NCBI GenBank assembly: GCA_963732905.1 | Contig: CAVTBM010000011.1 | Coordinates: forward strand, 12,686 to 76,685 | Reading direction: 5' to 3' | Length of the DNA stretch: 64,000 nt | Source: an uncultured Bacteroidales bacterium | GTDB taxonomy: Bacteria > Bacteroidota > Bacteroidia > Bacteroidales > GCA-2748055 | In this document: piece by piece, positions 1 through 64,000 of the stretch | Layout: every line of letters starts with the position of its first letter | Numbering within the stretch: position 1 is the first letter of the stretch | Notes under the pieces: model-generated | Seen by the model: the letters and a program-made list of their open reading frames with translations, nothing else | Database searches by the model: none | What the model was told of the DNA's origin: nothing | Position numbers and translations under genes: made by a program

Positions 1-1
1 T

Positions 2-3000
2 GACAAAAACGGAACAATATGGCTGGCCACCACCAATTGTGGCATCATTAATCTGGATCCTTCAGATCTTACCGTAAATAAACTCCTTGCTCCCACTGAT
101 GATCATCCCTACTCACTCTCCGGCAGCGAATTTAATACAGTTATAAGCGATAAGGATGAAAATGTCTGGATCGGATCAGTAAATGGTGCTATAAGCGTTT
201 ACGACAAAAATTCAGGACGATTCACCAGGTACAGGCCGGATACCAGGATTCCTCTAAACAGCTGGACTATAATCTCCATGTTTGAAGATTCAAAAAATGA
301 TATTTGGATTGGTTTCATTGGAGGCCTGGCAAAATACACGCCGACAGAAAAAGAAATAATTCATTATTACAGTAACCCAAACGATCCGGACGGCTTTCCA
401 AGTGATTATGTTAATTGCATCACAGAAGACAAATACCATAATTTATGGTTCGCTTCCTCAAATACGTACAAAGGTCTCGTTGTTCTTGAAAATGGATCAG
501 ACAGCTTTACCACTGTAAAATTAGTTGAACATGACAATCCTGTATCTGTCAAAACCATTTTTGCAGATGATACCATTCTGTGGCTGGGATCTGAACAGAA
601 AGGTCTTGTCAGGTTTGACATCAATACGCGAAAAATACTGAAGATTTATAATACAGAAGACGGCTTACCCAATAATAATATTTGCGGGATACTAAAAGAT
701 AAGAACAGTAACTTGTGGATAAGCACATTCAGGGGCATCTCAAAATTTAATATCCGGGAAAAATCATTTCGTAATTATACTGGCGACGACGGTTTACAAA
801 GCAATCAGTTTAACTATAACTCCTGCTGTGAATTCCCCGACGGCCGAATGGCTTTTGGTGGTGTAAAGGGTCTTAACATTTTCTATCCCGACAGTATCAG
901 GGATAATCCTTTTACCTCCAGGACTTATCTTACAGGGTTTAAAATATCCAATAAAACGATAAATCCGGGGGATACGGTCAATGGCAGGATTATTCTGAAA
1001 AAAAATATTGAAAACCTTAAAGAACTTCAACTGTCATACAAAGAATCAGATATCAGTTTTGAATTTGTCGGCTTGCACTATGCCTCGCCTAAAAACAATC
1101 AATACGCCTACATGCTTGAAGGTTATGATGAGGGATGGATCCCAACCCCTTCTTCCAAACGATATGTTACTTATACGAACCTGCCGGCAGGGAATTACAT
1201 CTTCCGCGTCAAATCTTCCAACAACGATGGCCTGTGGTGCAAACCTGAAGAAGAAGTTGCATTGAATATAACCATTACCCCTCCCTTCTGGAAAACCTTG
1301 TGGTTTAATGTAATGGCTGTATTGATTATTCTGGCATCAGTGTATAGCTGGTACTTATTGCGCACCAGGCATCTCAGGCTTCAGAAAATTGTTTTGGAAC
1401 GAATGGTTGAAGAACGTACAGCACTTATCAATGAACAAAAAGAAGAACTGATAAGTCAGAAAGAAGATTTACAGATGCAAAAAGAAGAATTGGCAACTCA
1501 GGCTGACAATCTTCAGGAAACCAATATCTTACTGAAGGAACACAGTGATGATCTGGAGGTATTCTCAAAAAAATTAAGGCAACAGGGCGAAGACTTAAGC
1601 AAGGCAAATGATGAACTCTTAAATCTGAATGCTACCAAGGACAGGCTTTTCTCTATCATTGCCCATGATCTCAGAAACCCGTTCCAGACCATCATTGGCC
1701 TCTCTGATAACCTGGTTCATAAGGTTAGTGAATTGGCGGAAGATAAAAAGCAGGAAATTCTGGGTAACATCAGCAATTCGTCCAGACATGCCTTCGACCT
1801 GCTTGAAAATTTACTGGAATGGGCCAGGTCCCAGACCAACAAGGTGAGATTCAACCAGGTCGATTTTACATTGCTGCCCGTTTGCCTGCGGGTCAAACAA
1901 TTACTGGCCCTGCAGACCTTAAAAAAGAATATCACTCTTGAGGTAAATGTCAGCGGGGAGACAATGGTGTACGGCGATTCTTCTATGGTTGAAACGATAA
2001 TCAGGAATATCGCAGGCAATGCTGTTAAGTTCACCCCGGATCATGGGAAAGTCAGTATAAATGCGGAAACTGTGGACGGATTCACGGTCATTTCGGTTAG
2101 TGATTCGGGATTAGGGATGACACAGGAGACTATCGACAAACTCTTCCGGATTGATGTAACGCATGTTGAAGCCGGAACTGCCGGAGAGAAAGGTACCGGC
2201 CTGGGATTAATCCTGTGTAAAGAATTTACAGAGCGGAATAACGGTGAGTTAACCGTGAAAAGTACACCGGGGAAAGGCAGCACCTTCAGCATCAGGCTTC
2301 CGGCAAGCAAACTGGTTGTTGATCAACTCCTGTCAACAAAGGATCACAATACACAGAATCCAACTATTTACCAGGAAATTCCGGAAGGACTTCAGGATAC
2401 TACCGGCAGGATCAAATACCGGGTGCTGATCGCTGAAGACAATGTAAACATCCGGAATAACCTGGTTGCCAATCTTGAAGAACGATTCTTTGTCATTACG
2501 GCCGATAATGGCGAAGAAGCGCTGCAATTAACCTATTCAGAAATGCCGGACCTTGTGGTCACAGATGTGATGATGCCGAAAATGGACGGCTTTGAATTGT
2601 GCAGCCATATTAAAAATGATCTGCAGATAAACCACATCCCTGTGATCATCCTTACAGCCAGGGTTTCTGTTAACAGTCAGATTGCCGGGTTCGGTATCGG
2701 GGCAGACGAATACCTTACCAAACCGTTCAACCCTTCATTATTAAATGCCCGGATTGTAAATATCCTTGAAACAAGACAAAAACTCAAAGAGAAGTTCCTG
2801 AGAGAAATAAGTCTGAGTGCCAGGGATATTGCGACCTCTTCAAAAGATGAAGAGTTTCTGAACAAGGTCATAAGCTGTATTGAAGAGCACATTGATGATC
2901 CGAATCTTAATTTCGATCAGCTGGCAATGAAAATGGGACATAGCAGATCCAATTTCTACAAAAAAATTAAAGCAGTGACCAATCTTTCAGCAAACCTTTT

Positions 3001-3169
3001 CATCAGGACCGTCAGGTTGAAAAAGGCAGCCATCCTTCTGTCTGAAAAAAAACACTCCATATCCGAAGTTGCTTATAAAACAGGATTCTCATCTGCCAAT
3101 TATTTTTCAAAGCTGTTCACTAACCAATTTGGAATGTCCCCTTCAGAATTCATAAAAAGAAACACATAA
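2..3169 (+). CDS. Hybrid two-component sensor kinase/response regulator with AraC-type HTH output (HTCS-like); 5' end lies outside the window
   Basis: The frame is open from nt 2 (DKNGTIWLATT...), so the listed Met at 278 is internal. Domains seen by eye: periplasmic propeller/Y_Y_Y-like repeats (NLWFAS, NLWIST, YAYMLEGYDEGW), one TM helix, a coiled coil, H-box FSIIAHDLRNP, G-box GTGLGL, a receiver (LIAEDN...DVMMPKMDG) and a C-terminal AraC HTH (SEVAYKTGFSSANYFSKLF). Confidence 0.9.
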   Translation, partial: DKNGTIWLATTNCGIINLDPSDLTVNKLLAPTDDHPYSLSGSEFNTVISDKDENVWIGSVNGAISVYDKNSGRFTRYRPDTRIPLNSWTIISMFEDSKNDIWIGFIGGLAKYTPTEKEIIHYYSNPNDPDGFPSDYVNCITEDKYHNLWFASSNTYKGLVVLENGSDSFTTVKLVEHDNPVSVKTIFADDTILWLGSEQKGLVRFDINTRKILKIYNTEDGLPNNNICGILKDKNSNLWISTFRGISKFNIREKSFRNYTGDDGLQSNQFNYNSCCEFPDGRMAFGGVKGLNIFYPDSIRDNPFTSRTYLTGFKISNKTINPGDTVNGRIILKKNIENLKELQLSYKESDISFEFVGLHYASPKNNQYAYMLEGYDEGWIPTPSSKRYVTYTNLPAGNYIFRVKSSNNDGLWCKPEEEVALNITITPPFWKTLWFNVMAVLIILASVYSWYLLRTRHLRLQKIVLERMVEERTALINEQKEELISQKEDLQMQKEELATQADNLQETNILLKEHSDDLEVFSKKLRQQGEDLSKANDELLNLNATKDRLFSIIAHDLRNPFQTIIGLSDNLVHKVSELAEDKKQEILGNISNSSRHAFDLLENLLEWARSQTNKVRFNQVDFTLLPVCLRVKQLLALQTLKKNITLEVNVSGETMVYGDSSMVETIIRNIAGNAVKFTPDHGKVSINAETVDGFTVISVSDSGLGMTQETIDKLFRIDVTHVEAGTAGEKGTGLGLILCKEFTERNNGELTVKSTPGKGSTFSIRLPASKLVVDQLLSTKDHNTQNPTIYQEIPEGLQDTTGRIKYRVLIAEDNVNIRNNLVANLEERFFVITADNGEEALQLTYSEMPDLVVTDVMMPKMDGFELCSHIKNDLQINHIPVIILTARVSVNSQIAGFGIGADEYLTKPFNPSLLNARIVNILETRQKLKEKFLREISLSARDIATSSKDEEFLNKVISCIEEHIDDPNLNFDQLAMKMGHSRSNFYKKIKAVTNLSANLFIRTVRLKKAAILLSEKKHSISEVAYKTGFSSANYFSKLFTNQFGMSPSEFIKRNT

Positions 3170-3318
3170 TCAATCCTTCATCTGGAAAAAACGGACAACC
3201 TGATAACCCCATTGCAGTTCAAAATCCTAAGCCGGGTAATGCTGCCGGCCATGATTAATTTTCACATCTGAAATTACTGTCCTAAATTTGGGAAACATAT
3301 ACTTTAAAACCCGGTATT

Positions 3319-4332
3319 ATGCGTTCAATAAAACATCTTCTTCTAACTGTCCTGATTTGTTTAATGTGCTCCTTTTCCTCAAATGCTCAGAGCAAAAGTG
3401 TATTGACGATCAAAGGAACCGGTTTTGAATTGAATGGAAAACCCTTTGAATTTACGGGTATCAGTTTTTTCAATGCTCTTTATAATCCTGAATTCAATAA
3501 ATCCAATGATAGTCGCCGGAAATGGATTCAGGAATTCAATAATTATGGCATAAATGTATTCCGGGTCTGGTGCCAGTGGGATAATGCCCGCGGATTCGTT
3601 GATGCCGGCAAAGATCAGACCATGTATATGCCGGATGGAACGATTAAACCCGGGCCGCTTTCGCGGTTAACAGACCTGCTAAAAATGGCAGATGAAGAAA
3701 ATACGGTAATCCTTTTAGTGCTTTTCTCCAAGGAAAGCTGGCAGGAAAATATCAGGCTGAGTAATGAAGCTTCGGATCAGGCTGTTGCAGCCCTCACAAA
3801 AGAGCTCAAGCCATTCAGGAACCTTATTTTTGAAGTATGGAATGAATTCGACAACAGGACACTGGATTATTTTAATATCATAAAAAGCATTGATCCTGAC
3901 AGAATCGTGACGAATTCCCCGGGTTATGCCGGAGAGCTGGGGAGCATGGCAGAAAACAGGTTACTCGACTACCTGTCGCCCCACACCACCCGCGAAGACG
4001 ATCGTCACTGGGAAGTAGCCGGCAAAGAAATTGAATATCTTATTGAGAAGTATAACAAACCCGTTGTGGATGATGAACCGGCCCGTAAAGGGACGCCAAA
4101 ATTCGGGGGTCCGAAAAGCCCTACCCTGCCGACAGATCAGATCATACATATTTATAACGTCTGGAAAGCAGGCGGCTACATCATCTATCATCATGATATG
4201 TTCCAAATCGGCACCGACAGAGAATCTGTTCCTCTTAACGGCATTCCGGCACCCGGATTCAGTGAATACCACGACCAGGTATTCAACTTTCTGAAAAATA
4301 AGGAGAGGTATTTAAAGGAAATCAGGAAATAA
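3319..4332 (+). CDS. Secreted glycoside hydrolase, clan GH-A TIM barrel (GH5-like)
   Basis: Signal peptide (LLTVLICLMCSFSSNAQS). Acid/base-type NE in IFEVWNEFDN and a second acidic motif VVDDEPARKG. Family assigned by eye only. Confidence 0.55.
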   Translation: MRSIKHLLLTVLICLMCSFSSNAQSKSVLTIKGTGFELNGKPFEFTGISFFNALYNPEFNKSNDSRRKWIQEFNNYGINVFRVWCQWDNARGFVDAGKDQTMYMPDGTIKPGPLSRLTDLLKMADEENTVILLVLFSKESWQENIRLSNEASDQAVAALTKELKPFRNLIFEVWNEFDNRTLDYFNIIKSIDPDRIVTNSPGYAGELGSMAENRLLDYLSPHTTREDDRHWEVAGKEIEYLIEKYNKPVVDDEPARKGTPKFGGPKSPTLPTDQIIHIYNVWKAGGYIIYHHDMFQIGTDRESVPLNGIPAPGFSEYHDQVFNFLKNKERYLKEIRK

Positions 4333-4346
4333 GTTCAGCCCTGCTA

Positions 4347-6827
4347 TCAATATACCGTGATCTTTGCGTAATAATAATGTCCGGAAGAACCTGCGATGAC
4401 CAGGTACATGCCTTTTTGAACCATACTGATATCCATTTCTCCATGACTTTCCAGGGCAGGGATTTCGCCAGTCGATAAAAGCTTTCCTTCCATCGTGTAA
4501 ACAAAGATCCTTCTATCCTTATTCTCAGGAAGCATGGAATAGTATAATCGACCGTTCGAATACCAGATTTTGACATCATCCATGTGATTTTCCCCTGCAG
4601 AACTTACCTGGTTCAGAAGGGTGACGGTTATTTCTCCGAAGATCTCCGGATCAGACTCCGATGTGGCTCTCACCGTTACCTGTCCGTTCTCCCCTCCGGC
4701 AGCTGTCAGCAGTCCGTATGGATCTATGATTGCAAGAGTCAGCCCTTCTGATACCGACCATACAACTTTTTTCGAGGATGCATTTTCCGGAAGGACGACG
4801 GCTTCAACCTGCAGGGATCCCATGAGGCTGTCAATAACCGTATCCGCAGCCGAGAGTTCAATTTCAGTAACCGGTACCTGGTTGGTGATCTGAACAGACA
4901 GCTCTTTGTAAATCCCCGAACCGTCCGTTGCCGATACCCTTACCGTTACATCCCCGTCACCGGTTCCGCTGGCCTGCAGCAAACCTTCCTGGTTGATGGT
5001 CGCTATCCCGCTGTCATTCATGATTTCCCAGATGAGGTCTTTATGATAAGCTCCTTCAGGCAAAACAGTAGCCGTAAACTGGATACTTCCCAGGCGTTCT
5101 TGTATAATCATGGCAGATGCTGCAACGGAAATGGATTCCACCAGCACCTGGTTGATTACGGTGATGGTTGTATCAGCATATTTTCCCGAACCGTCAGTTG
5201 CCATGGCCCTTAACGTTACCATACCATCAGCCGAACCTTTAGCAATAAGGAGTCCGTCCTGTGTGATCCCTGCGATCTGATCATTTTGAATAACCTGCCA
5301 GAAAAGAGCCTTGTCGGTAGCCCCGGCGGGAAAAACTTCCGCTTCGATCTGCACAGAATCAAGGCGTGTCTCAATGGTGTCGGAAACCGGATGTAAGATG
5401 ACGGAATCGACAGGAATAATTACCTGGGGTTCCTTCGAAAGGCTTAGGGAGAATGTTGCAATCGCTTTGGGTGAGATGTCCGTCAGTTTGTCTTTCTTAT
5501 CACCCTTATACTCACAATTCTCCGTTCCGGAAGTGACATACAGGTCCGCCCTGTCGATGGAATATCCCGGAATTTCCGGTTTACAGATGAGGTTATCACT
5601 CAATGAACGGTTTATAACGAGAACGGCAGCAGAATCTTCATCCCGGCTTATGAATGCAGCGACGACCGAATTTTCCCCTGTTATGGAAGCCGCGATCCGT
5701 TTCCATCCCGGGTGAATGAATGCCGAATATTGTTTGAAGGCGAAAAATTCCTTCGTCCGTGTGAAGCCGTAGGGATGTGTCCATTGGGAACGGTCCCACG
5801 GAAAATCCAGGCTGATGAGTCCGGAGCCGTCCCAGGCCAGGTCCCAGTACAGGTAAGCGGCCGCGTTTTCCACGGATAATGACATGTACATCATTCCCGC
5901 GACGGACCACCAGTCGCCACGGGAATATTCCGACTGAAAATGCGGTAGCTCAGAATGGTAGTTGCCCACCTTACTGAAATCTGTGCTTGTAAAAGGATTA
6001 TTTTCATCCACACCGTGGTAGAGGTGATGAGCTATGGCATAGATTTTTGACAGATCCATCGCATTACAGTAATTCTCCACTACATTGTAACCGATCCCGA
6101 TGGTCTCCGGTCCGATCAATTCAGGGATCACGGTTCTGGTCTGTATGGTGTCGTACACCGCTGAAAGCGCTTTATTGTATCCGGCGATGGTATCGGTGAA
6201 ATTGACGGTTTCAGAGGGATTCAGGCGGCAGGATTCATAGGACGCGGTCCAGTCGGGTTCATTCTGAATGCTTATGTAATCGGGGAAGATCCCATGGGCA
6301 TTGTATTCATCCAGGGAAGCGTTCCACCAGTGGGCAAAGCCGGCATAGTCAAACTCCACCTTCCCGCCGGTAACGGCATACTTAATGGTTCCCCCGTTAC
6401 TCCTGTTATTATTGCTTTTTAAAGATGCAGGAGGTCCCCACGAAGTTGAAAGCACGGCAATGGGTTTCCCGCGTACCGATTCAGCAGCCTGCACAAATTC
6501 GACTGCCCTGTCAATCATCCCCGGATCATAATCGTGAGCATTCCGGAGGCGCAGGATGTCCAGTCCCAGTTCACCAAACAGGGCATCATAGATCATGCTC
6601 TTGTTGGGATGGGCAGTCACCCAGCCTTCATAATATGCGAGGCTCCCTCCAAAACCCGTGATGGTCTGATACGTAACAGCCGTATCTATGGTGATGGTAT
6701 CATAAGACTGGCAATTGGATGGAACGGAAAATAAAAAGAAAAGAACCGGAATCAACACGAATGATCTGGTCTTCAAAAACAAGCCCTTAATTTTGGGGAA
6801 CAGTTTCATCATGAATAGCAGTTTCAC
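4347..6827 (-). CDS. GH30-family glycosidase with three Big_2-like Ig repeats and a T9SS C-terminal sorting domain
   Basis: Signal peptide. ITGFGGSLAYYEGW and ISIQNEPDW motifs are typical of GH30. Three ~85-aa repeats (A.VLP..A..K...W.V.......I...GLL.A.G.GDG.VTVRA.ATDGSG). Beta-rich tail ending GMYLVIAGSSGHYYYAKITVY resembles a Por/T9SS CTD. Confidence 0.8.
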   Translation of the reverse strand: MKLLFMMKLFPKIKGLFLKTRSFVLIPVLFFLFSVPSNCQSYDTITIDTAVTYQTITGFGGSLAYYEGWVTAHPNKSMIYDALFGELGLDILRLRNAHDYDPGMIDRAVEFVQAAESVRGKPIAVLSTSWGPPASLKSNNNRSNGGTIKYAVTGGKVEFDYAGFAHWWNASLDEYNAHGIFPDYISIQNEPDWTASYESCRLNPSETVNFTDTIAGYNKALSAVYDTIQTRTVIPELIGPETIGIGYNVVENYCNAMDLSKIYAIAHHLYHGVDENNPFTSTDFSKVGNYHSELPHFQSEYSRGDWWSVAGMMYMSLSVENAAAYLYWDLAWDGSGLISLDFPWDRSQWTHPYGFTRTKEFFAFKQYSAFIHPGWKRIAASITGENSVVAAFISRDEDSAAVLVINRSLSDNLICKPEIPGYSIDRADLYVTSGTENCEYKGDKKDKLTDISPKAIATFSLSLSKEPQVIIPVDSVILHPVSDTIETRLDSVQIEAEVFPAGATDKALFWQVIQNDQIAGITQDGLLIAKGSADGMVTLRAMATDGSGKYADTTITVINQVLVESISVAASAMIIQERLGSIQFTATVLPEGAYHKDLIWEIMNDSGIATINQEGLLQASGTGDGDVTVRVSATDGSGIYKELSVQITNQVPVTEIELSAADTVIDSLMGSLQVEAVVLPENASSKKVVWSVSEGLTLAIIDPYGLLTAAGGENGQVTVRATSESDPEIFGEITVTLLNQVSSAGENHMDDVKIWYSNGRLYYSMLPENKDRRIFVYTMEGKLLSTGEIPALESHGEMDISMVQKGMYLVIAGSSGHYYYAKITVY

Positions 6828-6854
6828 TTACCGTCAGTAGTTTCGTACCCAGGA

Positions 6855-7241
6855 GTGCGGGGTTTAGAAGCCAAGATAATAAAATATAAAAGATTTAAAA
6901 ATTTGAGGAACCAATTTGGCACCTTAAGTTGGGGTGGCGTTCGTTATGCCCCAATGGCTTTTACAGAACAGGGTGTAGCCATGCTATCAAGTGCTTTAAA
7001 CAGCCAAAGAGTCATCGCTGTAAACATCCAAATTATACGGATCTTCACTAAAATGCGGGAGTTGTTTTCTACTCATAAAGAAATCCTTCAAAAACTTAAA
7101 CAGCTGTAGAAAAAAGACATAGATCAGGATGAAAAGATCATATTGATTTTTGAATATCTAAAGCAACCGGAAAAAGCCAAACAGGAAGAACCGGACCAAA
7201 AAAATCGCACCTCCATAGGTTACAAGCAAAACAAAAAGTAA
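6855..7241 (+). pseudogene. ORF6N-domain gene fragment: 5'-truncated, with an in-frame TAG
   Basis: WGGVRYAPMAFTEQGVAMLSSALNSQRVIAVNIQIIRIFTKMRE matches the ORF6N core. The N-terminal ~60 aa are missing because the fragment abuts the GH30 start. After TAG at 7107-7109 the same frame continues (KKDIDQDEKIILIFEYLKQ...) to TAA 7239-7241. Confidence 0.65.
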
Positions 7242-7525
7242 TAGTCACCCCCTTCACCTTCCACATATCCGACCCTTCTGCCCCCGATCCCTATCAGGGT
7301 TAGCTTTGGATGTTGCTTAAGAGGTGAAAATGAGGTGGTGCGTTCAGATGATCCGGAGATGAGTTCCTGGATTTTTTCTTTTAACTAAACGGCTAAGCCC
7401 TCATAGCCTGCCCCATTTTAACGGGGAACACCCCTAAAAAATCAATGAAAAGATGAATAACTAATTAAAAACACACAAAAATCTTCAGTTAAAGAGCTCA
7501 ATTAAAAGTCTTCTTGCGATAAAGC

Positions 7526-7556
7526 TTTGGCAGATATTAAAAAAATGCTAATTTTA
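7526..7556 (+). promoter_or_regulatory. Promoter-like box TTTG-N19-TAATTTTA
   Basis: TTTG at 7526-7529 and TAATTTTA at 7549-7556, a 7/8 match to the Bacteroidota -7 consensus TAnnTTTG, with a 19-nt spacer. Identical in all three module copies. Confidence 0.35.
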
Positions 7557-7577
7557 ATCTACGATAGTGTTCGTCCC

Positions 7578-7610
7578 AAACCTGACAGGTTTTAAAAACC
7601 TGTCAGGTTT
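7578..7610. promoter_or_regulatory. Perfect 15-bp stem / 3-nt loop hairpin AAACCTGACAGGTTT-TAA-AAACCTGTCAGGTTT
   Basis: Arms 7578-7592 and 7596-7610 are exact reverse complements. The hairpin lies 21 nt after the -7-like box and 23 nt before ATG 7634. Confidence 0.85.
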
Positions 7611-7633
7611 AGGATGTACTGTTTGATGAAGGC

Positions 7634-8646
7634 ATGATCAACATGAAAAACCAAACGCCTGAATACGAGTATTTTTTAAGGTACCATCCCGGCAATACAC
7701 GTGTTGTATTGAATACAGAAGCACAATTTGTAGAACAACACGATTATTACCCGTTTGGTATGGAGTTCGCCGGACGACAGGGAGGGGATATCAAATACCG
7801 CTATGACGGTAAGGAGCTGCAGGATATGGAAATCGGGGGAAAAGGATTGGATTGGTACGATTACGGGGCACGATTTTATGATTCCCGCATGGGGAAGTGG
7901 AATTCTCAAGAACCTAAAGCCGAATGTTATTATCAACAATCTTTATATATTTATTCAGGGAATAATCCAATATTATTCCATGATTTTGATGGGAATGATT
8001 ACGGCGTTACCATTGATCAAGGGTCAAAAACCATTACCATCAGTGCAGTATATTTATCCGACAAAAAAGGCATGCCAACATTAAGATGATCAGTTAATGA
8101 AATTAATAATTTAAGTGGCAAATATGTTTTTGTGCCAGGTGGAAAAGCTGCAATCAAGACTGGGCAGACAAATGCATATTCTGTCAATTTTCAACTTACT
8201 ACCGACATAGCTGAAGAAAATGCAACTTTTACCGACCAAAATACTGGAGAAACAGTTACATATGGATCCCAAGCGGACAAAATAGCAACTGACGATAACT
8301 CCGGGGTAGTAAATAGCTATAATATCGTTGAGAATGACGATACACCTAAAGCTGGGGGAGCTGGATCAAATCAAATAGATGTTGAATTATCATCCTCAAA
8401 ATCAACTTCGTTTCTAAGCATGAAATTGGACATACTTTAGGAATGGGGCATAGTTCTGGTATTATGGCTCCAGTAGGAGCTGCTGGAAATTTTGATGCGG
8501 GACAAATTCAACAAACCTTGTCAGGTGTAAATATTGGTGGCAACAAACGAAGTGATCCAAATGCCCCTGGAATTGGTAAGATGCTCGGTGGTCAAACAAA
8601 TGAAGGACTTGAAAATGGTCGAGTAATGTCTACAAAAAGACGATGA
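7634..8646 (+). pseudogene. Orphan Rhs/YD C-terminal tip 1 with a metzincin-like metallopeptidase toxin domain (nonsense plus frameshift)
   Basis: RHS core end: EYEYFLRYHPGNTRVVLNTEAQFVEQHDYYPFGMEFAGRQGGDIKYRYDGKELQD...[13 protein letters not shown]. In-frame TGA at 8087-8089, after which the same frame continues to 8440. A frame switch near 8390-8415 leads into the 8389-8646 frame, which encodes HEIGHTLGMGH (8419-8451), an exact HExxHxxGxxH motif. Confidence 0.75.
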
Positions 8647-8675
8647 AAGATTAATGAGAAGATATAAACGGAAAA

Positions 8676-9187
8676 ATGAAAATTAATCATCTTAGAACAA
8701 TCTTAATGTCTGTATTATTAAGTACAGTTAACAATTTTACTTCAGGTCAAACAATATTTGTACCTGAACAAAATGCACTGTTTTTTTTATGGACTCTGTT
8801 TGTCCTGACTATATTAGTACCGATTCAAGAATTTTATTTAATGGAATCGTTAGTCCTAAGCTATCTTATTTTCCAAAACCTTATGGTTGTTTTAACGATA
8901 AAGCATTATTCATTGGATTATTAATAAATTCTCAAAAAAATGATTCATTGAACTATACTAAAAGTATTATCGAATTTCAAGATAAAAAATACTCTTTGTT
9001 AAAATATTCTAAAAAAAGTAATTTAAGAAGACGGCAGTTTGTTATGAAAATTTATCGATCTTCAAAATATAACGAAAATGAATATGTTTTAATTCGTCTT
9101 CAACGTATTGGAGAAACTCTTGATTTCTTTTTTGAACTGAATAAACATGGAAGAGTAATTAGATGGTGTCAAGGCGGCAAATTTTAA
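8676..9187 (+). pseudogene. Immunity-like secreted protein for tip 1, split at a T8 tract
   Basis: The signal-peptide-like start MKINHLRTILMSVLLSTVNNFTSGQ runs into T8 at 8781-8788. The remainder (MDSVCPDYISTD...GRVIRWCQGGKF) is in another frame. One extra T would fuse them into a single ~170-aa protein. Confidence 0.55.
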
Positions 9188-9293
9188 ATATTATTTTTTT
9201 TGTATGGAAATAGCCCTTTCCCAAGGTAGGATATTAAGTATCGTAATTTTGATAGAAAGTTATAAGATTATTTGCTTAATCGCTAAGCCAGGG

Positions 9294-9980
9294 GTGTATG
9301 ATTATGGGTTCCGGTTCTACGATCCTGCAATTGGTCGATTCCCGAGCCTGGATCCCAAAGGCAGATGAGTTTGAAAATCTTTCACCTTACAATTATGCTA
9401 GCAACAATCCCATTACCTGCATTGATTTATGGGGTTTGCAAGGCAAACCCGTAAATGAAATTCGAGATAAAAATGGGAATATTACGGCAGCGACAACTAC
9501 TGCGCAACAGACAACATATATCCCCCCTATTGTGGAATTTGATGTTCCTTTAAGTCAAAATTCTGGAGATAATTTCATTGATAAGGTTTCCGATAATTTA
9601 GGAAATTCATCATCTTTAGTTGAAGCCACTGGAATGATACTTGAAAATACTACCGTAACAAAAACTGGAGCAACTGCTGGAGCCGTAGTTGCTATTGTTA
9701 AAACTTCAGCTGATGCCGCTACAACAGATTTTAGTAATAGCGAAGAAACCGCTGATTTTTTTGAAAACACCACCCAAACTGCTGTTGAAACAGAGCCGGG
9801 CCATTGTGAGCAGCTGTAGATGTAATACTTGAAAATGGAAAAGATAAAAATGGATTGACAAATTTAGACATTGATAGAAAGGATGATGCCTATAGTACAA
9901 ATAAGGACCGACTGGATGCTTACAGTATAATTATGCAATACAACTCTTCAGGCGGATCAGATAAAGATAAGGAAAAATAA
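9294..9980 (+). pseudogene. Orphan Rhs tip fragment starting at (V)YDYGFRFYDP, frameshifted
   Basis: VYDYGFRFYDPAIGRFPSLDPK, then a 1-nt insertion relative to tip 3 (CCCAAAGGCAGAT vs CCAAAAGCAGAT), then ADEFENLSPYNYASNNPITCIDLWGLQGKPVNEIRDKNGNITAATT. TAG at 9817. A third frame is open from 9810 to the TAA at 9978-9980, which abuts the next ATG. Confidence 0.7.
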
Positions 9981-10355
9981 ATGAAAATCGTTGACGCTGT
10001 TTATTATCTCTATTACAGATATTATCGAATTATCAGGAGTATAAGCTTAAAAACCAGCTATTATCAGGTTCGTGTAGTCTTATTTTTCTCGATGATTACA
10101 GGATTTAACATTGTCTCAGTAATTAAGATTCTAGATTTAGAAATAGATTTTAATAGATATTATACTATAGCTATTGCATTAATGTGGTTCTTTTTTTGGT
10201 TACTCTTTTTTTCGAAGTCAACCCGTTTAGAAAGTATATTAAAACATTTTGAAAAAGAAAGTAAAACTCATCAATTGGTTGGCGGAATAGGGGTAATTTT
10301 ATATTCAATAGTTTCTTTTATTATATTTATTACTGTTTTAGGTAATCCATCTTGA
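9981..10355 (+). CDS. Immunity-like small membrane protein (about 3 TM helices)
   Basis: The ATG directly follows the tip stop codon (TAAATG). Hydrophobic segments: VVLFFSMITGFNIVSVI, IAIALMWFFFWLLFF, VGGIGVILYSIVSFIIFITVL. AT-rich. Confidence 0.6.
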   Translation: MKIVDAVYYLYYRYYRIIRSISLKTSYYQVRVVLFFSMITGFNIVSVIKILDLEIDFNRYYTIAIALMWFFFWLLFFSKSTRLESILKHFEKESKTHQLVGGIGVILYSIVSFIIFITVLGNPS

Positions 10356-10606
10356 ATTAAGGCAAAATCTTGATGATTTTGATATCCCGCAAGAAGCACG
10401 AAACTTTCTCACCGGATTGTCCAAAAAGGCCCCATCGGGGTCAGAGAGCGATAGAATAATTGACAGGTAAGGTTCCCCGGCGCCCCATAGGGTGTGCAAC
10501 CAATTTTGAAAAGAGAATAAAGGAAATCTAGATGAAATTCCATAATCTTTGAAAAGAGGGGGCTTGCTTTTAAATTGTATTTTAATACAGGAGAACAGGA
10601 TATGTA

Positions 10607-10946
10607 TTCGATTTTTTATTGTAAAAACCTGAAACCCTCACGCTGATTTTTTCCTCTTTTTCCCATTAATTGGTGAAGCATTCCCGGACAGTTACTTCGT
10701 GTAGTTGCTTTCTAAAGTTATAAAACATTGGTGCGAAAGATTGAAAGCACCCTGATTGTGCGGCGGATATCCAGGCCGGGTCGATTACTGATGGCTGAAG
10801 AATTACAATTCCGGCAGGTACAGTATATGGCAGGGCAAAAGTATGTGAGTTCGACTGAACGGTACCAGCTGAATAACCTGCGTAAATTGCAGAGCAAAAT
10901 AGATAAACCACATCCTTTAGGGAAAATTGAAGATCACAATTTGTGA
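10607..10946 (+). pseudogene. Tyrosine recombinase/integrase 3'-end remnant, copy 1
   Basis: Encodes ...LQFRQVQYMAGQKYVSSTERYQLNNLRKLQSKIDKPHPL, the catalytic-Tyr region of Bacteroidota-type integrases with His replaced by Gln. The frame is broken upstream at ACTGATGGCTGAAGAATTACAAT. Homologous to 16760-17081 and 19890-20222. Confidence 0.7.
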
Positions 10947-11016
10947 CCTCCAACCTGATTCGCAAAATGCGATACCAGGATTAAAAAGTTATTCTCTGTA
11001 ATAAGAATTAAAGAAA

Positions 11017-12051
11017 ATGAGAAAAGCAGTTACCCCTTCATTTGAAGACTTCTACAAAAGGATAAAAGAAATCCTGGAAACAACTCGTACCAGGATCTAC
11101 CAAACGGTAAATTTTGAAATGGTACAGGCCTATTGGAACATAGGCCGGATTGTTGTTGAAGAGGAGCAAAAGGGCAAAGAAAGAGCTGAATACGGCAGCT
11201 ATTTAATAGAAACTCTTTCAGAAAGGCTTACCAAGGAATATGGGAAAGGATTTACAAAGAGCAATTTAAAGTATATGCGACAGTTTTATCAGACTTTTGA
11301 AAAAAGTCACGCACTGCGTGGCGAATTATCCTGGACCCATTATCGCCTGTTGTTAAAAGTTGAAAATAAAAGTGCCCGTGAGTTCTATATCGAAGAAACC
11401 ATAAGGGGGAACTGGAGCACCAGGCAACTTGAACGGCAGATCAACTCTTTGTACTATGATCGCACATTAATGAGCCGGGATAAAAAGGGAATGATCATGG
11501 ATGGGCGGGCGTTGCAGGATAAAATGCAGCCGGAAGATATTATCAAGGACCCATATGTTTTAGAGTTCCTCGATGTAAGAGAAAATGAGAAACTCGCAGA
11601 ACGGGAGCTGGAGTTTGCTCTTATTGAAAAACTACAGCATTTATTACTTGAATTGGGTACTGGTTTTTCTTTTATCAGGCGTCAATACAGAATTACAGCA
11701 GATACAGATCATTTTTTTATTGACCTGGTTTTTTACAATTACATTTTAAAATTCTTTTTACTGATCGATCTTAAAATAGATAAGCTAAGTCACCAGGACA
11801 TAGGACAGATGGACTTTTATGTACGCTTCTTCGAGGAAAATGTAAAACAGCCCGGGGATAATCCAACAATAGGGCTTATTCTCTGTACCGAAAAGAATAA
11901 AACAATTGTTAAGTACAGTCTACTCAATGAAAGCAGGCAGATCTTTGCATCAAAGTATCAGATGTATTTACCAACGGAGAAACAGTTAAAAAAAGAGATC
12001 CAACGAGAGAAAGAACTGATTGAGCAGGAAAAAAAGCTCTCAAAAGAATAA
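11017..12051 (+). CDS. DUF1016/YhcG-family PDDEXK nuclease-like protein
   Basis: N-terminal YQTVNFEMVQAYWNIGRIVVEEEQKGKERAEYGSYLIETLSERLTKEYGKGF and C-terminal nuclease core ELGTGFSFIRRQYRI...FFIDLVFYN...LIDLK are characteristic of this family. Confidence 0.8.
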   Translation: MRKAVTPSFEDFYKRIKEILETTRTRIYQTVNFEMVQAYWNIGRIVVEEEQKGKERAEYGSYLIETLSERLTKEYGKGFTKSNLKYMRQFYQTFEKSHALRGELSWTHYRLLLKVENKSAREFYIEETIRGNWSTRQLERQINSLYYDRTLMSRDKKGMIMDGRALQDKMQPEDIIKDPYVLEFLDVRENEKLAERELEFALIEKLQHLLLELGTGFSFIRRQYRITADTDHFFIDLVFYNYILKFFLLIDLKIDKLSHQDIGQMDFYVRFFEENVKQPGDNPTIGLILCTEKNKTIVKYSLLNESRQIFASKYQMYLPTEKQLKKEIQREKELIEQEKKLSKE

Positions 12052-12134
12052 TTTTCATGTTGTATAAAAACTGCAACTACCGGTTATACAATTTAATTCA
12101 TTAACCAATCACCCTCCCCGCATCCAACCCTTCT

Positions 12135-12242
12135 GCAGCGGTTTTTTGTCATGATTTATCTGCTGGATTTTTTATGCAGGCAGTCCTTTTGCAGTTGCCG
12201 ATTGGGCCGCATATGGCAAAAGCCACGCCCGGAAAGTGCTGC
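12135..12242. repeat. Long imperfect palindrome (cassette-end element), copy with a 31-nt insertion
   Basis: GCAGCGGTTTTTTGTCATG...CCTTTTGCA / TGGCAAAAGCCACGCCCGGAAAGTGCTGC. The inner stem CTTTTGC/GCAAAAG and the outer GCAGC/GCTGC are complementary. Confidence 0.6.
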
Positions 12243-12413
12243 GCCTGATACTTAACAGGGTTGACTTTGGGGCTTACCTAAGTGATTAAAAATGCAGTGG
12301 TCTGTTCAAATAATCCGGGAACAGTCTGGATTTTTTTCTCTTAATTGAAGTAATTGAAAACACAGAAAAATCTTCAGTTAAGGGCTCAATTAAAAGTCTT
12401 CATGCGCTAGAGC

Positions 12414-12444
12414 TTTGGCAGATATTAAAAAAATGCTAATTTTA
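12414..12444 (+). promoter_or_regulatory. Promoter-like box TTTG-N19-TAATTTTA (copy 2)
   Basis: TTTG at 12414-12417 and TAATTTTA at 12437-12444. Confidence 0.35.
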
Positions 12445-12465
12445 ATCTACGATAGTGTTCGTCCC

Positions 12466-12498
12466 AAACCTGACAGGTTTTAAAAACCTGTCAGGTTT
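12466..12498. promoter_or_regulatory. Perfect 15-bp hairpin (copy 2)
   Basis: Same sequence as 7578-7610. Confidence 0.85.
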
Positions 12499-12594
12499 AC
12501 GATGTACTGTTTGATGAAGGCATGATCAACATGAAAAACCAAACGCCTGAATTCGAGTATTTCTTAAAGAGACCATCCCGGTAATACAGGTGTT

Positions 12595-13509
12595 GTGCTG
12601 AATACAGAAGCACAATTTGTAGAACAACATGATTATTACCCGTTCGGTATGGAGTTCGCCGGACGTCAGGGAGGGGATATCAAGTACCGCTATAACGGGA
12701 AAGAACTGCAGGATATGAAAATCGGGGGAAGAGGTTTGGATTGGTACGATTATGGGGCGAGGTTCTATGACCCGGCATTAGGTAGGTGGAATGTTCAAGA
12801 TCCCTTGGCGGAATATCACTTTAACCAATCTCCATATAACTACGTAGAAAATAATCCTTTGCTTTATATTGATCCCTTTGGACTAAATAAAGAAGATCGT
12901 CAAGAAAGAAGAAGACAGAGAAGAGCTAAAAGAAGGAATCAAAAAGTTCCAGAGGACCTAAGATATGATCTACCAGGAGTGGATTGTGTCGGCTCAGCTC
13001 CAAGTACTCCCAAACCCATTGATCCAAAAAATTTAGCTAACAAAGGTGGAACTGTACCTGGGGGCATCTTTCTCTGGAGTATTTTTGGTGAAGGTTCAGC
13101 TGGCATCGGAACTACCAACAAAGATGTCGAAAGCCTTAATCTTGATTGGTTGCTTATTTTGCTTATAGCTCAGCATGGGAGTATCCCCACTGAGAGAATT
13201 GAGGCAATAAATGAAGCAATTGCCAAGGCAAAAAATGCTATAGAGGAAGCTACAGTAACTTCGGATGAAGAGATTTATGAGAAGAATACAGGTAATTCTA
13301 AGGCTGCTAGTCCTCAAAAGAAGACAATTGTGAAAACATATTCAGAGAAATCAAATAAAGAAGTTGTTTCTAAGCGGGGATTTTATAATCGATTTAACAA
13401 GGATACAACCAAACTCTACGAGGTTCGTCCAAAATCAGGTGATACCATTTGGGTATGGCCGACCAATCCTGATGGGACTGTCAAAAATCCACCTGAACCA
13501 TATAAATAA
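12595..13509 (+). CDS. Orphan Rhs/YD C-terminal tip 2 (canonical PxxxxDPxGL, unknown toxin domain)
   Basis: YYPFGMEFAGRQGGDIKYRYNGKELQD...[27 protein letters not shown]...NNPLLYIDPFGL, then an Arg-rich linker RQERRRQRRAKRRNQK and ~190 aa with no motif I recognise. The module ATG at 12522 is out of frame because of a 1-nt insertion (AAAGAGACC vs AAAGGACC) and stops at 12582-12584. Confidence 0.75.
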   Translation: MLNTEAQFVEQHDYYPFGMEFAGRQGGDIKYRYNGKELQDMKIGGRGLDWYDYGARFYDPALGRWNVQDPLAEYHFNQSPYNYVENNPLLYIDPFGLNKEDRQERRRQRRAKRRNQKVPEDLRYDLPGVDCVGSAPSTPKPIDPKNLANKGGTVPGGIFLWSIFGEGSAGIGTTNKDVESLNLDWLLILLIAQHGSIPTERIEAINEAIAKAKNAIEEATVTSDEEIYEKNTGNSKAASPQKKTIVKTYSEKSNKEVVSKRGFYNRFNKDTTKLYEVRPKSGDTIWVWPTNPDGTVKNPPEPYK

Positions 13510-13516
13510 ATTGGTA

Positions 13517-14314
13517 ATGAAAAAAAATTCGTTAATTATTATATTTATTGTTATTGTAAGTAGTTGTCAATGTAATAAGAAAAAGGAATATTATTCTGAC
13601 GGATCGATTAAGATTGAGAAAATTTATTGTAAGAACAACGAACATATTAAAACGATCGAGCACTATCGAAATGGTCTCGTTTCATCGATTACATTTGAAA
13701 ATGTCAAAGGTAATTTAGATGGAAAATGTTCCTATTTTGATAAAAACGGTAATATCGAAAGTTCAGTTGTTTATAAAGATGGTATTTCAGATGGTATAGC
13801 AAAATGGTTTTATCCTAATGGCAAAATAATGGAAGAAGTGTATATAATAAATAAAGAAAGAGTTGGACCTCATATATATTATGATTTATCTGGAAATATA
13901 GTAAGAAAAAACTTTTATATTTTAATAAATAATAAATCATTCTTCAATGGGTATCTAGTTTATAATAAATTTGGAAATATTATTCCCGATTCGTCTATGT
14001 ATGTATTTTTAAAAACTGATAAGGACACAGTTAATATTAACGATACTATAACCTATTGGTTTAATCAATATCTATCAAAAGGGATTCAAGTTAAAGCCAT
14101 TATAGGTAATATTGATAAAAATTTCAATATCGTTGATTCAACCACAATTAAATATGTAAACCCAAATTTAAAAAACAAGTTTTCACCCACAAAAGTTGGA
14201 AATGATACAATTAGGATCATTTATGAATTGAAAAAAGAAACAGCAAATAATACTATTGATAAGATATATAAAGGCCGTATATTACTTGAAAAGATTTTAA
14301 ATGTTAGAGAGTAA
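13517..14314 (+). CDS. Immunity-like lipoprotein with MORN-variant (YwqK-like) repeats
   Basis: Lipobox MKKNSLIIIFIVIVSSC. Repeats YYSDGSIKIEKIY, YFDKNGNIESSVVYKDGISDGIAKWFYPNGKIMEEVY. The YwqK/COG2849 family is a known antitoxin/immunity family. The start is taken at ATG 13517, 8 nt after the tip stop. Confidence 0.65.
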   Translation: MKKNSLIIIFIVIVSSCQCNKKKEYYSDGSIKIEKIYCKNNEHIKTIEHYRNGLVSSITFENVKGNLDGKCSYFDKNGNIESSVVYKDGISDGIAKWFYPNGKIMEEVYIINKERVGPHIYYDLSGNIVRKNFYILINNKSFFNGYLVYNKFGNIIPDSSMYVFLKTDKDTVNINDTITYWFNQYLSKGIQVKAIIGNIDKNFNIVDSTTIKYVNPNLKNKFSPTKVGNDTIRIIYELKKETANNTIDKIYKGRILLEKILNVRE

Positions 14315-14829
14315 ACTGGTATGATTACGGGGCAAGGTTTTATGATCCGGCGATTGCAAGGTGGAATAAAAAAAGACAACAAGACATAAATGATGAATTG
14401 CGACTTCTTTCAATGGTACATAATAAAATAGTTAATAATAATACAGGGAATAATAATGATAAATATCCTGGATGGTCTGGATTAATAGGAATTTCGCTAG
14501 GCAGTCTCGATTTGTGGAATAATATGAAGGATAATTTATTGGCATCAAAATCAATCATAGAAAATCAAATTGAGGAGATTAATGAAAGATTAAAGAACAA
14601 GAATGCATCTTCTTCAGAGGTTGATAAATTACAAAACAATTTGAATGATTTGGTTAAGAAACAAGCTCAAATTGATTCGGTTATTGAAGCTGTCATAAGA
14701 GTTATTGATAATTCTAAAAAATATCAAGAACAATTAACTTCTCCAAGAGATGTCACAAGAACTAGTTCTTCTGGTGAAAATGATTATAAAAAAAGTCTTG
14801 ATATCGTTAAGAAATGGGGAAATGAATAA
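14308..14829 (+). pseudogene. Orphan Rhs tip fragment starting at [11 protein letters not shown], with no start codon of its own
   Basis: The frame opens at 14308, overlapping the stop of the preceding gene: (RVN)[31 protein letters not shown].... It then has an Asn-rich and coiled-coil-like tail (NQIEEINERLKNKNASSSEVDKLQNNLNDLVKKQAQ). The first ATG is at 14398. Confidence 0.65.
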
Positions 14830-14852
14830 AATTGAATTAATTATAGTTAGTT

Positions 14853-15245
14853 ATGAAGCAAGACTATGACGATATTCAGAATATTCTAACGGATTATTAC
14901 TTAAATGATGATTACATTAGTGTAATAAATACATGGGAATCTAAGATAAATTATAAATTATTACCTAAATTCGATAATAAATTACGAAATGAAGTACTTC
15001 ATGCGTTAATTATAAGTTATAAAAAAACCGAGAATATTAAACAGAGCATTTTTTATATAAATAAATATATTAATAAATTGTTAAATAATCATCAAAATGA
15101 AAACTTTGATGAAGAATTGCTTTTCTGTTTTACAGTTCTCGCATCAATATATGCATCTAAACAAAATTATCTAAAAGAATTAAAAACGCTATATAAATAT
15201 AATAAATTTAATAACAAAAATAAAAAAAACAAAAAACCTAATTGA
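14853..15245 (+). CDS. Immunity-like small cytoplasmic protein (helical, Lys/Asn-rich tail)
   Basis: 130-aa ORF 23 nt after the tip stop. Very AT-rich. No recognisable motif. Confidence 0.45.
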   Translation: MKQDYDDIQNILTDYYLNDDYISVINTWESKINYKLLPKFDNKLRNEVLHALIISYKKTENIKQSIFYINKYINKLLNNHQNENFDEELLFCFTVLASIYASKQNYLKELKTLYKYNKFNNKNKKNKKPN

Positions 15246-15261
15246 TGATTTAGAAGTACAT

Positions 15262-15492
15262 TTGTTTAATAAATTTCAGATGATGAACAAATTTTATTCT
15301 TACATATTTATTTCTTTGATAATTTTACATTTGATAATTGAAAATTTTTTTTCAATATCAATTAGTAATAAATTCTTTCTTGTGTTGTGGACAGCTTTTA
15401 TTATATTTTCTATGATATGGATTGTAATCACATTGCTAAATAAAAAACTTGCCTTAAAATTTTTTAGATTTCTTATCAGTGTTGTCCAGTAA
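15262..15492 (+). CDS. Small 2-TM membrane protein (possible second immunity gene)
   Basis: YSYIFISLIILHLIIENFF and FLVLWTAFIIFSMIWIVITLL are hydrophobic helices. The start is uncertain (listed TTG at 15262, ATG at 15280). Confidence 0.4.
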   Translation: MFNKFQMMNKFYSYIFISLIILHLIIENFFSISISNKFFLVLWTAFIIFSMIWIVITLLNKKLALKFFRFLISVVQ

Positions 15493-15605
15493 AACCGGAA
15501 GTTACTAATATTTTACAATCAAATGCCTGAAAATCAATCATACATTTTTCATTTTTCAAAAGCAAGCCCACCTCATTTCCGGGAATAAGGAATTTTCATA
15601 CTCAT

Positions 15606-15701
15606 TCGCTCGTTGTTTGTAAGCCTTCGGCTAACTGCATCTTGAAATAATACCTTCTACCAGTTAGCTTTGTTGCAAAGCAAGCCTTCGGCTAACGAGC
15701 G
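15606..15701 (+). other. Intergenic element: 15-bp direct repeat AAGCCTTCGGCTAAC x2 enclosed by an 8-bp stem
   Basis: Direct repeats at 15621-15635 and 15682-15696. CGCTCGTT (15607-15614) pairs with AACGAGCG (15694-15701). GCTAACTG (15630-15637) pairs with CAGTTAGC (15661-15668). Confidence 0.3.
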
Positions 15702-15868
15702 CCTTTGGTTTCATAGCGTAATGGATCCCTCAAAGAGAATAGCCAGTTCAGACTTTGGTTATTCTTACTCCCTCAATGTCAAGATGTTTTAGCTCCACGA
15801 TTATTGAGTGAAACAAATTTATTTCTAAAGATTTATCTTTACATTTGTAAAACAATGCTTGGAAGATC

Positions 15869-16096
15869 ATGAGGACAATACTGATAAAAATACCCGATAG
15901 TGTTGATATGTCAGACTATGACTTTTCAATGATGATTGCTGCAAAGCTTTATGAAGATAGAAAACTGTCTTCCGGTCAAGCTGCCGAAATGGTTGGTTTA
16001 ACCAAAAGAGCTTTCATAGAAATTCTCGGAAAATACGGAGTTTCGTTGTTCAGCAATTCAATTGATGATCTTCATTCAGATATAGCAAATGCCTAA
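15869..16096 (+). CDS. UPF0175-family antitoxin
   Basis: LSSGQAAEMVGLTKRAFIEILGKYGVSLF is the typical UPF0175 core. There is an 8-nt overlap with the downstream PIN-like gene. A perfect TAnnTTTG box (TACATTTG) sits at 15840-15847. Confidence 0.75.
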   Translation: MRTILIKIPDSVDMSDYDFSMMIAAKLYEDRKLSSGQAAEMVGLTKRAFIEILGKYGVSLFSNSIDDLHSDIANA

Positions 16097-16559
16097 GGTC
16101 ATTATTTCCGATACCAGTGTTCTGAATCTATTTCAAAAAATCAGCAGACTCGACCTGCTTCACGGAATTTATGAAGAGATCATTACAACGCCTGAAGTCG
16201 CAGAGGAATATGGGGACGAGTTACCTATATGGATAAATATTCAAGTAGTTACCGACAGAAAATATCAGGAACTATTGGAATTACAGGTTGACAAAGGTGA
16301 AGCCAGTGCCATCGCACTGGCTAAAGAATATTCAGATGTATTATTATTGCTCTATGATTTAAAGGCCAGGAAATTAGCTACTAAATTGAATTTGAAATAT
16401 ACCGGGACACTTGGTATTATAACGAAGGCAAAGAATAAAGGCTTAATTGAAAAGGTTAAACCTGTCCTGGATAAAATTCAAAAGACAGATTTCAGGATAT
16501 CAGAAAAGATACTTAAAGAGATTCTTTTACTGAATGACGAAGACGTGCAAGAGAGATAA
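16089..16559 (+). CDS. DUF3368-type PIN-like nuclease toxin
   Basis: VIISDTSVLNLF...GEASAIALAKEY...LLLLYDLKARKLATKLNLKYTGTLGIITKAKNKGLI matches the DUF3368 pattern. Note LLYD where LLDD would be typical. Confidence 0.7.
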   Translation: MPKVIISDTSVLNLFQKISRLDLLHGIYEEIITTPEVAEEYGDELPIWINIQVVTDRKYQELLELQVDKGEASAIALAKEYSDVLLLLYDLKARKLATKLNLKYTGTLGIITKAKNKGLIEKVKPVLDKIQKTDFRISEKILKEILLLNDEDVQER

Positions 16560-16622
16560 ATCACATTTGAGCAAGTTATACCTAGGATTGGTATCTGAAT
16601 TTCATCAAGTCTCAAAAAAAAT

Positions 16623-17081
16623 CATTGGTATGATTACGGGGCACGGTTCTATGAACCCCGGCTGGGTAGGTGGCATGTGATTGTTCCGGCCACTGAGGCC
16701 AATCACTTTGAATGGTAACGTTCATATGCCGGGCCTTAAACACATGAGCTCATCACACAAATTCGATTTTTTATTGTAAAAAACCTGAAATCCTCACGCT
16801 GATTTTTTCCTCTTTTTCCCATTAATTGGTGAAGCATTCCCGGACAGTTACTTCGTGTAGTTGCTTTCTGAAATTATAATAAACTGGTGCGAAATCTAGA
16901 ATGCAACCAGATTATGCGGCGGATATCCGGGCCGGGTCGATTTTTGATGGCCGAAGAATTACAATTCCGGAAGGTGCAGTATATGGCAGGTCATAAGTAC
17001 GTGAGTTCTACGGAACGGTAACAGCTGAATAACCTGGATAAGTTGCAGGAACGGATAAACAAATATCACCCGCTGAGTTAA
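16623..17081 (+). pseudogene. Rhs junction stub plus tyrosine recombinase 3' remnant, copy 2
   Basis: [31 protein letters not shown] (16623-16718), then ...KVQYMAGHKYVSSTER*QLNNLDKLQERINKYHPLS*. The catalytic Tyr codon is TAA. Near-identical to 19751-20222. Confidence 0.75.
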
Positions 17082-17131
17082 ACTAAAAGTGAATTTTAAT
17101 CGTTAAATTTGTGTACATAATGAGAGTAAAT

Positions 17132-17368
17132 ATGAATCTTCAGTCCAAAAAATTAGAGCTGGTTCAGCTTATACTGAATACTAAAAAACCCTCTATCCTT
17201 GCCAGGGTTGAAGCTGTACTAAAAGGGAAAGCTGTCGATTGGTGGGATGAGATAAGCCCGGAGGAACGGGAAGCCATAGAAAAGGGCTTATCAGAGGCAG
17301 ATAAAGGAGAGCTTATACCTCATGAAGAAGTCATGAAAGAAGTAAGGGCAAAATATAAGCTCGACTAA
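17132..17368 (+). CDS. Antitoxin partner of the RelE/ParE-family toxin
   Basis: Small acidic protein (WWDEISPEEREAIEKGLSEADKGELIPHEEVMKEV). TAATG overlap with the toxin gene. The start could also be 17111 or 17120. Confidence 0.6.
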   Translation: MNLQSKKLELVQLILNTKKPSILARVEAVLKGKAVDWWDEISPEEREAIEKGLSEADKGELIPHEEVMKEVRAKYKLD

Positions 17369-17664
17369 TGAAGATTAGTTGGACTCCCACAGCAAGAAGG
17401 ACTTATTTTAAAGTTCTCGATTATTTAGCGGAGAACTGGACCAAAAGAGAAGTTGCCCATTTTATAAGCGAAGTTGAAAGCTTATTGAATCAGATCACCA
17501 ACAATCCTGAAATGTTCCAGGCCTCCAGAAAAAAGAAAAGCGTCAGAAAGGCTCTAATCACGAAACACAACGCGCTTTATTACAGGATAAAACCCAGAAA
17601 AAAAGAACTAGAGCTAATCACCTTCTGGGATAATCGCCAAAACCCCAATAAATTAACTTATTAG
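17368..17664 (+). CDS. RelE/ParE-family type II toxin
   Basis: 98 aa. WTPTARRTYFKVLDYL...ALYYRIKPRKKELELITFWDNRQNP is a typical ParE/RelE fold signature. Confidence 0.7.
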   Translation: MKISWTPTARRTYFKVLDYLAENWTKREVAHFISEVESLLNQITNNPEMFQASRKKKSVRKALITKHNALYYRIKPRKKELELITFWDNRQNPNKLTY

Positions 17665-17694
17665 TTATCCACCCTCCCCGCCTCCAACCCTTCT

Positions 17695-17770
17695 GCAGCT
17701 GTTTTTGTCATGCCTTTTGCCGTTGCCGATTGCACCGCGTATGGCAAAAGCCACGCCAAAAAACTGCTGC
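17695..17770. repeat. Long imperfect palindrome (cassette-end element)
   Basis: GCAGCTGTTTTTGTCATGCCTTTTGCC (17695-17721) against GGCAAAAGCCACGCCAAAAAACTGCTGC (17743-17770). About 80% complementary, with a 21-nt loop. Confidence 0.7.
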
Positions 17771-17997
17771 CCCAGGCAACGGTACATAATGTGTCGGTAT
17801 TTGAAACCCTCCACCAGAAACGGGATCTTCCTTCCAACCGGAATTTTTTCTTTTAACTGAACGGCGAAGCCCTCATAGCATACACTGTTTTGACTTGTAG
17901 CACCTCTAAAAAATCAATTAATAGGTAAATAACAAACTGAAAACTCGGAAAAATCTTCAGCTAAAGGGCTCAATTAAAAGTCTTCGTTTGCTAAAGC

Positions 17998-18028
17998 TTT
18001 GGCAGATATTAAAAAAATGCTAATTTTA
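17998..18028 (+). promoter_or_regulatory. Promoter-like box TTTG-N19-TAATTTTA (copy 3)
   Basis: TTTG at 17998-18001 and TAATTTTA at 18021-18028. Confidence 0.35.
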
Positions 18029-18047
18029 ATCTACGATCGTTCGTCCC

Positions 18048-18080
18048 AAACCTGACAGGTTTTAAAAACCTGTCAGGTTT
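18048..18080. promoter_or_regulatory. Perfect 15-bp hairpin (copy 3)
   Basis: Same sequence as 7578-7610. Confidence 0.85.
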
Positions 18081-18103
18081 ACGATGTACTGTTTGATGGA
18101 GGC

Positions 18104-19003
18104 ATGATCAACATGAAAAACCAAACGCCTGAATACGAGTATTTCTTAAAGGACCATCCCGGTAATACACGTGTTGTGCTGAATACAGAAGCACAATTTG
18201 TAGAACAACACGATTATTACCCGTTTGGTATGGAGTTCGCCGGACGACAGGGTGGAGATATCAAGTATCGGTATAACGGAAAGGAAATGCAGGATATGAA
18301 AATCGGGGGGAGAGGGTTGGATTGGTACGATTACGGATTTAGATTTTACGACCCGGCTTTAGGTCGGTTCCCAAGCCTGGATCCAAAAGCAGATGAGTTT
18401 GAAAATCTCTCTCCATACAACTATGCCAGTAACAATCCGGTAACATGTATTGATCTATGGGGAATACAAGGCCGGCCAGTAAATAAAGTTCGAGATCAGA
18501 AGGGAAATATTACAGCTGCTACAACCAGTGCTCAACAGTCAACGTATATTTCTACAATGGAGCCAAAAACTATTAGTAATAACTCAATTGAATTTAAACC
18601 GACAAATGAGTCTATATATCAGAGTGCAAATTGGTGGGAACTTACAACTGCTCCAGATATACAAGAATGGTTAAAAGTTGACAAAGTTCCATCGGCTGTA
18701 GCTGTAGGAGGACTTATAACTGTTCTAAGCGCAGCTGTTCCAGAAGTCATTTCAGGTATAACAGATTTCGGTTCTAATGTCACTTTAAATATTTCTACAT
18801 CAATTGAATCTTCAACAACAATTGCAGTCGGAACTGGTGTGGTAGTGGGTGCTGCTAAAACATTAACTGATGCCCCACCTGATACGCCTGAAATACCTAA
18901 CCCGGTAATAGAGGTTTCTTCAGAAATGACTGAATATATTATTCAATCTACACACGAGTTTATGAAAAATATTCAAAATTCAAATGATAAAAAGTCTAAA
19001 TAG
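18104..19003 (+). CDS. Orphan Rhs/YD C-terminal tip 3 (intact ORF) with a Gly/Ala/Val-rich hydrophobic C-terminal domain
   Basis: MINMKNQTPEYEYFLKDHPGNTRVVLN...YYPFGMEF...GLDWYDYGFRFYDPALGRFPSLDPKADEFENLSPYNYASNNPVTCIDLWGIQG. The tail contains VPSAVAVGGLITVLSAAVPEVISG and TTIAVGTGVVVGAAKTL. Confidence 0.8.
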   Translation: MINMKNQTPEYEYFLKDHPGNTRVVLNTEAQFVEQHDYYPFGMEFAGRQGGDIKYRYNGKEMQDMKIGGRGLDWYDYGFRFYDPALGRFPSLDPKADEFENLSPYNYASNNPVTCIDLWGIQGRPVNKVRDQKGNITAATTSAQQSTYISTMEPKTISNNSIEFKPTNESIYQSANWWELTTAPDIQEWLKVDKVPSAVAVGGLITVLSAAVPEVISGITDFGSNVTLNISTSIESSTTIAVGTGVVVGAAKTLTDAPPDTPEIPNPVIEVSSEMTEYIIQSTHEFMKNIQNSNDKKSK

Positions 19004-19047
19004 AGTTAGAAATAAATTTGTATTTTTAATTCATCAACTCATAATTT

Positions 19048-19269
19048 ATGTGTTTTTTGGATAAAAAAAGGCTTAAATATATCTATTTTTATTTTATGAT
19101 TCTTTGTTTTCAAATTATATTGGTGAGAATATTTGGTGAACCTGATTTATTAAAAACACCAAGCTCATCACAAACTTGGGGAGAAAGTATTAATGATTTT
19201 CCAATATATATGATAACATCGTTATTCTTAACGTTAATATTCTATTTTTTTGATCGCTTCTCTAAATAA
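19048..19269 (+). CDS. Immunity-like 2-TM membrane protein
   Basis: YIYFYFMILCFQIILVRIF and FPIYMITSLFLTLIFYFF helices. AT-rich. 44 nt after the tip 3 stop. Confidence 0.5.
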   Translation: MCFLDKKRLKYIYFYFMILCFQIILVRIFGEPDLLKTPSSSQTWGESINDFPIYMITSLFLTLIFYFFDRFSK

Positions 19270-19284
19270 TAATTACAATGCAAT

Positions 19285-19728
19285 ATGACAAACTTTAGGA
19301 ATATTCGAAATTTAAATATTGTATTTTCATTTATTCTTATAGTTATGTATTTTCGTTCATTACGATATTTAATAATGATTATAACTCATTATAATGTATT
19401 TTTTAAGAGAAGTTACTTTCAAATATTGTTCCTTTCACCTAGATTAGTTGTGTTTATTAATACTTTTAATATAATTATTGGAGTATGTATATTAATAAAT
19501 GCTTTTGCTCTATTAAATAAAATGCAAAAAAGTATAATATTTATTAAAATATTACTTCCAATAAGTGCTATACTAAATTTACCATTTTTCTATAAAAATA
19601 TAATAGACTATGAGGATAATTTACATAAATATGTTAGCCTTGGAATTACAATGTTGATTTATATAATTTATTTAACCACATATCTTTTTTACAATAGTCG
19701 TAAAATCAAGCTTTTATTTACGAATTAA
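19285..19728 (+). CDS. Immunity-like polytopic membrane protein (about 4 TM)
   Basis: Four hydrophobic segments, e.g. NIVFSFILIVMYF, VVFINTFNIIIGVCILINAFALL, VSLGITMLIYIIYLTTYLF. AT-rich. Confidence 0.5.
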   Translation: MTNFRNIRNLNIVFSFILIVMYFRSLRYLIMIITHYNVFFKRSYFQILFLSPRLVVFINTFNIIIGVCILINAFALLNKMQKSIIFIKILLPISAILNLPFFYKNIIDYEDNLHKYVSLGITMLIYIIYLTTYLFYNSRKIKLLFTN

Positions 19729-19750
19729 CATATAATACAAAAAGGATGTA

Positions 19751-20222
19751 AACTGGTACGATTACGGGGCACGGTTCTATGATCCACGCCTAGGTAGGTG
19801 GCATGTTATTGTTCCGGCCACTGAGGCCAATCACTTTGAATGATATCGTTCATATGCCAGGCCTTAAACACATGAGCTCATCACAAAAATTCGATTCTAT
19901 ATTGTAAAAACCTGAATTCCTCACGCTGATTTTTTGCTCTTTTTCCCATTAATTGGTGAAGCATTCCCGGACAGTTACTTCGTAGTTGCTTTCTAAAGTT
20001 ATAATAAACTAGTGCGAAATCTTGAATGCACCCTGATTGTGCGGCAGATATCCGGGCCGGGTCGATTACTGATAGCCGAAGAATTACAATCTCCGGCAGG
20101 TTCAATATATGGGAGGGCATAAGTATGTGAGTTCTACGGAGCGGTATCAGCTCAATAACCTGGGTAAGGTACAGAGCAAATTGGAGAAATATCATCCATT
20201 GTCACATAATAGTCGCAAATAA
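19751..20222 (+). pseudogene. Rhs junction stub plus tyrosine recombinase 3' remnant, copy 3
   Basis: [30 protein letters not shown] (to 19843), then ...KNYNLRQVQYMGGHKYVSSTERYQLNNLGKVQSKLEKYHPLSHNSRK* ending at TAA 20220-20222. The frame is closed upstream by TAG in ACTGATAGCCGAAG. Confidence 0.75.
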
Positions 20223-20262
20223 GTTACCCTAATTGGTAACTTTGAATTAAATTTGTACTTGT

Positions 20263-20574
20263 ATGAGAATAATAAAAGAGAAAACTCTCATTGAATATTG
20301 CCGGAAGAGTAAATACAAGAAGGCGGAGGAATCCTTGAAATCCTGGGTTTATGAGGTAAAATACTCTACCTGGAATAATGTGAATCAGCTGAAACTGAAA
20401 TATAGAAATGCCAGCGTAATAAGTTCAAAAAGAGTAGTTTTCAATATCAAAGGCAATGATTACAGGTTAATCGTAGATATCGAATACAAACTAAAAATAA
20501 TTTTCATTGTCTGGTTTGGGACACATGAGGAATATGTTAGGATAGATGCAAAAACAATAAGATATGAATATTAA
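20263..20574 (+). CDS. higB: HigB-family type II toxin (mRNA interferase)
   Basis: 103 aa. LKSWVYEVKYSTWNNVNQLKLKYRNASVISSKRVVFNIKGNDYRLIVDIEY...FIVWFGTHEEY is the HigB_toxin pattern. Confidence 0.8.
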   Translation: MRIIKEKTLIEYCRKSKYKKAEESLKSWVYEVKYSTWNNVNQLKLKYRNASVISSKRVVFNIKGNDYRLIVDIEYKLKIIFIVWFGTHEEYVRIDAKTIRYEY

Positions 20575-21001
20575 AATATTGAAAACAGAAGAGGAATATA
20601 ACACAGCCTGTGAAAGAATTTATGAGCTGATACATAGTACAGAACAGTCTATTGAGCCTGATAGTCCAAAGGGAGAAGAACTGGAACTTTTGTCCTTACT
20701 TGTAGAAAAATATGAGCAGGAACATAATTATATGGATGCACCGGACCCGGTGGAAGCTATAAAGTTCAGAATGGAACAGATGAATTTAAAGCAAAAGGAT
20801 GTTGCTCCATTATTTGGAGGAAAGACACGAGTGTCAGAAGTCCTTCATGGGAAAAGAGCATTAACGCTTAAGATGATTACTTTATTAAACCGATATCTTG
20901 GCATCCCCCTGGATTCATTAATTAGTGGGAATAAGGACATAAAACTTGAAGCTGAAAATAAAGAGAAGTTACTAAAATATCATCCATCCAGGATTACCTG
21001 A
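20564..21001 (+). CDS. higA: HigA-family HTH antitoxin
   Basis: 11-nt overlap with higB. EEYNTACERIYELI...PDPVEAIKFRMEQMNLKQKDVAPLFGGKTRVSEVLHGKRALTLKMI (Xre-type HTH). Confidence 0.8.
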   Translation: MNIKILKTEEEYNTACERIYELIHSTEQSIEPDSPKGEELELLSLLVEKYEQEHNYMDAPDPVEAIKFRMEQMNLKQKDVAPLFGGKTRVSEVLHGKRALTLKMITLLNRYLGIPLDSLISGNKDIKLEAENKEKLLKYHPSRIT

Positions 21002-21062
21002 AAAGATCTAGGGCCACAATGATTTAAAAATCCACCACTACCCCACTCCCAATCCTTCTGAA

Positions 21063-21133
21063 GCAGTATTTTGGTGTGGCTTTTGCTATGCTCGACGCCA
21101 TCTGCAACTGTAATAGCCACACCAAAATACTGC
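21063..21133. repeat. Cassette-end palindrome, perfect 19-bp arms (fourth, partial module 21031-21140)
   Basis: GCAGTATTTTGGTGTGGCT (21063-21081) is the exact reverse complement of AGCCACACCAAAATACTGC (21115-21133). It is preceded by the leader variant TCCACCACTACCCCACTCCCAATCCTTCTGAA. Confidence 0.85.
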
Positions 21134-21198
21134 ATCACCAGTCTATGTTAACATAATATAAACAGCTGTAATCCTAAAAAGCTTATCTTTGTGTTACT

Positions 21199-21483
21199 AT
21201 GGATCGCAATGAAATAAATACACGGATCATTAAATACCTTAAGCCCTTCGAACCCGAAAAAATTGGCATATTCGGATCTTATGCCAAAATGGAGGAAAAA
21301 CCGGGAAGTGATATTGATATCCTGGTAAAGTTTAAGAAAACCATAACATTGCTTCAGCTTGCCCAAATTCACAGAGAACTTTCTCAAATCCTGGGGAAAA
21401 AAGTTGATTTGGTCACAGAGCCATCCCTAAAAAATGAACGGCTCCGAAAATATATTTACTCTGATCTTAAGATCATCTTTTAA
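21199..21483 (+). CDS. mntA: MNT-type nucleotidyltransferase antitoxin
   Basis: IGIFGSYAKMEEKPGSDIDILV is the minimal nucleotidyltransferase GS...DxD motif. TAATG overlap with the HEPN gene. TATCTTTG -7 box at 21186-21193. Confidence 0.8.
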   Translation: MDRNEINTRIIKYLKPFEPEKIGIFGSYAKMEEKPGSDIDILVKFKKTITLLQLAQIHRELSQILGKKVDLVTEPSLKNERLRKYIYSDLKIIF

Positions 21484-21818
21484 TGAAAGACGACCGGATT
21501 TACATTGACCATATACAGCAAAGTATCGAGAGAATTGAATCTTATTTATCCGGGAAAGATCATGATTCATTTTCTGATGACTATTTAACACAGGATGCAG
21601 TCGTAAGACAATTGGAAATAATTGGAGAAGCGACTAAAAGGATTTCAATGGAATTCAAAAGAGAGAATCCCCAGGTACCCTGGCTTGATATGGCTGGGAT
21701 GAGGGATGTGCTTATTCATGGTTAGATTGATGTGGATCTGGATATCATATGGAAAACCGTTTCGGAAAGCATCCCTGTCCTAAAACTGCTGCTCAAAAAC
21801 CTGAAGTATATAGGTTAA
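21483..21818 (+). pseudogene. hepT: HepT/DUF86 HEPN toxin with a premature TAG
   Basis: RQLEIIGEATKRIS...MRDVLIHG then TAG (21723-21725) where Tyr is expected. The same frame continues IDVDLDIIWKTVSESIPVLKLLLKNL to TAA 21816-21818. Confidence 0.7.
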
Positions 21819-22014
21819 ATTTTATCTGGTATGATGATAAGAACCAGAATCCAGGATATTGAAATCTCCCAAAAAAAGGAATGGCCTGTGAATAAGGGAA
21901 TATCCGCTGAGGAAACAATTCTTCTCCCTGCTGAACGGGGGCATGGAAAAGGCCGGTGACAGAGGAATGGTTTTCATAGCACTTATCTTTTAAGGTTGGG
22001 GTTGAAAAACGGCC

Positions 22015-22812
22015 TCACAAATACCTCTTCACAATATCCCTCCTCGAAAACGGCGCCGTCAAAAACCGTTTCATCACCTTTGCCTTCGTCAGCCAGGCGA
22101 TCTTCGCGCCGTTCTTACTGTTATCGATCATCTTTTCAACCAGCCAGGGAGCGACGGTTTCCGGCTCTTCAGCCAGGATATTATAAATACGTATTGCATC
22201 TCTGTTCTTTTCCGGATCCTTTTTGACGGGTTCAAGCAACAAGTCGGTAAGGACCATGCCCGGACTGATGGTTCCTACGATCACCGGACCCCCCTCCACC
22301 TCTTTTGCGAAGGCATCTGTGAAATACCGGACAGCCCTTTTTGTCGTGCCATAGGGGATCAGCCCCGGGACAGTCCTGCCGTCGCTGCCAAGACCTTCCA
22401 TATTGTAAATGGCACCCTGACCCTGTTCCAGCATCCGGTTATAAACAAAATGCGTCGCCAGCATCAGCCCTGTCAGGTTGGTATCGATAATCCGCATTAT
22501 CTTCTCCCGGGAAATTTCGTTGAATGGCAACCTGTCACTGGTCGTCCCGGCATTGTTCACCCAGATACCGACCTTCCCGAATTTCCTGATAGCTTCCGTC
22601 CATAGGTTTTCCAGATCTTCCTCACGGGACACGTCACATTTCATGGCAAGGTACTTCTCATCCGAGAACCTGCCCATGATCTCCTTTCGTGAGTTTTCAA
22701 CAGACATTTCGGTGGTTCCGCACCAGACCACCTTCCATCCCCTGATGAGAAACGCTCTCACCATGCCGGCACCGATTCCCCGGGTACCCCCTGTAATAAC
22801 TGCTATTTTCAT
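22015..22812 (-). CDS. Short-chain dehydrogenase/reductase (SDR)
   Basis: MKIAVITGGTRGIGAG (TGxxxGxG) and PYGTTKRAV (YxxxK). The start is taken at ATG 22812 rather than the listed 22872. Confidence 0.8.
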   Translation of the reverse strand: MKIAVITGGTRGIGAGMVRAFLIRGWKVVWCGTTEMSVENSRKEIMGRFSDEKYLAMKCDVSREEDLENLWTEAIRKFGKVGIWVNNAGTTSDRLPFNEISREKIMRIIDTNLTGLMLATHFVYNRMLEQGQGAIYNMEGLGSDGRTVPGLIPYGTTKRAVRYFTDAFAKEVEGGPVIVGTISPGMVLTDLLLEPVKKDPEKNRDAIRIYNILAEEPETVAPWLVEKMIDNSKNGAKIAWLTKAKVMKRFLTAPFSRRDIVKRYL

Positions 22813-22997
22813 ATTTTTAAAATTGTTGTCAGTATGGACAGGCTGCAACCAGTCCATACAGACAAAGACCATTGTAAAATTAATAAATTTCGCACTAGTG
22901 ACCGTTCACAACCGGCTACAACAAATTGCCCTTCATCATTTATTTTAATATCTTGTGTTCGGACGGATCGAAACCTGTCCCTCAAACAAGTTAAGCC

Positions 22998-24854
22998 ATG
23001 ATGCATATTAAGAAACAACAGCTGATCCCGGTTTTCGTTCTGATCTCATTGACTGTTTCTGCACAGCAGTGGAAACCGGTTGGCGATAAAATGATGACCC
23101 GCTGGTCCGCACAGGTCAATCCCCAAAATGCCTGGCAGGAATACCCACGTCCCCAGATGGAAAGAGCCGACTGGCTAAATCTTAACGGATTATGGGATTA
23201 CGCCGTCCAGCCAGGTAACATGCCGGCGCCAAAAAAATTCCAGGGGAAGATCCTGGTACCGTTCTGCATTGAATCAGCCCTTTCCGGAGTGGGAATATCT
23301 TTTATGCCGGGTGAGCGGCTCTGGTATAAAAGAGAATTCAGCCTTCCGGCAGGCTGGGCATCAAAAAAGATCATCCTTCACTTTGAAGCCGTCGACTGGT
23401 CAGCCATGGTTTGGGTGAACGGCGCTTTTGCCGGTTCCCATAAAGGATGTTACGATGCTTTCTCATTTGACATTACACCCTATTACAAACCGGGACAGAA
23501 ACAGGTAATTCTTGTTGCTGTCGACGATCCGACCAGTGACGGAAGTCAGCCCAGAGGAAAACAACTCCTCCATCCGAACAGTATCTGGTATTCCCCGGTG
23601 AGCGGGATATGGCAAACCGTGTGGATGGAAGCCGTCCCGAAGGAAACTTTTATCGAAGATCTGGATATCGTTTCCGATCCCGGGAAATCCATCGTGACAA
23701 TCCTTCCATTATTACATCAGCCACATAACTTTGATTACAAGGTACTGATCAGGGTCCTGGCCGGAAATTCTGAAATCGTTTCAGATACCGTACCGGGTGA
23801 TCATACCGCCGAACTGAAAATTGATCACCCTGAACTTTGGTCGCCCGGCCATCCTTTCCTGTATGATCTGGATCTTCAGCTGATCAATCCTGAAGGGCAG
23901 ATTATTGACAGGGTGAAGAGCTATTTCGGGATGAGAAAGATCAGTATGGGTGACTATGACGGCAACATGGTGCTGTTACTGAACGACAAACCTTTATTTC
24001 AATACGGCCCGCTCGACCAGGGATGGTGGCCCGACGGCCTGTATACCCCACCTGATGAAGAGGCCATGAAGTATGATCTTCAGATGACGAAAAACATGGG
24101 ATTCAATATGATCCGTAAACATGTCAAGGTTGAAAATAAACGCTGGTATTACTGGTGTGATAAGATGGGCATCCTGGTTTGGCAGGATATGCCTTCGGGG
24201 ATGGTTGTCATGGATGTTGAAAACAAGGATCGTCCCCTTGAAGTTGAACGGGTCAGGCCCGGAGGAGAGGATCTCAACAGGGCACCCACAGAAACCACAC
24301 AGTTTGAAACCGAGCTCAGGCGGATGATCCTTCAGCACCGGAATTCACCGGCCATCGTCGTCTGGGTCCCGTTCAACGAAGGCTGGGGCCAGTATGCCAC
24401 CTGCCGGATTACAGGCATGATAAAAGCGCTGGATCCCACCCGACTTGTCGATCCTGCCAGTGGTTGGGAACGGCACGTCTGCGGAGATCTTTATGATATT
24501 CACACTTACGGCACCACGGTGGACATTCCTCCATTATGCACCGACCGGGCCTCGGTTATAGGCGAATACGGAGGGATAGGTTTTCCCGTCGAAGGGCACT
24601 TGTATAATCCGGATATGAAACACTGGGGCTACCAGACCTACCCTTCCCCGGAAGAATTGCTGGAACATTACAAAGCAAAATTTGAACAGATCGTGGAAAT
24701 GAAGAAAACGAAAGGGCTTTCCGCTGCCGTTTACACGCAGACTACCGACGTGGAAGGGGAAATAAACGGGCTGATGACCTATGACCGGGCAGTGGTCAAG
24801 ATGCCGGCCGATACGTTGATGCGGCTTCATTCGGTGCTGTATTTGGGGAAGTGA
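22998..24854 (+). CDS. Secreted glycoside hydrolase family 2-like enzyme
   Basis: Signal peptide. Sugar-binding-like N-terminus (WQEYPRPQMERADWLNLNGLWDY), TIM-barrel motifs NMIRKHVKVENKRWYYWCDKMGILVWQDMP and WVPFNEGWGQ. Confidence 0.7.
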   Translation: MMHIKKQQLIPVFVLISLTVSAQQWKPVGDKMMTRWSAQVNPQNAWQEYPRPQMERADWLNLNGLWDYAVQPGNMPAPKKFQGKILVPFCIESALSGVGISFMPGERLWYKREFSLPAGWASKKIILHFEAVDWSAMVWVNGAFAGSHKGCYDAFSFDITPYYKPGQKQVILVAVDDPTSDGSQPRGKQLLHPNSIWYSPVSGIWQTVWMEAVPKETFIEDLDIVSDPGKSIVTILPLLHQPHNFDYKVLIRVLAGNSEIVSDTVPGDHTAELKIDHPELWSPGHPFLYDLDLQLINPEGQIIDRVKSYFGMRKISMGDYDGNMVLLLNDKPLFQYGPLDQGWWPDGLYTPPDEEAMKYDLQMTKNMGFNMIRKHVKVENKRWYYWCDKMGILVWQDMPSGMVVMDVENKDRPLEVERVRPGGEDLNRAPTETTQFETELRRMILQHRNSPAIVVWVPFNEGWGQYATCRITGMIKALDPTRLVDPASGWERHVCGDLYDIHTYGTTVDIPPLCTDRASVIGEYGGIGFPVEGHLYNPDMKHWGYQTYPSPEELLEHYKAKFEQIVEMKKTKGLSAAVYTQTTDVEGEINGLMTYDRAVVKMPADTLMRLHSVLYLGK

Positions 24855-25000
24855 GGAGGTGAGGAAGTTATGAGGTTATGAGGTTATGAGGTTATGAGGT
24901 TATGAGGTTATGAGGTTATGAGGTTATGAGGTTATGAGGTTATGAGGTTATGAGGTTATGAGGTTATGAGGTATATGAAGTTATGAGGTTATGAAGTTGG
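24851..25000. repeat. 8-bp microsatellite (GAGGTTAT)n, 12 perfect units plus degenerate flanks
   Basis: Perfect units span 24872-24967. Degenerate units (GAGGAGGT, GAGGAAGTTAT, GAGGTATAT, GAAGTTAT, GAAGTTGG) lie on both sides. The repeat begins at the GH2 stop codon (TGA 24852-24854). Confidence 0.95.
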
Positions 25001-25039
25001 AAGACAGGAAAGAAGGAAACCGGAAAACCGAACGTAGAT

Positions 25040-25212
25040 GTGATGCTTCACGTCTCTTCGGAAAAACGAAACCGGAATATCCATTGAGAACTAGAGACGT
25101 GATGCTTCACGTCTCTTCGGAAAAACAAAACCGGTATATCCATTGAAAACCGGAACGTAGATGACGTGATGCTTCACGTCTCTTCGGAAAAACGAAACCG
25201 GAATATCCATTG
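25040..25212. repeat. Three tandem ~47-nt repeats, each with hairpin AGACGTGA-TGCT-TCACGTCT
   Basis: GTGATGCTTCACGTCTCTTCGGAAAAACGAAACCGGAATATCCATTG at 25040-25086, 25099-25145 and 25166-25212. The spacers are 12 and 20 nt. Confidence 0.9.
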
Positions 25213-25362
25213 GAAACCCGGACCGTATAAGGAAAAAAATGGTTCAAATGCCATGGAGTGATGATTTCCCTATACAAAAAACGCCTGAAATATTATTGCA
25301 GTAAGGGAAAAAATTGCATCAGGTTTCAGACTTTCATCAAAAAGCATATCATTATTTTGGGT

Positions 25363-25500
25363 GAGTTGATAACTTTTCGTCAAAAAGGTGAATCAGGGGC
25401 GCTGAGATTTTGGGGATGTTTGCTATTAAGGCCGGACGGTTGGACGGCGGGGGTGGGATCCCTGTTCAATTAAAGACCTCTTAAGATAAACGAAACCCCG
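25363..25500 (+). repeat. Conserved ~137-nt intergenic element, copy 1 (candidate structured RNA)
   Basis: GTTGATAACTTTTCGTCAAAAAGGTGAATCAGGGGCGCTGAGATTTTGGGGATGTTTGCTATTAAGGCCGGACGGTTGGACGGCGGGGGTGGGATCCCTGTTCAAT... aligns over its full length with 32630-32768. Confidence 0.6.
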
Positions 25501-25896
25501 GACTCTGCCCGGACTTTAAATGATTCCGGGCGAAAGCGGAGAAAATATCGCTGAAGGTTAAGAGTCTGATAGCTTAATAGCATTGGAGAACAGGACAATC
25601 ATCCTAACTGTTGGATCAGAAATTAATATCTTTGTGCTGTGGACACCTCCCGATAATAAGAGCCGGAGTAACACCGGTTTTTAAATGGTTATTATCCGAA
25701 GGTGAACCCCGAAGTTTTCAGGCAAAAGAGCCGAAGCTTCTGACTGATATGAATGATGATGTCCCGAAGGTCTGATTAAAAACGGTCGCCCGCGCAGGGT
25801 ACCTGTTGTCTTTCATGCAGGGATGGACTGACCAATGAAGAATCACATCTTTGTGACAGCCTCGAATGAGAGGTAGAATGACAGAAAGTTTAAAAG

Positions 25897-26562
25897 ATGA
25901 CACAGACGAAAAATGCCGGACAAAACCTTCAACGTGTTGTTTTGCCGGAACCCGTTGCCGGTAATGAAACATCGGTGATGCGAGCCTTACAATTGAGGAA
26001 AACTACCCGTGAGATCAGCGACAAAAAACTGCCGTTGCAAATCCTTTCAAATCTGCTTTGGGCAGCTTACGGGGTGAACCGCCAGACCGGCCCGTTTGGT
26101 ATCCAGGGCAGAACAGCGGCCAGCGCCAGTAATTCTCAGGAAATTGATATTTACGTGGCCCTGGAGGAAGGGATCTATCTCTATGAAGCTAAACCCCACC
26201 AACTCTCCCCGGTTTTGAAAGGTGATTTCCGTTCGCTTGCCATCGGTGCCGGACAGTCCGGTTTTGGTGCAACGGCTCCCGTACAGTTCATCTATGTGGC
26301 CGACGTATACCGACTCACACATACATCCGGATTCCAGGAACCTGGCCTGCAGGATCCGGAGGTTCAGAAATCCTATTTTTTTGCCGATACCGGGCTTATC
26401 GCAGGTAACGTCTATCTTTATGCCGCTTCTGCCGGACTTGCCGCCTGGTTTCATAACTGCAACAAACCAAAACTCATGGAAATGCTAAACCTTCGGGCGG
26501 ATCAACGGGTGTTGTTCGGACAGACGGTCGGATATCCTGAACACCCCGGGCCTATCTCTTGA
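25897..26562 (+). CDS. Nitroreductase-fold (SagB-type-like) protein
   Basis: LSNLLWAAYGVNR...SASNSQEIDIYVALEEGIYLY...FADTGLIAGNVYLYAASAGLAAW fits the nitroreductase/SagB-like fold. Confidence 0.6.
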   Translation: MTQTKNAGQNLQRVVLPEPVAGNETSVMRALQLRKTTREISDKKLPLQILSNLLWAAYGVNRQTGPFGIQGRTAASASNSQEIDIYVALEEGIYLYEAKPHQLSPVLKGDFRSLAIGAGQSGFGATAPVQFIYVADVYRLTHTSGFQEPGLQDPEVQKSYFFADTGLIAGNVYLYAASAGLAAWFHNCNKPKLMEMLNLRADQRVLFGQTVGYPEHPGPIS

Positions 26563-26711
26563 ATTAACACCCTTACTTTTTTCCGAAAGAAATTGGTCTG
26601 AATTTTAGCCGGCTTCTATGATAATTTATAGGAAATATCTATATATTTGCTTCGTGGTGTTACTATATTATATATTGGTAACACGAAATATTCCAGCCGT
26701 TATCTTGTACC

Positions 26712-29093
26712 ATGGGAAAATCTATTTTTGTTCTCCTGATTTCAGCCTGGTCTCTCTCCTCCCTCGCAAACAATTCCGGCAATCTGACCGGAACCGTCAC
26801 GGATACCAAAACCGGTGATCCGGTGATTGGTGCCAACATATATTTCAAGGGAACCATTATTGGCACCATCAGCGACATCAAAGGAAAGTATGAACTTAAA
26901 AATCTTAAGACCGGACCTTACGATGTTGTGTGTTCAGATATCGGCTATACATCGATTCAGCAGACCATCCTGGTAAGGGAAAATGATACCACCGTGGTGA
27001 ATTTTGCCCTTCAGGAAACCACAACCAACCTGCAGGCCGTTACTATTGCAGGTTCACTCCCCATGTCGGCAGCATCTTCCATGGAGATCAGGAAAATAGA
27101 TATGCAGCTCCGGCCTTTCAGAACAACACAGGATATGCTGAGGCTGGTACCCGGACTGGTCATAGCACAGCATGCCGGCGGAGGCAAGGCCGAACAGATC
27201 TTTCTCAGGGGCTTTGATTGTGATCATGGCACGGATGTTTCGGTGAATGTTGACGGAATTCCGGTTAATATGGTTTCACATGCTCATGGTCAGGGCTATG
27301 CCGACCTGCACTATGTCATCTCCGAAACGGTCGGCAACATTGATGTTAACAAGGGACCGTATTTCACAAGGTTTGGTGATTTTGCCACTGCAGGAGCAAT
27401 ATCTTTCACCACCAAAGACGTTTTGGATAACAACCTGGTCAAGCTGGAAGCCGGTCAGTTTAATACCCAAAAATACACTCTGCTTTGCCAACTTGATAAT
27501 GGTGGCGCTGAGCAGAACGGTTACATCGCTGCCCAGTATTACCATACCGACGGTCCTTTTGACAATCCACAAAAATTGCAAAGGATGAATCTCTTCGGAA
27601 AATATTTCATCCGGTTAACGCAAAACTCCAGGCTGGCTTTCTCCGTGGGGGGATATTCTTCGGCCTGGAATGCCTCTGGACAAATCCCGACCCGTGCGGT
27701 GGAAGAGGGTCTCATCAACCGTTTTGGCAATCTGGACAATACCGAAGGCGGCGCTACCGATAGGGAGAATATCAATCTTGACTATAAATTCAGAAGTGAA
27801 TCGGGAAATGAGCTTGACATTCGGACCTACGCCACTAACTATAATTTTAAATTATTCTCGGATTTTACCTTTTTCCTAACCGACAGTATCAACGGCGACA
27901 TGATCGAACAAACTGAGCATCGGAATATGTCCGGTGTCAATGCTACATATAGTTTTTCATCCAAATTTCAGAACATTCACATCATCAACCGGATTGGGAG
28001 TGGATACCGGGGTGATAACATCAGTCCGCAGCTCTGGCACAGCCCTAACCGCAACCGGATGAATGAGCTTACCAGCGACCTGATTCACCAGCATAACTTT
28101 TACGTTTGGGGTGAGCAGGAAATGGCTCTCAGTCCGAAGGTGAAAATGATCTGGGGCCTCAGGCATGACTTTTTCACTTTTATTAAAGACGATCAGGTAG
28201 GTAATGCACTGGACACAACAAACAACGGGCTTCCCCATGCATCCGGTTATGCCTGGCAGTCGGTCTTCAGCCCAAAGCTCAATTTCATTATTCAACCTAT
28301 GCGCAACCTGGATATTTACCTTAATTTTGGCCAGGGCTTTCATTCAAATGATGCCAGGGATGTGGTGATTGGAGAAAAAGTTAATGAACTGACATCACTC
28401 TGGAAACGGGAAGGACTTTCTGATCAGCAGGTAAACAGTAACCTGGCGAAATTTAATTTTGATCCCCGGCAGCGCAGTACGGGCACTCTTCCAAAAGCCA
28501 CCGGAAGTGAGATAGGGATACGCACAACCTTAGTCCATAGGCTTCACCTGGGACTGGCAGCCTGGTATCTGTACCTTCAGAAAGAAATTGTATATGCAGG
28601 TGACGGGGGCACTACAGAGATCAGCAATCCGACACAGCGTAAAGGCATTGATGCGGAAGCCAGATACGCGTTAGCCTCCTGGCTCTGGCTCGACGGAGAT
28701 CTGAGTGCATCGAAGGGCAGGATCCTGAATGTTCCTGCTGATGATAGTCATATTCCACTCGCGCCTACACTAACAGCCTCTGGAGGAATAAGTGTGATCC
28801 GGCAAAAAGGGTTGAATGCTTCGCTCCGAGTCCTTCATATCGGTGACCGCCCCGCCAATGAGCAGAATACACTAACCGCTCAAGGATATACCCTTTTTAA
28901 TGTAAACATTTTTTATAAACTGGGGAAGATCACCTTCTCGGTTTACGGAGAGAATTTAATGAATGCCGACTGGAACGAGGCACAGTTCGCCACGGAAACC
29001 CGACTAAAAGGTGAAACCGAAGGAAAAACGGATATATGCTTCACACCTGGCAACCCCAGGAATTTTCAGTTCAGCGTGGCATTTGAATTCTGA
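26712..29093 (+). CDS. TonB-dependent outer-membrane receptor with an N-terminal CarboxypepD_reg domain
   Basis: Signal peptide. GTVTDTKTGDPVIGANIYFKGT, plug region (IFLRGFDCDHGTD), long beta-barrel and a terminal aromatic residue (...FQFSVAFEF). Confidence 0.85.
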   Translation: MGKSIFVLLISAWSLSSLANNSGNLTGTVTDTKTGDPVIGANIYFKGTIIGTISDIKGKYELKNLKTGPYDVVCSDIGYTSIQQTILVRENDTTVVNFALQETTTNLQAVTIAGSLPMSAASSMEIRKIDMQLRPFRTTQDMLRLVPGLVIAQHAGGGKAEQIFLRGFDCDHGTDVSVNVDGIPVNMVSHAHGQGYADLHYVISETVGNIDVNKGPYFTRFGDFATAGAISFTTKDVLDNNLVKLEAGQFNTQKYTLLCQLDNGGAEQNGYIAAQYYHTDGPFDNPQKLQRMNLFGKYFIRLTQNSRLAFSVGGYSSAWNASGQIPTRAVEEGLINRFGNLDNTEGGATDRENINLDYKFRSESGNELDIRTYATNYNFKLFSDFTFFLTDSINGDMIEQTEHRNMSGVNATYSFSSKFQNIHIINRIGSGYRGDNISPQLWHSPNRNRMNELTSDLIHQHNFYVWGEQEMALSPKVKMIWGLRHDFFTFIKDDQVGNALDTTNNGLPHASGYAWQSVFSPKLNFIIQPMRNLDIYLNFGQGFHSNDARDVVIGEKVNELTSLWKREGLSDQQVNSNLAKFNFDPRQRSTGTLPKATGSEIGIRTTLVHRLHLGLAAWYLYLQKEIVYAGDGGTTEISNPTQRKGIDAEARYALASWLWLDGDLSASKGRILNVPADDSHIPLAPTLTASGGISVIRQKGLNASLRVLHIGDRPANEQNTLTAQGYTLFNVNIFYKLGKITFSVYGENLMNADWNEAQFATETRLKGETEGKTDICFTPGNPRNFQFSVAFEF

Positions 29094-29384
29094 GTAAAAT
29101 CAACCTTGTCTCTCAGAATCACCACAAATCGTATTTCCTTGTCCCATCACAGATTAAGACCTGGGCCCAACCAATGGGCTAAAACTCTGGTTTCATAAGA
29201 GGAATCAATGCACTCCCGTGGCTAAAACGGGTTTTATGGAATTTATTATGAACCCCGAATAATCTGGAGTGAAACTGTCAATGGCCATGATTAAATTAAA
29301 AGGAAGCTCCAAATTGGACGAGAGGCCAGATCAATTATTTCATGCAACATAAATTTTTCCTCTGTCTGAACAGACAAATTAACA

Positions 29385-29434
29385 TTTTGACGAAAACACT
29401 GATTTATTCCACGAACGTCTGTTTTTCGTCAAAA
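29385..29434. promoter_or_regulatory. 12-bp inverted repeat TTTTGACGAAAA / TTTTCGTCAAAA upstream of the PKD gene
   Basis: Arms at 29385-29396 and 29423-29434. A separate 14-bp palindrome TGTCTGAACAGACA sits at 29363-29376. Confidence 0.5.
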
Positions 29435-29570
29435 GAATGGCGATTTTAACAAACTAACCCTCCAAAAAGGAAACCCAAAATAATTTATTCACGTTCTAAT
29501 AATCGAGTCAACGCTGGAACAAGAACTACAGGCCTTTCAAGCTTTTTTAATTTGATTTAAGCTTACAATC

Positions 29571-32489
29571 GTGAAGAAGAGAATATTTCTGGCGTCTTTA
29601 GTTATCTCTTTGCTGACCTCCTACCTGTCCGCACAGGATTGTAGTATAATCTCCAAAGCAAATGATATTACACCGGACCGTCTATGTTCACCAGTCACGG
29701 TAAACTGGGACGTTACTTTGCGGGGTGTCAACGATGGCGGCAAACGTGTCCAGATAAAATACGACTGGGATGATGGTTCGGTCGAAGTATACGATGCGGT
29801 CAATACTGATCCGGCACCGGCCGTTCGTGAATGGGGCTATACCGCTTCTCACGTTTATACGTCAACCGGTGACAAATGCAATTACCATCCGAGAACCACC
29901 CTTATCGTTGATGGCCAGGAATGCAGTTCCTCCACCCAGGAACAAATTGTGACGGTCTGGGATAAGGACAATAAAAACGGTGGAAAACTGACCATTAATC
30001 CGAAGGTCTACCCGATATGTTTCGGACATGCCGCAGATGTGCGTTTCCGGGATGTTACTTTGTTCAATTGTGTGCCACCCCAGGAAAATGACGTCCCCAA
30101 CCTGAGTACCCGCTGGATTCAGTGGGTTTACGGGACAGACATCACCATGACGGGGACTCCGGTGACCATCAATGGTAATCCACACGCTTTTCCGTATTAT
30201 GGATCCATCATCATGCTACCCGGCCCGGTTTCCGGATCCGGCATTTTCAGTGACATCATGAATGTGGCCAATGATAAACTCATTGGTCAGTATTTTGAAG
30301 TCACTCTCCGTTACTGGAACTATTGCAACCCGTATGATGACCCACTCATCCCCGGTCCGCCGGCCGATCCGGTGAACGGTGACAATGCCCCGGTGACCAC
30401 AACAGCCATCATCCTGATCGTACCGTATCCCGATGCAACAATTGATCCGGTACCTCCTGTTTGCTTGTATGCCGATGCCTTTCATTTATCGGCAGCTGAT
30501 GGCGGTGGAAAATGGAGTGGTGACGGAATAGTGAACAGCAACACCGGAAAATTTGATCCGGCCACAGCAGGCCCCGGTAATCATATTATCCGTTACGATA
30601 TTACCGATGGTAACCATTGCAGTAACTGGGATACTGTTGTTGTTTCGGTAATGTCCGCCCCCGATGCCAGCATTGATCCGGTTGCTGATCAATGTACTTA
30701 TAATCCTGCTCTCAGTCTGAAATCAGTAACTTCTGCAGGAACATGGTCAGGAACAGGAATCACCGATAGTATTAGCGGACTCTTTGATCCGTCCGTTGCA
30801 GGCCAGGGTCGGCACCGGATAGCATTCTTCACCCTCCCTGATGCGAATGGTTGTATTGGGGAAGATACCGTTGACATCCAGGTAAACAAACCCCCTGATG
30901 CCCGTTTTTTAACCCCCGACACTTCATGGTGCCAAACCTACGATAATACCTCCTATGCACAAATTAAAATAGACGGTACCAATGATCTCGATTATGAAAT
31001 GATATGGGAGGTAAACGGGAACCCGGATACCCTTTTTCATATAGGTAATGACACGCTGCAGACACTTCTCATGAACAAAGCAGGAATGAACCAGTATGTG
31101 CTCAGAAAAATAATTGAAAATTTTGATCACAATTCATGTGCGACGGATCTCAATGAAGAACTTAGGATCCATGTTCTGCCTTTGCCAGCAATGAACCTGG
31201 CACTGGTTACCGACGGAGTCTGCAGTCCGGTGAGTGCTTTTATTACCTCAACGGGGGGAAAGAATTACTCATATTCCTGGTATTTCAGCGACGGTACAAG
31301 CATTGATAGTGACTCCTCATTTGTTGGCCATACATTTTACAATACGGGAATCACAGACACATCCTACAAGGTGAAACTGATATTAAAAACCCCTGACGGA
31401 TGTATTGACAGTATCAGTAAGAATCTGGTTGTTTACCCCAGACCGAGGGCCGACTTTTTAGTTTCGCCTACGATTCAGGATTATCCTTCCACAAATGTCA
31501 CTTTGACTAATTTTTCCAGTGCAGGAAACTGGGAATATTTATGGAGATTTGGTGATGGAGATACTTCCCAAACTAAACAACCCGGGGGCCATAGTTATGT
31601 AAACTACGGTGATTACAGTATCAGCCTGAAAACATTCAGCGAGCATTGCTATGATACGATCTACAAGATTATCCATATCCTCCCGCCCCCTCCTGTGGCA
31701 GGCTTCCGTCCGGATACAGCTGGCTGCAGCCCCCTGGCCATTCACTTTAACAACACCAGTCTTTACGCGCAATCCTTCGTATGGGATTTTGATGACGGTA
31801 CGTATTCGGCGGAAGAAAGCCCGGACCACACTTTCTATACCAGCAGGGATTATGAAGTGAAATTACTGGCCTCGGGGATAAAAGGAAGTGATGAAGCCAA
31901 GCACTATATCAGGGTTTTCCCTTCTCCGCGAGCGGAATTCAATGCCTATCCCGATTCATCAAGCCGCACCGACCAGGTCTTCAAGTTTCTCAATACATCG
32001 GAAAAGGCTGTCAGTTACGAATGGGATTTTGGTGACGGATCTTCCTCTTCTGAAAAGAACCCTTCCCATGTCTACGGGAAGGAAGGCCTTTTTGACATTT
32101 CTTTATATGTCAGGAGTGAGAATAATTGTCCGGATACGCTAACCCGTGAAAGATATATTAAAGTCATCGCAGGAGAAGGGAACATTGCTTTTCCCAATGT
32201 TTTCAGGTGGAACGGATCCGGTCCTACCGGCGGGTACTGGTCGCCCGGCGAGATTGACAACACCGTTTTTCATCCCTTCTTTGAAAATGTAGAGGAGTTT
32301 AAGCTTCTTATCTATAACCGTTGGGGCGAGCTGATGTATACATCCGACGACATTTATAAAGGCTGGGATGGCTATATCATGAAGAATGGCGAACGTGCCA
32401 CCCAGGGTGTCTATGTATACAAGGCCTGGATAAAATATGTAGACGGGAGAACGGAAGTGAAGGTCGGCGATGTGACATTTTTGTATTGA
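29571..32489 (+). CDS. Large PKD-repeat surface protein with a T9SS type-B (gliding-motility CHU_C-like) C-terminal domain
   Basis: GTG start and signal peptide. PKD signatures YLWRFGDGDTSQTKQPGGHSY, FVWDFDDGTYSAEESPDHTF, YEWDFGDGSSSSEKNPSHVY. Tail: FPNVFRWNG...FHPFF...LLIYNRWGELMY...WDGY...QGVYVYKAW. Confidence 0.85.
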   Translation: MKKRIFLASLVISLLTSYLSAQDCSIISKANDITPDRLCSPVTVNWDVTLRGVNDGGKRVQIKYDWDDGSVEVYDAVNTDPAPAVREWGYTASHVYTSTGDKCNYHPRTTLIVDGQECSSSTQEQIVTVWDKDNKNGGKLTINPKVYPICFGHAADVRFRDVTLFNCVPPQENDVPNLSTRWIQWVYGTDITMTGTPVTINGNPHAFPYYGSIIMLPGPVSGSGIFSDIMNVANDKLIGQYFEVTLRYWNYCNPYDDPLIPGPPADPVNGDNAPVTTTAIILIVPYPDATIDPVPPVCLYADAFHLSAADGGGKWSGDGIVNSNTGKFDPATAGPGNHIIRYDITDGNHCSNWDTVVVSVMSAPDASIDPVADQCTYNPALSLKSVTSAGTWSGTGITDSISGLFDPSVAGQGRHRIAFFTLPDANGCIGEDTVDIQVNKPPDARFLTPDTSWCQTYDNTSYAQIKIDGTNDLDYEMIWEVNGNPDTLFHIGNDTLQTLLMNKAGMNQYVLRKIIENFDHNSCATDLNEELRIHVLPLPAMNLALVTDGVCSPVSAFITSTGGKNYSYSWYFSDGTSIDSDSSFVGHTFYNTGITDTSYKVKLILKTPDGCIDSISKNLVVYPRPRADFLVSPTIQDYPSTNVTLTNFSSAGNWEYLWRFGDGDTSQTKQPGGHSYVNYGDYSISLKTFSEHCYDTIYKIIHILPPPPVAGFRPDTAGCSPLAIHFNNTSLYAQSFVWDFDDGTYSAEESPDHTFYTSRDYEVKLLASGIKGSDEAKHYIRVFPSPRAEFNAYPDSSSRTDQVFKFLNTSEKAVSYEWDFGDGSSSSEKNPSHVYGKEGLFDISLYVRSENNCPDTLTRERYIKVIAGEGNIAFPNVFRWNGSGPTGGYWSPGEIDNTVFHPFFENVEEFKLLIYNRWGELMYTSDDIYKGWDGYIMKNGERATQGVYVYKAWIKYVDGRTEVKVGDVTFLY

Positions 32490-32629
32490 AAAGGATAGAG
32501 AATCAGTGAAAATTTCTTATGCCACTCAGAACTATCCTGCACCTGTAATTCCACTGAAATTTTATTGCAGTCAGCCCATTTTTTTCAGAAGAATCTAGTC
32601 ATTCATAAAAATGGCCCTCAACTTTTAGA

Positions 32630-32768
32630 GTAGTTGATAACTTTTAATCAAAAAGGTTAAAACGGGACGCTGAGATTTGGGGGGTGTTTCCCATTAAGGG
32701 CGGACGGTTGGAAGGTGGGGGTGGGATACCCTATTCAATCTAAGACTTCTTAAAAATAACGAAGCCCC
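32630..32768 (+). repeat. Conserved ~137-nt intergenic element, copy 2
   Basis: Roughly 85% identical by eye to 25363-25500, in the same orientation. It lies between convergent genes. Confidence 0.6.
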
Positions 32769-32882
32769 TTATTGCGTCCTTCCGGCAAATTCTCCTGATT
32801 TAAGATCCTGCTTATGGGAGATGTAACAAGGTGATGGCGGCTGTCTAAAAAGATCTTTAAATAAGGATTCAAGTTACAAAGT

Positions 32883-32930
32883 ATAACCGCCCTTCATCCG
32901 CCTGAGGCGGACGAAGGGCGGTTATATTTT
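32883..32930 (+). terminator. Strong rho-independent terminator-like hairpin (20-bp stem, 3-nt loop, T-run)
   Basis: ATAACCGCCCTTCATCCGCC-TGA-GGCGGACGAAGGGCGGTTAT followed by ATTTT. 19 of 20 positions pair. Confidence 0.75.
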
Positions 32931-33175
32931 GAAAGCAACCTGTTGACGGCCGCAACTTTCCGGACAGCCTCTTAGAATTCCTGAACCCATTGCTGTGACT
33001 TCCTCTCAGGACTTATTTTCCGAAAGGCATTACCCATGCATTGAGTATGGTCAACCCGGAAGGTTCGCCTTTCAAATTCAGGAAGAAATGATGATGAACC
33101 AGAGCCGGACTTCCTGGCGCCAGGAGATCAGGATTCCTGTCTCCGGTCCTCTCAGTCGTTCCTCCACATCCCCTG

Positions 33176-35401
33176 TCAATCCTTCAGATGTTTTCCCAAA
33201 AAGGTAATCAGCCTGTTTACAGACTTTTCGTAGTACAATCCAAGATTATGCGGGGTATCTGGAAGGATCATAACCTGATGGTCAATACCATTTGTCTCGA
33301 GGGTCCATGAAAATTCCTTGAACGCTTCGGGATGGTCTTTTTCGCCGTTAACCAGGAAGAAGCCAAAATTTTCCTTTTCCCATACCGGCAGAGCCTTATC
33401 AATTGCCTGTTCTGAGCTTTCATCATTGTTCCTGATTCCTCCTCCCATACTTCCCGCCGCACAGAAAAGTCCGGGATGCATGATGGCCAGGTAAACCGAG
33501 CCTGCCCCGCCCATGGAAAATCCGGCCAGGGCTCTGGATGAAGCCTCCGGGATGGTACGGTAATCCTTGTCGATGAGAGGTATCAGTTCGGTGGTGATCA
33601 TCTGTTCCACATCGCCCCTGTAACCACTCATACCTCCATTGGGAAATACACAAATAACGGGGGCAATGTTTCCGGCAGTGATGGCTTTGGAAACCCATTC
33701 GGAGAAGCCTCCGGCATCAGCCGATTCATTCCCCCCGGCACCATGAAGAAAATAGATGACCGGGTAATGGTTTTTGGTCTTTTTTGAATATCCCGGAGGA
33801 GTCCATACGCAATAGCCCACTTCATGCCCCATAACCTTGCTGTCGAGTACATGATGACTTAATCCCGGCATCTCTTTGATATCCGGATTAACCCATTTGA
33901 TCTCCCTCTGGCCACGTTCCGCGTTATTCTGTCCCTGCTGTGCAAAAAAGGTGGTCACGGATCCTGCCGGAGCTTCGTAGGTGAATTCTCCGTCCTTCAC
34001 TGCGAAGGATCCGATGGAAGCATACAGGTCTTTCTCATCCTCCGTAGTCCGGTATGCGTCGAAAGCCTCCGCCCTGCTTCCGCTGATCTTAATAATTACT
34101 GTTTTGGGAGTTTTCGAATTGATATTGGTTACCACAAAGGCGTCAGTTCCTCCATTGCGCCCTCTCCCAAAGGCGATCACCGGAATTTCCGTATCATTGG
34201 AGATGGTCCGGCATACCTGGGTACCAGGCTGTCCGGCACGTGTGACCTGTTTATAGAAATAATACCCCCGGCGCACCTTATAAGTACTGTCTTCGTTGAC
34301 GGTAAAAGCCGAACCCGGATTGGGATCTCCGCCTACCCATTGCACAGGGCGCTGTATACCAGCCCATGGGATGATGCCGTTAACCCTGGCCGTATAAATG
34401 TTGTCGTGCATCTCCATAATATTTTTCGCATCCATATTACTCCAGCTGGTTGAAGTTACCCAGGCGTGCAGGTCCGGCTTCTTCTCCCTGATCATCTCTG
34501 TACCAAGACAATCGTGGTCGCCAAACCACAGGCCGTAGTTCCCGTTATAAAACCCGTGAGAGGTGATCAGACCGAGATCTTTCACGGCCTCCGGATCTTC
34601 ACTGATGGCATCGGAATATCCCCAGTATGAAAAACGGTACCAGTTGCTGGTCTCTCCGGGAGTAACGCCCACATTGCCCAGACCGGCCGTCGCCAGACTG
34701 TCGTGCACGACTTTTATCATCTCCGCTACCAGCGCCGGGCTCCACCATAGATTGTAATCATGACCGCTGCCGATATTCGGATCACTGCCGTCGAGCGGCC
34801 AGCGTGTCCAGTCTTCGCCTTCGTTGTGCAGAGAGACATAGTTAATGGGTAATTGCTCCTTTTCACGTAAAAATTTAACCCATTCTGTCAGGTAATCTGC
34901 CAGGTCGCCTTTATGAGCCGGGTCCAGGTCCCTTCCCCGGATCTGTTTCTGAAGCGTCATGTATGCCGGTGGACCATAAAGGGTAGTCACGATGTCAAGG
35001 TCTCCACCCCTGCTCCTGGTTTTGGCAAGTCCCATCCTGACAAACTCACGCATATATTCCGTAGTGGTGGTATCATTGAAAGGGCCTCCTGCCTCCGTCT
35101 GGTGAAAGGGATCACAAAACATTTTGACAAGTCCCACCTTCAGTCCGTCTTCACCGAAAACCATATCAATGATCTCCGCTTTTTGTTTAGCGTTCAAAAG
35201 GCTGAACCCCCCGTATTCCTGAGGAAATGTTTTATAATCGGGAGTTTGGGCCGTCTCCACATAGTTGAAACCGAAACCGTCCCAGGGTCTTATCCGGTGG
35301 TCAAATTCGACTTTGACATTCACCCCTTTAATGACGGGGTATTGGGCATTCATATTGAAGGCCAGTAAGAAAATGGCGGGAAGCAGGATTAACTTTTTCA
35401 T
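33176..35401 (-). CDS. Secreted two-domain enzyme: N-terminal GH30-like glycosidase plus C-terminal alpha/beta-hydrolase esterase
   Basis: Signal peptide. WDGFGFNY and VSLHNEGEDW (GH30-like). C-terminal YPVIYFLHGAGGNES and GFSMGGAGS (GxSxG nucleophile elbow). Confidence 0.6.
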   Translation of the reverse strand: MKKLILLPAIFLLAFNMNAQYPVIKGVNVKVEFDHRIRPWDGFGFNYVETAQTPDYKTFPQEYGGFSLLNAKQKAEIIDMVFGEDGLKVGLVKMFCDPFHQTEAGGPFNDTTTTEYMREFVRMGLAKTRSRGGDLDIVTTLYGPPAYMTLQKQIRGRDLDPAHKGDLADYLTEWVKFLREKEQLPINYVSLHNEGEDWTRWPLDGSDPNIGSGHDYNLWWSPALVAEMIKVVHDSLATAGLGNVGVTPGETSNWYRFSYWGYSDAISEDPEAVKDLGLITSHGFYNGNYGLWFGDHDCLGTEMIREKKPDLHAWVTSTSWSNMDAKNIMEMHDNIYTARVNGIIPWAGIQRPVQWVGGDPNPGSAFTVNEDSTYKVRRGYYFYKQVTRAGQPGTQVCRTISNDTEIPVIAFGRGRNGGTDAFVVTNINSKTPKTVIIKISGSRAEAFDAYRTTEDEKDLYASIGSFAVKDGEFTYEAPAGSVTTFFAQQGQNNAERGQREIKWVNPDIKEMPGLSHHVLDSKVMGHEVGYCVWTPPGYSKKTKNHYPVIYFLHGAGGNESADAGGFSEWVSKAITAGNIAPVICVFPNGGMSGYRGDVEQMITTELIPLIDKDYRTIPEASSRALAGFSMGGAGSVYLAIMHPGLFCAAGSMGGGIRNNDESSEQAIDKALPVWEKENFGFFLVNGEKDHPEAFKEFSWTLETNGIDHQVMILPDTPHNLGLYYEKSVNRLITFLGKHLKD

Positions 35402-35746
35402 GTCCGTTTTGAATTATGATTACAATCGTTGTAAAGATATCAAATAATGCCAGGAAAATCTACCAGAAATACAGGCTGTCGACCTTTACCCTGGATACCT
35501 TATGATCAAGAGAATCCTCATGGATTCTTAGTACATGCACCGTTTGCCGAAGAAACCGTGTTCCCCGGGAAAATGACCCTGATCAGCGGCATATATTAGA
35601 TATATTAGGATCGTATTTTTATCCAGGCTCTCTTCTTTCCGAAATCTCATTTACCCTGCAAGATTTTATATTGAAAGGCCTGGAATGCAAACAATCATCA
35701 CTCGGGATGTTATCACTGAATACATCCCTGTCAACCAGGGAGTAAG

Positions 35747-38326
35747 CTATTTATCACTAAATCCCGCTAAAATGTTCTTCACCCCCTCTCCTTTGACCGA
35801 AAAAACCGCATATCCTGAATGTTCGATCGTATTGACAGAGTAATCAACAGCTTTACCATCACATTTTATGGAGCGGACCTGTTTGTTTTCCGGCAAAAGA
35901 AGTTTAATACGGGTATTTTTTGAAGTGCCTGTAAAATTCAGGCTTAAGTTATCACCCTCAAAATCATAGGCATAAGCAATATACCCGCCTGATGCCTCAT
36001 ATTTTACCGTGACCGTGGCCTTTTTTTCACCGGCAGCTTCCCAACGTGGTGCTATCAGTGCCGAATCGTAAGCCACACCCAGATCCTTGACGCCGGCCAG
36101 CCCTTCCACCAGCGCATAGGTTATGGCAGCTGCCGCCCAGTTGTCGGGAGCACCGAATGAGACTTTCGAAGGCATGAAAAACACAGGTTTATCGCTCAGT
36201 GTCATCCCTGCTACCATCCATTTCATATGCGTGTCAGCACCTTTGCATTCAAGTGAGGTTATGACTTTATCAGGAAACGGATTATTGAAGCCCGTAACAT
36301 ACATGCCGATGTCCGATTGTTCGGTGTTAGCCCCTTCCCAGGCAACTTCAAACAAATTTAATGACGCATACGTGGGCCATTCATATCTCCTGTGGGTTCT
36401 CGGAAAATGATACCATCCGACCTGGTCGTTGGTCAGGGACCGGGTATAGGATGTGCCGTCGGTGTAATGAAAAACGAGACTCCCCGCATAATACTTCCCG
36501 CTGGGTTCAGGCGAATGACTGATGGTGAAGGCAGGATCGTGCATCACATGCAGCAGGTAAACCGAAGCTGCTTTTTTGTTCACCGGTATGACGGCCTGTG
36601 AGAGATAACCGGGATCGCCGGATAAGCCAACACAAGCCTTCCCGTGGTTTTGCCGCGGGTCAATGATCCGGAACGGGATATCTTTGAAAGTCTTCTCACC
36701 TGTTGGAAACGAGGACAGGTCATCCGCTCCTTCATTGATCCACCCGGGAATGTCAGGATTTTTATTTTCACGTAGATCAGCATTGCTTACTGCCGACAAA
36801 TCCAGCGGGGTGAATGTCCTCTCAGGAACATCAGGCATGGCTCCACGGTAAACACATTTGATATTATATCCTGTGTTCACTGCCAGTTTATGGATCCTTC
36901 TCAGGATATCGACGGCATAGTCTTCATAACCGTTCTCAAAGGCTCCATGCGACAATTCCCCGGCCACGATCGGCGAAACACCCCCGTTCATATACTCCCA
37001 TTTATCCATGTGCCACCCCTTCTCATAGGGAGGATAGCACAGGTACCACTCACCGGGAGAGGATGCCGGCATTTCTTTCCTGATGTTCTGGTAGGACTGA
37101 ATGATCTTTACACACTTATCATGTGAAATTCCTTTGTTCAGCACATACGCATTCGAAAGGGTCACCTGTGTGGATTCATCTGTGCCGCCGAAATCATTTT
37201 TAAAGATGTTTTCGATGGGAATCCAGTGATCGTAGTACTTACCTGTCCAGCACATCGCATCGGTCCTTGCCCTCAAGCCTTCTCCCGTACTTTTTATTTT
37301 TGCAGCTTCTGCATTACGACCCGCATATTTCAGCATTTCGCTCAGGTAATCACATCCGACAGCTAAGCCGATATTATCGGCGTACAGGATGCCAAACTGG
37401 CTTTTATCGGGATAGGTCATCACGATCCTGTAGTCTCCAAACCTCCTGGCTTCGTCTTCCGGCAGAAAATCCCAGATATCGATGGTGTGGCCCCGTTTCA
37501 GGAGTTTGTACTGCTTCGACCACCTCATGGTATCCGAAGTGCAATAGTTTACGACTTTGATGGCATTATCGAGGCGGCTCTCCATCCATTTATCATCACC
37601 GGTAGCTTTCCAGGCATAGTACAAGCCTTCCAGGAAATGAAATTCACTCATATTCTCGATCGGAGTCCGGATGAAAAAACCGTCTGAGGGTATTTTATTG
37701 TCGGGTAAATTGAGGTACTGCTTCCCGTAACGCTGGGTATAATGCTTAATATTCTGTAAGTTCTCATGATAAAAATCGTATATCCTGCCATTGTTGGCCT
37801 GGCTGTTTGCATAAAAATCGATTCCCGGCTCCAGGTCGGCGTAGTAGTACTTCATGCCTTTCATGGTATGGATATGGTCCTGCTCCCATCCGGCAAAAGT
37901 ATTATAGATCTCGCCGTCAAAGCGGTTATATTCAGTTCCGGCATGGACCATGGTCCAGTAGGCAATATCCATCAGTTCACTGAATTCACCCTTCTCATCC
38001 TTTATGCCGGTTTTACAGTTTACATGAAAGCTTTCGGTTTTCAGCAGTTTCCCGGAATCGTCAACGTAAAACACGGTTTGTGTCCCCAGGGCCCCACCCA
38101 CCTGAAATTTCACTTCTTCCTTTACGGCCTGCCGGAAATATTCATTACCGTCCCCATCCTGAATGAAGACCGTACCTCCTGACAACGGCGCCAGTTTGAT
38201 CCATGCCAGCGGTTTGTATTCTTTCTGGTAATCTTTTATTAAAGATTGTGCCTGGATATTGATCCGTCCTGAAAAAACGATCAGGATGATGATCAGGCAT
38301 TTCACGACCAACTTTATTCTGTTCAT
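35747..38326 (-). CDS. Secreted 859-aa protein of unknown function (possible helical-barrel glycosidase)
   Basis: Signal peptide (LIIILIVFSGRINIQAQS). It sits in the glycan-degradation gene run. FHFLEGLYYAWKATGDDKWMESRLDNAIKVV looks like an (alpha/alpha)-type catalytic domain, but I cannot assign a family. Confidence 0.35.
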   Translation of the reverse strand: MNRIKLVVKCLIIILIVFSGRINIQAQSLIKDYQKEYKPLAWIKLAPLSGGTVFIQDGDGNEYFRQAVKEEVKFQVGGALGTQTVFYVDDSGKLLKTESFHVNCKTGIKDEKGEFSELMDIAYWTMVHAGTEYNRFDGEIYNTFAGWEQDHIHTMKGMKYYYADLEPGIDFYANSQANNGRIYDFYHENLQNIKHYTQRYGKQYLNLPDNKIPSDGFFIRTPIENMSEFHFLEGLYYAWKATGDDKWMESRLDNAIKVVNYCTSDTMRWSKQYKLLKRGHTIDIWDFLPEDEARRFGDYRIVMTYPDKSQFGILYADNIGLAVGCDYLSEMLKYAGRNAEAAKIKSTGEGLRARTDAMCWTGKYYDHWIPIENIFKNDFGGTDESTQVTLSNAYVLNKGISHDKCVKIIQSYQNIRKEMPASSPGEWYLCYPPYEKGWHMDKWEYMNGGVSPIVAGELSHGAFENGYEDYAVDILRRIHKLAVNTGYNIKCVYRGAMPDVPERTFTPLDLSAVSNADLRENKNPDIPGWINEGADDLSSFPTGEKTFKDIPFRIIDPRQNHGKACVGLSGDPGYLSQAVIPVNKKAASVYLLHVMHDPAFTISHSPEPSGKYYAGSLVFHYTDGTSYTRSLTNDQVGWYHFPRTHRRYEWPTYASLNLFEVAWEGANTEQSDIGMYVTGFNNPFPDKVITSLECKGADTHMKWMVAGMTLSDKPVFFMPSKVSFGAPDNWAAAAITYALVEGLAGVKDLGVAYDSALIAPRWEAAGEKKATVTVKYEASGGYIAYAYDFEGDNLSLNFTGTSKNTRIKLLLPENKQVRSIKCDGKAVDYSVNTIEHSGYAVFSVKGEGVKNILAGFSDK

Positions 38327-38505
38327 GGCACTGGATATTTAGTAACATTTATTACCTGTGTGGAATATGATAACACTTCTGTTCACCTCCCCCGCCCTGC
38401 TGCACGGTCAACATTCCGGATACACCCTTCAGTTGCAATGCCCGTTTAAAATGTCACCATTTCAATGAAGGCTTACCTGAAGGTTCGCAGGGTACATTCC
38501 TACTC

Positions 38506-39609
38506 CTACTTTTCCCCTGCCCCGGCCTTTTTCAGCAAGCCAACAATTTCCTTATGCCCGTTATCCCTGGCCCGGTCCATTGCGCTGAAACCGTCAGAAT
38601 CCCGGTAATACACATCTGCCCCTTTCTCCAGCAATTCCTTAACCTTAGGAAGATCACCTTCCCAGGAGGCTTTTAATAGTTCGGGGCCATATTTAAGACC
38701 GGTTGTATCTGTTTCAGGGTTTTGAGTACCCTCACTCACTTCTTCAGCCGGCAACTTACCATTTTCAAGGATATAACTGATCACCGGTTGTGCTGTCCTC
38801 TCAGCTATGTCAGCAGGCGTTTCTCCCTTATTATCGGTTTTTGATAAGTCAGCCCCCCGCGTAACCAGTTCGAGAACGATATCCCTGTACCCCATTTCAA
38901 CCGCATAATGTAATGGTGTTTTCCCGAATTTATCTGTCGAATTGATCTCGGCGCCTTTATCCAGCAGGAGTTTCACAACATCCGAATGCACTTCGGGCAG
39001 CCATGTGTAATAATAAAATCCCTGCAATGCAGCCCAATGCAGCGGTGTTCTGCCGTTCATGTCACGTGCTTCAACATCGGCACCGGCATGGAGGAGGTCA
39101 CGGATCCTGTTCAGGGACCAGTCCGGATCTTCACGCCAGGCTTTCATCGCATTGGCAACAGCAGCATGAAGCGGAGTCCAGCCATCCGTGGTGGTGGCAT
39201 TGATATCTGCACCGGCAGCGAGGACCATTTTAAATATGTCATATTTGGTGTAGTCCTTTAACCGGCCGGTCTTTTCGTGATTTCCGGCAAAGGTTGCTGC
39301 AGCCATATCCAAAGGTGTCCAGCCATCGTTTGCTTTCGCATTGATATCCGCACCATGGTCGATCAGCAATTTCACGGCATCCCCATCGCCGTTCAGAATG
39401 GCCGTATGAAGCCAGGTCCACCCGTTATGCATCCTTTCATTTTGTTTGCCGTCCTTAATAAGTTTTTGGACAATGGAGAAGGCACTGGTGTTACCACCGT
39501 CGGGAAGAAGCTGATAGGGCCTTTTACGGGGGAAGGGTGCATCATTGCCCCACTTCTCATTTTCTGTTCCCTCAGGAACCATCCATGACCTCGGGTAATG
39601 CAGGTTCAT
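38506..39609 (-). CDS. Ankyrin-repeat protein
   Basis: Multiple GWTPLH.A...G....V.LL...GADINA repeats. The start may be the internal ATG at 39582. It overlaps the 3' end of the upstream GH30 gene by 11-38 nt. Confidence 0.85.
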   Translation of the reverse strand: MNLHYPRSWMVPEGTENEKWGNDAPFPRKRPYQLLPDGGNTSAFSIVQKLIKDGKQNERMHNGWTWLHTAILNGDGDAVKLLIDHGADINAKANDGWTPLDMAAATFAGNHEKTGRLKDYTKYDIFKMVLAAGADINATTTDGWTPLHAAVANAMKAWREDPDWSLNRIRDLLHAGADVEARDMNGRTPLHWAALQGFYYYTWLPEVHSDVVKLLLDKGAEINSTDKFGKTPLHYAVEMGYRDIVLELVTRGADLSKTDNKGETPADIAERTAQPVISYILENGKLPAEEVSEGTQNPETDTTGLKYGPELLKASWEGDLPKVKELLEKGADVYYRDSDGFSAMDRARDNGHKEIVGLLKKAGAGEK

Positions 39610-40966
39610 TCTTCAGGGTCACCAGCCGCCGGCTTTTAGCCTGCAGGGTGATTATGCTGTGTGGCGGGACGGTAAGCATGCTACCCCTGGCCAGCTTACC
39701 CGTATGTTCACAATGAAGGGAATCTGTTGATTGGTAAATATCAAATTTATACCTGGTATTCACCAGTGTTTGTACAGCCGAATCGCTGTTGTTTATGATC
39801 ACTGAAGTCAGGGTGCCGTCATAGGGCTGATGGAATGCAGAAACTTCAAGCCTGGCATCACCTGATTCGGCTCTCACCCTTACAGCTCCAGGTCTTATAA
39901 AATGGTAAAACTGTTTGGAAGCGTAATATTTTGGGCCGGGCTTGCCGTCAATAAGAATGGAAAAGCTGCTTGCATCACCGGCAGCACCCGATAGCTGCCA
40001 GTAAATCCAGGCGCTGAAATTGCCGTAAACCAGGTAATCCTGGATATCCGTGGCCATTTTCATGGCGCCCTTCCAGTTCTGGGCATGGCCTGATGTTTCT
40101 GTCATCCAGTTCTGCCGCTGGTATTGCTGTGTTTCAGCTTCCCATTTGGTCAGATCTCCCTTCCCTCCCTGACGGTGGGTAGAAAACTCACCGTAAAAAT
40201 TCCGGGTTTCCGGGTCATTCATCGTTGGCTGAATATTATAGAGCATCCTGTCGGCAAACATCATGTCTTCAGGTATCAGGATCTTTGTACGGATGCCTTC
40301 TTTTTTAAATTTATGCATCAAAGCCCTGACGGTTTCTTTCAGAACCCAGGGATTATAAACACAGGACCTGTAGAACTCCGGGAAAAGCAGCTCGTTCTGT
40401 ACACTCACCCAGTTGAGATCGATGCCAAAATCCTTTTTCGCCAGGATGATCTGTGCGGCCATATATTCGGCAAATTCGTCCATGAGGTCGGCTCTGAGGA
40501 ATCCTCCCTGGATAGGTGCCCGGTTGGTTTTTAAAAAGTCGGGCGGCGACCAGGGAGTGCCCATGAATCTCGAAACGCCGCGTTTTTTAAATTCCTGCAT
40601 AAGCTTCATGGAACTGGCAAGTCCTTTCCTGTCGATATTGTCGCCCAGCCAGAAACCATCCCAGTTGAAATGATCCGGGTTGTCATCGTCATTGCGCCAT
40701 TCGGTATGTTCCATCAAAGGCACCCGCACGATGCTCAGCCCCAGGTCATTCACCACCAGGTCGAAAAAGGCAGGATCGGAATATTCCGGCGGGAATTCCT
40801 TATAATTCGTGATGCAGCTTCCGAAACCCTCAATGGTCTGATACTTTTTCTTAAGATCGAAGCTGATGCCGTCGCCGGCATTTGTCCGGTTAAGCTTACA
40901 TCCTGCTGAAAAGATCACCGCAACAGTGATCAGAACAGCAAACCCATAATTCAGATATTTTTTCAT
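39572..40966 (-). CDS. GH30-family glycosidase
   Basis: Lipoprotein-like signal (VIFSAGC). IEGFGSCITNY and WVSVQNELLFPEFY motifs, with a C-terminal beta-sandwich-like tail. Confidence 0.7.
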   Translation of the reverse strand: MKKYLNYGFAVLITVAVIFSAGCKLNRTNAGDGISFDLKKKYQTIEGFGSCITNYKEFPPEYSDPAFFDLVVNDLGLSIVRVPLMEHTEWRNDDDNPDHFNWDGFWLGDNIDRKGLASSMKLMQEFKKRGVSRFMGTPWSPPDFLKTNRAPIQGGFLRADLMDEFAEYMAAQIILAKKDFGIDLNWVSVQNELLFPEFYRSCVYNPWVLKETVRALMHKFKKEGIRTKILIPEDMMFADRMLYNIQPTMNDPETRNFYGEFSTHRQGGKGDLTKWEAETQQYQRQNWMTETSGHAQNWKGAMKMATDIQDYLVYGNFSAWIYWQLSGAAGDASSFSILIDGKPGPKYYASKQFYHFIRPGAVRVRAESGDARLEVSAFHQPYDGTLTSVIINNSDSAVQTLVNTRYKFDIYQSTDSLHCEHTGKLARGSMLTVPPHSIITLQAKSRRLVTLKNEPALPEVMDGS

Positions 40967-41300
40967 AATAGTGAAAAATCAGGAAGGTATAGTGTATATC
41001 TTTTGCATGATTCATACAGCTGTCCGATAGTCAAAAGAGTATTTATTACCGCAGGGAAAACCTGTGTGAATATACAAATCAATTCAGGCCGGTGCAATTT
41101 TCTTTTCTGCAAACGACCATTTTTCCAGGAAGGAACCCGCTGAGGGTGTGACCTCAGGCTCAAAGATTGATACCGGCTGTTACCGGGAGGAAAGGAGCTG
41201 GTGAATAACGCGATTACTTTACGAATGAAGTACAGACGGATCATTTATAAAACACTGTAATGTTCAACCAAAGGGCAGTGGAGGGAAGGGGAATCATTCC

Positions 41301-42002
41301 TTACGAAAAATGCCTGATCACCTCGTAGAATTTTTCCCTGTAGGGTGTGCTTACCGGGATATATTTATCATCAATCAGGATCCGGTGACGGCTGATGGAT
41401 GTAATGCCGCTAAGGGAAATAATATATGAGCGGTGTACCCTGATAAAATTCTCTTCCGGCAGCTTTTCCTCAATAGAAGACATACTCATCAGGGTGAGGA
41501 CCTGCGTTTTGCCTGTTCGTATTTTAATGTAATCCTTCACGGCTTCTACATAGAGAATGTCGTCAAACTTTATCTTCACCAGTTTATAATCCGCTCTGAC
41601 AAAAAGGAAGTCATGGTCTGAAGGATTACTCGTGTTCCTTTGCCTGATATAATCATTGGCCTTATTCACAGCTTTCAGGAATCGATCAAATTCAATGGGT
41701 TTCAGAAGATAATCCAGTACTTCCAGGTCAAATCCTTCAATGGCATATTCCCTGAAAGCGGTTGTAAGGATAACAGCGGGCTTATTCTTCAGGCTCCTGA
41801 GAAACTGTATCCCGGAAATATCCGGCATATTGATATCCAGAAACAGGAGCTGAATGTCCTGATCCTGCATGATCTGAAGGGCCTCAACGGCAGTCTCGCA
41901 ACGGCCCGCCAGCTTCAGGATCGTCACCTTGCTGATGTAATCCTGAAGAATATCGAGTGCAAGCGGTTCGTCATCAACGATGATACAATTTATGTGGTTC
42001 AT
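41301..42002 (-). CDS. LytTR-family response regulator
   Basis: Receiver (CIIVDDEPLAL...LLFLDINMPDISG) and LytTR DNA-binding domain (FIRVHRSYIISL). Confidence 0.9.
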   Translation of the reverse strand: MNHINCIIVDDEPLALDILQDYISKVTILKLAGRCETAVEALQIMQDQDIQLLFLDINMPDISGIQFLRSLKNKPAVILTTAFREYAIEGFDLEVLDYLLKPIEFDRFLKAVNKANDYIRQRNTSNPSDHDFLFVRADYKLVKIKFDDILYVEAVKDYIKIRTGKTQVLTLMSMSSIEEKLPEENFIRVHRSYIISLSGITSISRHRILIDDKYIPVSTPYREKFYEVIRHFS

Positions 42003-43174
42003 GTCTCTGTCTTCAGGTATGCAATGAAAAGGTTATCCTTCTGTGTCAAAGTAAGTTCATGCCTTCCGGGGTATATCAGCTCAAGTCTTTTCCTTACATT
42101 ATCCAGTCCGATGCCTTTATATTGTGTTTCCAGGGAAGAAGGAGAAATAAAATTCCTGACTTCAAATTCAATGGTCCTTCCTGTCACGGTCAATTTTATG
42201 GTGATCTCCGAAGGTTGCGCATAGCTGACTCCGTGTTTGAAAGCATTTTCAACGAATACAATGAACAATACCGGAGCAATCATCAGGTCCTGCTCACCCT
42301 TCTTCACCTCAAAACGGACAGGGACTTTCCCCGACAGCCTGAGCTTTTGCAGTTCCACGTAATTTTCGAGATATAAGATTTCCTCGCTCAAAGGAACCAG
42401 GTCGGCTCCTGCTTCATAAATCATATAGCGCATCATCTGAGAGAGCTTCAGTATGGCAGTCTCAGTGTATTCCGATTTCATGTGTGCAAGGGAGTACAAA
42501 GAATTGAGGGTATTGAACAGAAAATGAGGGTTAATCTGTGATTTAAGCAATGATAATTCAGCATCGAGCCGGGATTTCTGAAGGTCTTTCTGTTGCCGTT
42601 CCAGGAGGGTCCACTCTTTGGACATCCTGAAAAATCCGCCAAGCGCCAGGACGATGGCTCCCGAGGAAAGAGTTTTTCTCAAAGCAAAGGGATTCAGAAA
42701 ATGTCTTCCAAAAGGTCCACCGGGTTCCTGCAGAATATGCTGTCCGAGCCCGGAGAAGCCGGGAAGACTGTCATGTCTCATAAAATTGGCATCCGGGAGA
42801 TAAAAGCGGGGTCTTATATCGTGGAAAGGGGTGCCCTGTTCTGTCATCATCCTGAGCGGATTTCGATCCATGATGGAGAAAAGAACCTGATTTGCAAGGT
42901 ATTCGCTAAGGTAGATCGTCATGAGCATCAGGATCACCAGGCTGAAATAGATAAGATAATGGTTCCGGGCGAAATATTTAGGTATCAGGACATAGATATT
43001 CAGATAGAAAACCGCCGCCAAAACTACCCCGGTAATGGCTGGCTTCAGAATGTAAAGAGGCTCTAGGATACGTATATCCAGGGAAAGGAAGGGGTAAAAA
43101 ATAAACAGGCTCCATGCTGCAATATGAGCCAGGGGAATAAGTGTCTTTTTCAGTATTTGCCGTTTTTTTACCAA
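41999..43174 (-). CDS. LytS/YehU-type membrane sensor histidine kinase
   Basis: N-terminal TM helices, the His_kinase motif QINPHFLFNTLNSLYSL and an ATPase region. 4-nt overlap with the regulator gene. Confidence 0.85.
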   Translation of the reverse strand: MVKKRQILKKTLIPLAHIAAWSLFIFYPFLSLDIRILEPLYILKPAITGVVLAAVFYLNIYVLIPKYFARNHYLIYFSLVILMLMTIYLSEYLANQVLFSIMDRNPLRMMTEQGTPFHDIRPRFYLPDANFMRHDSLPGFSGLGQHILQEPGGPFGRHFLNPFALRKTLSSGAIVLALGGFFRMSKEWTLLERQQKDLQKSRLDAELSLLKSQINPHFLFNTLNSLYSLAHMKSEYTETAILKLSQMMRYMIYEAGADLVPLSEEILYLENYVELQKLRLSGKVPVRFEVKKGEQDLMIAPVLFIVFVENAFKHGVSYAQPSEITIKLTVTGRTIEFEVRNFISPSSLETQYKGIGLDNVRKRLELIYPGRHELTLTQKDNLFIAYLKTET

Positions 43175-43268
43175 CCGCCGGATTTATGATTTTCAGGAAT
43201 TTCCTGATCCCTGTTAAAACGCAGAGGAAACGAATTTCTTATGTTCATTTACTTCAATCCTTCCACAC

Positions 43269-44273
43269 TTAATCATTGCTCGTATAATCGTCGAGAGGTT
43301 TGAATTCCCAGATGTCATCGAATTCATAACTTGTGCTTCTTCCTGTTGCCACGAATCCGCGGCTGCCGTCGAGGGAGAAACTGACTGCATCGAGGCGGGC
43401 CGCACCTTCAAAAGCGGTTTTTTTGTCCCAGAGATCGGTTGCCGGGTCATATTCCCAGGTGTCTCCCAACAGGGAACCGTTCGTACCTGTTGTAATATAC
43501 GCCTTACCGTTAATTACGAAAGCTGTTGCGTTACTCCTGACAATCGAATAATCATTATCATAGCTTTCATCGCTCACATTGGCTATTTTGCGTTTCTCTG
43601 TCCATAAGCCGGTGGCCGGATCGTATTCTGAAAGGTCGTTTTCATAACTCCCATTATTTATACCAGTGCAAATATAGCCTTTCCCGTTCAATACAAACGC
43701 AACGGCATCACGGCGTTTTGCGCCTATTACGCTGACGATCTGCTGCCATGAATCAGTTCCCGGATCATACTCCCAGAAATCCTTCAGGTAGTTCCCGTCA
43801 TACCCCGTACCCATGTAACCCTTGTTGTCAATGCTGAAACCTACAGCGCCATACCGTGCCGTCCCGGGAAAATCAGCCTTTTGCGTCCACTGGTCTGTTG
43901 CCGGATCATATTCCCAGAAGTCCTTCATCTTGTCGGTGCCGCTATAACCCGTACCAACATAACCCTTCCCATTGATGCTGAAAGCTATCGCCGAGTTCCT
44001 TGCGTCTCCCGGCAGATCGGCAATTCTAATCCAGTAATTTTTGTCACTGTCATAGGCCCAAAAATCCTTCAGTCTGTTCAGCCCGTCATATCCTGTACCA
44101 ACATATCCGAATTTACCAATGGTAAATGAAACGGCATCGTTGCGGCTTACGCCCTCAAAATCGGATTCCTGAACCCAGTTCCCAATCAGCGTCTCCGTTG
44201 AATTATCTTTCTTGCATCCACCTGTCACAACCGCAATGAATAAGGGTAACCAATAAAAGGATTTAAATTTCAT
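43269..44273 (-). CDS. Kelch-repeat beta-propeller lipoprotein
   Basis: Lipobox (AVVTGGC). Six repeats of G..Y.GTGY.G....KDFWEYDP..D.W. Confidence 0.7.
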   Translation of the reverse strand: MKFKSFYWLPLFIAVVTGGCKKDNSTETLIGNWVQESDFEGVSRNDAVSFTIGKFGYVGTGYDGLNRLKDFWAYDSDKNYWIRIADLPGDARNSAIAFSINGKGYVGTGYSGTDKMKDFWEYDPATDQWTQKADFPGTARYGAVGFSIDNKGYMGTGYDGNYLKDFWEYDPGTDSWQQIVSVIGAKRRDAVAFVLNGKGYICTGINNGSYENDLSEYDPATGLWTEKRKIANVSDESYDNDYSIVRSNATAFVINGKAYITTGTNGSLLGDTWEYDPATDLWDKKTAFEGAARLDAVSFSLDGSRGFVATGRSTSYEFDDIWEFKPLDDYTSND

Positions 44274-44490
44274 GATATATGATTTAGAATTTATGAATTG
44301 AAGGCCTCCAAATATACCGGGTAATAACAGGGGTGTAAAACTATTTAGCCGGAGACATCAATTATACCGACGGATTGGATCTTTTTATCTGCCAAACTAC
44401 GATTCTGAGGTTGACAGATTCTTATTTCCAACTGGTCGATAAATACTTTGAATCTGTCATGAATTCCCGTTAACCGGTATAATTTATTTT

Positions 44491-45843
44491 TTGAGCCGTT
44501 TCATGGGATATTACTTTACTGTCAGATTAAAAACCCCGATTATGGCCAGGTATGCATTTCTTTTCCTGTCCTGTATGGCCCTGATGTCGTGCAGCAAGGA
44601 TGAATCGGCTTATGATATTGGAGAGGACTTTGTTTCCCTGAACACGAATCTGCACTATGTCGATACGTTTTCTATAAACAGTTATACCGTCAAGCTTGAT
44701 TCCATTACCTCCTCGGGATATGGAAAGATCCTGGTCGGAAAATATTCAGACAGTGAACTGGGGACCCTCCGGTCGCACAGCTTCTTTCAGCTTGGTCTTC
44801 CGTATATCTATGCTATCCCTGATAACTCCGAATACGATAATGCTCAGTTAATCCTGGTTTCTGACGGGTATTCAGCCGGTGACACGCTATCCCGGTTCAG
44901 CATGAGTCTTCACCGGTTATTGTCCCAGCCTTCGACTGTTGAAAACGGATACTTCTACAACACTTCGAATGTACCATATGAACCGGAACCAGCTGGTGAA
45001 ATTTCTGTCTATCCACGCCCTTCACTGCTGGATACCTTAAAAATGCCGATGGACAATACCCTGGGTAAAGACCTCTTCACCAAATTTTCTAACCATGATG
45101 ATGAAGTTTCGAGTGAATCCTCCTTCCTAAACTACCTTAAAGGTTTTGCACTACTGGAGGACAACACTGATCAGTCGGTTATGAGATTCAGTGCAACCGA
45201 TTCATCCCTTTACCTGCGAATCAATTTTCATTACCCCTCGTATGAAACGATGCACAGTTATCTCGATCTTCCCTTGTACAATTCAGCCGACCAGTTTAAT
45301 TATACCGGGAGGGAGAATTCATTTCTTGACAGCCTTTCAAATCAGCGGGTGATGTTTCCTTCATCCACGACCGGAGACGTGACCTTCGTTCAGGGAGGCA
45401 ACCCGGTTGTCACCCGGCTTGAATTTCCCTCTCTCAATAAGCTGCCCGAAAATTTCCATAATATAAAAGTAGTAAAGGCCGAAATAATCCTGGTACCTGA
45501 AAAGAACACCTATAAAAATATACCGCTCCCAGCTGAACTCGCCCTGTATGAGACCGACAATTATAACCGTTTCGTCAGCGGGATCCTGGATAATACCGGA
45601 AGTCTCGAAACGGGTGTACTGAACATTGACGATATGTTCAACGAGCAGACCACCTATACGTTTGATGTCACACAATGGGCCGACGTTGAGATCCATAACC
45701 ACTCCGACAACATTCCGGCACTTCTGGTTACACTTCCGCCAGGTAACGGGCTGAACTCCAGTTTCAGCCGGGTTGTTCTCAATGCCTCCCGGCATGCGGA
45801 ATATGCGCTCAGGCTAAAAATATACTATATCAATTATGACTAA
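44491..45843 (+). CDS. Lipoprotein of unknown function (possibly DUF4270-like)
   Basis: The likely true start is ATG 44542 (MARYAFLFLSCMALMSCSKDES, lipobox). 8-nt overlap with the downstream beta-barrel gene. Confidence 0.5.
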   Translation: MSRFMGYYFTVRLKTPIMARYAFLFLSCMALMSCSKDESAYDIGEDFVSLNTNLHYVDTFSINSYTVKLDSITSSGYGKILVGKYSDSELGTLRSHSFFQLGLPYIYAIPDNSEYDNAQLILVSDGYSAGDTLSRFSMSLHRLLSQPSTVENGYFYNTSNVPYEPEPAGEISVYPRPSLLDTLKMPMDNTLGKDLFTKFSNHDDEVSSESSFLNYLKGFALLEDNTDQSVMRFSATDSSLYLRINFHYPSYETMHSYLDLPLYNSADQFNYTGRENSFLDSLSNQRVMFPSSTTGDVTFVQGGNPVVTRLEFPSLNKLPENFHNIKVVKAEIILVPEKNTYKNIPLPAELALYETDNYNRFVSGILDNTGSLETGVLNIDDMFNEQTTYTFDVTQWADVEIHNHSDNIPALLVTLPPGNGLNSSFSRVVLNASRHAEYALRLKIYYINYD

Positions 45844-47095
45844 ACCCGGATTGATAAAACACCTTGCCATATCCGCACTCCTCATTGTATGTCTCTGCAA
45901 TATGGTTTTTTCTCAGGAGAGTTCACATCTCCCCTACTCGATTTTCGGCATAGGCGAATTGACACCTAAGGGATTCAGCCGCAATGCGGCTTTGGGCAAG
46001 ACAGGAATAGCACTTCCTTCGAATTTGGGGCTGAATGATGTGAATCCCGCCTCTCTTTTCCCGATTGATAGTATATCCTTTTTCCTTGACCTGGGACTTG
46101 CCGGAGATTTTGTGAAGTACAGCACCAGCAGTCAATCGCAGAAGGCAAGTAACGTGAACTTTCAGAATATCGCCTTTGGTTTTCCGGTTAATAACTGGTG
46201 GAAAAGCAGTTTTGGCATGGTACCTTACAGCATGGTCGGATATAAAGTAGCCATACAGCGAATGATTGAGGGGACCACCGATCCTTATAATTCCATCATA
46301 ACCGGCAACGGTGGAATAAGCAAACTTTACTGGCAGAATACAGTCACCCCATTCCGCAATCTCCATCTGGGGGTCAGCTTTGGCTATCTTTTCGGAAGCA
46401 TCAGGAATAACGAATCTACCAGTTATTCCCTTTTCAGTAGTAGCATAATAACGGAAGAAACCAACTATCTCAATTCGTTTAATGTTGATTTTGGTTTAAT
46501 GTACCGGCTTGCATTATCCGGCAAATCGGAAGTTCTGCTGGGAATGACCTATGGTCCGGGCCAGTCACTGAATTTCAGAAAAGAAAAGTTTATCACCCAG
46601 GGCTCCGACACCATCCTGGCAAATGAAACCACATACACAGGCTTATTTCATTCCCCGATGCATTATGGCGGCGGGATTACCGTAAATCTGTCCGGCCAGA
46701 TCCTTCTGACCGGCGACTATGAATTTTCCAACTGGTCCAAAACGAAATCGGACAACCAGGACTACATCTTTGCAAACACCAATGCGTTCAGGGGAGGGAT
46801 TGAATACACACCCAAAAAACAGCTTAACGCGGGATACTTTAGAAGAATGACTTACCGTGCAGGAGGGTTCAGTGAGGACTACTATTTGAAAATAAACGGC
46901 GTTGCCACAAAAAATACCGGCTTTACCTTTGGCTTCAGTTTTCCGATGCCGGGCAATACATCATCGATCAATCTTTCGTTCACGGAAGGAAGACTGGGGA
47001 CAACGGATAAGGGTCTTATCCTGAAAAACTATTCCTCAGTCTTCCTTGGTTTTACTTTGCACGACTGGTGGTTTATCAAACATAAGTTCGATTAA
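45836..47095 (+). CDS. Outer-membrane beta-barrel protein, function unknown
   Basis: Signal peptide, alternating beta-strand pattern, aromatic-rich C-terminus (LHDWWFIKHKFD). Confidence 0.5.
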   Translation: MTKPGLIKHLAISALLIVCLCNMVFSQESSHLPYSIFGIGELTPKGFSRNAALGKTGIALPSNLGLNDVNPASLFPIDSISFFLDLGLAGDFVKYSTSSQSQKASNVNFQNIAFGFPVNNWWKSSFGMVPYSMVGYKVAIQRMIEGTTDPYNSIITGNGGISKLYWQNTVTPFRNLHLGVSFGYLFGSIRNNESTSYSLFSSSIITEETNYLNSFNVDFGLMYRLALSGKSEVLLGMTYGPGQSLNFRKEKFITQGSDTILANETTYTGLFHSPMHYGGGITVNLSGQILLTGDYEFSNWSKTKSDNQDYIFANTNAFRGGIEYTPKKQLNAGYFRRMTYRAGGFSEDYYLKINGVATKNTGFTFGFSFPMPGNTSSINLSFTEGRLGTTDKGLILKNYSSVFLGFTLHDWWFIKHKFD

Positions 47096-47114
47096 ACCCG
47101 GCACTGAAATCATT

Positions 47115-50100
47115 TCAGATCAGGGCCCTGATAATATCCGCCGTGACTTTGTTCATGGCGTCAATATCTGCCGCTCCTTCCAATGCTGCCGTGGCTTTTC
47201 CGCTCAGCCCCTTCCCTACATAAAGATTTCCCCGGAAAGGCACCAGGCTGAAAATGACCTGCAGCGCATCGTTGCCCAGGGGATACCTCTGGATATACAT
47301 CGGATCGCCCGGACTCCTGGGAATAAAGGCATTATCCCGTTTTGCCAGGGAGAAAGACAGTCCGCGCTGAAACATCTCCTGGAGTAGGTCCAGAGGTGAG
47401 TAATCGAACGTCACTGAAGGCTTGATGCCGGGGTAGGCAAAATACTCCACTTCGGGATGGATGATATGTACGCCGACGGTCTTCAGGTCAAAGTAGATAT
47501 CGAATACCCGGTCTGAGAGTTTCAGCAGGTCGAGTTTCCCGCTTTCCTGGTCGAAACCGCCGAAGCCGATCTCCGTTGAAACCTGTCCGGCAAACGCAAA
47601 TTCCATTTTGTCTGGGATCCTCTTATCATCTTTTTTAAACGTGAAACAAATCCTCACATCATCGAAAAAAGTGGTGGCATAATACCCGCCCTCAGAAGCA
47701 GGACGGGGAGTGAACAACGTACGGGGTGGCACTGCCGGCCATAGCCCGGCCTTCACCTGTTCATCGTTGAGAGGGTTCAGCACAGGGAAGGCCAGCTTCA
47801 GAAATTTGAACAAATCTGCGGTCTCATCCGGTGTAAAATCATAATTGAAAAGAAACTGGCGCCACAGCACATAGATATAATCATTGATGAAATTCTGCGA
47901 AAGGACGGTACCCAGGTAGTACCTCGCCACACTGGTAATATCTGTAGAGACCCAGCCCAGAAGACTCCCGGCCGCTGTAAAGGCATCCACAGGATCGGTG
48001 AACTCTGACTTATATTCTTCCCGAAGGATCATGATATTGGGCTTCACCACCGAATCGATTTGGGTAATATAGGGATTGATGACGCCCATCAGCCCGGCGT
48101 TCAAAGCCTGTTCGATATAGCCGTGATCATCCGCAGCAAATTCAACATCATTGCTTATTCCTGCAAGCGGTACCGGACCAAAATCCGGCGGATAAGTGAT
48201 CTTCAGATCATCTTTCAGGTACTTGTTAAGTGCATCCTGCAGTTGTGATTCAAGGTTGTTGATCACCAGGTCGGTAGCATCCAGCACTATGGTGTAGATG
48301 AGGGAAAGGATCTGGTGGATGCCTGTTGGGACGACGCTGATATAGGATGCACTGACATCCGCATCAAGGGTCAGTTGCACGTCGGGCTGCAAAACATTGG
48401 AAGGATTGGGTACCAGCCGTATATGACTGTCAACTTTCAGTTTGGCAAGTTCAAGCGATACATAAGCCAGGTCAAGTCCGATGAAAATACCCACAAGTAT
48501 GGCCATACCCATAAGGAAGCAGGTAAAGGGAAACAGGAAGCAGGCAATAGCGGTGATAGCGGTGACCGCAAGATATTTACCGGTCACCCAACGCGAAACC
48601 CATGCATTTCCGCTGGCATCGGGCAGGTCAATTACCAGGTGGATACTGTCGCTGTCAAAATCCAGTGTACTGAATACTTCCGTATTGTTTATCCTGATAT
48701 CAAAATCTATATCGTTAAGCTTTACTTTGAGAAGATCATAAAAAATGGTAAACGAAGAGGTAGATGACGGATAGTTGAGGCTAATGGTACCAATACCCTT
48801 AAAAACATAAGCATCTACGAGCAGTCCCCTCTGGTCTTCAGGCAAGCTGGAGAAGCGGTCCTCCGCAGCAATGGCCCCATTGGCGATCACATTGTCCACA
48901 ACGGCCTGGAGGGCCGGCGACAGATGCAGGGAAGCAAGATTATTGCCTGATGCCAGGAGTTTGCTCAATGAAGAAACCGCCAGCTTATCGAGCATTCCCA
49001 GTTTCTGGGTATAGGTGACACTGGTGGCATGCTCATCATGAAGAAGATCATAAAGGCCTCCGCCCGGATCGCCGGCTCCGAGAGCGTCGGCATGGGCTTT
49101 AAACTGATCCATCCAGGTAATAGGGAGATTTCCGTTGTTGCCACTGAACCCCGAAAGTCTTTTACTGATACCGTTGGCGATATATTTGATGTCATCGAGT
49201 AGTTTCTCGTCGACAAGGCTTGACAGCAGAGCACCATACGTTTCAGGCAGGCAAGACGGGAATCTCAGTCCCCCGGCTTCCCTGTTAATGGCGTTATCCT
49301 TTGTCTGGTCAGCCGTTGTATCATCCCCACAACATTCCTGGTCGCCGGGAGGATAGACTCCAGTATACCCGCCTCCCGCAGGACTCCGTCCAACGTGTCT
49401 CCGGTGAGCGGATAACTGCACCGACGGACCGAAATACGTACGCTGGTCATTCCGTTTGTCGCGCTGGTCGGCATCCCTCAGATCCTTGTATCCCCCGGGA
49501 ATACTGAACATATCGTCCTTTGATTCGACAAGCCGAAGATCCGAGACCGTAAAGGAAGACATCTTTTCCCAGGTCTGCATGCCTCTTTCCATAAACACTT
49601 CGCCTTTCACCGGGATGCCTGTTTCAGCCACAGCCGAAAGATCGAGACCGGCTTTGCTCATCCGGTCACTACACCCGATAAGCATGCAGGCAGCTTCCTG
49701 CCTGAATGGGGCCCACTGTTCGCCGGTGTCGAGTTCCAGAAGATATTTCAGTTTAAAGGGAGCCGTGACCACAATTTCTGCGACCGCATTTCCTGCCTTC
49801 TGATCCTTTCTAATTCCGGCCTTTCCGGTCAATCTTTCAGCAAAGCCAAGAGCGGTCATGCTGCTATCAGGCATCCTGAGAAAGGTCTTACTGGTCTTAT
49901 CGCAAAACAGGAAGCCGTTGGCCTTGTCTGTTATATAAATAAAGTTCTCCCCGTGAATGCTCTTCCCGTTACATTCAACCCTGGAATTTTCTGCAGACAG
50001 TAAGACTGCCAGATTGCCTTCCGGCGTATCATGAGCAAAAACCTGATGGTTGCGTGTTAGCGATCGGATGTAATCAAGCTGGTTCGTCTCGGCTGAAAAT

Positions 50101-50306
50101 TCAACATTAAAAGATAAGACATGCTTCCCGACGGCCGTTGAAGGTTTCCAGGCTTTCAGGGCGGGTTGAAGGATGCAATCTTTCATTGAGTCATACGAAT
50201 GTTTCTCCATGAAGTCCCCAAAAACCTCATGAGGGAGCTGTTGTTCCGGTGATGTTGCTTTCATAATGATAGTTTTAGTTGTTTTAAAACTGGTCGGACC
50301 CTGCAT
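47115..50306 (-). CDS. 1063-aa orphan protein with a central TM hairpin; no recognisable catalytic motif
   Basis: Long uninterrupted ORF with no signal peptide. A hydrophobic stretch YLAVTAITAIACFLFPFTCFLMGMAILVGIFIGLDLAYV is encoded around 48470-48590. The start could be ATG 50264 (MKATSPEQQ). Confidence 0.6.
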   Translation of the reverse strand: MQGPTSFKTTKTIIMKATSPEQQLPHEVFGDFMEKHSYDSMKDCILQPALKAWKPSTAVGKHVLSFNVEFSAETNQLDYIRSLTRNHQVFAHDTPEGNLAVLLSAENSRVECNGKSIHGENFIYITDKANGFLFCDKTSKTFLRMPDSSMTALGFAERLTGKAGIRKDQKAGNAVAEIVVTAPFKLKYLLELDTGEQWAPFRQEAACMLIGCSDRMSKAGLDLSAVAETGIPVKGEVFMERGMQTWEKMSSFTVSDLRLVESKDDMFSIPGGYKDLRDADQRDKRNDQRTYFGPSVQLSAHRRHVGRSPAGGGYTGVYPPGDQECCGDDTTADQTKDNAINREAGGLRFPSCLPETYGALLSSLVDEKLLDDIKYIANGISKRLSGFSGNNGNLPITWMDQFKAHADALGAGDPGGGLYDLLHDEHATSVTYTQKLGMLDKLAVSSLSKLLASGNNLASLHLSPALQAVVDNVIANGAIAAEDRFSSLPEDQRGLLVDAYVFKGIGTISLNYPSSTSSFTIFYDLLKVKLNDIDFDIRINNTEVFSTLDFDSDSIHLVIDLPDASGNAWVSRWVTGKYLAVTAITAIACFLFPFTCFLMGMAILVGIFIGLDLAYVSLELAKLKVDSHIRLVPNPSNVLQPDVQLTLDADVSASYISVVPTGIHQILSLIYTIVLDATDLVINNLESQLQDALNKYLKDDLKITYPPDFGPVPLAGISNDVEFAADDHGYIEQALNAGLMGVINPYITQIDSVVKPNIMILREEYKSEFTDPVDAFTAAGSLLGWVSTDITSVARYYLGTVLSQNFINDYIYVLWRQFLFNYDFTPDETADLFKFLKLAFPVLNPLNDEQVKAGLWPAVPPRTLFTPRPASEGGYYATTFFDDVRICFTFKKDDKRIPDKMEFAFAGQVSTEIGFGGFDQESGKLDLLKLSDRVFDIYFDLKTVGVHIIHPEVEYFAYPGIKPSVTFDYSPLDLLQEMFQRGLSFSLAKRDNAFIPRSPGDPMYIQRYPLGNDALQVIFSLVPFRGNLYVGKGLSGKATAALEGAADIDAMNKVTADIIRALI

Positions 50307-50694
50307 AATGTCCGCGACTTATAACAAGTCTCATCAACAGGTATTTCTGTAAAAAGTTAATAAGGAATCCTGATGTTATTCCACATAACATCAAAGAGAA
50401 ATCGTTCAGGCAGGAAGGCAAATATATTACATTGGTAAGCTGAAAGTCAAGGTTATAAGCGACTTTCTTGCAGTTTTCGGGTCCGTAATGGCATTTATAT
50501 CCATTTCACAAAGTAAAACGGGAAAAATTTCGGGTAAGGATCAGCTTTGAGGTTAAGTTCATGACCATAACGTTTTTGATTTTCAAATCCCTTCCTCACA
50601 CTCTTTCCATTTATTCACCAGTCATCCCCCCGCCTCTTTCGTTTCTTCAAAATATTACCTTTGTAAATTATAAAATAACTGAAAAATCATCTTC

Positions 50695-52083
50695 ATGATA
50701 AGGAAAACTATAACCATCCTGCTTTTCTTCAGTCTGATGATTGCCGGGCTGTCCTGTACGCATCGTCCTTCCCCCGGACTCATTCTCCACCCGGTGAAGG
50801 GATCGGCATGGCAGGTACAGGTCACCGATACCGATGGTGACGGCCATGACGAACTGGTCTATTCGACCTATGGAGGAAAGGTTTACTGCCAGAATCCATC
50901 TGATGACCGTATCCTCTGGTCTTACGATCCTGGCAGCTTTGTTTTTGACCTGAAGGTAGCTGACCTTGACGGGGACGGTCGGTCTGAGATCCTTACTGCC
51001 GGTTCTGATGGCCGGCTGACCTGCATTGACCACCATGGGAAGCTGAAGTGGAGATTCGATACCCCCTTACCGTTGTACAATGTGATATGCGGCCATTTCA
51101 CCGGCACAAACACCCTTTCTGTCGCATGTGGTGGTATCAGCCGGGAAGTATATCTGCTGGATAAGGATGGAAGGCTTATCGCAAGATCCGGAAAAACGGG
51201 GCGGCTGGTGCATCGTATGGCTGCCGGTAACCTCGATGACGATCCCCTGGACGAGATCTTTGTAATGACAGATAAAATGCAGGCGGCATGCATGAGCTTC
51301 AGGGATGGTAAGCTTCTAACAGACTGGGAAAAGCCATTGAAAGTACCGGAGAAATATATCAACTGGGAAAACCCCGGCGGATATTTCTATGTTTTCTCAG
51401 TGAAGATCGATGACCTGGATGGTGATGGCACCAACGAGATCATCATGGGTGACACCTATTTCAATAAGCAGGCTGTGATGGTAACCGACAACCGGGCACG
51501 GCCGCTATGGGTCAGCACTGAAGAAAATTTCATCCAGCCTGACAAATACAGGAATACAGATTTTTACAGCACTGCTTTCGTTGAAACGGCCGACCTCAAC
51601 AACAATAGTCAGGGTAAAGAGATCCTCTCCGTTGCCGGGGGGACGTTAAGAGTGTATGATCATTACGGGAATATCCTTTCCCAGGCAATGGCCACGACAG
51701 GGTTTACAGACCTGAAGGTTTCAGACGGTTCCGCCTGGCTCGGATCTTCACCCAACGGCGACGAAACCGTTTACCAGCTCAGGCTTCAGCCCGGCTTCGA
51801 GAGCACGTTCCGTTCGATTGAAAGAGCCGGAATGGTAAGGGATATCGGAGTCACCATCGACAGCATAAGGGTCCGTGCCAGCAGACTGAACATGGACAGT
51901 CTTCATACCGGGCGGGATTACGAGGTAATCCCCGGATTCCGCTTCAGTATGGGAAAGAGTGGTTCGGCTGAATGGCAAAGACAGACAGACTGGTGGAGAT
52001 CCATCTTTCCCTACGGAAAATATAAGACTTGCCAGTTCGGTCAAAGTGATCGAGAAGGATCCGCCGCTAAATGCTTCCGGTGA
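50695..52083 (+). CDS. FG-GAP/VCBS-repeat beta-propeller protein (may be the N-terminal part of a split gene)
   Basis: Signal/lipoprotein-like start (LLFFSLMIAGLSC). Repeats DTDGDGHDELVY, DLDGDGRSEILTAGSDGRL, NLDDDPLDEIFV, DLDGDGTNEIIMGD. Confidence 0.7.
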   Translation: MIRKTITILLFFSLMIAGLSCTHRPSPGLILHPVKGSAWQVQVTDTDGDGHDELVYSTYGGKVYCQNPSDDRILWSYDPGSFVFDLKVADLDGDGRSEILTAGSDGRLTCIDHHGKLKWRFDTPLPLYNVICGHFTGTNTLSVACGGISREVYLLDKDGRLIARSGKTGRLVHRMAAGNLDDDPLDEIFVMTDKMQAACMSFRDGKLLTDWEKPLKVPEKYINWENPGGYFYVFSVKIDDLDGDGTNEIIMGDTYFNKQAVMVTDNRARPLWVSTEENFIQPDKYRNTDFYSTAFVETADLNNNSQGKEILSVAGGTLRVYDHYGNILSQAMATTGFTDLKVSDGSAWLGSSPNGDETVYQLRLQPGFESTFRSIERAGMVRDIGVTIDSIRVRASRLNMDSLHTGRDYEVIPGFRFSMGKSGSAEWQRQTDWWRSIFPYGKYKTCQFGQSDREGSAAKCFR

Positions 52084-53479
52084 ACCCTGGTCGGAGCAGA
52101 GATGGAAGATCGATGCCATCAATGGCACCATGAGCATTGACAGTATCCTGAAGATTGCCGAATATATCGAAGAGAACAAGATTCCCACGGTTTTCTATAT
52201 CGGTCATTCGGTGATGCCTTTCATCACACTGGAAACCGCTTATAAAATTGCCCTGACTGCACCTCATTACTGTCTTGGTTTCAGAACGGCAGAAGATGAA
52301 GATTTCGGGAGGATACCGGATTATATGCAACAGTACTTCGCTCCCCTGAGCCACTTCTGTGCCCGGCACGGGATGGAATTTTCCACCACGAACAAAAACG
52401 CATGGTGGGCAGCTGTTACCGCCTATCCGGAGGTGGCGCAATACCTGTTTACCGATGATACAAAAAAGACACTGAGTGCCTCGACCGAGGACTCCAATTC
52501 GCGCACACCGGAGATCAACCTGATGGCACGGTACGGGCTTTATCTTGCCGGTGAAGTTAACGGGTTAACTGTAAATGTTCACCAGGATATGTTCTCCTTC
52601 AACCGGTTTTTTCAATGGGAATACCCGAAACACGGCCATCCTTTCCTGCGCCTGATGATGGCACACACCCTTCTGGGAGGCAGAAGTTACAACCTGAGAA
52701 TCCCCTACAAATATAAAGACAGCAATGGTGATATAGCTTTTACCAGGCTCGGGGAAGAAAGCGTGGAGCCGTTTATGGAACTTTTAGGAAAAGGCATTGT
52801 TTTTTGTCCCCGTCCAGATGAAATAGCCGGGACATCGGAAATCGGAATCGCTTTTGAACCTCCCTCCGGGAAATGGCTGAAGGATGCTATTAACGGCCAT
52901 TCGCCCGAGACCTGGGAAGCCGACAGCGAAATGCAACATGCCATTATACCATTTAACGGCTGTGAATGGGGTATGACACCAACCCCCGGCTTCGCCATGC
53001 AGAAGGTGCTTTTCCATAAGGACAGGCAATTCGGCCTTTTCATCCCACCCACACCATACGGGCTTGTCCCAATCATGCCGGCTAATCAGGACCTTCGCCG
53101 GGCGGCAGGAGTGAATCGCTGGATCCACACCGACGGGATCTATCTTTGGGAAGATGAGAATCATAAAATGACGGGGCAGGACGCTGCTGATTTTCTTAAA
53201 AATATTTTTGAAGAAGCAGCAAAAAACCTGGCATTCAGGACGTCAGGGGATGACGTTTTCACACAGGTGCTGAAACTCCGGGACGGACAGTACCGCCTTT
53301 TCCTTATCGATCCCGGATGGCTTGACCCTGCCGACAGACAGGTCATTATTTTCAATCAGACACATCACTCCTGCAGGTTGAAGGATGTGCTAACAGGTGA
53401 AGAAACCGTTGCCTCTGCAACCGGAAATTTTAAGGTAAAGATCCCGGCCGGCGCATTCAGGATTCTCGAAACATTTTGA
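51959..53479 (+). CDS. Unknown 506-aa protein overlapping the FG-GAP ORF by 125 nt (likely its C-terminal part)
   Basis: GTG start only. The frame overlaps the 50695-52083 tail. No signal peptide of its own. Confidence 0.5.
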   Translation: MVRLNGKDRQTGGDPSFPTENIRLASSVKVIEKDPPLNASGEPWSEQRWKIDAINGTMSIDSILKIAEYIEENKIPTVFYIGHSVMPFITLETAYKIALTAPHYCLGFRTAEDEDFGRIPDYMQQYFAPLSHFCARHGMEFSTTNKNAWWAAVTAYPEVAQYLFTDDTKKTLSASTEDSNSRTPEINLMARYGLYLAGEVNGLTVNVHQDMFSFNRFFQWEYPKHGHPFLRLMMAHTLLGGRSYNLRIPYKYKDSNGDIAFTRLGEESVEPFMELLGKGIVFCPRPDEIAGTSEIGIAFEPPSGKWLKDAINGHSPETWEADSEMQHAIIPFNGCEWGMTPTPGFAMQKVLFHKDRQFGLFIPPTPYGLVPIMPANQDLRRAAGVNRWIHTDGIYLWEDENHKMTGQDAADFLKNIFEEAAKNLAFRTSGDDVFTQVLKLRDGQYRLFLIDPGWLDPADRQVIIFNQTHHSCRLKDVLTGEETVASATGNFKVKIPAGAFRILETF

Positions 53480-53632
53480 ATATGCAGGGAGCGGATGAAG
53501 GTGAAAATATGTACTAAAATTTTAAACTTACCCAACAATCTGAAACGTTATGGGGTTTTATTTAGTTGAATGGTGACGCATGGAATGTTAAACCCGTTTT
53601 ACCCTTGAAACCTGTCAACTGAAAAAAGACCA

Positions 53633-56494
53633 ATGGCTCTAAGAAACTCTGGGAAAGAACAACAAAAATGGTCCAGGATTAATTCGCTGCTTCATAAACT
53701 CCGGTCTGATATCCCTGAAAACGAAACCCTTAAAGACCTGGAAAGGGAATTGTATCAACTTTCTCAGCCTTATAACATCCGGGAAGAACAGGATAACCAC
53801 CTCTCACAAAATCTACCGGTTATCTCTGAAATACTTAAGCCCCTGGGATTAGCTTCCCTGGAAGTAAACCAGGATTTCAGTATCCTGAAAAGTAACGAAA
53901 ATGCGTTACGTATTATAGGCATAGGTCAGGGCAAAGCCGGTGGGTATAATTTCTTGAATCTTATTCTTCCCGAATACAGGGATTTGTTCAAAAACAGGGT
54001 TGCCTACCTTCTGAAATCAGAAAATCCCCAGGCGGTTCGCATAACCATAACCGACAGCACAGATAAAATCCACAGCCTTTTTCTTTACCTTACAATCCCT
54101 GAACCTAAGGGAGAAGAGTTAAGGATCAGAATACGGTTTATTGATTTTGAGGAATTACTGCATCATCTGTTTCCCCGGCTCGTAAAAGATGCCGATATCT
54201 TTGGCACCTCCGGATCGCATTCCCTTTCACTGGTTTATGAACTCGATAACCAGGGCCGTTTTCTGAAGGTAAACCAGACTTTCGAGGAAGTTCTCGGATA
54301 TAAGGCTTCCGAAGTTATCGGTTTAAAATATGACACATTCATCCATCCCTCAGAAAAACCCGGACAAATCCTCGAATTTAACGACCTTACAAAAAATGAA
54401 AATCTTTCCATTAAAAATTACCGGATCAGACATAAATCCGGCTACTGGAAAATTTTTAACTGTACTTCATTCATCAGCTTAAGAGAAAACGGGGAAAAAT
54501 CCGTAGTCATCATTTCCGACGAGATCCTGAACGGTTTGCATTCTGAGGCTGAAATTAAAAGGGTTAAACTGTACCAGGACATTATTTTCAACCATCTTCA
54601 GGGAATGGATGTGCTCCTGATTGATAAAGATATGCGTTTTCTTTACTCCGCCGGGCATGAAAAGAACCGATTTAACCTCAGCGATGAGGACTTTACCGGA
54701 AAGTCATTCCATGAAGTCCTGACGCCCCGCGTACGAAAAACATTGTTACCCGTTCTGGAGGCAGCCCTGGAAGGCCGGTCCCTCAGTAAAGTGAACCGGT
54801 ATTCGGGGCAGATCTTTGAAATTTTTGCAAGCCCGGTGAAGAGTCAGAACGGTGAAATCCTGGCAGTGGCAGTCACAATCAAAAATATCACCCGGGAAAA
54901 AGCAGACAAGGCTCAGTTGCGAAAAGCCAAACGGGAAGCTTTGGCCGCGGACAAAGCCAAGTCACTTTTCCTGGCCTCAATGAGCCATGAGATCAGAACA
55001 CCACTGAATACCATCATCGGTTTTGCAAACCAGTTGTCCAAAACCGGCCTTGACGCAGAACAGAAAAAATATGTCCGGCTGATACAGGATTCTTCAGACC
55101 ATCTCATCAACGTGGTCAATGAACTGCTCATCATCTTCAAAATCGGTATGGGAAAGGTTTTTATCGATGAAAAACCCTTCAGCGTAAGGGAACTCTTTAG
55201 TGAGATCGGAGAAATCTTCAGGCCGGAAGCCGGAAACAAATCGATCAGGTTTGAATTATCTGTCTCACAGAAAGTCCCTGAAATGATCATCGGGGATCCT
55301 TTCAGGGTAAAGCAGGTCCTGATGAACATCACCGGGAATGCAGTGAAATTTACTGAACAAGGATTTGTCAGGCTTACATGTGACGTTGCGGAAGACAAAA
55401 AAAGGAAGGTCATCCTTGCCTTCACGATTGAAGATACCGGTATAGGTATTCCTGCAGAGGAGGTGTCATATATCTTTGATGAATTCAGGCAGGCGCAAAA
55501 TCTGGAAGACAAACAACAGAACGGGACCGGGCTCGGCCTCACGATCTCAAAGAAACTTGTCGAACTGCAAAAAGGGAAAATCCATGTGAAGAGCATACTT
55601 AACAAAGGAACGACGTTCACCGTGCAGCAACCCTTTTTGAAATCAAACAGGAAGATCATCCCGGCTTTACAAAACTCCTTTAATCTCAAACATAAGCTTC
55701 TTGCAGGAAAACGTCTTTTGCTTGTCGACGATGACGAACAGAACCTGATGCTGGCAGATGTGGTGTTCAGGGAGTGGGGTTTACACTACGATACCACCTC
55801 AAATGCGCATGACGGTTTCGAACTTTCAATGATCAACAAATATGATATCATTATGCTCGATATCCATATGCCGAAGATCAGCGGCATGGAGCTGATGCGG
55901 ATGATCCGGCAGGATCCCAAAAATCCAAACCGCGAAACGAAAATGATCACCATTACCGCTAACATCCTGCGAAGCGACCTTAAGAAATATCTGAACAACG
56001 GTTTTGATGGTTACATACTTAAACCATTCAGGGAGAATGAATTGTATAACAAAATATGCAATATTCTCAACATCGGAAAAGAGACTGCAGAAACAGAAAT
56101 GCAGAATGAACATCCTGAGCATTTTGAAGAGACGAACCACAACCATATGAATTACAGTCTGTCAGAACTCAAAGCCGCAGCCAAAGGAGATCGTGACTTC
56201 ATCAACCGGATGATCCAGACCTTCTTTAAAAATACGAGGAATTCCGTTAGTATCATCGAAAATTCCCTTGCAGAAAAAAACTGGAAAGAAATCGGAGAGG
56301 CTGCACATAAAATGATCACTGCTTTTCGTTACTTTAAATGCCATAAGATCGTGGAAAATCTTTTGGCCATCGAAACCAAAACGTTGTATACCGGGGAATT
56401 TACATCAATACCCGAACTGGTTAATGAAACCATACCTTTAATTGATAAAACACTGGAAAATATAAACAAAGAATTCAATTTTCAGACAATTTAA
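53633..56494 (+). CDS. Cytoplasmic PAS-domain hybrid histidine kinase (HisKA-HATPase-REC-HPt)
   Basis: H-box FLASMSHEIRTPLN, G-box GTGLGLTISKKL, receiver LLLVDDDEQN...LDIHMPKISG, C-terminal HPt (AAHKMITAFRYF). Confidence 0.9.
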   Translation: MALRNSGKEQQKWSRINSLLHKLRSDIPENETLKDLERELYQLSQPYNIREEQDNHLSQNLPVISEILKPLGLASLEVNQDFSILKSNENALRIIGIGQGKAGGYNFLNLILPEYRDLFKNRVAYLLKSENPQAVRITITDSTDKIHSLFLYLTIPEPKGEELRIRIRFIDFEELLHHLFPRLVKDADIFGTSGSHSLSLVYELDNQGRFLKVNQTFEEVLGYKASEVIGLKYDTFIHPSEKPGQILEFNDLTKNENLSIKNYRIRHKSGYWKIFNCTSFISLRENGEKSVVIISDEILNGLHSEAEIKRVKLYQDIIFNHLQGMDVLLIDKDMRFLYSAGHEKNRFNLSDEDFTGKSFHEVLTPRVRKTLLPVLEAALEGRSLSKVNRYSGQIFEIFASPVKSQNGEILAVAVTIKNITREKADKAQLRKAKREALAADKAKSLFLASMSHEIRTPLNTIIGFANQLSKTGLDAEQKKYVRLIQDSSDHLINVVNELLIIFKIGMGKVFIDEKPFSVRELFSEIGEIFRPEAGNKSIRFELSVSQKVPEMIIGDPFRVKQVLMNITGNAVKFTEQGFVRLTCDVAEDKKRKVILAFTIEDTGIGIPAEEVSYIFDEFRQAQNLEDKQQNGTGLGLTISKKLVELQKGKIHVKSILNKGTTFTVQQPFLKSNRKIIPALQNSFNLKHKLLAGKRLLLVDDDEQNLMLADVVFREWGLHYDTTSNAHDGFELSMINKYDIIMLDIHMPKISGMELMRMIRQDPKNPNRETKMITITANILRSDLKKYLNNGFDGYILKPFRENELYNKICNILNIGKETAETEMQNEHPEHFEETNHNHMNYSLSELKAAAKGDRDFINRMIQTFFKNTRNSVSIIENSLAEKNWKEIGEAAHKMITAFRYFKCHKIVENLLAIETKTLYTGEFTSIPELVNETIPLIDKTLENINKEFNFQTI

Positions 56495-56577
56495 AAGACT
56501 AAATCGTCTGAATTTTAGAAAAAAGCAGTAACTTGTATGCGCTTTGTTATTCATTTTTGCAAGACAAGAACCGGGAA

Positions 56578-57930
56578 ATGAACAGAATATTAATTATTGA
56601 CGATGACACCTTTATCTGCAATATCCTTGAGAAGCTCCTTTCTGATGATGGCTTTAAGGTTGAATCTGCCTTTTCGGCATCGAGTGCTGATAAATTTCTA
56701 AAGAAAACCAAATACGACCTTGTTATTTGTGATTTCCGGCTTCCCGACAGTGACGGTATTAAAATGCTGGAAAAGATCAAAGGATATAACCCTGAGACTT
56801 CGGTCATCATCATCACTGCTTATGCCGATGTGCGCGTAGCTGTTAAACTGATGAAGATGGGTGCTTCCGACTATGTTACCAAACCTCTGCAGCAGGATGA
56901 ACTGCTGGAGATCGTAAACAAAACGATCACAAGGAGAAAAAGTGACAGCCGGGAGACATTTCCTGAAAATTCATTTATCATGGGTCAGAGCCAGACTATA
57001 AAGAATGTCATGCGTCTGGCCGAAACGGTCGCCCCAACCGACCTGGCCGTAATCATCGAGGGTGAGACAGGTTCGGGTAAAGAGTATATTGCCAGGTATA
57101 TCCATTCCCGCAGTCCCAGAAAAAACCATCCCTTTGTGGCACTTGATTGCGGTGCCATTCCTAAGGACCTGGCAAATAGTGAGCTCTTTGGGCATATCAA
57201 AGGATCTTTTACCGGCGCGATAAAGGATAAAACGGGTGTATTTGAAGAAGCCCACGGAGGCACACTCTTTCTCGATGAAATTGGGAACCTCTCGTACGAC
57301 ATACAGGTTAAACTCCTGCGATCCCTGCAGGAAAAATCGATTACCCGCCTTGGCGATACCAAAAACAGGCATGTTGATGTCCGCATTATCTCCGCCACCA
57401 ACGAAAACCTTATCAGGGAAGTAGAACAGAATAATTTCAGGGAAGACCTGTACCACCGCCTCAATGAATTTAAAATCCAACTTCCGCCGCTTCGTGAACG
57501 GACAGATGATATCATGATCTTTGCAGACTATTTCATTAAAATGGCAAATACTCGTCTGAACAAGGATATCCAGGGTATTGAAGATAGGCTTATCCCTGTC
57601 CTGAAAAAATACCCCTGGTACGGTAATCTTCGGGAACTCCGGAACGTAGTCAACAGAGCCGTGCTGATGTCAACCAACAGTCATATCGACTTCAGTTGCC
57701 TCCCACCCGACATCATCCATCATGAACAGCATGCCGAGGTGGAACTCGTCGAAACATTCACCGAAGAAGGAACGAACCGGCTTAAAGATGCCTCCAATGA
57801 GTTTGAAAAACAACTGATTATCAATACACTCAAAGAAACAAATTTCAATAAATCGAAAGCCGCCAGACTGCTGAAAATCGACCGTAAAACTCTCTATAAT
57901 AAAATCAAACAGTATAATATCAATGTGTGA
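56578..57930 (+). CDS. Sigma-54-dependent response regulator (NtrC family)
   Basis: Receiver (ILIIDDD...CDFRLPDSDG), AAA+ (GETGSGKE, ELFGH, GSFTGA, LFLDEIG), C-terminal Fis-type HTH. The start is taken at ATG 56578. Confidence 0.9.
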   Translation: MNRILIIDDDTFICNILEKLLSDDGFKVESAFSASSADKFLKKTKYDLVICDFRLPDSDGIKMLEKIKGYNPETSVIIITAYADVRVAVKLMKMGASDYVTKPLQQDELLEIVNKTITRRKSDSRETFPENSFIMGQSQTIKNVMRLAETVAPTDLAVIIEGETGSGKEYIARYIHSRSPRKNHPFVALDCGAIPKDLANSELFGHIKGSFTGAIKDKTGVFEEAHGGTLFLDEIGNLSYDIQVKLLRSLQEKSITRLGDTKNRHVDVRIISATNENLIREVEQNNFREDLYHRLNEFKIQLPPLRERTDDIMIFADYFIKMANTRLNKDIQGIEDRLIPVLKKYPWYGNLRELRNVVNRAVLMSTNSHIDFSCLPPDIIHHEQHAEVELVETFTEEGTNRLKDASNEFEKQLIINTLKETNFNKSKAARLLKIDRKTLYNKIKQYNINV

Positions 57931-58196
57931 AGGACTCTCTCTCTAATCCCTTCCTTCATCTTCTCCCCTTGTTAAAATTCAGAATCTTTGGCTTGCCCGG
58001 TTGTGGTTGGTATGGATATTGATCCACGGTTTGAAGATCACACCGACAGCTTTGGCTAACCCAGTTCATCTAAAAATAATGAGACTGACAAAGCATGAGT
58101 TATTTTGGATGCTGTAGACAAAGCCGGGAGGAATTATTACGAGGATCGATTGCCGGATTAGTTGAAATCTATTATCATTTCAATAAATAATTCACA

Positions 58197-58601
58197 GTGA
58201 AGCACCACAATTTTGTATTACAGATCGATGATGACCATTTCGTGACCGAAAATCAGAAAATGTTAGCCATGAAGAAGGACCTTTCCAGCTATTTCATGAC
58301 CATTCATGATGCGGTCAGAGCACTAAAACTGCTTGAAAACATGGAAATCAACGGGGAAACATTTCCCCGATATATTATTCTTGACCTCAAAATGCCCGGA
58401 ATGCACGGCATTGAATTCCTGGAGGCTTTCGACAACCGGTTCCCCCGTAAAAAATATGAAACCGAAGTGATAGTTGCATCAAGCCATATCTCCCCTGCAG
58501 AACTCAATAAGATCAATCATTACCTGTTTGTCAGTGACTGTATCACGAAACCCATACCGGAAGATTACGTGGAGAAGCTGATAAACGGGGTCAACGGGTA
58601 A
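58197..58601 (+). CDS. Stand-alone receiver-domain protein (atypical)
   Basis: ILDLKMPGMHGIEFLEAF and a CITKP-type K box. GTG start. The N-terminal acidic pocket is degenerate (LQIDDD). Confidence 0.6.
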   Translation: MKHHNFVLQIDDDHFVTENQKMLAMKKDLSSYFMTIHDAVRALKLLENMEINGETFPRYIILDLKMPGMHGIEFLEAFDNRFPRKKYETEVIVASSHISPAELNKINHYLFVSDCITKPIPEDYVEKLINGVNG

Positions 58602-58766
58602 TATCTTTCCCATTCCGTGTGGATGATTCTTCTCACTAACCTGTTTTTTATATCGAAACTCTTTCCATCTTATAATAACTTTTGGGTGATATTGATCATA
58701 GTTGCCGTTTGGATTGTTTAACTCTACTGAGGCACATATTGCTCGGATTTATTCATTCTATTCATT

Positions 58767-59684
58767 ATGCTAAACTTCATCATCATGCTGGAAGCGATCC
58801 ATAATGCTTTTGAAAAAACGTATAGTAAACTAAGTGGCTGGATCTCTCATGCGATTGAAATGCTGCCAAATATTGTGGTAGCCGCTCTTTTATTCTTCCT
58901 TTTTATAATACTGGCCCGGCTTATCGACCGGTTTCTCAGAAAAACCCTTTCACGTTTTCTAAAAAATGAGGCCGTTAACAGCCTTATCGCATCGATCAGT
59001 TCAACAGCCATGGTGATCCTTGGCATTTTCATCGGTCTCGATATTCTGAACCTCGACAAAACCGTTACATCCCTCCTGGCTGGAATCGGGATCGTTGGTC
59101 TGGCTTTAGGTTTTGCTTTCAAGGATGCGGCTTCAAACTTCATTTCAGGGATCTATATGGCGATTAAAAGCCCGATCAATCCGGGTGATTTGATCTCATA
59201 CGAGAATGTATACGGAACGGTGAAGGAAATAGGTTTACGGGCCACCACGATCACTTCGCTGCAGGGCCAGGATATCGTTGTTCCAAACCGCCTTATCATA
59301 GAAAATATCTACACCCACTATACTGCCAACCGAAGCCGGAGAGTTGAACTGGCCATCGGCGTTTCGTACGGTGACGATCTTGAAAAGACAGAGAGCGTCA
59401 CCCTTGCCGCCATTAAAAAAATCGATTACATCCTGAAGACCAAACCGGTTGATCTGTATTTTACTGACTTCGGGGATAGCGCAATCCATCTTACGGTGAG
59501 GTACTGGGTGAATTTCAGGAAAGAAACTGATTACCTCAGGGCTCTAAGCGACGGGATCAAAAATATTAAGAAAGCCTACGACGAGAACGGCATTACGATC
59601 ACCTTCCCGATACGCACCCTCGATTTTGGTATTAAAGGAGGAAAAAATCTTGCTGATATGATCAAAGAAGCAAAGGAGGAATGA
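58767..59684 (+). CDS. MscS-family mechanosensitive channel
   Basis: Three TM helices followed by GDLISYENVYGTVKEIGLRATTITSLQGQDIVVPN. Confidence 0.85.
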   Translation: MLNFIIMLEAIHNAFEKTYSKLSGWISHAIEMLPNIVVAALLFFLFIILARLIDRFLRKTLSRFLKNEAVNSLIASISSTAMVILGIFIGLDILNLDKTVTSLLAGIGIVGLALGFAFKDAASNFISGIYMAIKSPINPGDLISYENVYGTVKEIGLRATTITSLQGQDIVVPNRLIIENIYTHYTANRSRRVELAIGVSYGDDLEKTESVTLAAIKKIDYILKTKPVDLYFTDFGDSAIHLTVRYWVNFRKETDYLRALSDGIKNIKKAYDENGITITFPIRTLDFGIKGGKNLADMIKEAKEE

Positions 59685-59701
59685 GACAAAACCTCCCCGT
59701 C

Positions 59702-60199
59702 TTATTCCTTCAACGGGCTGATACTTTTAGCAACTTTCACCAGGAGTTTCTGATTCCGGCCGATCCATCCTGCTTTGCCGGATTCGACACTGAAAACAAC
59801 AAACTTGTTTTCTCCCAGCTTTCTTTGAACCATAAAATCATTCAGGCCTGTCAGGGCTTGCCCCTCTGTCCCATCAGAAAAACGGAATACCTTCCGGGTA
59901 TCCTTTACGGCGTCACCCTTGTTCAGTGGCTCAAAACTGCCATATATCCTGATGTCAGCTGATACCGTATCTATGCCGGGTAACCGTAGGATAAAACCAT
60001 CGCCGTTATCACCGGGTTCAGTTACAATCCAGTCATCGGGTATCATGGCTTTGAAACCAAAACGAAGGTTTTCAATCTTTTTAAATTTCTGGGGAGTCTC
60101 ATTGAGCACCTGCGGATGTCCCGAATCACGGTGGTTCCCGGAGTGACAACCGGTCAATAGGACCGGAACTAACAGAATAAAAAGCAGTAAGGCTTTCAT
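59702..60199 (-). CDS. Lipoprotein, function unknown
   Basis: MKALLLFILLVPVLLTGCHS lipobox. The start is taken at ATG 60199. Confidence 0.55.
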   Translation of the reverse strand: MKALLLFILLVPVLLTGCHSGNHRDSGHPQVLNETPQKFKKIENLRFGFKAMIPDDWIVTEPGDNGDGFILRLPGIDTVSADIRIYGSFEPLNKGDAVKDTRKVFRFSDGTEGQALTGLNDFMVQRKLGENKFVVFSVESGKAGWIGRNQKLLVKVAKSISPLKE

Positions 60200-60375
60200 G
60201 GTTGTGACACGATTAAATAAAACCAACCCTGATCAAAAACGGGGAAAAGCGTTCATTTCCCCGACGGAGAACTTTCCGCCTTTCAGGCTTTATTCTCCAC
60301 CCCCCCGGCAGATGGCCCAACCATACTGCCGAGGCTCTAGGGGACAGAGCAAAGATACGTAAAAACCAGGGAAAC

Positions 60376-61503
60376 TTATTTTTTACCAGTACCGTTGTTG
60401 GAATCCGCCGGTTTGCCAAGCTTCGCACTGATCTTTTTTCGAAATCCTGCCATTTTCACATCCGGGTCACCAAAATGACTACTCAGGAGCACTCCGTAAG
60501 GCCTTAACCCGTCTATATTGTCAAACAGAACCTTCAGTACGGCCATCATCGGGATGAACAGGATCATGCCGGCAATACCCCATATGATCCCACCCGTGAA
60601 CAGGGCGATAAGGGCAAATAAAGGATTGAGACTGACTTTCGATCCTACGATTTTTGGGGTAAGCACATTTCCTTCAAGCATCTGAACGGAAAGATAAAGC
60701 AAAACGACCAGGACGGGCATCCAGACACTGTTATAATTGATGATGGCATACAGTGTAGGCAGCAGGCCGCCGATAAATGTGCCGATATATGGGATCACTG
60801 CAAGCAGCGCGGCAAAATAACCGAAAAGAAAGGGATAATCGAGACCGATGATCCACAGACCGGTTCCGTTGAGAGTCCCAAGTGTGAGAATAACGAGGAT
60901 CAATCCGAAGAAGTAATTCTGAGCTACTTTCTGGATGGTGCTAACGACTTTTTCAGCCTCCTGCTGTTTCCGTCCCTTAAAGTGAAGAATGATAAAGTTC
61001 TTGAAGGATCCCCGATACAACAGAAAAAGAAAAGTGAACACGATCACCAGGGCAAGGCTGATAAAAAAATTGGTTGATAAGGTCAGCGTTTTCTCAATAA
61101 TCCGTGTAGAACCCAGGATGCCTTTTGAACCCGCGCCATAGAGGTCCTTTAACTGGTACTTCCCTTTAAGAATATGTTCATTGATGAAGGTAATCCCGTT
61201 ATCCAGAAGCTCACTTATATTCTTTCCAAAGCTTTTAATATTTTGGAAGAGATGGTAGAACTGGGTACCAAAAAAAAACAGAGTACCGCTAATGACAATA
61301 AGAACACCAAGGAAAACAAGAATTATGGCGAATAACCGGGAGATTCCCAATTTTTCAAGAAAACGGGTTGCTGGGTAGAGCAGCATGGAAAGAAAAAAAG
61401 AGAATGCCAGGGGTATAAGGATCGGACTGCCAAAATATAACATGGCTATTCCAAAGGTGATAAGGATGATCAACCGTGATATTTTATCAAGGGATAATTC
61501 CAT
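60376..61503 (-). CDS. AI-2E (PerM/UPF0118) family transporter
   Basis: Eight or so TM helices and the conserved C-terminal LEGNVLTPKIVG motif. Confidence 0.8.
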   Translation of the reverse strand: MELSLDKISRLIILITFGIAMLYFGSPILIPLAFSFFLSMLLYPATRFLEKLGISRLFAIILVFLGVLIVISGTLFFFGTQFYHLFQNIKSFGKNISELLDNGITFINEHILKGKYQLKDLYGAGSKGILGSTRIIEKTLTLSTNFFISLALVIVFTFLFLLYRGSFKNFIILHFKGRKQQEAEKVVSTIQKVAQNYFFGLILVILTLGTLNGTGLWIIGLDYPFLFGYFAALLAVIPYIGTFIGGLLPTLYAIINYNSVWMPVLVVLLYLSVQMLEGNVLTPKIVGSKVSLNPLFALIALFTGGIIWGIAGMILFIPMMAVLKVLFDNIDGLRPYGVLLSSHFGDPDVKMAGFRKKISAKLGKPADSNNGTGKK

Positions 61504-61744
61504 CAGATGGGGTTTAAAGACTTTCTGATCAAAAAGAACACCAGATTATACTGAAGCCTGAAGATGCTGTAGACCGTTCAAAGGAATGGTCACAGCGTGT
61601 ATATTGTTCTACATATCCCGATTTTGGCTAGTGAATATTATTCTACAACACCATCCTGTATCAGGCTCCAGACGTGGCTTCAGGTTTATGGCAGGGTTTT
61701 TTCACTAATTGGGTCAAATGTTTAACCTTTAAAATCATAAAACC

Positions 61745-62056
61745 ATGGGAAAAGCTTCAAATACAATTGCAGGCTTTCTGATTGGAGCTGCAGCCGGAGC
61801 TGTTGCCGGTATCTTATTCGCGCCCGACAAAGGGCTTAAAACCCGGAAAAAAATCCAGAAAAAAGCCAAAAAATTCAGCGATGAAATGCAGGGTAACCTC
61901 AACGATCAGGTTGATAATCTGAAAGAATACATCAATGATTTTGTGGGTGACGTGAAGGAAAAGTTTGAGAAACTTGAAGATGATGTAAAATCCAAAATTA
62001 AAGATAAAGCCGCACATGCAGCAGGCAAGGCTGAGGAAAAAGTCAAAGAAGCCTGA
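61745..62056 (+). CDS. YtxH-domain protein
   Basis: GFLIGAAAGAVAGILFAPDKG followed by a charged helical tail. Confidence 0.75.
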   Translation: MGKASNTIAGFLIGAAAGAVAGILFAPDKGLKTRKKIQKKAKKFSDEMQGNLNDQVDNLKEYINDFVGDVKEKFEKLEDDVKSKIKDKAAHAAGKAEEKVKEA

Positions 62057-62109
62057 GCCGGGGAATCTTTTTTGAGGTCAGTAAAATTTGAAAATCAAAT
62101 TCCTGTCTA

Positions 62110-62481
62110 ATGGAAAAAAATCCACTGTCGGAAAATCTCACTGAAATCACAGCTGCTGTAAAAAGTTACATCAACGCCAGGATCGATCTGCTAAAGCTCA
62201 CGTTACTGCAGAAAATAACCAAAGCAGGAACTTTTATGCTGACGTTCGTATCTGTCCTGGTCTCTCTTTTCTCTGTTATGATCTTTTTAATGTTCGCTTT
62301 CAGCTTCTGGTACGGACAAAAAACAGGAAACCTGGCGCAGGGATTTCTTATCTCGGCCGGCATTTTCCTTATCCTCCTGGTTCTGATCTACCTTTTAAGA
62401 AGAGTGATATTTTCAAATACCCTGGTCAAAATTTTCTCTAACATCCTCTTTTCTGACGAGGACCAAAAGCCCGGAACATGA
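62110..62481 (+). CDS. Holin-X-like 2-TM membrane protein
   Basis: Two TM helices after an amphipathic N-terminus. This is a typical neighbour of YtxH genes in Bacteroidota. Confidence 0.5.
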   Translation: MEKNPLSENLTEITAAVKSYINARIDLLKLTLLQKITKAGTFMLTFVSVLVSLFSVMIFLMFAFSFWYGQKTGNLAQGFLISAGIFLILLVLIYLLRRVIFSNTLVKIFSNILFSDEDQKPGT

Positions 62482-62705
62482 TGCCCAACAGAATAGATCA
62501 CCGCGAGTTAAAGACAGTGACTGACGTAAGGATCGTAAAGGAGAGAATCCGTTACGAAGTGGCTATCAGCGAAAAGGCATTGACTTCCTCTGTCGCCGGA
62601 CTGGGCGTTTCTCTCGGCAGGACGCTGAAGTCAACTGCGTACAGTATGGGCATTAAATTGGCTTATGCTGTGGTTATCCGTCTGCTTCAGCGACGGCGAA
62701 AGTGA
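62478..62705 (+). CDS. Small hypothetical protein completing the YtxH/holin-like trio
   Basis: 4-nt overlap (ATGA) with the preceding gene. 75 aa. Confidence 0.4.
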   Translation: MMPNRIDHRELKTVTDVRIVKERIRYEVAISEKALTSSVAGLGVSLGRTLKSTAYSMGIKLAYAVVIRLLQRRRK

Positions 62706-62980
62706 CGGTTTCTTCATAACGTGGTCAGGCAACACAACCCTCATTTCAAATCAAAGAGACCATATATCCTTCTTTTATTTAAACGGCCGGCCCGTTGGAC
62801 CTGCGGAGACGTTGTCATGTAGATATACACGCCTCCGCCTGCCCCAGTAATACCCTGACTCATCCTGGATCTGACGCACCGGGTAACCGGAATCATCCGC
62901 CGGTTGATCGCTGAGAGACAGGACTGCCTGCCCGTCTCGGAACTTTGCAATGGTCCATCCCCTTATACCGACCCAAATAT

Positions 62981-63025
62981 AAAAAAGCCGGACCCTTTTC
63001 AATCGAAAAGTGTCCAGCCTTTTTC
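62981..63025. terminator. Bidirectional terminator-like hairpin between convergent genes
   Basis: A6-GCCGGACCCTTTT-CAATCG-AAAAGTGTCCAGC-CTTTTT. 11 of 13 stem positions pair. Confidence 0.6.
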
Positions 63026-63065
63026 CTAAATTGCCTGGAAGAGAGTCTATGACCAGAATGGCTCC

Positions 63066-63557
63066 TTAGTATGATTGGCGGAAATCTTTGAGTTTTTTCC
63101 TTGCCATGAAGATCCTGCTTTTCACGGTACCAAGCTTGAGGTGCATGATGTCGGCAATCTCTTCATATTTATAACCGCTTATGTAAAGCTGCAGAGGATA
63201 ACGGAATTTATATTCCAGGTCGTTGACCAGGCCGTCGATTTCCTTAATCGACATCCAGCTTTCGGTGTCCATCTTTACCGAAAAAAGAGTATCGTTTGCT
63301 TTGACAAGTTCATCATAACGCTGACCCTGTCTTTTTTTCTTCCGGTAGAGATTGATATACGTGTTTTTGGTGATGGTAAAGATCCATGCCTTGAAATTGC
63401 TGTAGTCACGGTACTTATCCCGGTTTTTTAATGCTTTGAGATAAGTATCCTGCATGAGGTCTTCAGCATCCTGTGCATTAGAAGTAAGGGTAAGAGCAAA
63501 GCCTCTGAGCTGATTATTCAGGCTCATCAACTGGTTGTTAAATTCCATGTACGTCAT
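63066..63557 (-). CDS. ECF-type sigma-70 family sigma factor
   Basis: Region 2 (DAEDLMQDTYLKALKNRDKY) and region 4 (GYKYEEIADIMHLKLGTVKSRIFMARKKL). Confidence 0.9.
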   Translation of the reverse strand: MTYMEFNNQLMSLNNQLRGFALTLTSNAQDAEDLMQDTYLKALKNRDKYRDYSNFKAWIFTITKNTYINLYRKKKRQGQRYDELVKANDTLFSVKMDTESWMSIKEIDGLVNDLEYKFRYPLQLYISGYKYEEIADIMHLKLGTVKSRIFMARKKLKDFRQSY

Positions 63558-64000
63558 ATCCTGATTTTTTTTGGGTTGTTACGGTTTAGTATTATTCATA
63601 TTGTATACCAAGCTCGCCGGCTAAAACGGATCCGGGCTGACAGTATTAACACTTATGTCAGGTTTTCAATGCATTATGAAAAATGTCGGGATAACTTCCA
63701 GCTGGAAAAAGGGTTCCTGTGCCATAATCCAGATCTTCAGGATGACCTATTTATGTTGAGAATTATCTACAACATGCAACAATTCGTCTACAACACCTCT
63801 ACAGGTTGTCTCTCCGGGGAGGGCAGTACCTGCGGAGAAAAAAAATACTGTAAAACCGGACGAGATTATAGCGGATCGCTGTTGAAGAGGGTATGGTCAG
63901 AGCATTTATTCTGGTTGCGGAATCGTCACTCGCGATCATCCGGCCTTCTGCCACGAGGCATTACTGAATGCAGGAATGAACAAAAGTGAGTTCTTTGGAG

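Follow-up and report, generated by a model that had tools for sequence, protein, structure and literature searches.

Results

Architecture of the array

The window, the whole 64-kb stretch of DNA analysed here from an uncultured Bacteroidales bacterium, contains an array of co-directional genes with a GC content of 35%, compared with 44–46% in the flanks. Its features are listed below, with recA (canonical) and recB (atypical) used as labels for the two tyrosine recombinase genes of a mobile element found in other genomes.

6894–7229 (+): ORF6N-domain cargo gene remnant with an in-frame stop, leftmost surviving piece of the array (tblastn: 45% identity to residues 67–173 of the L073 ORF6N protein, E 1e-23)
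7228–7633 (+): right-arm end and leader copy 1 (repeat families D7, D10 and D2; inverted repeat I2), with the CCCTTCTGC motif lacking the palindrome, a conserved D7/D10 region of ~200 nt, a perfect hairpin at 7569–7619 and the end ..AGGATGTAC just 5′ of the tip ORF
7634–8089 (+): orphan Rhs tip 1 (ORF list; tblastn with the Rhs core end, residues 2–114), then broken toxin and immunity ORFs
9204–9819 (+): WYDYG-class orphan Rhs tip (..VYDYGFRFYDPAIGRF..) and C-terminal domain (ORFs; repeat D9 shared with tip 3)
9981–10355: membrane immunity candidate of the preceding tip (ORFs)
10581–10946 (+): copy 1 of the broken module (repeats, alignment, recB-family HMM, L003 comparison), with a conserved 78-nt block at 10637–10713 and a recB-derived part at 10766–10946
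11017–12051 (+): cargo 1, DUF1016_N and YhcG_C PD-(D/E)XK nuclease (Pfam, E 1e-55 and 3e-48)
12129–12251 (+): right-arm motif CCCTTCTG..TTTTTTGTCATG.., then imperfect palindrome, copy 1 (weak folding)
12300–12594 (+): leader copy 2 (D10 at 12380–12456; hairpin at 12457–12507)
12595–13509 (+): orphan Rhs tip 2 and C-terminal domain (ORFs, Pfam, tblastn)
13364–14314: MORN-repeat immunity candidate of tip 2 (Pfam)
15869–16559 (+): UPF0175/DUF3368 (PIN-like) toxin-antitoxin pair, directly 5′ of the copy 2 stub (Pfam)
16626–16722 (+): copy 2 Rhs stub, starting exactly with the WYDYG junction core TGGTATGATTACGG (16626–16639)
16723–17081 (+): copy 2 remnant (conserved block 16793–16869; recB-derived part 16922–17081)
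17111–17664 (+): cargo 2, antitoxin and ParE-family toxin (Pfam ParE_toxin)
17689–17779 (+): right-arm motif and palindrome copy 2 (DNA fold −17.8 kcal/mol, z −2.1)
17838–18103 (+): leader copy 3 (D7/D10; hairpin at 18039–18089)
18104–19003 (+): orphan Rhs tip 3 and C-terminal domain (ORFs, tblastn)
19048–19728: membrane immunity candidates of tip 3 (ORFs)
19754–19850 (+): copy 3 Rhs stub, starting with the core TGGTACGATTACGG (19754–19767)
19851–20222 (+): copy 3 remnant (conserved block 19920–19994; recB-derived part 20047–20222)
20263–21001 (+): cargo 3, HigB toxin and HTH antitoxin (HigA-like; Pfam)
21052–21143 (+): right-arm motif and palindrome copy 3 (I1; DNA fold −25.4 kcal/mol, z −8.4), with a better hairpin than the other two palindromes
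21199–21725 (+): nucleotidyltransferase (MNT, by Pfam) and putative HEPN/DUF86-type pair, the last array genes; the HEPN call (21483–21725) comes from the gene table of the related contig L003, where an MNT/HEPN pair lies 5′ of each stub

Leader copy 1 includes a TTTG-N19-TAATTTTA sequence that, by comparison with the known Bacteroides consensus, is presumably a Bacteroidetes-type promoter-like element. Directly 5′ of the copy 3 stub, the sequence (..AAAAAGGATGTAAAC) bears a loose likeness to the right end of class-2 elements. As the preliminary description had stated, each remnant is followed by a cargo unit, identified by Pfam as DUF1016/YhcG, a ParE pair and HigBA, and each cargo by a palindrome.

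Extent and identity of the three remnants

Delimited by direct-repeat families D3–D6 and D8 and by MAFFT alignments, the whole modules span 10581–10946, 16626–17081 and 19754–20222. Their remnants are 84.7–85.0% identical from copy to copy. Two of them had been described as joined to the same Rhs stub, and the stubs of copies 2 and 3 are indeed 90% identical; the stub of copy 1 is gone, with homology to its L003 orthologue running from 10606.

An HMM of the family (33 sequences, most of them full-length recB and three of them mis-assigned recA) matched all three copies, at 10806–10919 (iE 9e-17), 16863–17075 (1e-18) and 20079–20201 (7e-20), and had no other match in the 64-kb window. Together with the PF00589 matches of full-length parents, this supports, by homology, their assignment as the 3′ end of a Bacteroidota tyrosine recombinase, namely the catalytic-Tyr end of one such enzyme, as had been proposed. 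Comparison with PF00589 thus upheld the family through the parents, which pass in Pfam, but the portion present is smaller than claimed: 110–130 codons was too generous, and the HMM demonstrates recombinase origin for no more than the final ~62 codons, which run from ..IRA(G)SIT.. to the stop. A gapless stretch of 36 codons 5′ of this part has weak similarity, and ~100 nt further 5′ are not assigned to the recombinase. The ~250 nt between stub and recB-derived part were not detected by recB and primase profiles; at the equivalent place, the relative L001 has a divergent HTH fragment. Both tblastn and the recB-family HMM bear out the statement that the window lacks an intact recombinase, and its 64 kb contain no intact element, no recA or primase gene and no full-length Rhs gene.

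Shared and private lesions

Lesions were judged against intact genes in a DNA alignment and then placed by coordinate. All three copies share a 1-nt deletion at ..ACTGA|TGG.. (about 10791/2, 16947/8 and 20072/3), confirming a frame break at one and the same nucleotide, and the same deletion is present in both copies on L003. The alignment also confines a second 1-nt deletion (AATTACAAT|TCCGG) to copies 1 and 2 (about 10809/10 and 16965/6), as reported earlier, with copy 3 lacking it. Two further lesions from that account were located by coordinate: copy 1 has His→Gln (CAA, 10836–10838) with its Tyr codon intact (10863–10865), and in copy 2 the catalytic Tyr codon has become TAA (17019–17021). 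Copy 3 retains intact His and Tyr codons (Tyr at 20145–20147) and has a private 2-nt deletion inside its conserved block.

Because the common lesions are nested and the stub|remnant junction is common, the copies descend from one already-broken copy, in agreement with the view that duplication followed decay; the existence of three copies of one already-decayed fragment is confirmed. Copies 1 and 2 have orthologues on L003, at 95% and 89% identity compared with 85% between paralogues, so that the duplication is older than the split of that lineage. If related elements had integrated three times independently and each had decayed to a similar stump, the different cargo behind each copy would be accounted for, and stumps with different breakpoints do occur elsewhere (L049, L070, L072 and L046). 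That history would nevertheless have to produce a single 1-nt deletion in three window and both L003 copies, the same upstream block, the same stub|block junction wherever a stub is present, and lesions nested from copy 3 to copies 1 and 2; for practical purposes, it is refuted by these observations.

A conserved block within the broken module

Across five copies, the 78-nt block has 5/78 variable sites, compared with 62/204 downstream (Fisher p 8e-6). Such conservation inside a "dead" module is unexpected and is not predicted by simple neutral decay. A related block lies 3′ of an Rhs stub in L001, a more distant MAG, with the HTH fragment between them. One explanation would be that selection maintains the module as a non-autonomous mini-element or cis-acting cassette boundary. 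Such an element would still have its left junction core (TGGTAYGATTACGG) and full right arm, with a control or binding block inside it, and intact elements at other places in the genome would move or re-join it in trans, each time with different cargo. Beyond the block and its counterpart in L001, this is consistent with a stub that starts exactly at the class-2 junction core, with three different cargoes behind one broken module, and with homology between window and L003 that begins ≤2 nt from the core while the upstream neighbors differ (PIN toxin-antitoxin pair versus MNT/HEPN). However, later insertions of other elements at the stub core explain those neighbors equally well, no second genome has this module at a different site that is otherwise empty, the block had no match in two metagenome scans, and a search of it for promoter-like or structured motifs yielded none. 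Maintenance by selection is consequently considered rather improbable, and the remnants are most likely dead.

The intact parent element

The short homologues (n = 87; consensus ..KQIRASVITHWLKNYNLRQVQYMAGHKYVSSTERYQ..) have full-length parents of 285–334 aa, which are XerC/D-like and match both PF00589 and PF02899. The parent gene is recB, the second gene of an overlapping recombinase pair, recA/recB, and its product has Thr at the catalytic Arg-I position and Lys at the His-II position. It belongs to a unit of ~8 kb found at about 70 Bacteroidota loci, some of them on finished plasmids, in the order Rhs tip with toxin and immunity genes, divergent HTH, DnaG-type primase, recA, recB, small cargo (often toxin-antitoxin, or ORF6N), palindrome/dif-like sites and next Rhs tip. 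The divergent HTH gene encodes a repressor, and the leader at the right end reads into the next tip. Around 80 full-length recB copies, counted where the flank allows, recA lies directly 5′ of recB in 72/73 cases, with primase (58/58), divergent HTH (47/53) and an Rhs end (39/39) 5′ and another Rhs end ≤3 kb 3′ (38/42). Annotations of the finished Aureibacter tunicatorum and Aureispira sp. plasmids give this same gene order. Other genomes also hold recB 3′ remnants, at the four loci named above, that are independent and differ in their breakpoints; since loci were ascertained via the recB 3′ motif, they carry no claim that this end survives preferentially.

The window's right-arm motif is also found 3′ of intact recB (L066, L071, L062, L055, L047 and L048), and the cargo types and CCCTTCTG..GTCATGC palindrome that follow the remnants likewise follow intact recB elsewhere. 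Cargo 2, for example, is homologous to a ParE directly 3′ of intact recB in L048 (E 8e-15), and the L073 ORF6N gene, assigned by Pfam, occupies the same position. The distances from recB to the next tip in the window, 1056 and 1640 nt, lie within the normal range of 419–2746 nt. Cargo followed by palindrome is the normal right arm of intact elements. In most lineages, dif-like TCCTATAA-N5-7-TTATGTTAAAT sites lie 0.1–1.5 kb 3′ of recB, and the conserved TTATGTTAAAT arm, located in the right arm of the element, has the same sequence as the XerD arm in E. coli dif.

Mobility and junctions in Rhs codons

One unit of 8.17 kb, at 99.7% identity, occupies two different Rhs genes of a single MAG (L057/L058), where reciprocal markers narrow the exchange to TTTGGGATG, 9 bp. 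In a second MAG, CAXXXS, the same right end joins at least four different tips at one nucleotide, and markers narrow the exchange to GATTA. Exchange sites are thus 5–9 bp within conserved Rhs codons (YYPFG or WYDYG), and elements are bounded by 15–22-bp direct repeats of these codons. It is at the element's WYDYG junction core that the window stubs start exactly.

For the mechanism of the parent element, it is possible, though on balance unlikely, that a small plasmid-like episome enters Rhs genes by host RecA-dependent homologous recombination, as in the model of Jackson et al. (2009), and that the element's recA and recB merely resolve multimers at the dif-like sites. HTH-primase-recombinase pair is a plasmid backbone beside ParAB in Leptospira plasmids, dif-like sites are widespread, recB lacks the catalytic Arg-I, and the sharp right boundary belongs to the element itself rather than to a crossover. 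On the other hand, two independent cases have exchange tracts of 5 and 9 bp with ~70% identity beyond, far below what host RecA requires, and perfect Rhs identity at the element boundary extends only 15–22 bp.

Discussion

The three fragments are probably (about 0.8) dead remains of a mobile element family residing in Bacteroidota Rhs toxin loci, and derive from its right-hand end. The data directly show homology, the lesions and their nesting, architecture conserved elsewhere and junction sequences. Given the intact unit and its mobility in other genomes, the window reads as a gutted array, with stub at the WYDYG core, recB 3′ end, cargo and right arm; because it holds no intact element, the link to the element rests on homology to other genomes. 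Integration would fuse the element's own tip in frame to a resident Rhs core and push the old tip downstream, with recA and recB, we infer, catalyzing insertion. Every element core has been lost from the window. In one ancestor, deletions would have brought the last third of recB up against a displaced-tip Rhs stub that starts at the WYDYG core. This junction would next have gained its 1-nt deletion, after which the broken module multiplied in the array; the simplest route is unequal crossing-over, or gene conversion, between repeated tips and arms. The second 1-nt deletion would have arisen before copies 1 and 2 parted, and private lesions later. Counting against this explanation are the unrelated cargo 3′ and unrelated genes 5′ of the three copies, so that plain segmental duplication is insufficient, and the explanation also needs cassette turnover or gene conversion at a later stage.

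In the model of Jackson et al. (2009; PMC2935791), orphan Rhs tips are made as resident tips give way to incoming ones, through a proposed circular intermediate and by homologous recombination. As described there, those arrays are alike in their dissociated tips, each with a core piece, variable toxin and immunity gene, but differ in that the intact units here carry two tyrosine recombinases and a primase and exchange 5–9 bp, and the window lacks both a main rhs gene and element cores.

Array systems with a single recombinase offer another comparison, in which recombinase 3′ ends and palindromes would be attC-like boundaries of cassettes, with capture by a recombinase whose gene lies upstream or elsewhere. 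In rAID-1 (Ross et al. 2019; bioRxiv 10.1101/471110), an immunity-only array has one intact recombinase at its 5′ end; shared with it are the Bacteroidota host, an XerD-like tyrosine recombinase, a co-directional low-GC array, repeated intergenic motifs and orphan immunity genes, besides toxin-antitoxin genes. Integrons share a tyrosine recombinase, co-directional cassettes separated by imperfect palindromes and frequent toxin-antitoxin cassettes. Also in favor of a cassette array, two more recB 3′ pieces lie behind the intact recB of L046. Going by its description, rAID-1 is set apart by the toxin-bearing Rhs tips here, as opposed to immunity genes alone, and by recombinase pairs that in intact relatives lie inside every ~8-kb unit with primase and HTH, not at the array head; the window, moreover, has no intact 5′ recombinase. 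Integrons differ in that no IntI-type integrase was found (only a partial, sub-threshold TIGR02249 match), units are multi-gene and 8 kb long, and junctions map to a motif in the protein-coding sequence of the target gene rather than to palindromes or attC hairpins. A cassette array of either kind is accordingly very improbable.

Outside Bacteroidota, pLiSL21 of Leptospira kirschneri (NZ_CP092659.1) is an example of a plasmid backbone with the HTH-primase-two tyrosine recombinase module, its four genes agreeing in order and orientation (the primase is 27% identical across 96% of its length). There, however, it is followed by ParAB on a 107-kb plasmid with no Rhs gene annotated adjacent, whereas in Bacteroidota it sits between Rhs tips and is tandemly repeated. 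XerC/XerD-dif and IMEX elements and the paired recombinases of Tn554 are alike in having two adjacent Xer-like tyrosine recombinases, and the dif-like TTATGTTAAAT arm is a further likeness; as differences, the element encodes its own pair, recB has the Thr and Lys substitutions, and the mapped insertion junctions are in Rhs codons rather than at the dif-like site.

The relics in this Bacteroidales genome thus point to a widespread and apparently undescribed family of mobile elements of Bacteroidota Rhs toxin genes, which delivers new toxin/immunity tips to them.

A broken recombinase 3′ end in three copies

The array at 6894-21725 lies entirely on the + strand, has a GC content of ~35% (35.3% over 6828-21800, vs 44-46% in the flanks), and is preceded upstream of 6894 by a glycoside hydrolase gene on the - strand, a GH5 gene, and a hybrid sensor kinase gene. 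In the list of its contents, tips are Rhs C-terminal ends with toxin, a stub is an Rhs fragment ahead of a recombinase remnant, and copies 1 to 3 are the broken recombinase 3′ ends.

Features of the array, in order (all + strand)
Part 1: ORF6N remnant (6894-7229), arm and leader, tip 1, tip of the WYDYG class
Part 2: copy 1 (10581-10946), DUF1016, palindrome (12129), leader, tip 2, immunity genes, PIN-type toxin-antitoxin pair
Part 3: stub and copy 2 (16626-17081), ParE pair, palindrome (17689), leader, tip 3, immunity genes
Part 4: stub and copy 3 (19754-20222), HigBA, palindrome (21052-21143), MNT/HEPN

The three copies, delimited by direct-repeat families D3-D6 and D8 and by alignment, are 84.7-85.0% identical in their remnant parts, and copies 2 and 3 have in common a 97-nt stub, 90% identical, encoding WYDYGARFY(D/E)PRLGRWHV. 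Lesions were mapped by DNA alignment of the copies to intact genes and then placed by coordinate. One base is missing between ACTGA and TGG in all three copies (~10791/2, 16947/8, and 20072/3), so that IRA(G)SIT(D) and WLKNYN fall in different frames, and a second base has been lost between AATTACAAT and TCCGG in copies 1 and 2. The preliminary description had proposed both of these lesions, as well as a His to Gln change in copy 1 (codon CAA at 10836-10838) and a TAA codon at the catalytic Tyr of copy 2 (17019-17021), and all were borne out; copy 3 carries a private 2-nt deletion. The sole catalytic region left in the copies runs from Arg-II to Tyr, the frameshift falls between Arg-II and His-III in each, and the residue changed in copy 1 is His-III; no copy is an intact tyrosine recombinase gene with the full catalytic set (Arg-I, Lys, His-II, Arg-II, His/Trp-III, and Tyr).

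The parent of these fragments is here named recB, and its overlapping partner, a canonical recombinase of 291 aa that is distinct from host RecA, is named recA. A profile trained on 33 sequences of the family, most of them full-length recB but three of them recA sequences later recognized as mis-assigned, matched all three copies (iE 9e-17, 1e-18, and 7e-20), with support limited to their last 40-65 codons. The length of 110-130 codons previously assigned to the recombinase 3′ end is reduced accordingly. A further gapless stretch of 36 codons (LFFPLIGEAFPDSYFV vs LFISINGSENIKNSLLH) has weak similarity, and the ~100 nt before it carry no assignment. Alignment of the region upstream of IRAS to recB residues ~206-260 (HELITKIRFF with HEYLTETRP) received no support from the recB profile; L001, a locus from a more distant metagenome-assembled genome (MAG), has an HTH fragment on the opposite strand at the equivalent position. 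A Pfam search with the reconstructed 58-aa fragment alone gave no match, so membership in PF00589, suggested earlier as a check, had to rest on the subfamily: its own profile matches the copies, and its full-length members pass PF00589. The window fragments likewise carry the recB-subfamily C-terminus, KQIRASVITxWLKxxNLRQVQYMAGHKYVSSTERYQ..HPL.

The parent gene and its partner

The reconstructed 65-aa C-terminus matched 87 proteins with the consensus KQIRASVITHWLKNYNLRQVQYMAGHKYVSSTERYQLNNLDKLQSKLEKYHPL, and all of these closest database proteins (P0001-P0087) are "XerD" ORFs of 35-114 aa. Some are contig-cut ends of full genes; P0018 (in L001, where the stump adjoins an rve-family IS) and P0001 (in L003, a related contig with orthologous broken copies) are true stumps within Rhs/toxin-antitoxin arrays. 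A genome scan returned 360 matching stretches, of which 73 loci were kept, most encoding complete ORFs. The full-length relatives have 285-334 aa, are XerC/D-like, and match PF00589 and a SAM-like N-domain; an exhaustive profile search yielded 906 cluster representatives at E<1e-10, many of them full length. Closest to the window copies are those of L066, L050 (Geofilum rubicundum), L053, L055, and L060, with 74-88% identity over the last 42-45 residues, all from Bacteroidales and Marinilabiliales genomes.

In every case recB overlaps the 3′ end of recA. Thr replaces the catalytic Arg-I in 26 of 30 true recB sequences (e.g., L055, 9263-10249) and His-II is usually Lys, while Arg-II, His-III, and Tyr are invariant. 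The loss of Arg-I next to a canonical, overlapping partner suggests that the products may form a heteromeric pair in which one subunit is unusual or partly inactive.

Layout and distribution of the intact element

In L055, a full-length Rhs protein of 1311 aa, ending in DWLDYGARMYDPQLGRWHV and a toxin, comes first. Behind it lie an ORF of immunity-gene size, an opposite-strand HTH_3 regulator, and a protein of 953 aa that combines a DnaG zinc ribbon with Toprim and, at its C-terminus, a winged helix; recA and recB come next, then a spacer of ~2 kb and a new Rhs tip beginning at WYDYGAR. The whole gene order is then repeated once more as a diverged second copy. The same neighborhood recurs across 80 full-length recB copies, counted wherever the flank was long enough.

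Neighbors of full-length recB (copies with the neighbor/copies with sufficient flank)
recA directly upstream: 72/73
Primase upstream: 58/58
HTH on the opposite strand, upstream: 47/53
Rhs end upstream: 39/39
Rhs end <3 kb downstream: 38/42

Hosts include Chitinophagales, Cytophagales, Sphingobacteriales, Bacteroidales, Marinilabiliales, Saprospirales, and one Ignavibacteriaceae-labeled MAG. The element order is also present in two finished RefSeq plasmids, one (pAT2) from Aureibacter tunicatorum NBRC 107587 and the other, unnamed, from Aureispira sp. CCB-E, and therefore is not a MAG assembly artefact. Both plasmids are annotated with an "RHS repeat-associated core domain-containing protein", a hypothetical protein, the opposite-strand HTH, a CHC2 zinc finger/toprim protein, and a pair of tyrosine recombinases (in Aureispira the second of them is a "hypothetical protein"), and in both the order repeats in tandem with identical protein accessions. 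Together with Geofilum rubicundum JCM 15548 and Paraflavitalea speifideaquila BL16E, these strains are cultured carriers with finished or draft genomes, making the mechanism directly testable.

Many elements contain a small extra ORF (e.g., MSERKTKTLKIHP..HLAGQWLAKLGF) between HTH and primase (L058 5959-6378, L043 5451-5790, L054 5485-5879, and L064 6022-6384, among others), which by eye resembles SymE/AbrB-fold proteins. Complete Bacteroidota-type elements with Rhs ends were also seen on contigs labeled Williamsia sp., Peptococcaceae, and Crenarchaeota (L034, L053, and L056); these labels most likely reflect binning contamination.

Junctions within conserved Rhs codons

Evidence for mobility comes from the Cytophagales MAG CBDDKZ01, in which one 8.17-kb unit, 99.7% identical, occupies two Rhs genes on two contigs with unrelated flanks. 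Two markers flanking the junction core are exchanged reciprocally, placing the crossover within TTTGGGATG, 9 bp in the YYPFGM codons. A second element class, with the WYDYG core, was found in the Bacteroidales MAG CAXXXS; its right end, GTTGCGTAAGT, is joined to at least four distinct displaced tips, always at one and the same nucleotide just before TGGTATGATTACGG (WYDYG). There, comparison of the outer junctions of the array with the element's own copy confines the exchange to GATTA.

Junction sequences (marker bases set off by hyphens)
CBDDKZ01, left junction (L057): GAGTACTACCC-A-TTTGGGATG GTGATG
CBDDKZ01, element's own copy: GGTGCAT TGAGTACTACCC-G-TTTGGGATG GTGATG
CBDDKZ01, right junction: TGAGTACTACCC-G-TTTGGGATG ATTATG
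CAXXXS, array outer junction, left: TGGTA-C-GATTA-C-GGGGCT
CAXXXS, array outer junction, right: TGGTA-T-GATTA-T-GGGTTT
CAXXXS, element's own copy: TGGTA-T-GATTA-C

Outside the junction cores, old and new tips are ~70% identical. This identity favors, by a modest margin of belief, conservative site-specific recombination by the element's own recombinases over a RecA-dependent route, and the parent element probably inserts site-specifically into Rhs codons. With integration, the element's tip becomes joined in frame to the resident Rhs core, and the right end of the element then precedes the old tip. In L055 and L059, the junction is crossed by continuous ORFs. From a class-2 (WYDYG) right end, the displaced tip receives a conserved start and leader peptide, MGCLKL..CVSWYDYG. 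A 6-N10-6 dyad at the junction core was set aside as evidence for a recombinase site, because its element-side half may be plain coding sequence, either Rhs codons or the conserved leader.

The right arm of the element

Between recB and the next tip, 419-2746 nt apart in intact elements, lies a right arm of cargo, palindrome, and leader; the window has the same succession of cargo slot, CCCTTCTG..GTCATGC palindrome, and Rhs tip within ~0.4-2.7 kb. The "cargo, then palindrome" order noted earlier after each remnant is thus the ordinary right arm of this element family. The small cargo after intact recB is often of the kinds found in the window: ParE pairs occur in L048 and L001, a DUF433/DUF5615 pair in L058, and ORF6N in L073. 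The window ParE and the ParE that immediately follows intact recB in L048 are homologs (E 8e-15), as are the ORF6N remnant and the L073 gene (E 1e-23). When Rhs arrays are annotated, the toxin-antitoxin pairs in them can be interpreted as cargo of the element.

The palindrome, imperfect and often nested, is preceded by a conserved motif, CCCTTCTG-N-TTTTTTGTCATGC-TTTTTG. In L066, L071, and L062 the two are found ~100-150 nt past intact recB; in L001, L048, and the window they come after the cargo. Within the window, the palindrome of part 4 alone forms a strong hairpin (z -8.4), the other copies folding weakly. In most lineages, dif-like sites (TCCTATAA-N5-7-TTATGTTAAAT), frequently two in inverted orientation that together make a long palindrome, are located 0.1-1.5 kb past recB (L071 10690-10790, L048 8390-8475, L001 10985-11130, and L073 2050-2145, among others). 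The dif-like 10-mer occurs 36 times in ~1 Mb of loci vs ~4 expected by a uniform-composition estimate, and the sites may serve in resolution or as a second recombination site; in the window they persist only as degenerate traces (e.g., 17795-17810 and 21150-21165).

A near-perfect hairpin, GTTCGTCCCAAACCTGACAGGTTTT/AAAACCTGTCAGGTTTACGATGTAC, is present at 7569-7619, 12457-12507, and 18039-18089 of the window, each time downstream of a promoter-like box in repeat D10 (TTTG-N19-TAATTTTA) and ahead of the start codon of a main orphan Rhs tip. Lacking a T-run, these leader hairpins are not obvious terminators, and an Rfam search of the array gave only sub-threshold miRNA-like matches on its hairpins.

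History of the window array

Searches of the whole window by tblastn and HMM found no HTH, primase, recA, intact recB, or full-length rhs, in line with the earlier statement that no intact recombinase is present, and no long YD-repeat ORF occurs anywhere in it. The HTH, primase, and recA genes of the window elements are evidently deleted. The stubs start exactly at the class-2 core TGGTAYGATTACGG (16626 and 19754), as class-2 junctions do elsewhere, which marks each stub as a displaced WYDYG-class tip. The main tips start ~80 codons further upstream (YEYFL) and have three similar leaders; tips at 7634, 9204, 12595, and 18104 have PxxxxDPxG-type core ends followed by small ORFs.

L003 carries orthologues of copy 1 (95%) and copy 2 (89%) with the same stub, the same 78-nt block (see below), and both deletions, and its DUF1016-linked copy retains the stub. 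The nested lesions would be ordered as follows: the element core was lost and the first 1-nt deletion arose; the copy 3 lineage branched off; the second deletion arose; copies 1 and 2 parted; the window and L003 lineages parted; and the copy 1 stub was lost in the window lineage (homology begins at 10606) while private lesions built up. This putative order supports the central proposal of the preliminary description, that duplication followed decay. That the fragments are scars copied from one broken ancestor is given a probability of about 0.8; the finding is real and its earlier interpretation essentially right. The placement of one broken module ahead of three cargoes is compatible with exchange among the repeated tips and arms, by gene conversion or by unequal crossing-over, with later insertions at the stub's core, or with trans-mobilization.

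Independent stumps occur elsewhere: an Rhs end is fused to recB residue ~240-250 in L049, a toxin to residue ~175 in L072, and a ParE-like gene to residue ~213 in L070, and L046 has an intact recB followed by two recB 3′ pieces. Because the loci were ascertained via the recB 3′ motif, preferential survival of 3′ ends cannot be claimed.

A 78-nt block of the probably dead module (10637-10713, 16793-16869, and 19920-19994) is nearly invariant among five copies, with 5/78 variable sites vs 62/204 in the recB-derived part (Fisher p 8e-6), and identity drops on either side of it. A related block follows an Rhs stub and the opposite-strand HTH fragment in L001 (16770-16900). This near-invariance is the main reason for keeping the rival view that the broken module is a mini-element or functional boundary, which we regard as unlikely. 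Neither a promoter-like box, an Rfam family, nor recB similarity was found in the block, two metagenome scans for it returned 0 matches, and its conservation could possibly reflect selection on a cis-element or a gene-conversion hotspot. An origin in the HTH/primase control region was rejected with an nhmmer profile of the regions upstream of 52 primases, and an origin in the primase 5′ end with the primase HMM, neither of which matched. A 16-nt motif, TTTTTCTTTTAATTGA, considered as an enriched binding site, had 6 matches in the window vs 3.2 expected, which is not significant.

Past the array, an 8-nt unit, GAGGTTAT, is repeated ~13-19 times in tandem at 24832-24988, overlapping the 3′ end of a 618-aa ORF (22998-24854) and extending beyond it. 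A ~61-nt unit (GACGTGATGCTTCACGTCTCTTCGGAAAAAC) with an internal hairpin occurs three times in tandem at 25037-25223, and a 108-nt repeat at 25355-25462 and 32623-32730, 7.3 kb apart.

Relation to known systems and significance

Functionally, the closest known description is C-terminal displacement of rhs, a model predicting a circular intermediate with a core fragment, tip, and intervening genes (Jackson et al. 2009, PMC2935791). That paper notes that no integrase is known to accompany Rhs (PMC2935791). A hypothetical episomal circle plus homologous recombination has been the sole account of how Rhs and other polymorphic toxins gain new C-terminal toxins. As in Rhs orphan-tip arrays, the window has dissociated co-directional tips (core fragment, variable C-terminus, and immunity gene), but the full-length rhs at the array head is absent from it. 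The rAID-1 arrays of Bacteroidales (bioRxiv 10.1101/471110) share the theme of a recombinase plus array and differ in architecture. The co-directional, low-GC genes of the window agree with the rAID-1 definition (at least two downstream genes with GC ≤41%), but the window has no intact recombinase, and rAID-1 is defined by an intact 5′ XerD-like one ≥44% identical to BF9343_RS08045. Likeness to integrons is limited to general logic. No IntI-type integrase was found (TIGR02249 gave only a partial match to one parent, E 2.5e-7, 30 bits vs a cut-off of 265). In integrons, attC sites lie between cassettes; the junctions mapped here lie in Rhs codons, not in palindromes.

On Leptospira plasmids, a backbone of opposite-strand HTH, primase, and two recombinases adjoins ParAB without Rhs, suggesting that the Bacteroidota element may descend from a plasmid-replicon (maintenance) backbone. 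In L079 (Leptospira kirschneri pLiSL21, NZ_CP092659.1 76520-93249), the HTH, CHC2-Toprim primase, and two tyrosine recombinases adjoin ParA/ParB and a HicA toxin, and no Rhs gene is annotated in the vicinity. A literature search, whose coverage left out most subscription journals, returned no description of an Rhs-linked HTH/primase/two-recombinase element, and its novelty is probable.

We put at even odds that the remnants are footprints of an undescribed, phylum-wide family of plasmid-derived integrative elements that insert by conservative site-specific exchange (5-9 bp) into conserved Rhs codons, adding a new toxin/immunity tip in frame and moving the old tip downstream, where a promoter carried by the element would precede it. 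If true, the element would supply the "integrase plus circular intermediate" wanting in the C-terminal displacement model. Carrying a toxin tip, an immunity gene, a replication primase, and two recombinases, and recurring as tandem units at Rhs loci of hosts that range from Chitinophagales to Bacteroidales, with junctions within conserved Rhs codons, it could fill the Rhs integrase gap. Gutted modules like those seen here may still function as cassettes for recombination or expression, and the many "XerD fragments" of 35-114 aa in Bacteroidota metagenomes are at least partly element scars or contig-cut pieces. As isolated pseudogene scars, the three fragments have modest interest; they matter as a pointer to a conserved, mobile, and apparently unnamed element that may explain Rhs toxin exchange in Bacteroidota.

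Follow-up and report, generated by a model that had tools for sequence, protein, structure and literature searches.

Between 6.85 and 21.9 kb, the window (the whole 64-kb stretch of DNA analysed here) holds an ORF6N pseudogene, a DUF1016/YhcG nuclease gene and two toxin-antitoxin pairs, interspersed with recombinase remnants, pieces of Rhs genes and four copies of a C-rich leader (Table 1). The leaders start at ~7244, ~12108, ~17667 and ~21030, that is, 5 nt past the end of the ORF6N pseudogene, 56 nt past the DUF1016 stop (12051), 2 nt past the ParE stop (17664) and 28 nt past the HigA stop (21001), and three of the four precede an imperfect palindrome of 76-109 nt. With at most one mismatch allowed, the 12-mer CCAAYCCTTCTG has exactly four matches, all on the + strand (7269, 12124, 17684 and 21049); the chance expectation is 0.71, and none of 100 shuffles gave at least four. 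A 27-mer of the leader matches at 12110 and 17670, with zero matches expected. These scans bear out the original prediction that a leader and a long palindrome lie at the 3' side of three cargo units.

The palindromes have been preserved to different degrees. The 19-nt arms of copy 4 are exact reverse complements, as had been claimed, and it folds with z-scores of -8.9 (DNA) and -9.3 (RNA). In copy 3, 17695-17721 does pair with 17743-17770, imperfectly, at 24 of 32 aligned positions. Its 5' side reads S1 (GCAGCTG), S2 (TTTTTG), centre (TCATGC) and S3 (CTTTTGCC), and after a 21-nt loop the 3' side reads GGCAAAAG, CCACGC, CAAAAA and ACTGCTGC; folded as DNA, the copy has z-scores of -2.9 (+ strand) and -5.4 (- strand). 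Only copy 4 has a complementary centre. Copy 2 is homologous to the others, its 31-nt insertion sitting after GTCATG, and folds no better than its shuffles (z = +0.4 to +0.9). At 7 kb the palindrome is gone exactly between CTGC repeats, and both flanks align with the 12-kb copy, again as predicted. The proposal that structure is maintained over sequence stands in part: it gains support from stem covariation across lineages, but within the window a single copy, at 21 kb, was its basis. Only two of the 19 positions in the 3' arm of that copy differ from the other copies, and a 99.3%-identical strain (L022, L023) has an uncompensated T-to-A change in the 5' arm.

Table 1. Coordinates of the features between 6.85 and 21.9 kb of the window
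Feature	Position	Strand	Basis or remark
ORF6N pseudogene, cargo of left-most truncated element	6888..7238	+	Pfam ORF6N; tblastn
C-rich leader, copy 1	7244..7281	+	no palindrome after; junction CCCTTCTGC to CCCC
Small hairpin (ATCCGGAG...CCTGGAT) then TTTTTTCTTTT, candidate intrinsic terminator	7350..7383	+	sequence; homologous to 12312-12342
Right arm and promoter-like repeat into Rhs-core stub ORF, copy 1	7366..7633	+	direct-repeat families D2, D7, D11, D15; alignment A1
Recombinase 2 3' remnant, copy 1	10581..10922	+	repeat families D3-D6; translation; tblastn
Cargo 1, DUF1016/YhcG PDDEXK nuclease	11017..12051	+	Pfam
C-rich leader, copy 2	12108..12136	+	27-mer and 12-mer matches, sequence
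Palindrome copy 2	12135..12243	+	disrupted by 31-nt insertion; covariance model 28 bits, E = 5e-5
Terminator-like hairpin and T-run, ~70 nt past palindrome copy 2	12312..12342	+	terminator scan
Right arm and promoter-like repeat, copy 2	12340..12594	+	repeat families, alignment
WYDYG motif, short toxin stub, recombinase 2 3' remnant, copy 2	16626..17078	+	repeat family D9; tblastn 16965-17078; translation
Cargo 2, ParD-like antitoxin and ParE toxin	17111..17664	+	Pfam
C-rich leader, copy 3	17667..17696	+	27-mer and 12-mer matches, sequence
Palindrome copy 3	17695..17770	+	folding, pairing alignment; covariance model 85 bits
Decayed dif-like site A remnant (GGTACATAATGTGTCGGTATTTGAAACC)	17781..17808	+	ACATAAT invariant in alignment A3
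TTTTTTCTTTTAACTGA motif, weak hairpin before	17832..17860	+	read from sequence
Right arm and promoter-like repeat, copy 3	17838..18103	+	contains near-palindrome AAACCTGACAGGTTTT-A-AAAACCTGTCAGGTTT
Orphan Rhs-core stub with C-terminal toxin	18104..19003	+	NCBIfam TIGR03696; WYDYG motif at 18323-18336
WYDYG motif, short toxin stub, recombinase 2 3' remnant, copy 3	19754..20213	+	repeats, translation, tblastn
Cargo 3, HigB toxin and HigA antitoxin	20263..21001	+	Pfam
C-rich leader, copy 4, diverged	21030..21061	+	12-mer match, sequence
Palindrome copy 4	21059..21137	+	perfect 19-nt arms 21063-21081/21115-21133; covariance model 71.5 bits
GTTAACATAAT, left arm of dif-like site A	21147..21157	+	element-family homology ends here (array right edge)

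Each of three units retains the last 40-60 codons of a recombinase (recombinase 2), a cargo, leader, hairpin, arm and Rhs stub; a fourth, left-most copy is truncated on its left side. A tblastn search with a full-length relative as query recovers residues ~266-323 only, in three places (10731-10922, 16965-17078 and 20079-20213), which confirms the predicted link to tyrosine-recombinase remnants; the first place matches residues 266-320 of recombinase 2 of contig L004. The second and third remnants share an identical deletion joint, and repeat family D9 of copy 2 is 92% identical to 19754-19910. No primase, recombinase 1 or XRE gene was detected in the window by tblastn. The ORF6N pseudogene, with an in-frame stop at 7109, is 48% identical (tblastn) to residues 66-178 of the ORF6N cargo of an intact element in L013, and the orphan Rhs-core stub scores 57.5 bits against the TIGR03696 cut-off of 32.5. 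Six WYDYG motifs dot the region, whose GC content is 26-41% compared with ~47% outside. We infer that it is a decayed array of element insertions.

Intact elements in related contigs

The related loci compared are metagenome contigs (262 kb, labelled with L numbers), in which leader and hairpin sit within intact elements of 7.7-8.3 kb; the anatomy was read from L004, L010, L011, L012, L013-L019, L026 and L028. An intact element starts with the WYDYG motif, a C-terminal toxin and an immunity gene, then an XRE regulator on the - strand. Its middle consists of a DnaG-type primase of 880-940 aa, tandem XerC/D-like tyrosine recombinases 1 and 2, and one variable cargo slot; the primase and both recombinases are present in every intact element. 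After the slot come the C-rich leader, with or without the hairpin, and an inverted dif-like pair enclosing a small hairpin and T-run, and the element ends in a conserved non-coding stretch that includes a promoter-like segment, and a short Rhs-core stub ORF ending in WYDYG. Leader and palindrome open the conserved non-coding right arm, of which they take up the first ~115 nt; 0.45-1.2 kb of arm follows them. The same leader and hairpin presumably stand behind three unrelated cargoes because they are part of the element backbone, not of the cargo; they are the leftover of a mobile element family rather than an integron-style cassette end.

Fic, ParDE, ORF6N, DUF1016 and HigBA genes occupy the slot. 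The 344-aa DUF1016/YhcG type recurs in the slot of the L026 element and the ParDE type, together with its upstream GTGAATATAAATCGTTAAATTTG, in L003, L010 and L012; in L019 the slot is empty, the leader beginning 6 nt past the recombinase 2 stop. The hairpin is optional: behind a Fic cargo (89-95% identical) it is found in L004 and L011 and missing in L021, and the ORF6N cargo is without it both in L013-18 and at 7 kb in the window. L013-18 and L021 have complete gene sets though hairpin-free. A HigBA pair of 86% identity is located elsewhere without leader or hairpin. Wherever it occurs the hairpin has the same orientation relative to the element, and in the cargo-less L019 and L028 each arm has two or three related hairpins or TTGTCATG-type motifs. 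A second, small hairpin past the recombinase 2 stop also occurs as a presence/absence variant, between AACAAT(G/A)A repeats.

Where does the element end? Its borders lie in the TGGTATGATTACGG motif of Rhs toxin genes, whose translation, W-Y-D-Y-G, closes the Rhs/YD core. For one element in differing contexts or in tandem (units of ~7.7-8.3 kb each), identity is lost inside this motif, 0.45-0.65 kb downstream of the hairpin, as read from blastn of L013 against L014, L015 and L017 and from junction sequences; the ORFs on either side have the RHS-associated core domain (TIGR03696). The sequence borders suggest site-specific integration at WYDYG, although similar borders could result if RecA-dependent exchange took place in the conserved core of Rhs genes. 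With each insertion the resident Rhs gene would be fused to a new toxin tip plus immunity gene, and the old toxin-immunity pair would shift downstream, where it would become an orphan. In the window, decay would have removed XRE, primase, recombinase 1 and most of recombinase 2.

The element family appears new to description, inserting, it seems, into Rhs toxin genes and swapping their toxic tips. It resembles the recombinase-associated orphan-immunity arrays of Bacteroidales, rAID-1 (Ross et al. 2019, bioRxiv 10.1101/471110; follow-up 2025, 10.1101/2025.05.03.651265), in host order, in an XerD-family tyrosine recombinase, in the run of toxin fragments and immunity genes that follows it, low in GC and in one orientation, and in repetitive intergenic sequences. 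By their description, however, rAID-1 arrays have a single recombinase, and a primase, tandem pair, cargo slot and WYDYG target are unreported; how the arrays are constructed is stated as unknown. Orphan rhs-CT/immunity arrays arising by Rhs C-terminal displacement (Jackson 2009 and Koskiniemi 2014, as cited in PMC5727410) likewise line up truncated Rhs-core stubs, toxin tips and immunity genes in series, with breakpoints where the conserved core ends. Integrases linked to Rhs genes have been noted before, without a mechanism. The present case differs in that the incoming toxin tip is brought by a defined mobile element, which encodes a primase and two recombinases of its own, and in that the breakpoint is one specific 14-nt motif.

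Conservation of the hairpin fold

Across lineages the hairpin keeps a fixed layout of S1, S2, centre, S3, loop, S3', centre', S2' and S1', in which the centre is non-complementary, TCATGN standing opposite C(C/A)(A/C)CGC. A C-G pair of S1 becomes T-A in L026; TTT/AAA of S2 becomes GGC/GCC in L019a and L019b and GGT/ACC in L028, both sides of S2 in L019b being 1 bp shorter in a matched way; and a C-G pair of S3 becomes A-T in L028. Layout and asymmetric centre persist in lineages whose recombinase 2 is just 56-60% identical. The way in which the stems covary, while the centre between them stays conserved and non-complementary, suggests that the fold is under selection, to judge by a hand alignment of only three to four independent lineages. 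Within the close family (11 sequences), covariation did not exceed the controls: the score of 0.026, compared with 0.034 for a -3 slide, was reached by 19 of 500 shuffles. The hairpin sequence itself is 77-97% conserved. In most copies the complementary strand folds better, by 3-7 kcal/mol, because the gene strand has C.A or U.C as its mismatches.

Possible functions of the hairpin

What might such a hairpin do? We lean towards a joint reading in which it belongs to the right arm of an integrative element, left here in a decayed Rhs-targeted array, and functions in the transcript. It may act when folded in a single strand, and our tentative best guess is a cis-acting transcript hairpin with a 3'-end or insulator role. 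Hairpin and unstructured C-rich tract would jointly mark where the recombinase-cargo transcription unit ends and shield that 3' end, and the hairpin would insulate the downstream orphan-toxin promoter, with a canonical hairpin and T-run terminator 70-80 nt further on. L010 and L004 share 39% identity in primase, 35% in recombinase 1 and 27% in recombinase 2, and 97% in the hairpin, which fits a function exerted via host machinery; high identity across distant backbones may, however, reflect recent module exchange rather than selection. The plain terminator offered in the original prediction as the mundane alternative did not hold up: no T-run follows the palindrome, and other, separate hairpins, small and with TTTTTCTTTT behind them, are found 70-80 nt past its position (the scan flagged 12312-12342 only). 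Nor did the covariance model find the hairpin at other positions, behind unrelated genes, in the 64-kb window or the 262 kb of related loci. Against a function in the transcript speak the lacking T-run, the two or three hairpins or motifs of the cargo-less L019 and L028 and the better fold of the complementary strand; terminators and stabilising hairpins, moreover, seldom keep a specific asymmetric internal loop at such divergence.

These objections are in part the attractions of a single-stranded DNA site whose conserved unpaired centre is read by a protein, a reading that we consider doubtful but the foremost of the rivals. The site could be a priming signal for the DnaG-type primase, for which the ssi sites of RSF1010 and the phage G4 origin are models, or an accessory site for the XerC/D-like pair, and would act beside the neighbouring forked dif-like hairpin. 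Stems covarying around a strand-asymmetric centre, fixed orientation, the constant company of primase and two recombinases, the multiple motifs per arm in L019 and L028, the better-folding complementary strand and an inverted dif-like pair 13-17 nt downstream, as in the folded attP of phage CTX, all favour it. Yet gene sets are complete in elements that dispense with the hairpin, nearly identical hairpins serve primases and recombinases as divergent as those of L010 and L004, the arm motif is found nowhere else in the elements (for example, between XRE and primase), and there is neither a sign of a single-stranded element stage nor an encoded relaxase. Less probable again is a neutral or selfish palindrome, a small insertion or local inverted duplication gained and lost by CTGC slippage and functionless for the element. 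Its presence/absence polymorphism, exact loss between CTGC repeats, uncompensated arm change in a close strain and disrupted 12-kb copy, and the like behaviour of the second small hairpin, agree with this, and REP/BIME palindromes and MITEs are comparable as short imperfect palindromes of 3' intergenic DNA, polymorphic in presence and flanked by short direct repeats. Those, however, are dispersed; all copies found here occupy one position in one element family, and the asymmetric layout with covarying stems has outlasted deep divergence of recombinase 2.

The attC-like character first proposed would make leader and hairpin the recombination site through which single cargo cassettes leave and enter behind recombinase 2, and this we regard as highly improbable. 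Like an integron attC, the element is indeed an imperfect palindrome that stands 3' of promoter-independent cargo, is associated with tyrosine recombinases and retains its fold with fixed unpaired positions; cargo varies between similar elements, in every case lying after the final codons of recombinase 2 and before the leader, leader variants are independent of cargo type, and rAID-1 arrays have been called reminiscent of integrons (bioRxiv 10.1101/471110). But each 8-kb element has one cargo slot, no two cargoes are separated by a hairpin alone, and gene-attC arrays are missing; every copy has the 3' end of recombinase 2 before it and the conserved arm after it; one and the same Fic cargo may have the hairpin or lack it, and HigBA occurs without it in another context; sequence is conserved beyond the fold; and identity breaks at the WYDYG motif, away from the hairpin, where the borders of mobility lie. 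Nor is identity with attC proper supported: GTTRRRY/RYYYAAC (R'/R'') core sites are absent, and the XerC/D-like pair, without an IntI signature, scores 58-110 bits on integron-integrase models with cut-offs of 265-435.

The dif-like sites, decayed in the window, are intact in relatives, where at 28-29 nt they resemble those of Acinetobacter pdif modules and of CTX attP; site B is GGTTCCTATAA-AACGCCA-TTATGTTAAAT, its XerD arm matching E. coli dif at 11 of 11 positions (PMC2731167). The arms of the inverted pair are complementary and the spacers are not, as in CTX attP, and the pair can fold into a forked hairpin. Toxin-antitoxin cargo is frequent in pdif modules too; unlike there, the pair encloses 33-108 nt of non-coding DNA instead of the cargo, and the element borders are not dif-like.

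Conserved leader and hairpin copies in the window

With at most one mismatch allowed, the 12-mer CCAAYCCTTCTG of the C-rich leader matches four times in 64 kb, always on the + strand (Table), against 0.71 matches expected by chance, and four or more were reached in 0 of 100 shuffles; a 27-mer of the leader matches at 12110 and 17670, with zero matches expected in the window. The leader is therefore real, and a palindrome lies behind three of its four copies, as the original prediction had it. A covariance model of the hairpin, built from 11 copies and run on the window with filters off, matched these three palindromes only. In the 21-kb copy, 21115-21133 is the exact reverse complement of 21063-21081 and the fold z-score is about -9. 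The 17-kb copy (17695-17770) has 24 of 32 arm positions paired; as DNA, its + strand folds with a z-score of -2.9 and its - strand with one of -5.4. The 12-kb copy (12135-12243), read at the outset as the same element with a 31-nt insertion, is indeed homologous to the others and broken by that insertion, and its fold is no better than that of shuffles. Alignment of the flanks likewise confirmed that the 7-kb copy keeps both sides and misses the palindrome exactly between CTGC repeats. Of 12 copies, 10 have GCAGCAG and CTGCTGC as the palindrome ends. The sequence that follows the hairpin is CCCCAGG or ATCACC. The 21-kb copy stands apart: it has acquired a complementary centre, and the sequence of its 5' arm is that of an exact copy of the 3' arm's complement. 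Rfam returned no family at gathering score in the window and none at E<=1 in five loci; at E<=1, the region from 6.8 to 22 kb gave only sub-threshold eukaryotic miRNA-precursor models, which are generic hairpin matches.

Is the fold selected? In the close family of 11 sequences, 14 of 28 pairs are invariant and two show double changes, both from the 21-kb copy; sequence conservation is 77-97%, and the covariation score is no higher than in the controls (0.026 versus 0.034 in one slide control). All copies but the 21-kb one share the same two or three mismatches in the arms, a sign of common descent. Uncompensated changes are found at a 5' arm position varying between T, C and G, in the 3' arm of the related locus L020 (A to C) and, in a strain that is 99.3% identical, in its 21-kb copy (T to A). 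Distant lineages, whose second recombinase (rec2) is 56-60% identical, keep the full layout (S1, S2, centre, S3, loop, S3', centre', S2', S1') with compensatory changes: in S1, GCAGCAG/CTGCTGC becomes GCAGTAG/CTACTGC in L026; in S2, TTTTTTG/CAAAAAA becomes GGCTTTG/CAAAGCC (L019a), GGCTTG/CAAGCC (L019b) or GGTTTTG/CAAAACC (L028); and in S3, TTTTTGC/GCAAAAA becomes TTTTTGA/TCAAAAA in L028. The centre is non-complementary throughout these lineages, with TCATGN opposite C(C/A)(A/C)CGC. Compensated stems around a constant mismatched centre, in a hand alignment of only 3-4 lineages, point to a selected fold with a specific internal loop. For the proposal that structure is maintained over sequence, the stems give some support across lineages, and the evidence within the close family is weak.

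A mobile-element family bordered in Rhs toxin genes

A gapped pattern scan yielded one true match among GTDB species genomes, in a Bacteroidales MAG (L003), and six in metagenomes. The other two of the three genome-collection matches, L001 and L002 (Caldilineaceae), are unrelated high-GC stretches that match by chance and have no leader or hairpin, and the metagenome match L007 is also due to chance. Two loci, L004 and L010, display an intact arrangement, which opens with an Rhs toxin tip and its immunity gene. Next come a - strand gene for an XRE regulator and a gene for a primase of the DnaG type (~900 aa, Toprim and zinc ribbon domains). XerC/D-like tyrosine recombinases follow as a tandem pair, rec1 and rec2, with 24% mutual identity, and after them the cargo and the leader with hairpin. 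More than 2,100 rec2 homologues were found at E<=1e-20, and fetching their contigs gave further elements (L011-L021, L026-L028); a plasmid collection had no match by DNA or by rec2 protein. The association with tyrosine recombinases that was first noticed in the window holds, as rec2 C-terminal remnants there and as intact rec1 and rec2 in the relatives. The elements measure 7.7-8.3 kb; their genomic surroundings differ, and they also stand in tandem, two to three units in a row (L013-L019, L026, L028).

One of them, with identical rec2, is present in at least two unrelated chromosomal contexts and in tandem (L013-L018; JGI samples 3300071173/3300071270), and the block common to pairs of these contigs is ~7.75 kb by pairwise blastn. 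Identity ends on both sides in or at (A)ATTGGTATGATTACG, and across the family the borders lie in the TGGTATGATTACGG motif, encoding W-Y-D-Y-G, of Rhs toxin genes. Upstream of the left border the resident ORF goes on as an ordinary Rhs core, 90.6% identical to another Rhs gene, and L019 contains three intact tandem units. As identity stops at WYDYG on both sides and units stand in tandem, the unit extends from one WYDYG to the next: toxin tip, immunity gene, XRE, primase, rec1, rec2, cargo, a non-coding arm and a short ORF ending ...VNWYDYG. The right end is always GTAA(A/G)(T/C)-TGGTATG-ATTAC, in which a 7-nt spacer separates the halves of a short inverted repeat; neither a hairpin copy nor a dif site was found at the left junctions of L004 and L010. 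L019 is a 6.2-Mb contig from ENA sample ERZ25039495.

What could such an element do? Integration would take place at the WYDYG motif, and with each event the toxin tip and immunity gene already there would be displaced downstream; the borders may also stem from homologous exchange in the Rhs core. Earlier work has noted the displacement of Rhs C-termini and integrases linked to Rhs, without giving a mechanism. Such displacement matters ecologically, as do the orphan-immunity arrays of Bacteroidales that are associated with recombinases, and the origin of both is stated to be unknown. We consider the WYDYG-bordered family, of which no description with a primase and two recombinases was found in the literature, a candidate active mechanism of toxin-tip displacement and the most valuable outcome of this analysis, the hairpin alone being a more modest one, a conserved structured module in the non-coding arm of a mobile element. 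The relatives suggest a testable vehicle, an element of 8 kb that encodes a primase and a recombinase pair of its own and has its borders in a single 14-nt motif where the Rhs core ends. Should this be true, toxin-tip turnover in these bacteria would be driven by an active site-specific mobile element, not by occasional homologous recombination, and the cargo slot, with toxin-antitoxin modules, Fic and DUF1016, would add a second, hitch-hiking layer of variation.

Each element has one cargo slot, between the last rec2 codons and the leader (Table). L010 and L004 are only 39% (primase), 35% (rec1) and 27% (rec2) identical, against 97% for the hairpin and 74-80% for the leader and the arm that follows. 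L010 carries ParDE of the same type as L003, L012 and the 17-kb unit of the window, where the rec2 remnants are L004-like, while L004 itself carries Fic; the left recombination joint falls in the last rec2 codons (...HP(F/L)EQNNK*). Given the near-identical hairpin and the L010 type of ParDE beside L004-like rec2, modules appear, from these comparisons, to be exchanged between unrelated backbones.

The hairpin itself can be missing. L021 shares its downstream arm with L004, and its Fic gene at 89% identity, but has no hairpin (junction ...CTACCCACAGG/CCAAGCAAAGTAACATAAT), the hairpin is absent from L013-L018, and HigBA, 86% identical, occurs in an unrelated context (L024, L025) without leader or hairpin. 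In 262 kb of related loci the covariance model finds the hairpin at the expected position only. The hairpin is an optional module of the element backbone, in the window within decayed mobile elements, and the idea that it closes each cargo cassette is not borne out. A second small palindrome (GGAGGTCACAA/TTTGTGACCTCC) stands just behind the rec2 stop (Table). L012 has a variant of it flanked by AACAAT(G/A)A direct repeats, and L010 and L003 lack it, the same gain-or-loss pattern as that of the main hairpin.

Positions of features in the window and in related loci
Feature	Locus	Position	Remark
Leader 12-mer	window	7269, 12124, 17684, 21049	
dif-like pair	L003	3786/3889	
dif-like pair	L004	8011/8113	
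dif-like pair	L011	12525/12627	
dif-like pair	L013	11644/11745	
dif-like pair	L019	11934/11994	
dif-like pair	L021	3627/3732	
dif-like remnants	window	17781-17808, 21147-21157	
Cargo Fic	L004, L011, L020, L021		
Cargo ParDE	L003, L010, L012, window	17 kb (window)	own promoter-like sequence
Cargo ORF6N	L013-L018, window	7 kb (window)	
Cargo DUF1016	L026, window	12 kb (window)	fragment and leader in L012
Cargo HigBA	window	21 kb	
Empty slot	L019, L028		leader begins 6 nt after rec2 stop
WYDYG motifs	window	7853, 12742, 14317, 16626, 18323, 19754	
TIGR03696 above cut-off	window	7634-8089, 12595-13509, 18104-19003	
Hairpin and T-run	window	12312-12342	flagged by terminator scan
Hairpin and TTTTTCTTTT	window	7350-7383	read from sequence
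Weak hairpin and TTTTTCTTTT	window	17832-17860	read from sequence
Second small palindrome	window	~10935-10960	
Second small palindrome	L013	~10990-11015	
Second small palindrome	L012	~1805-1835	
Near-palindrome	window	18044-18079	region 18039-18089; equivalents near 7.58 and 12.47 kb

dif-like sites and possible roles of the hairpin

Just behind the leader or hairpin stand two dif-like 27-29-mers in inverted orientation, a pair that is conserved in three element lineages, for example GGTTCCTATAA-AACGCCA-TTATGTTAAAT. Taking as the dif/Xer layout an 11-nt XerC arm, a 6-8 nt spacer and an 11-nt XerD arm resembling TTATGTTAAAT, the sites of L003-L013, L019 and L021 match by sequence, with spacers of 5 to 7 nt, and the window retains only ACATAAT remnants, at 17784 and 21151; the array there ends exactly after the left arm of the 21-kb dif-like copy. 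The arms of the pair are complementary and the spacers are not, and a single strand could accordingly fold into a forked hairpin like that of the CTX attP. In sequence the sites resemble proteobacterial dif, the XerD arm TTATGTTAAAT agreeing with that of E. coli at 11 of 11 positions (PMC2731167). The paired arrangement recalls pdif modules and the CTX attP. An invertible switch between the sites does not fit, given one orientation in all ~12 contigs and a distance of only 33 nt in L019, and the dif-like site was dropped as the integration site, the borders lying ~0.5 kb further on, at WYDYG.

For the hairpin, the original prediction had weighed an attC-like element against a shared factor-independent terminator. 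The latter fares poorly: no T-run follows the hairpin, the one with a T-run being a different hairpin 70-80 nt further along, and the scan of the + strand for terminators did not call the palindrome and called 12312-12342 instead. Nor is it found behind unrelated genes, with only three copies in 64 kb and only the expected position in 262 kb, a distribution that also lacks the many unrelated contexts of a MITE- or REP-like dispersed palindrome. The attC-like reading fails as well. Arrays of alternating genes and attC sites were not encountered, each copy having a rec2 remnant before it and an arm of 0.45-1.2 kb after it in an element with one cargo slot. Of the core sites R'' (RYYYAAC) and R' (GTTRRRY), no GTTRRRY was seen at the palindrome boundary, and the adjacent recombinases score far below the IntI-type cut-offs (TIGR02249, 65-110 bits versus 265; NF011946, 35-64 bits versus 435). 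An operator for the XRE regulator is disfavored, as the arms match nothing in the XRE-primase intergenic region and no arm motif occurs there; a G-quadruplex or i-motif in the leader is disfavored by CCC tracts that vary from 2 to 4 between copies. The first observation is therefore confirmed and its interpretation upheld in part, for the conserved fold and the recombinase link, but not for the closing of cassettes.

Two roles compete. Our guess, placed slightly ahead, is a transcript hairpin at the 3' end of the recombinase-cargo unit, preceded by a C-rich, G-poor unstructured tract; its position, its dispensability and its near-identity on the diverged L004 and L010 backbones would fit. Slightly behind comes a site that the primase or the recombinases would use in folded single-stranded DNA, with which the conserved asymmetric centre, the multiple related hairpins in the L019 and L028 arms, the better fold of the complementary strand and the neighbouring dif-like forked hairpin are consistent. 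Integron cassettes and phage CTX use a single-stranded DNA intermediate. A bolder extension, which we regard as rather improbable, sees in the hairpin and its forked dif-like neighbour strand-specific sites of folded DNA. They would belong to an undescribed class of mobile elements that have a DnaG-type primase and two XerC/D-like recombinases, pass through a single-stranded DNA intermediate and integrate site-specifically into Rhs toxin genes at the WYDYG codons, which would actively swap toxin tips and produce orphan and rAID-like immunity arrays.

The decayed Rhs array of the window

Between 6.85 and 21.9 kb the window holds a low-GC island (26-41% GC versus about 47% outside) of co-oriented genes, with six copies of TGGTA(T/C)GATTA(C/T)GG, encoding W-Y-D-Y-G. 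The ORFs containing them score above the cut-off for the RHS-associated core domain TIGR03696 and run on into unrelated C-terminal regions, followed by small genes, MORN-type and others. With these defining features present, the island is an orphan Rhs toxin-immunity array. A ~340-nt repeat (families D3-D6), corresponding to the last 40-60 codons of a tyrosine recombinase, precedes each of the three cargo units DUF1016, ParDE and HigBA; each leader, with or without palindrome, is followed by a small hairpin and TTTTTCTTTT and then by a ~260-nt conserved promoter-like repeat leading into the next Rhs-core stub. On the integration model, the WYDYG-to-WYDYG unit divides the array cleanly into WYDYG-bounded segments, three of which would be elements with internal deletions. 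The truncated units 16626-17074 and 19754-20200 have a deletion joint in common (family D9) at 92% identity with different cargo, and may be non-autonomous mini-elements rather than independent decay products. At their joint the WYDYG stub passes straight into the last ~100 codons of rec2, ahead of ParDE in one and HigBA in the other.

By description, the nearest known system appears to be the rAID-1 arrays of Bacteroidales, which combine an XerD-family recombinase (>50% identical to BF9343_RS08045) with at least two subsequent co-oriented genes of <41% GC and repeated intergenic motifs (Ross 2019). These motifs were described as 'reminiscent of integrons', the biogenesis of the arrays being unknown. 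The window has the low-GC co-oriented genes and the repeated intergenic sequence, and its recombinase survives only as three C-terminal remnants of rec2.

Some further features of this DNA were recorded. Exact-protein look-ups of the window ParE and HigA found nothing on record, and neither did a viral contig scan. L022 and L023 (ENA sample ERZ25039495; Logan ERR11571143) are 99.3% identical to window 14850-21928, and a near-identical strain is thus present in public metagenomes. Every long orphan Rhs-stub ORF has a near-palindrome in its 5' leader, AAACCTGACAGGTTTT-A-AAAACCTGTCAGGTTT, whose complementary arms of 16 nt flank a single central A; a promoter-like sequence of the Bacteroidetes type (TTTG...TAATTTTA) lies upstream of it. 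Outside the island, at least ~13 tandem copies of the 8-nt unit GAGGTTAT lie directly behind a GH2 gene (24832-24988), followed at 25037-25223 by three tandem units of 59-67 nt, each opening with the hairpin GACGTGATGCTTCACGTC, and a 108-nt direct repeat of 82% identity occurs at 25355-25462 and 32623-32730, 7.3 kb apart.

What the first reader, a model, noticed from the sequence alone, without database searches (positions are those of the whole stretch)
25363..25500. ~137-nt intergenic element present twice (25.4 and 32.7 kb) with hairpin-preserving substitutions
25363-25500 and 32630-32768 align end to end in the same orientation, at roughly 85% identity by eye. They bracket the block of nitroreductase-like gene, TonB receptor and PKD adhesin.

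The differences are patterned in two places.
- The stem CTTTT/AAAAG keeps both arms and varies only in the loop (CGTCA vs AATCA).
- TTT-GCT-ATTAA-GGC-CGG vs TTT-CCC-ATTAA-GGG-CGG changes both arms together (G:C to C:G, U:G to C:G).

The second copy has stop codons in the frame of the ORF listed over the first copy, so the element is not coding. Copy 2 lies between convergent genes, so it cannot be a 5' leader there. I could not match it to any riboswitch or RNA class I know.
Basis: seen in the sequence. Interest (0 to 1): 0.55.

Follow-up and report, generated by a model that had tools for sequence, protein, structure and literature searches.

The report
Genus-specific multicopy non-coding intergenic element
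The two look-alike stretches are real copies of a roughly 260-base non-coding element found several times per genome in a small group of uncultured Bacteroidales; it is under selection and is most likely a family of small regulatory RNA genes, but the hairpin "covariation" that drew attention to it does not hold up.

Summary
The repeat is real. Window 25363-25500 and 32630-32768 align colinearly at 82% identity. Homology extends to about 260 nt: 25270-25533 and 32542-32798.

I found 17 further hits in loci from related uncultured Bacteroidales, including re-assemblies of the same sites and one degenerate relic assembled twice. Nine count as independent of the window's two copies.

- **Layout.** An 18-nt palindromic box carries a Bacteroidota -7 promoter-like motif (TAnnTTTG). 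A poorly conserved ~65-nt spacer follows, then a 140-nt G-rich core of near-invariant blocks.
- **Not coding.** One-base indels occur in 5 of the first 10 copies, and the start codon is not kept.
- **Not a known family.** It matches no Rfam family, and no plasmid or phage record.
- **Not tied to one gene.** Neighbours and relative orientations differ at every locus.
- **Under constraint.** The core stays 77-90% identical between species whose conserved genes differ by about 18% at the DNA level.
- **Gained or lost.** It is absent from an orthologous site in three related species.
Its outer pair forms in only 5 of 12 copies. Another hairpin (TTGGAN/N'TTCAA around an invariant G-tract) has a single covarying pair.

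Best reading: a family of paralogous small RNA genes (confidence 0.4). Main rival: a recombination-spread DNA repeat. Interest is modest.

The parts
25270..25533 (+). Copy 1, full unit (~264 nt)
   Evidence: nhmmer profile match, E 2e-73; alignments.
32542..32798 (+). Copy 2, full unit (~257 nt)
   Evidence: nhmmer profile match, E 5e-71; alignments.
25285..25302 (+). Copy 1, 5' palindromic box CTGAAATATTATTGCAGT, containing the -7-like motif TATTATTG (25291-25298)
   Evidence: Mean pairwise identity is 83% across copies, with flanks at 34-43%. The consensus TATTTTTG fits TAnnTTTG; the motif is cited from PMC7366714.
32554..32571 (+). Copy 2, 5' palindromic box CTGAAATTTTATTGCAGT
   Evidence: Same alignment columns as in copy 1.
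25364..25387 (+). Copy 1, core block A: AGTTGATAACTTTTCGTCAAAAAG. Possible hairpins TTGAT/GTCAA or CTTTT/AAAAG.
   Evidence: 93% mean identity. The arms are invariant, with no covariation.
32632..32655 (+). Copy 2, core block A
   Evidence: Same alignment columns.
25400..25408 (+). Copy 1, core block B: CGCTGAGAT
   Evidence: 98% mean identity. It is also kept in the degenerate L033 copy.
32668..32676 (+). Copy 2, core block B
   Evidence: Same alignment columns.
25409..25424 (+). Copy 1, variable patch: TTTGGGGATGTTTGCT
   Evidence: Nine substitutions fall in these 16 nt against the sister strain L023, whose state matches the other species' copies. This points to gene conversion between paralogues.
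25425..25469 (+). Copy 1, core block C: ATTAAGG..GGACGG, hairpin arms TTGGAC (25440-25445) and GTTCAA (25464-25469), and G-tract GGCGGGGGTGGG (25446-25457)
   Evidence: 85% mean identity. The hairpins are 95.5% paired, with one covarying pair. A two-layer G-quadruplex is predicted in all 12 copies.
32693..32738 (+). Copy 2, core block C: arms TTGGAA (32708-32713) and ATTCAA (32733-32738), G-tract 32714-32725
   Evidence: Same alignment columns. In this copy the closing pair is an A-A mismatch.
25470..25533 (+). Copy 1, block D and decaying tail
   Evidence: Identity falls from 70% to 54%, then to background.
32739..32798 (+). Copy 2, block D and decaying tail
   Evidence: Same alignment columns.
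32874..32934 (.). Strong GC-rich inverted repeat followed by a T run, about 80 nt after copy 2. It may end a transcript from copy 2 and from the flanking convergent genes.
   Evidence: Inverted repeat I1: 30-nt arms, 90% complementary.
25657..25683 (+). Terminator-like hairpin plus T run, about 125 nt after copy 1
   Evidence: Terminator scan.

Best explanation
The element is one locus type of a family of paralogous, independently transcribed small non-coding RNA genes ("sibling sRNAs"). The family is specific to a genus-level clade of uncultured Bacteroidales.

**Proposed working (inferred)**
- Transcription starts a few bases after the -7-like TAnnTTTG motif. That motif sits inside the conserved 18-nt palindromic box, which probably doubles as an operator for a shared regulator.
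- The first ~65 nt of the RNA differ between subfamilies.
- The conserved 140-nt G-rich core is the functional part. It could be a protein-binding or base-pairing platform.
- The core centres on a hairpin, UUGGAN/N'UUCAA, that encloses the invariant tract GGNGGGGGUGGG.

**What is shown and what is inferred**
- Shown: multicopy distribution, mosaic conservation, non-coding nature, independence from neighbouring genes, constraint across species, gain or loss at orthologous sites, and gene conversion between copies.
- Inferred: transcription, the functional strand, the promoter, and any target or partner.
For: - **Copy number.** Nineteen profile hits across the loci fetched, including re-assemblies of the same sites. 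All are intergenic.
- **Neighbours.** Flanking genes are unrelated: GH2, nitroreductase, PKD, esterase, GH9, FtsX/ABC, LptFG, carboxyltransferase, GNAT, epimerase and radical SAM. Co-directional, divergent and convergent arrangements all occur, so it behaves as an independent unit.
- **Mosaic conservation.** The profile is typical of a functional non-coding gene: 5' box 83%, spacer 43%, block A 93%, block B 98%, block C 85%, flanks 23-34%.
- **5' box.** It reads TATTTTTG or TATATTTG (a perfect TAnnTTTG) in 5 copies and lies at a fixed distance from the core. The motif is cited from PMC7366714.
- **Constraint across species.** The carboxyltransferase genes of the species involved are only 80-85% identical in DNA. 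Element cores are 77-90% identical between species, while the adjoining intergenic DNA cannot be aligned.
- **Constraint within a species.** Outside one converted patch, the element is 1.5-2.5% diverged against about 5-6% for its flanks.
- **Older than speciation.** Two subfamilies, defined by the 5' part, are shared by both genomes.
- **Functional strand.** The G-U pair in the TTGGA/TTCAA stem favours the G-rich strand, and one pair covaries (CG 4, AU 3, GC 1).
- **Arrangement.** Tandem pairs (L002, 657 nt apart; L004, 409 nt apart) occur alongside dispersed copies, as in known sibling sRNAs.
- **Precedent.** Multicopy sRNA families driven by canonical sigma-ABfr promoters exist in Bacteroides: FopS, 14 members (PMC11697453).
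Against: - There are no transcript data.
- No conserved intrinsic terminator follows the core. Distances to the nearest terminator-like hairpin vary, and some copies run straight into tandem arrays.
- Folding energy is no better than shuffles.
- Only one covarying pair was found, and 4 of 12 copies do not pair there.
- The -33 TTTG motif is absent. The -7 motif is imperfect in 6 copies and missing in L004b.
- At 150-230 nt, a weakly structured RNA is unusual for a bacterial sRNA.
Confidence: 0.4

Rival explanations
1. A dispersed DNA repeat with no dedicated RNA product, comparable to REP, ERIC or BOX elements. It would spread and be homogenised by recombination and gene conversion as part of repeat-rich intergenic islands. 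Its G-tract sequences might also promote local tandem duplication.
For: - The element sits beside heptamer or octamer runs, or larger tandem arrays, at most loci: window 24832-25227, L002 3381-3678, L003 2664-4166, L005 1205-2128.
- The whole 2.3-kb island between LptFG and carboxyltransferase is present in one species and absent in three others.
- Array copy number differs between strains.
- A converted patch and the differing 5' and core trees show gene conversion.
- RNA structure support is weak.
Against: - Block-wise conservation well above neutral expectation between species needs selection, or very recent transfer.
- Copy number is low: at least 7 in one MAG, and 2 in the 64-kb window.
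- The element is not palindromic, and I found no terminal inverted repeats at the ends I compared.
- Copies are old and diverged, not a recent burst.
Confidence: 0.3
2. A DNA-level regulatory module. The palindromic box and block A (TTGAT-N8-GTCAA) would be protein-binding sites. The G-tract strand would form G-quadruplex DNA that affects transcription or replication of adjacent regions.
For: - Conservation is of sequence, not of structure.
- The 5' box and block A are palindromic.
- The G tracts are invariant, while substitutions and both 1-nt insertions fall between them.
- A G-quadruplex is predicted in all 12 copies.
Against: - At five of the eight loci examined (w2, L001, L003, L004, L005) the next gene downstream is convergent, so the element cannot be a promoter module for it.
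- 140 nt is long for an operator.
- ViennaRNA over-rewards two-layer quadruplexes, so any GGNGGNGGNGG would score. One search is therefore only a motif statement.
Confidence: 0.15
3. A non-autonomous mobile element (MITE-like, or IS200/IS605-derived) or a relic of one.
For: It is multicopy and intergenic. It shows presence/absence at an orthologous site and has a hairpin-like box near its 5' end.
Against: - It has no terminal inverted repeats, and its 3' edge decays gradually instead of ending sharply.
- The filled site differs from the empty one by a 2.3-kb composite island, not by the 260-nt unit, and no target duplication is visible.
- No transposase lies beside any copy.
- There is no match in plasmids, phages or viral contigs.
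- There are no near-identical copies apart from local tandem duplicates.
Confidence: 0.08
4. A small protein gene: about 20 aa on the + strand (M-x-x-I-K-G-G-R-L-E-G-G-G-G-I-P...) or about 29 aa on the - strand.
For: Variable positions in GGN GGN GGN fall mostly at every third base. ATG or GTG sits at the right place in 8 of the first 10 copies.
Against: - One-base indels occur inside the ORF in 5 of the first 10 copies, while the nucleotides after them stay conserved.
- The start is CTG in L004a/b and GCG in L009.
- On the - strand, few nucleotide changes give radical amino-acid changes.
- There is no Pfam match.
- The three-base periodicity is explained by invariant GG doublets.
Confidence: 0.03

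Closest known systems
FopS / GibS paralogous sRNA family of Bacteroides (PMC11697453)
   Same: Both are multicopy sRNA-type loci in Bacteroidota. They are mostly intergenic, carry a sigma-ABfr-type -7 promoter, are dispersed around the genome, and are conserved within a narrow clade.
   Different: - FopS RNAs are about 65-70 nt, with a conserved 5' seed and a terminator hairpin.
- This element is at least 150-230 nt, its conserved part is 3' of a variable part, and it has no conserved terminator.
- No sequence relationship to FopS was found or expected.
- Transcription of this element is unproven.
Sibling sRNAs in general (Qrr1-5, LhrC1-5, OmrA/B, PrrF1/2); from my own knowledge
   Same: Several diverged copies per genome, some in tandem, with a shared conserved core and copy-specific parts.
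   Different: Those RNAs have defined terminators, and usually Hfq- or ProQ-type modules and known regulators. None of these features is visible here.
Bacterial intergenic repeat families (REP/BIME, ERIC, BOX, Correia/NEMIS MITEs); from my own knowledge
   Same: Dispersed, intergenic and modular, with mosaic copies shaped by recombination.
   Different: Those families are palindromic or bounded by inverted repeats, fold stably, and usually reach tens to hundreds of copies. This element is asymmetric (G-rich on one strand), does not fold better than shuffles, and has few copies.
Short tandem heptamer repeats of some Bacteroidetes, Cyanobacteria and Beggiatoaceae (PMC4679880)
   Same: The islands that hold the element contain runs such as (TTAGGGA)n, (TTAGAGA)n and (GAGGTTAT)n.
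   Different: Those are simple tandem repeats. The element is a unique 260-nt sequence that merely neighbours them.

Membership tests
Any Rfam 15 RNA family (riboswitches, ribozymes, known Bacteroidetes motifs, HEARO/IS605 RNAs, 6S and others) | Covariance-model match at or near the family's gathering score | tested here: not met
   No hit at gathering score in the window. At E up to 10, nothing overlaps the core in the window copies, L005 or L009, apart from far sub-threshold chance hits.
Trans-acting sRNA gene family (sibling sRNAs) | Own promoter at a fixed distance upstream | tested here: inconclusive
   The conserved box holds TAnnTTTG: perfect in 5 copies, 5 of 6 specified bases in 3, 4 of 6 in 3, and absent in L004b. 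There is no -33 TTTG.
Trans-acting sRNA gene family (sibling sRNAs) | Intrinsic terminator at a conserved 3' end | tested here: not met
   No conserved hairpin plus U run follows the core. The nearest terminator-like sites lie about 80-125 nt away in the window, and are absent or variable elsewhere.
Trans-acting sRNA gene family (sibling sRNAs) | A discrete transcript | not testable with these tools
   No expression data are available.
Trans-acting sRNA gene family (sibling sRNAs) | Independence from the flanking genes, plus conservation above the neutral level | tested here: met
   Neighbours are unrelated and all orientations occur. The core is 77-90% identical between species whose carboxyltransferase genes are 80-85% identical, and the flanks cannot be aligned.
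Structured cis-regulatory RNA (riboswitch or leader) | Constant position upstream of a functionally coherent gene set | tested here: not met
   At five of the eight loci examined the downstream gene is convergent, and the neighbouring genes are unrelated.
Structured cis-regulatory RNA (riboswitch or leader) | Conserved secondary structure with covariation | tested here: not met
MITE or other non-autonomous transposon | Terminal inverted repeats, or matching subterminal hairpins | tested here: not met
   The ends of the aligned unit are not complementary, and the 3' edge decays gradually.
MITE or other non-autonomous transposon | Target-site duplication and a precise filled versus empty site | tested here: inconclusive
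   Only one filled/empty comparison was possible. It differs by a 2.3-kb composite island with no visible duplication.
REP/ERIC/BOX-type palindromic repeats | An imperfect palindrome that folds stably | tested here: not met
   Fold energies equal those of shuffles on both strands.
DGR template/variable repeat pair | Differences confined to adenines of one copy | tested here: not met
   The 32 substitutions between the two window copies are of all types. Neither copy lies inside a gene.
Small protein gene | Reading frame and start codon kept across copies | tested here: not met
   Frame-breaking 1-nt indels occur in 5 of the first 10 copies, and the start varies (ATG, GTG, CTG, GCG).

The most novel reading that the evidence does not exclude
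The conserved core is a hairpin-capped G-quadruplex module, acting as RNA or as single-stranded DNA. Its G tracts are what selection keeps. The module either serves as the scaffold of an undescribed ribonucleoprotein or seeds the unstable tandem-array islands found next to it. Either would make it a new kind of bacterial genome-structuring or regulatory element.
Probability: 0.1. Interest if true: 0.6.

Novelty: new member of a known kind. Interest (0 to 1): 0.35.

Why it matters
If the element is transcribed, it would add a second multicopy sRNA family to Bacteroidota, and the first from environmental, uncultured Bacteroidales. Its architecture would be unusual: a variable 5' part, a long G-rich conserved 3' core, and a promoter inside a palindromic box. 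It would also come with a ready-made set of natural variants for finding its partner.

If it is not transcribed, it marks a type of repeat-rich intergenic island that is gained, lost and resized between close relatives. That bears on the assembly and annotation of these genomes.

Either way, the result warns against reading covariation from only two copies.

Tried and rejected
- **Rfam.** Gathering and permissive scans of the window copies, L005 and L009 gave nothing.
- **tRNA and tmRNA scan.** None found.
- **D16 repeat.** The G-rich core resembles the reverse complement of repeat D16 (12090-12146 and 17650-17706), but the alignment shows no real homology.
- **Small ORF, either strand.** Rejected because of indels, variable start codons and radical amino-acid changes. 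No Pfam match.
- **Searches for spurious ORFs over other copies.** The six-frame chimeric protein query found nothing, probably because low-complexity candidates swamped it. The 71-aa ORF searched against 1.8 billion representatives found one further copy, P0241, which could not be located in a contig.
- **Metagenome scan with the block A pattern.** It returned 15 loci, but only L009 is a true copy; the others are chance matches to an AT-rich pattern.
- **Viral contigs, plasmids and phages.** No copies.
- **60-nt tandem unit upstream of copy 1 as a truncated 3' end of the element.** Not significant, p about 0.035 against shuffles.
- **All-against-all column covariation.** Swamped by single-sequence changes. 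The helix-level scan found no helix of 5 or more pairs with more than one covarying pair.
- **Complement of the G tract near gene starts in the window.** Nothing convincing.
- **Loci with nitroreductase homologues at 74-78% identity (L025, L026).** Not syntenic and without the element.

Full report
**Observation**

The two stretches exist as described. Window 25363-25500 and 32630-32768 align colinearly in the same orientation, with one 1-nt indel. Identity is 115/140 = 82%.

A 26-nt core pattern occurs exactly twice in the window and never in 100 shuffles. It runs upstream to a conserved box, CTGAAATWTTATTGCAGT (25285-25302 and 32554-32571), and about 30 nt downstream. The repeated unit is therefore about 260 nt: 25270-25533 and 32542-32798.

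- GH2 lies before copy 1.
- Nitroreductase, a TonB-dependent receptor and a PKD/CHU_C protein lie between the copies.
- An esterase lies convergent after copy 2.

**More copies**

One exact-pattern scan of 185,579 species genomes found six more copies. All are in one MAG, uncultured Bacteroidales MFD02923.bin.1.92. A profile search of those loci added a seventh.

A metagenome scan with a different block found one true, more divergent copy, L009. Its other 14 hits were chance matches.

A 97%-identical nitroreductase led to the same species as the window (L023, about 95% DNA identity). Both copies are present there.

Following the carboxyltransferase next to copy L003 gave two results:
- L030 and L031 carry the same copy in further assemblies of that species.
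- L033 and L034, from another species, carry a degenerate copy at the same site and in the same orientation. It keeps only GCTGAGATTTG, CATTAAGGGTGG and GGGGGGTGGGATCCCC.

A sensitive profile search of 266 kb from this clade found no others. Nothing was found in viral contigs, plasmids or phages.

**Anatomy**

Mean pairwise identity across nine independent copies is strongly block-wise:

| Segment | Identity |
|---|---|
| Upstream flank | 34% |
| 5' box | 83% |
| Spacer | 43% |
| Semi-conserved stretch containing TTCATCAAAA | 70% |
| Block A, AGTTGATAACTTTTCGTCAAAAA | 93% |
| Variable purine-rich linker | 61% |
| Block B, CGCTGAGAT | 98% |
| Variable patch | 70% |
| Block C, ATTAAGGGCGGACGGTTGGAAGGCGGGGGTGGGAT-CCC..TTCAA | 85% |
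| Block D | 70% |
| Tail | 54% |
| Downstream | 23% |

The 5' box is an imperfect palindrome, ACTG-N11-CAGT. Its centre reads TATTTTTG or TATATTTG in five copies. That is a perfect match to the Bacteroidota sigma-ABfr -7 consensus TAnnTTTG (PMC7366714). No -33 TTTG is present.

The core is G-rich on the strand shown. In block C the G doublets and runs never change across 12 copies. Most substitutions, and both 1-nt insertions (L002b and L009), fall between them.

**Coding?**

No. Variation in the GGN GGN GGN stretch looks like third-position wobble, but several things rule out a gene:
- Five of the first ten copies carry 1-nt indels inside any candidate ORF, while the nucleotides after the indel stay conserved.
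- The start is ATG, GTG, CTG or GCG, depending on the copy.
- The opposite-strand ORF shows radical amino-acid changes for few nucleotide changes.
- No translation matches Pfam.

**RNA structure**

- Minimum free energies equal those of dinucleotide shuffles on both strands (z from -0.04 to 0.8).
- RNAalifold gives -13.9 kcal/mol with a covariation term of -0.01.
Most copies read GTC..GGG. Its outer pair forms in 5 of 12 copies, and the two reader hairpins together are matched by 263 of 500 shuffles.
- The CTTTT/AAAAG arms are simply invariant.
- A helix-level scan found no helix with more than one covarying pair.
- The best candidate is TTGAT/GTCAA plus TTGGAN/N'TTCAA. It is 95.5% paired and 0 of 500 shuffles reach it. 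Its closing pair is CG in 4 copies, AU in 3, GC in 1 and unpaired in 4. Given how related the copies are, this is suggestive only.
- With quadruplex energies switched on, ViennaRNA places a two-layer G-quadruplex in GGNGGGGGTGG inside that hairpin in all 12 copies. The energy model rewards any such motif, so this is a statement about the motif, not evidence of folding.

**Context**

Neighbouring genes are unrelated, and every relative orientation occurs. A leader, a 3' UTR element or a gene-specific operator is therefore excluded.

The element often lies in long repeat-rich intergenic islands:
- In the window, a (GAGGTTAT)n run and three 60-67-nt units lie just upstream of copy 1.
- In the MAG, arrays of 105-, 113- and 203-224-nt units, rich in TTAGGGA-like heptamers, start within 0-100 nt of the 3' end of three copies.
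- Two loci hold tandem pairs of the element itself.

**Evolution**

- **Divergence between species.** The carboxyltransferase genes of five species of the clade are 80-85% identical in DNA, in a star-like pattern. Neutral DNA between them should therefore be saturated. The DNA flanking the elements indeed cannot be aligned.
- **Constraint on the core.** Element cores are nevertheless 77-90% identical between species. Two subfamilies, defined by the 5' part, occur in both genomes. This argues for purifying selection on the blocks; the alternative is recent transfer.
- **Within a species.** Outside one patch, the element is 1.5-2.5% diverged against roughly 5-6% for its flanks.
- **The converted patch.** In copy 1, 9 substitutions fall within 16 nt: TTTTGGGGATGTTTGCT in the window against TCCGGGGGCTGAAAGTC in L023. 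The L023 state is the one seen in the other species. In addition, L002b has a 5' part 95-96% identical to L001 and L002a but a core only 75-79% identical to them. Both facts point to gene conversion between paralogues.
- **Gain and loss.** The 2.3-kb island between LptFG and carboxyltransferase is present in the MAG species. It is reduced to a degenerate relic in L033/L034. It is absent in L028 (the window's species), L032 and L029, where the spacer is only 135-256 nt. No terminal inverted repeats or target duplication mark its edges.

**Interpretation**

The features fit best a family of independently transcribed paralogous small RNA genes:
- a conserved promoter-like box at a fixed distance from the core;
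- a variable 5' part and a constrained core;
- independence from neighbouring genes;
- tandem and dispersed copies;
- subfamilies older than speciation.

Multicopy sRNA families driven by canonical promoters are known in Bacteroides (FopS, PMC11697453).

The weak points are the lack of any transcript data, of a conserved terminator and of real structural support. I therefore give this reading 0.4.

The rivals:
- **Recombination-spread DNA repeat, tied to unstable array islands (0.3).** This is the main rival.
- **DNA-level protein-binding or G-quadruplex module (0.15).**
- **Relic mobile element (0.08).**
- **Small ORF (0.03).**

**Novelty**

The element is absent from Rfam 15 and from the annotated collections searched. 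On present evidence it is a new, narrowly distributed member of known kinds: sibling sRNAs or intergenic repeat families. Interest is modest (0.35).

**Limits**

The genome and metagenome collections could each be scanned only once, and only with exact patterns. Copy numbers and taxonomic range are therefore lower bounds.

Noticed in passing
window 24832-24990: About 20 tandem copies of the octamer GAGGTTAT (with GAGGTGAG variants). The run begins inside the last codons of the GH2 gene, whose stop is at 24852-24854. Similar G-rich heptamer or octamer runs, such as TTAGGGA, TTAGAGA and TAGAGAG, lie near most copies of the element in the related MAG.
   Followed up: partly
window 25023-25227; L023 8577-9330: Three tandem units of 59-67 nt, each starting with the hairpin GACGTGATGCTTCACGTC, lie just upstream of copy 1. 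The sister strain has about ten units, so copy number varies between strains that are about 95% identical.
   Followed up: partly
window 26541-29303 versus L023 10645-10805: The TonB-dependent receptor gene between the two copies (ORF 26712-29093) is missing in the sister strain. About 2.76 kb is replaced there by about 160 nt. The deletion end points are not in the element copies.
   Followed up: partly
window 7366-20200: Three to five repeated cassettes, spaced about 5-6 kb apart, share 300-nt blocks (70-92% identical). They also share a 51-nt near-perfect palindrome, CCAAACCTGACAGGTTTTAAAAACCTGTCAGGTTT, at 7569-7619, 12457-12507 and 18039-18089. A conserved coding junction (TGGTAYGATTAYGGGGC.., that is [11 protein letters not shown]) recurs five times. 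This looks like an array of polymorphic-toxin (RHS-type) C-terminal cassettes, but Pfam did not confirm it.
   Followed up: partly
window 10415-10597; L003 7240-7422; L004 2988-3222: A second short dispersed repeat, 86-94% identical, is shared between the window genome and the MAG. It is unrelated to the element studied.
   Followed up: no
window 32874-32934: A 30-bp-arm GC-rich inverted repeat (90% complementary) followed by a T run lies between the convergent PKD and esterase genes. It is probably a bidirectional terminator, and it gave the weak sub-threshold Rfam hits (ohsC, tsr31).
   Followed up: partly
L003 2664-4166; L005 1205-2128; L002 3381-3678; L030 and L031: Large tandem arrays (units of 203-224, 105 and 113 nt, 93-96% matches) start right after the element's 3' end in the MAG. 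L003 and L005 share the palindromic segment TTTCCCCTTWAGGGGACTAAGGGG. The number of units differs between assemblies of the same species.
   Followed up: partly
L033 5058-5161 (- strand) and L034 5060-5163: A degenerate relative of the element lies at the orthologous LptFG-carboxyltransferase spacer of another species. It lacks block A and the TTGGA hairpin but keeps GCTGAGATTTG, CATTAAGGGTGG and GGGGGGTGGGATCCCC. These may be the minimal conserved motifs of the family.
   Followed up: partly
L003 about 4660-4720; L028 about 9900-9960; L029; L032: The carboxyltransferase promoter region is conserved across four species: ATATCCTTTGTTAAATTG..GGGATTTAGTAAYGTTGTA. It has TTTG, then 19 nt, then TAATGTTG. 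This shows that the clade uses Bacteroidota-type -33/-7 promoters.
   Followed up: no
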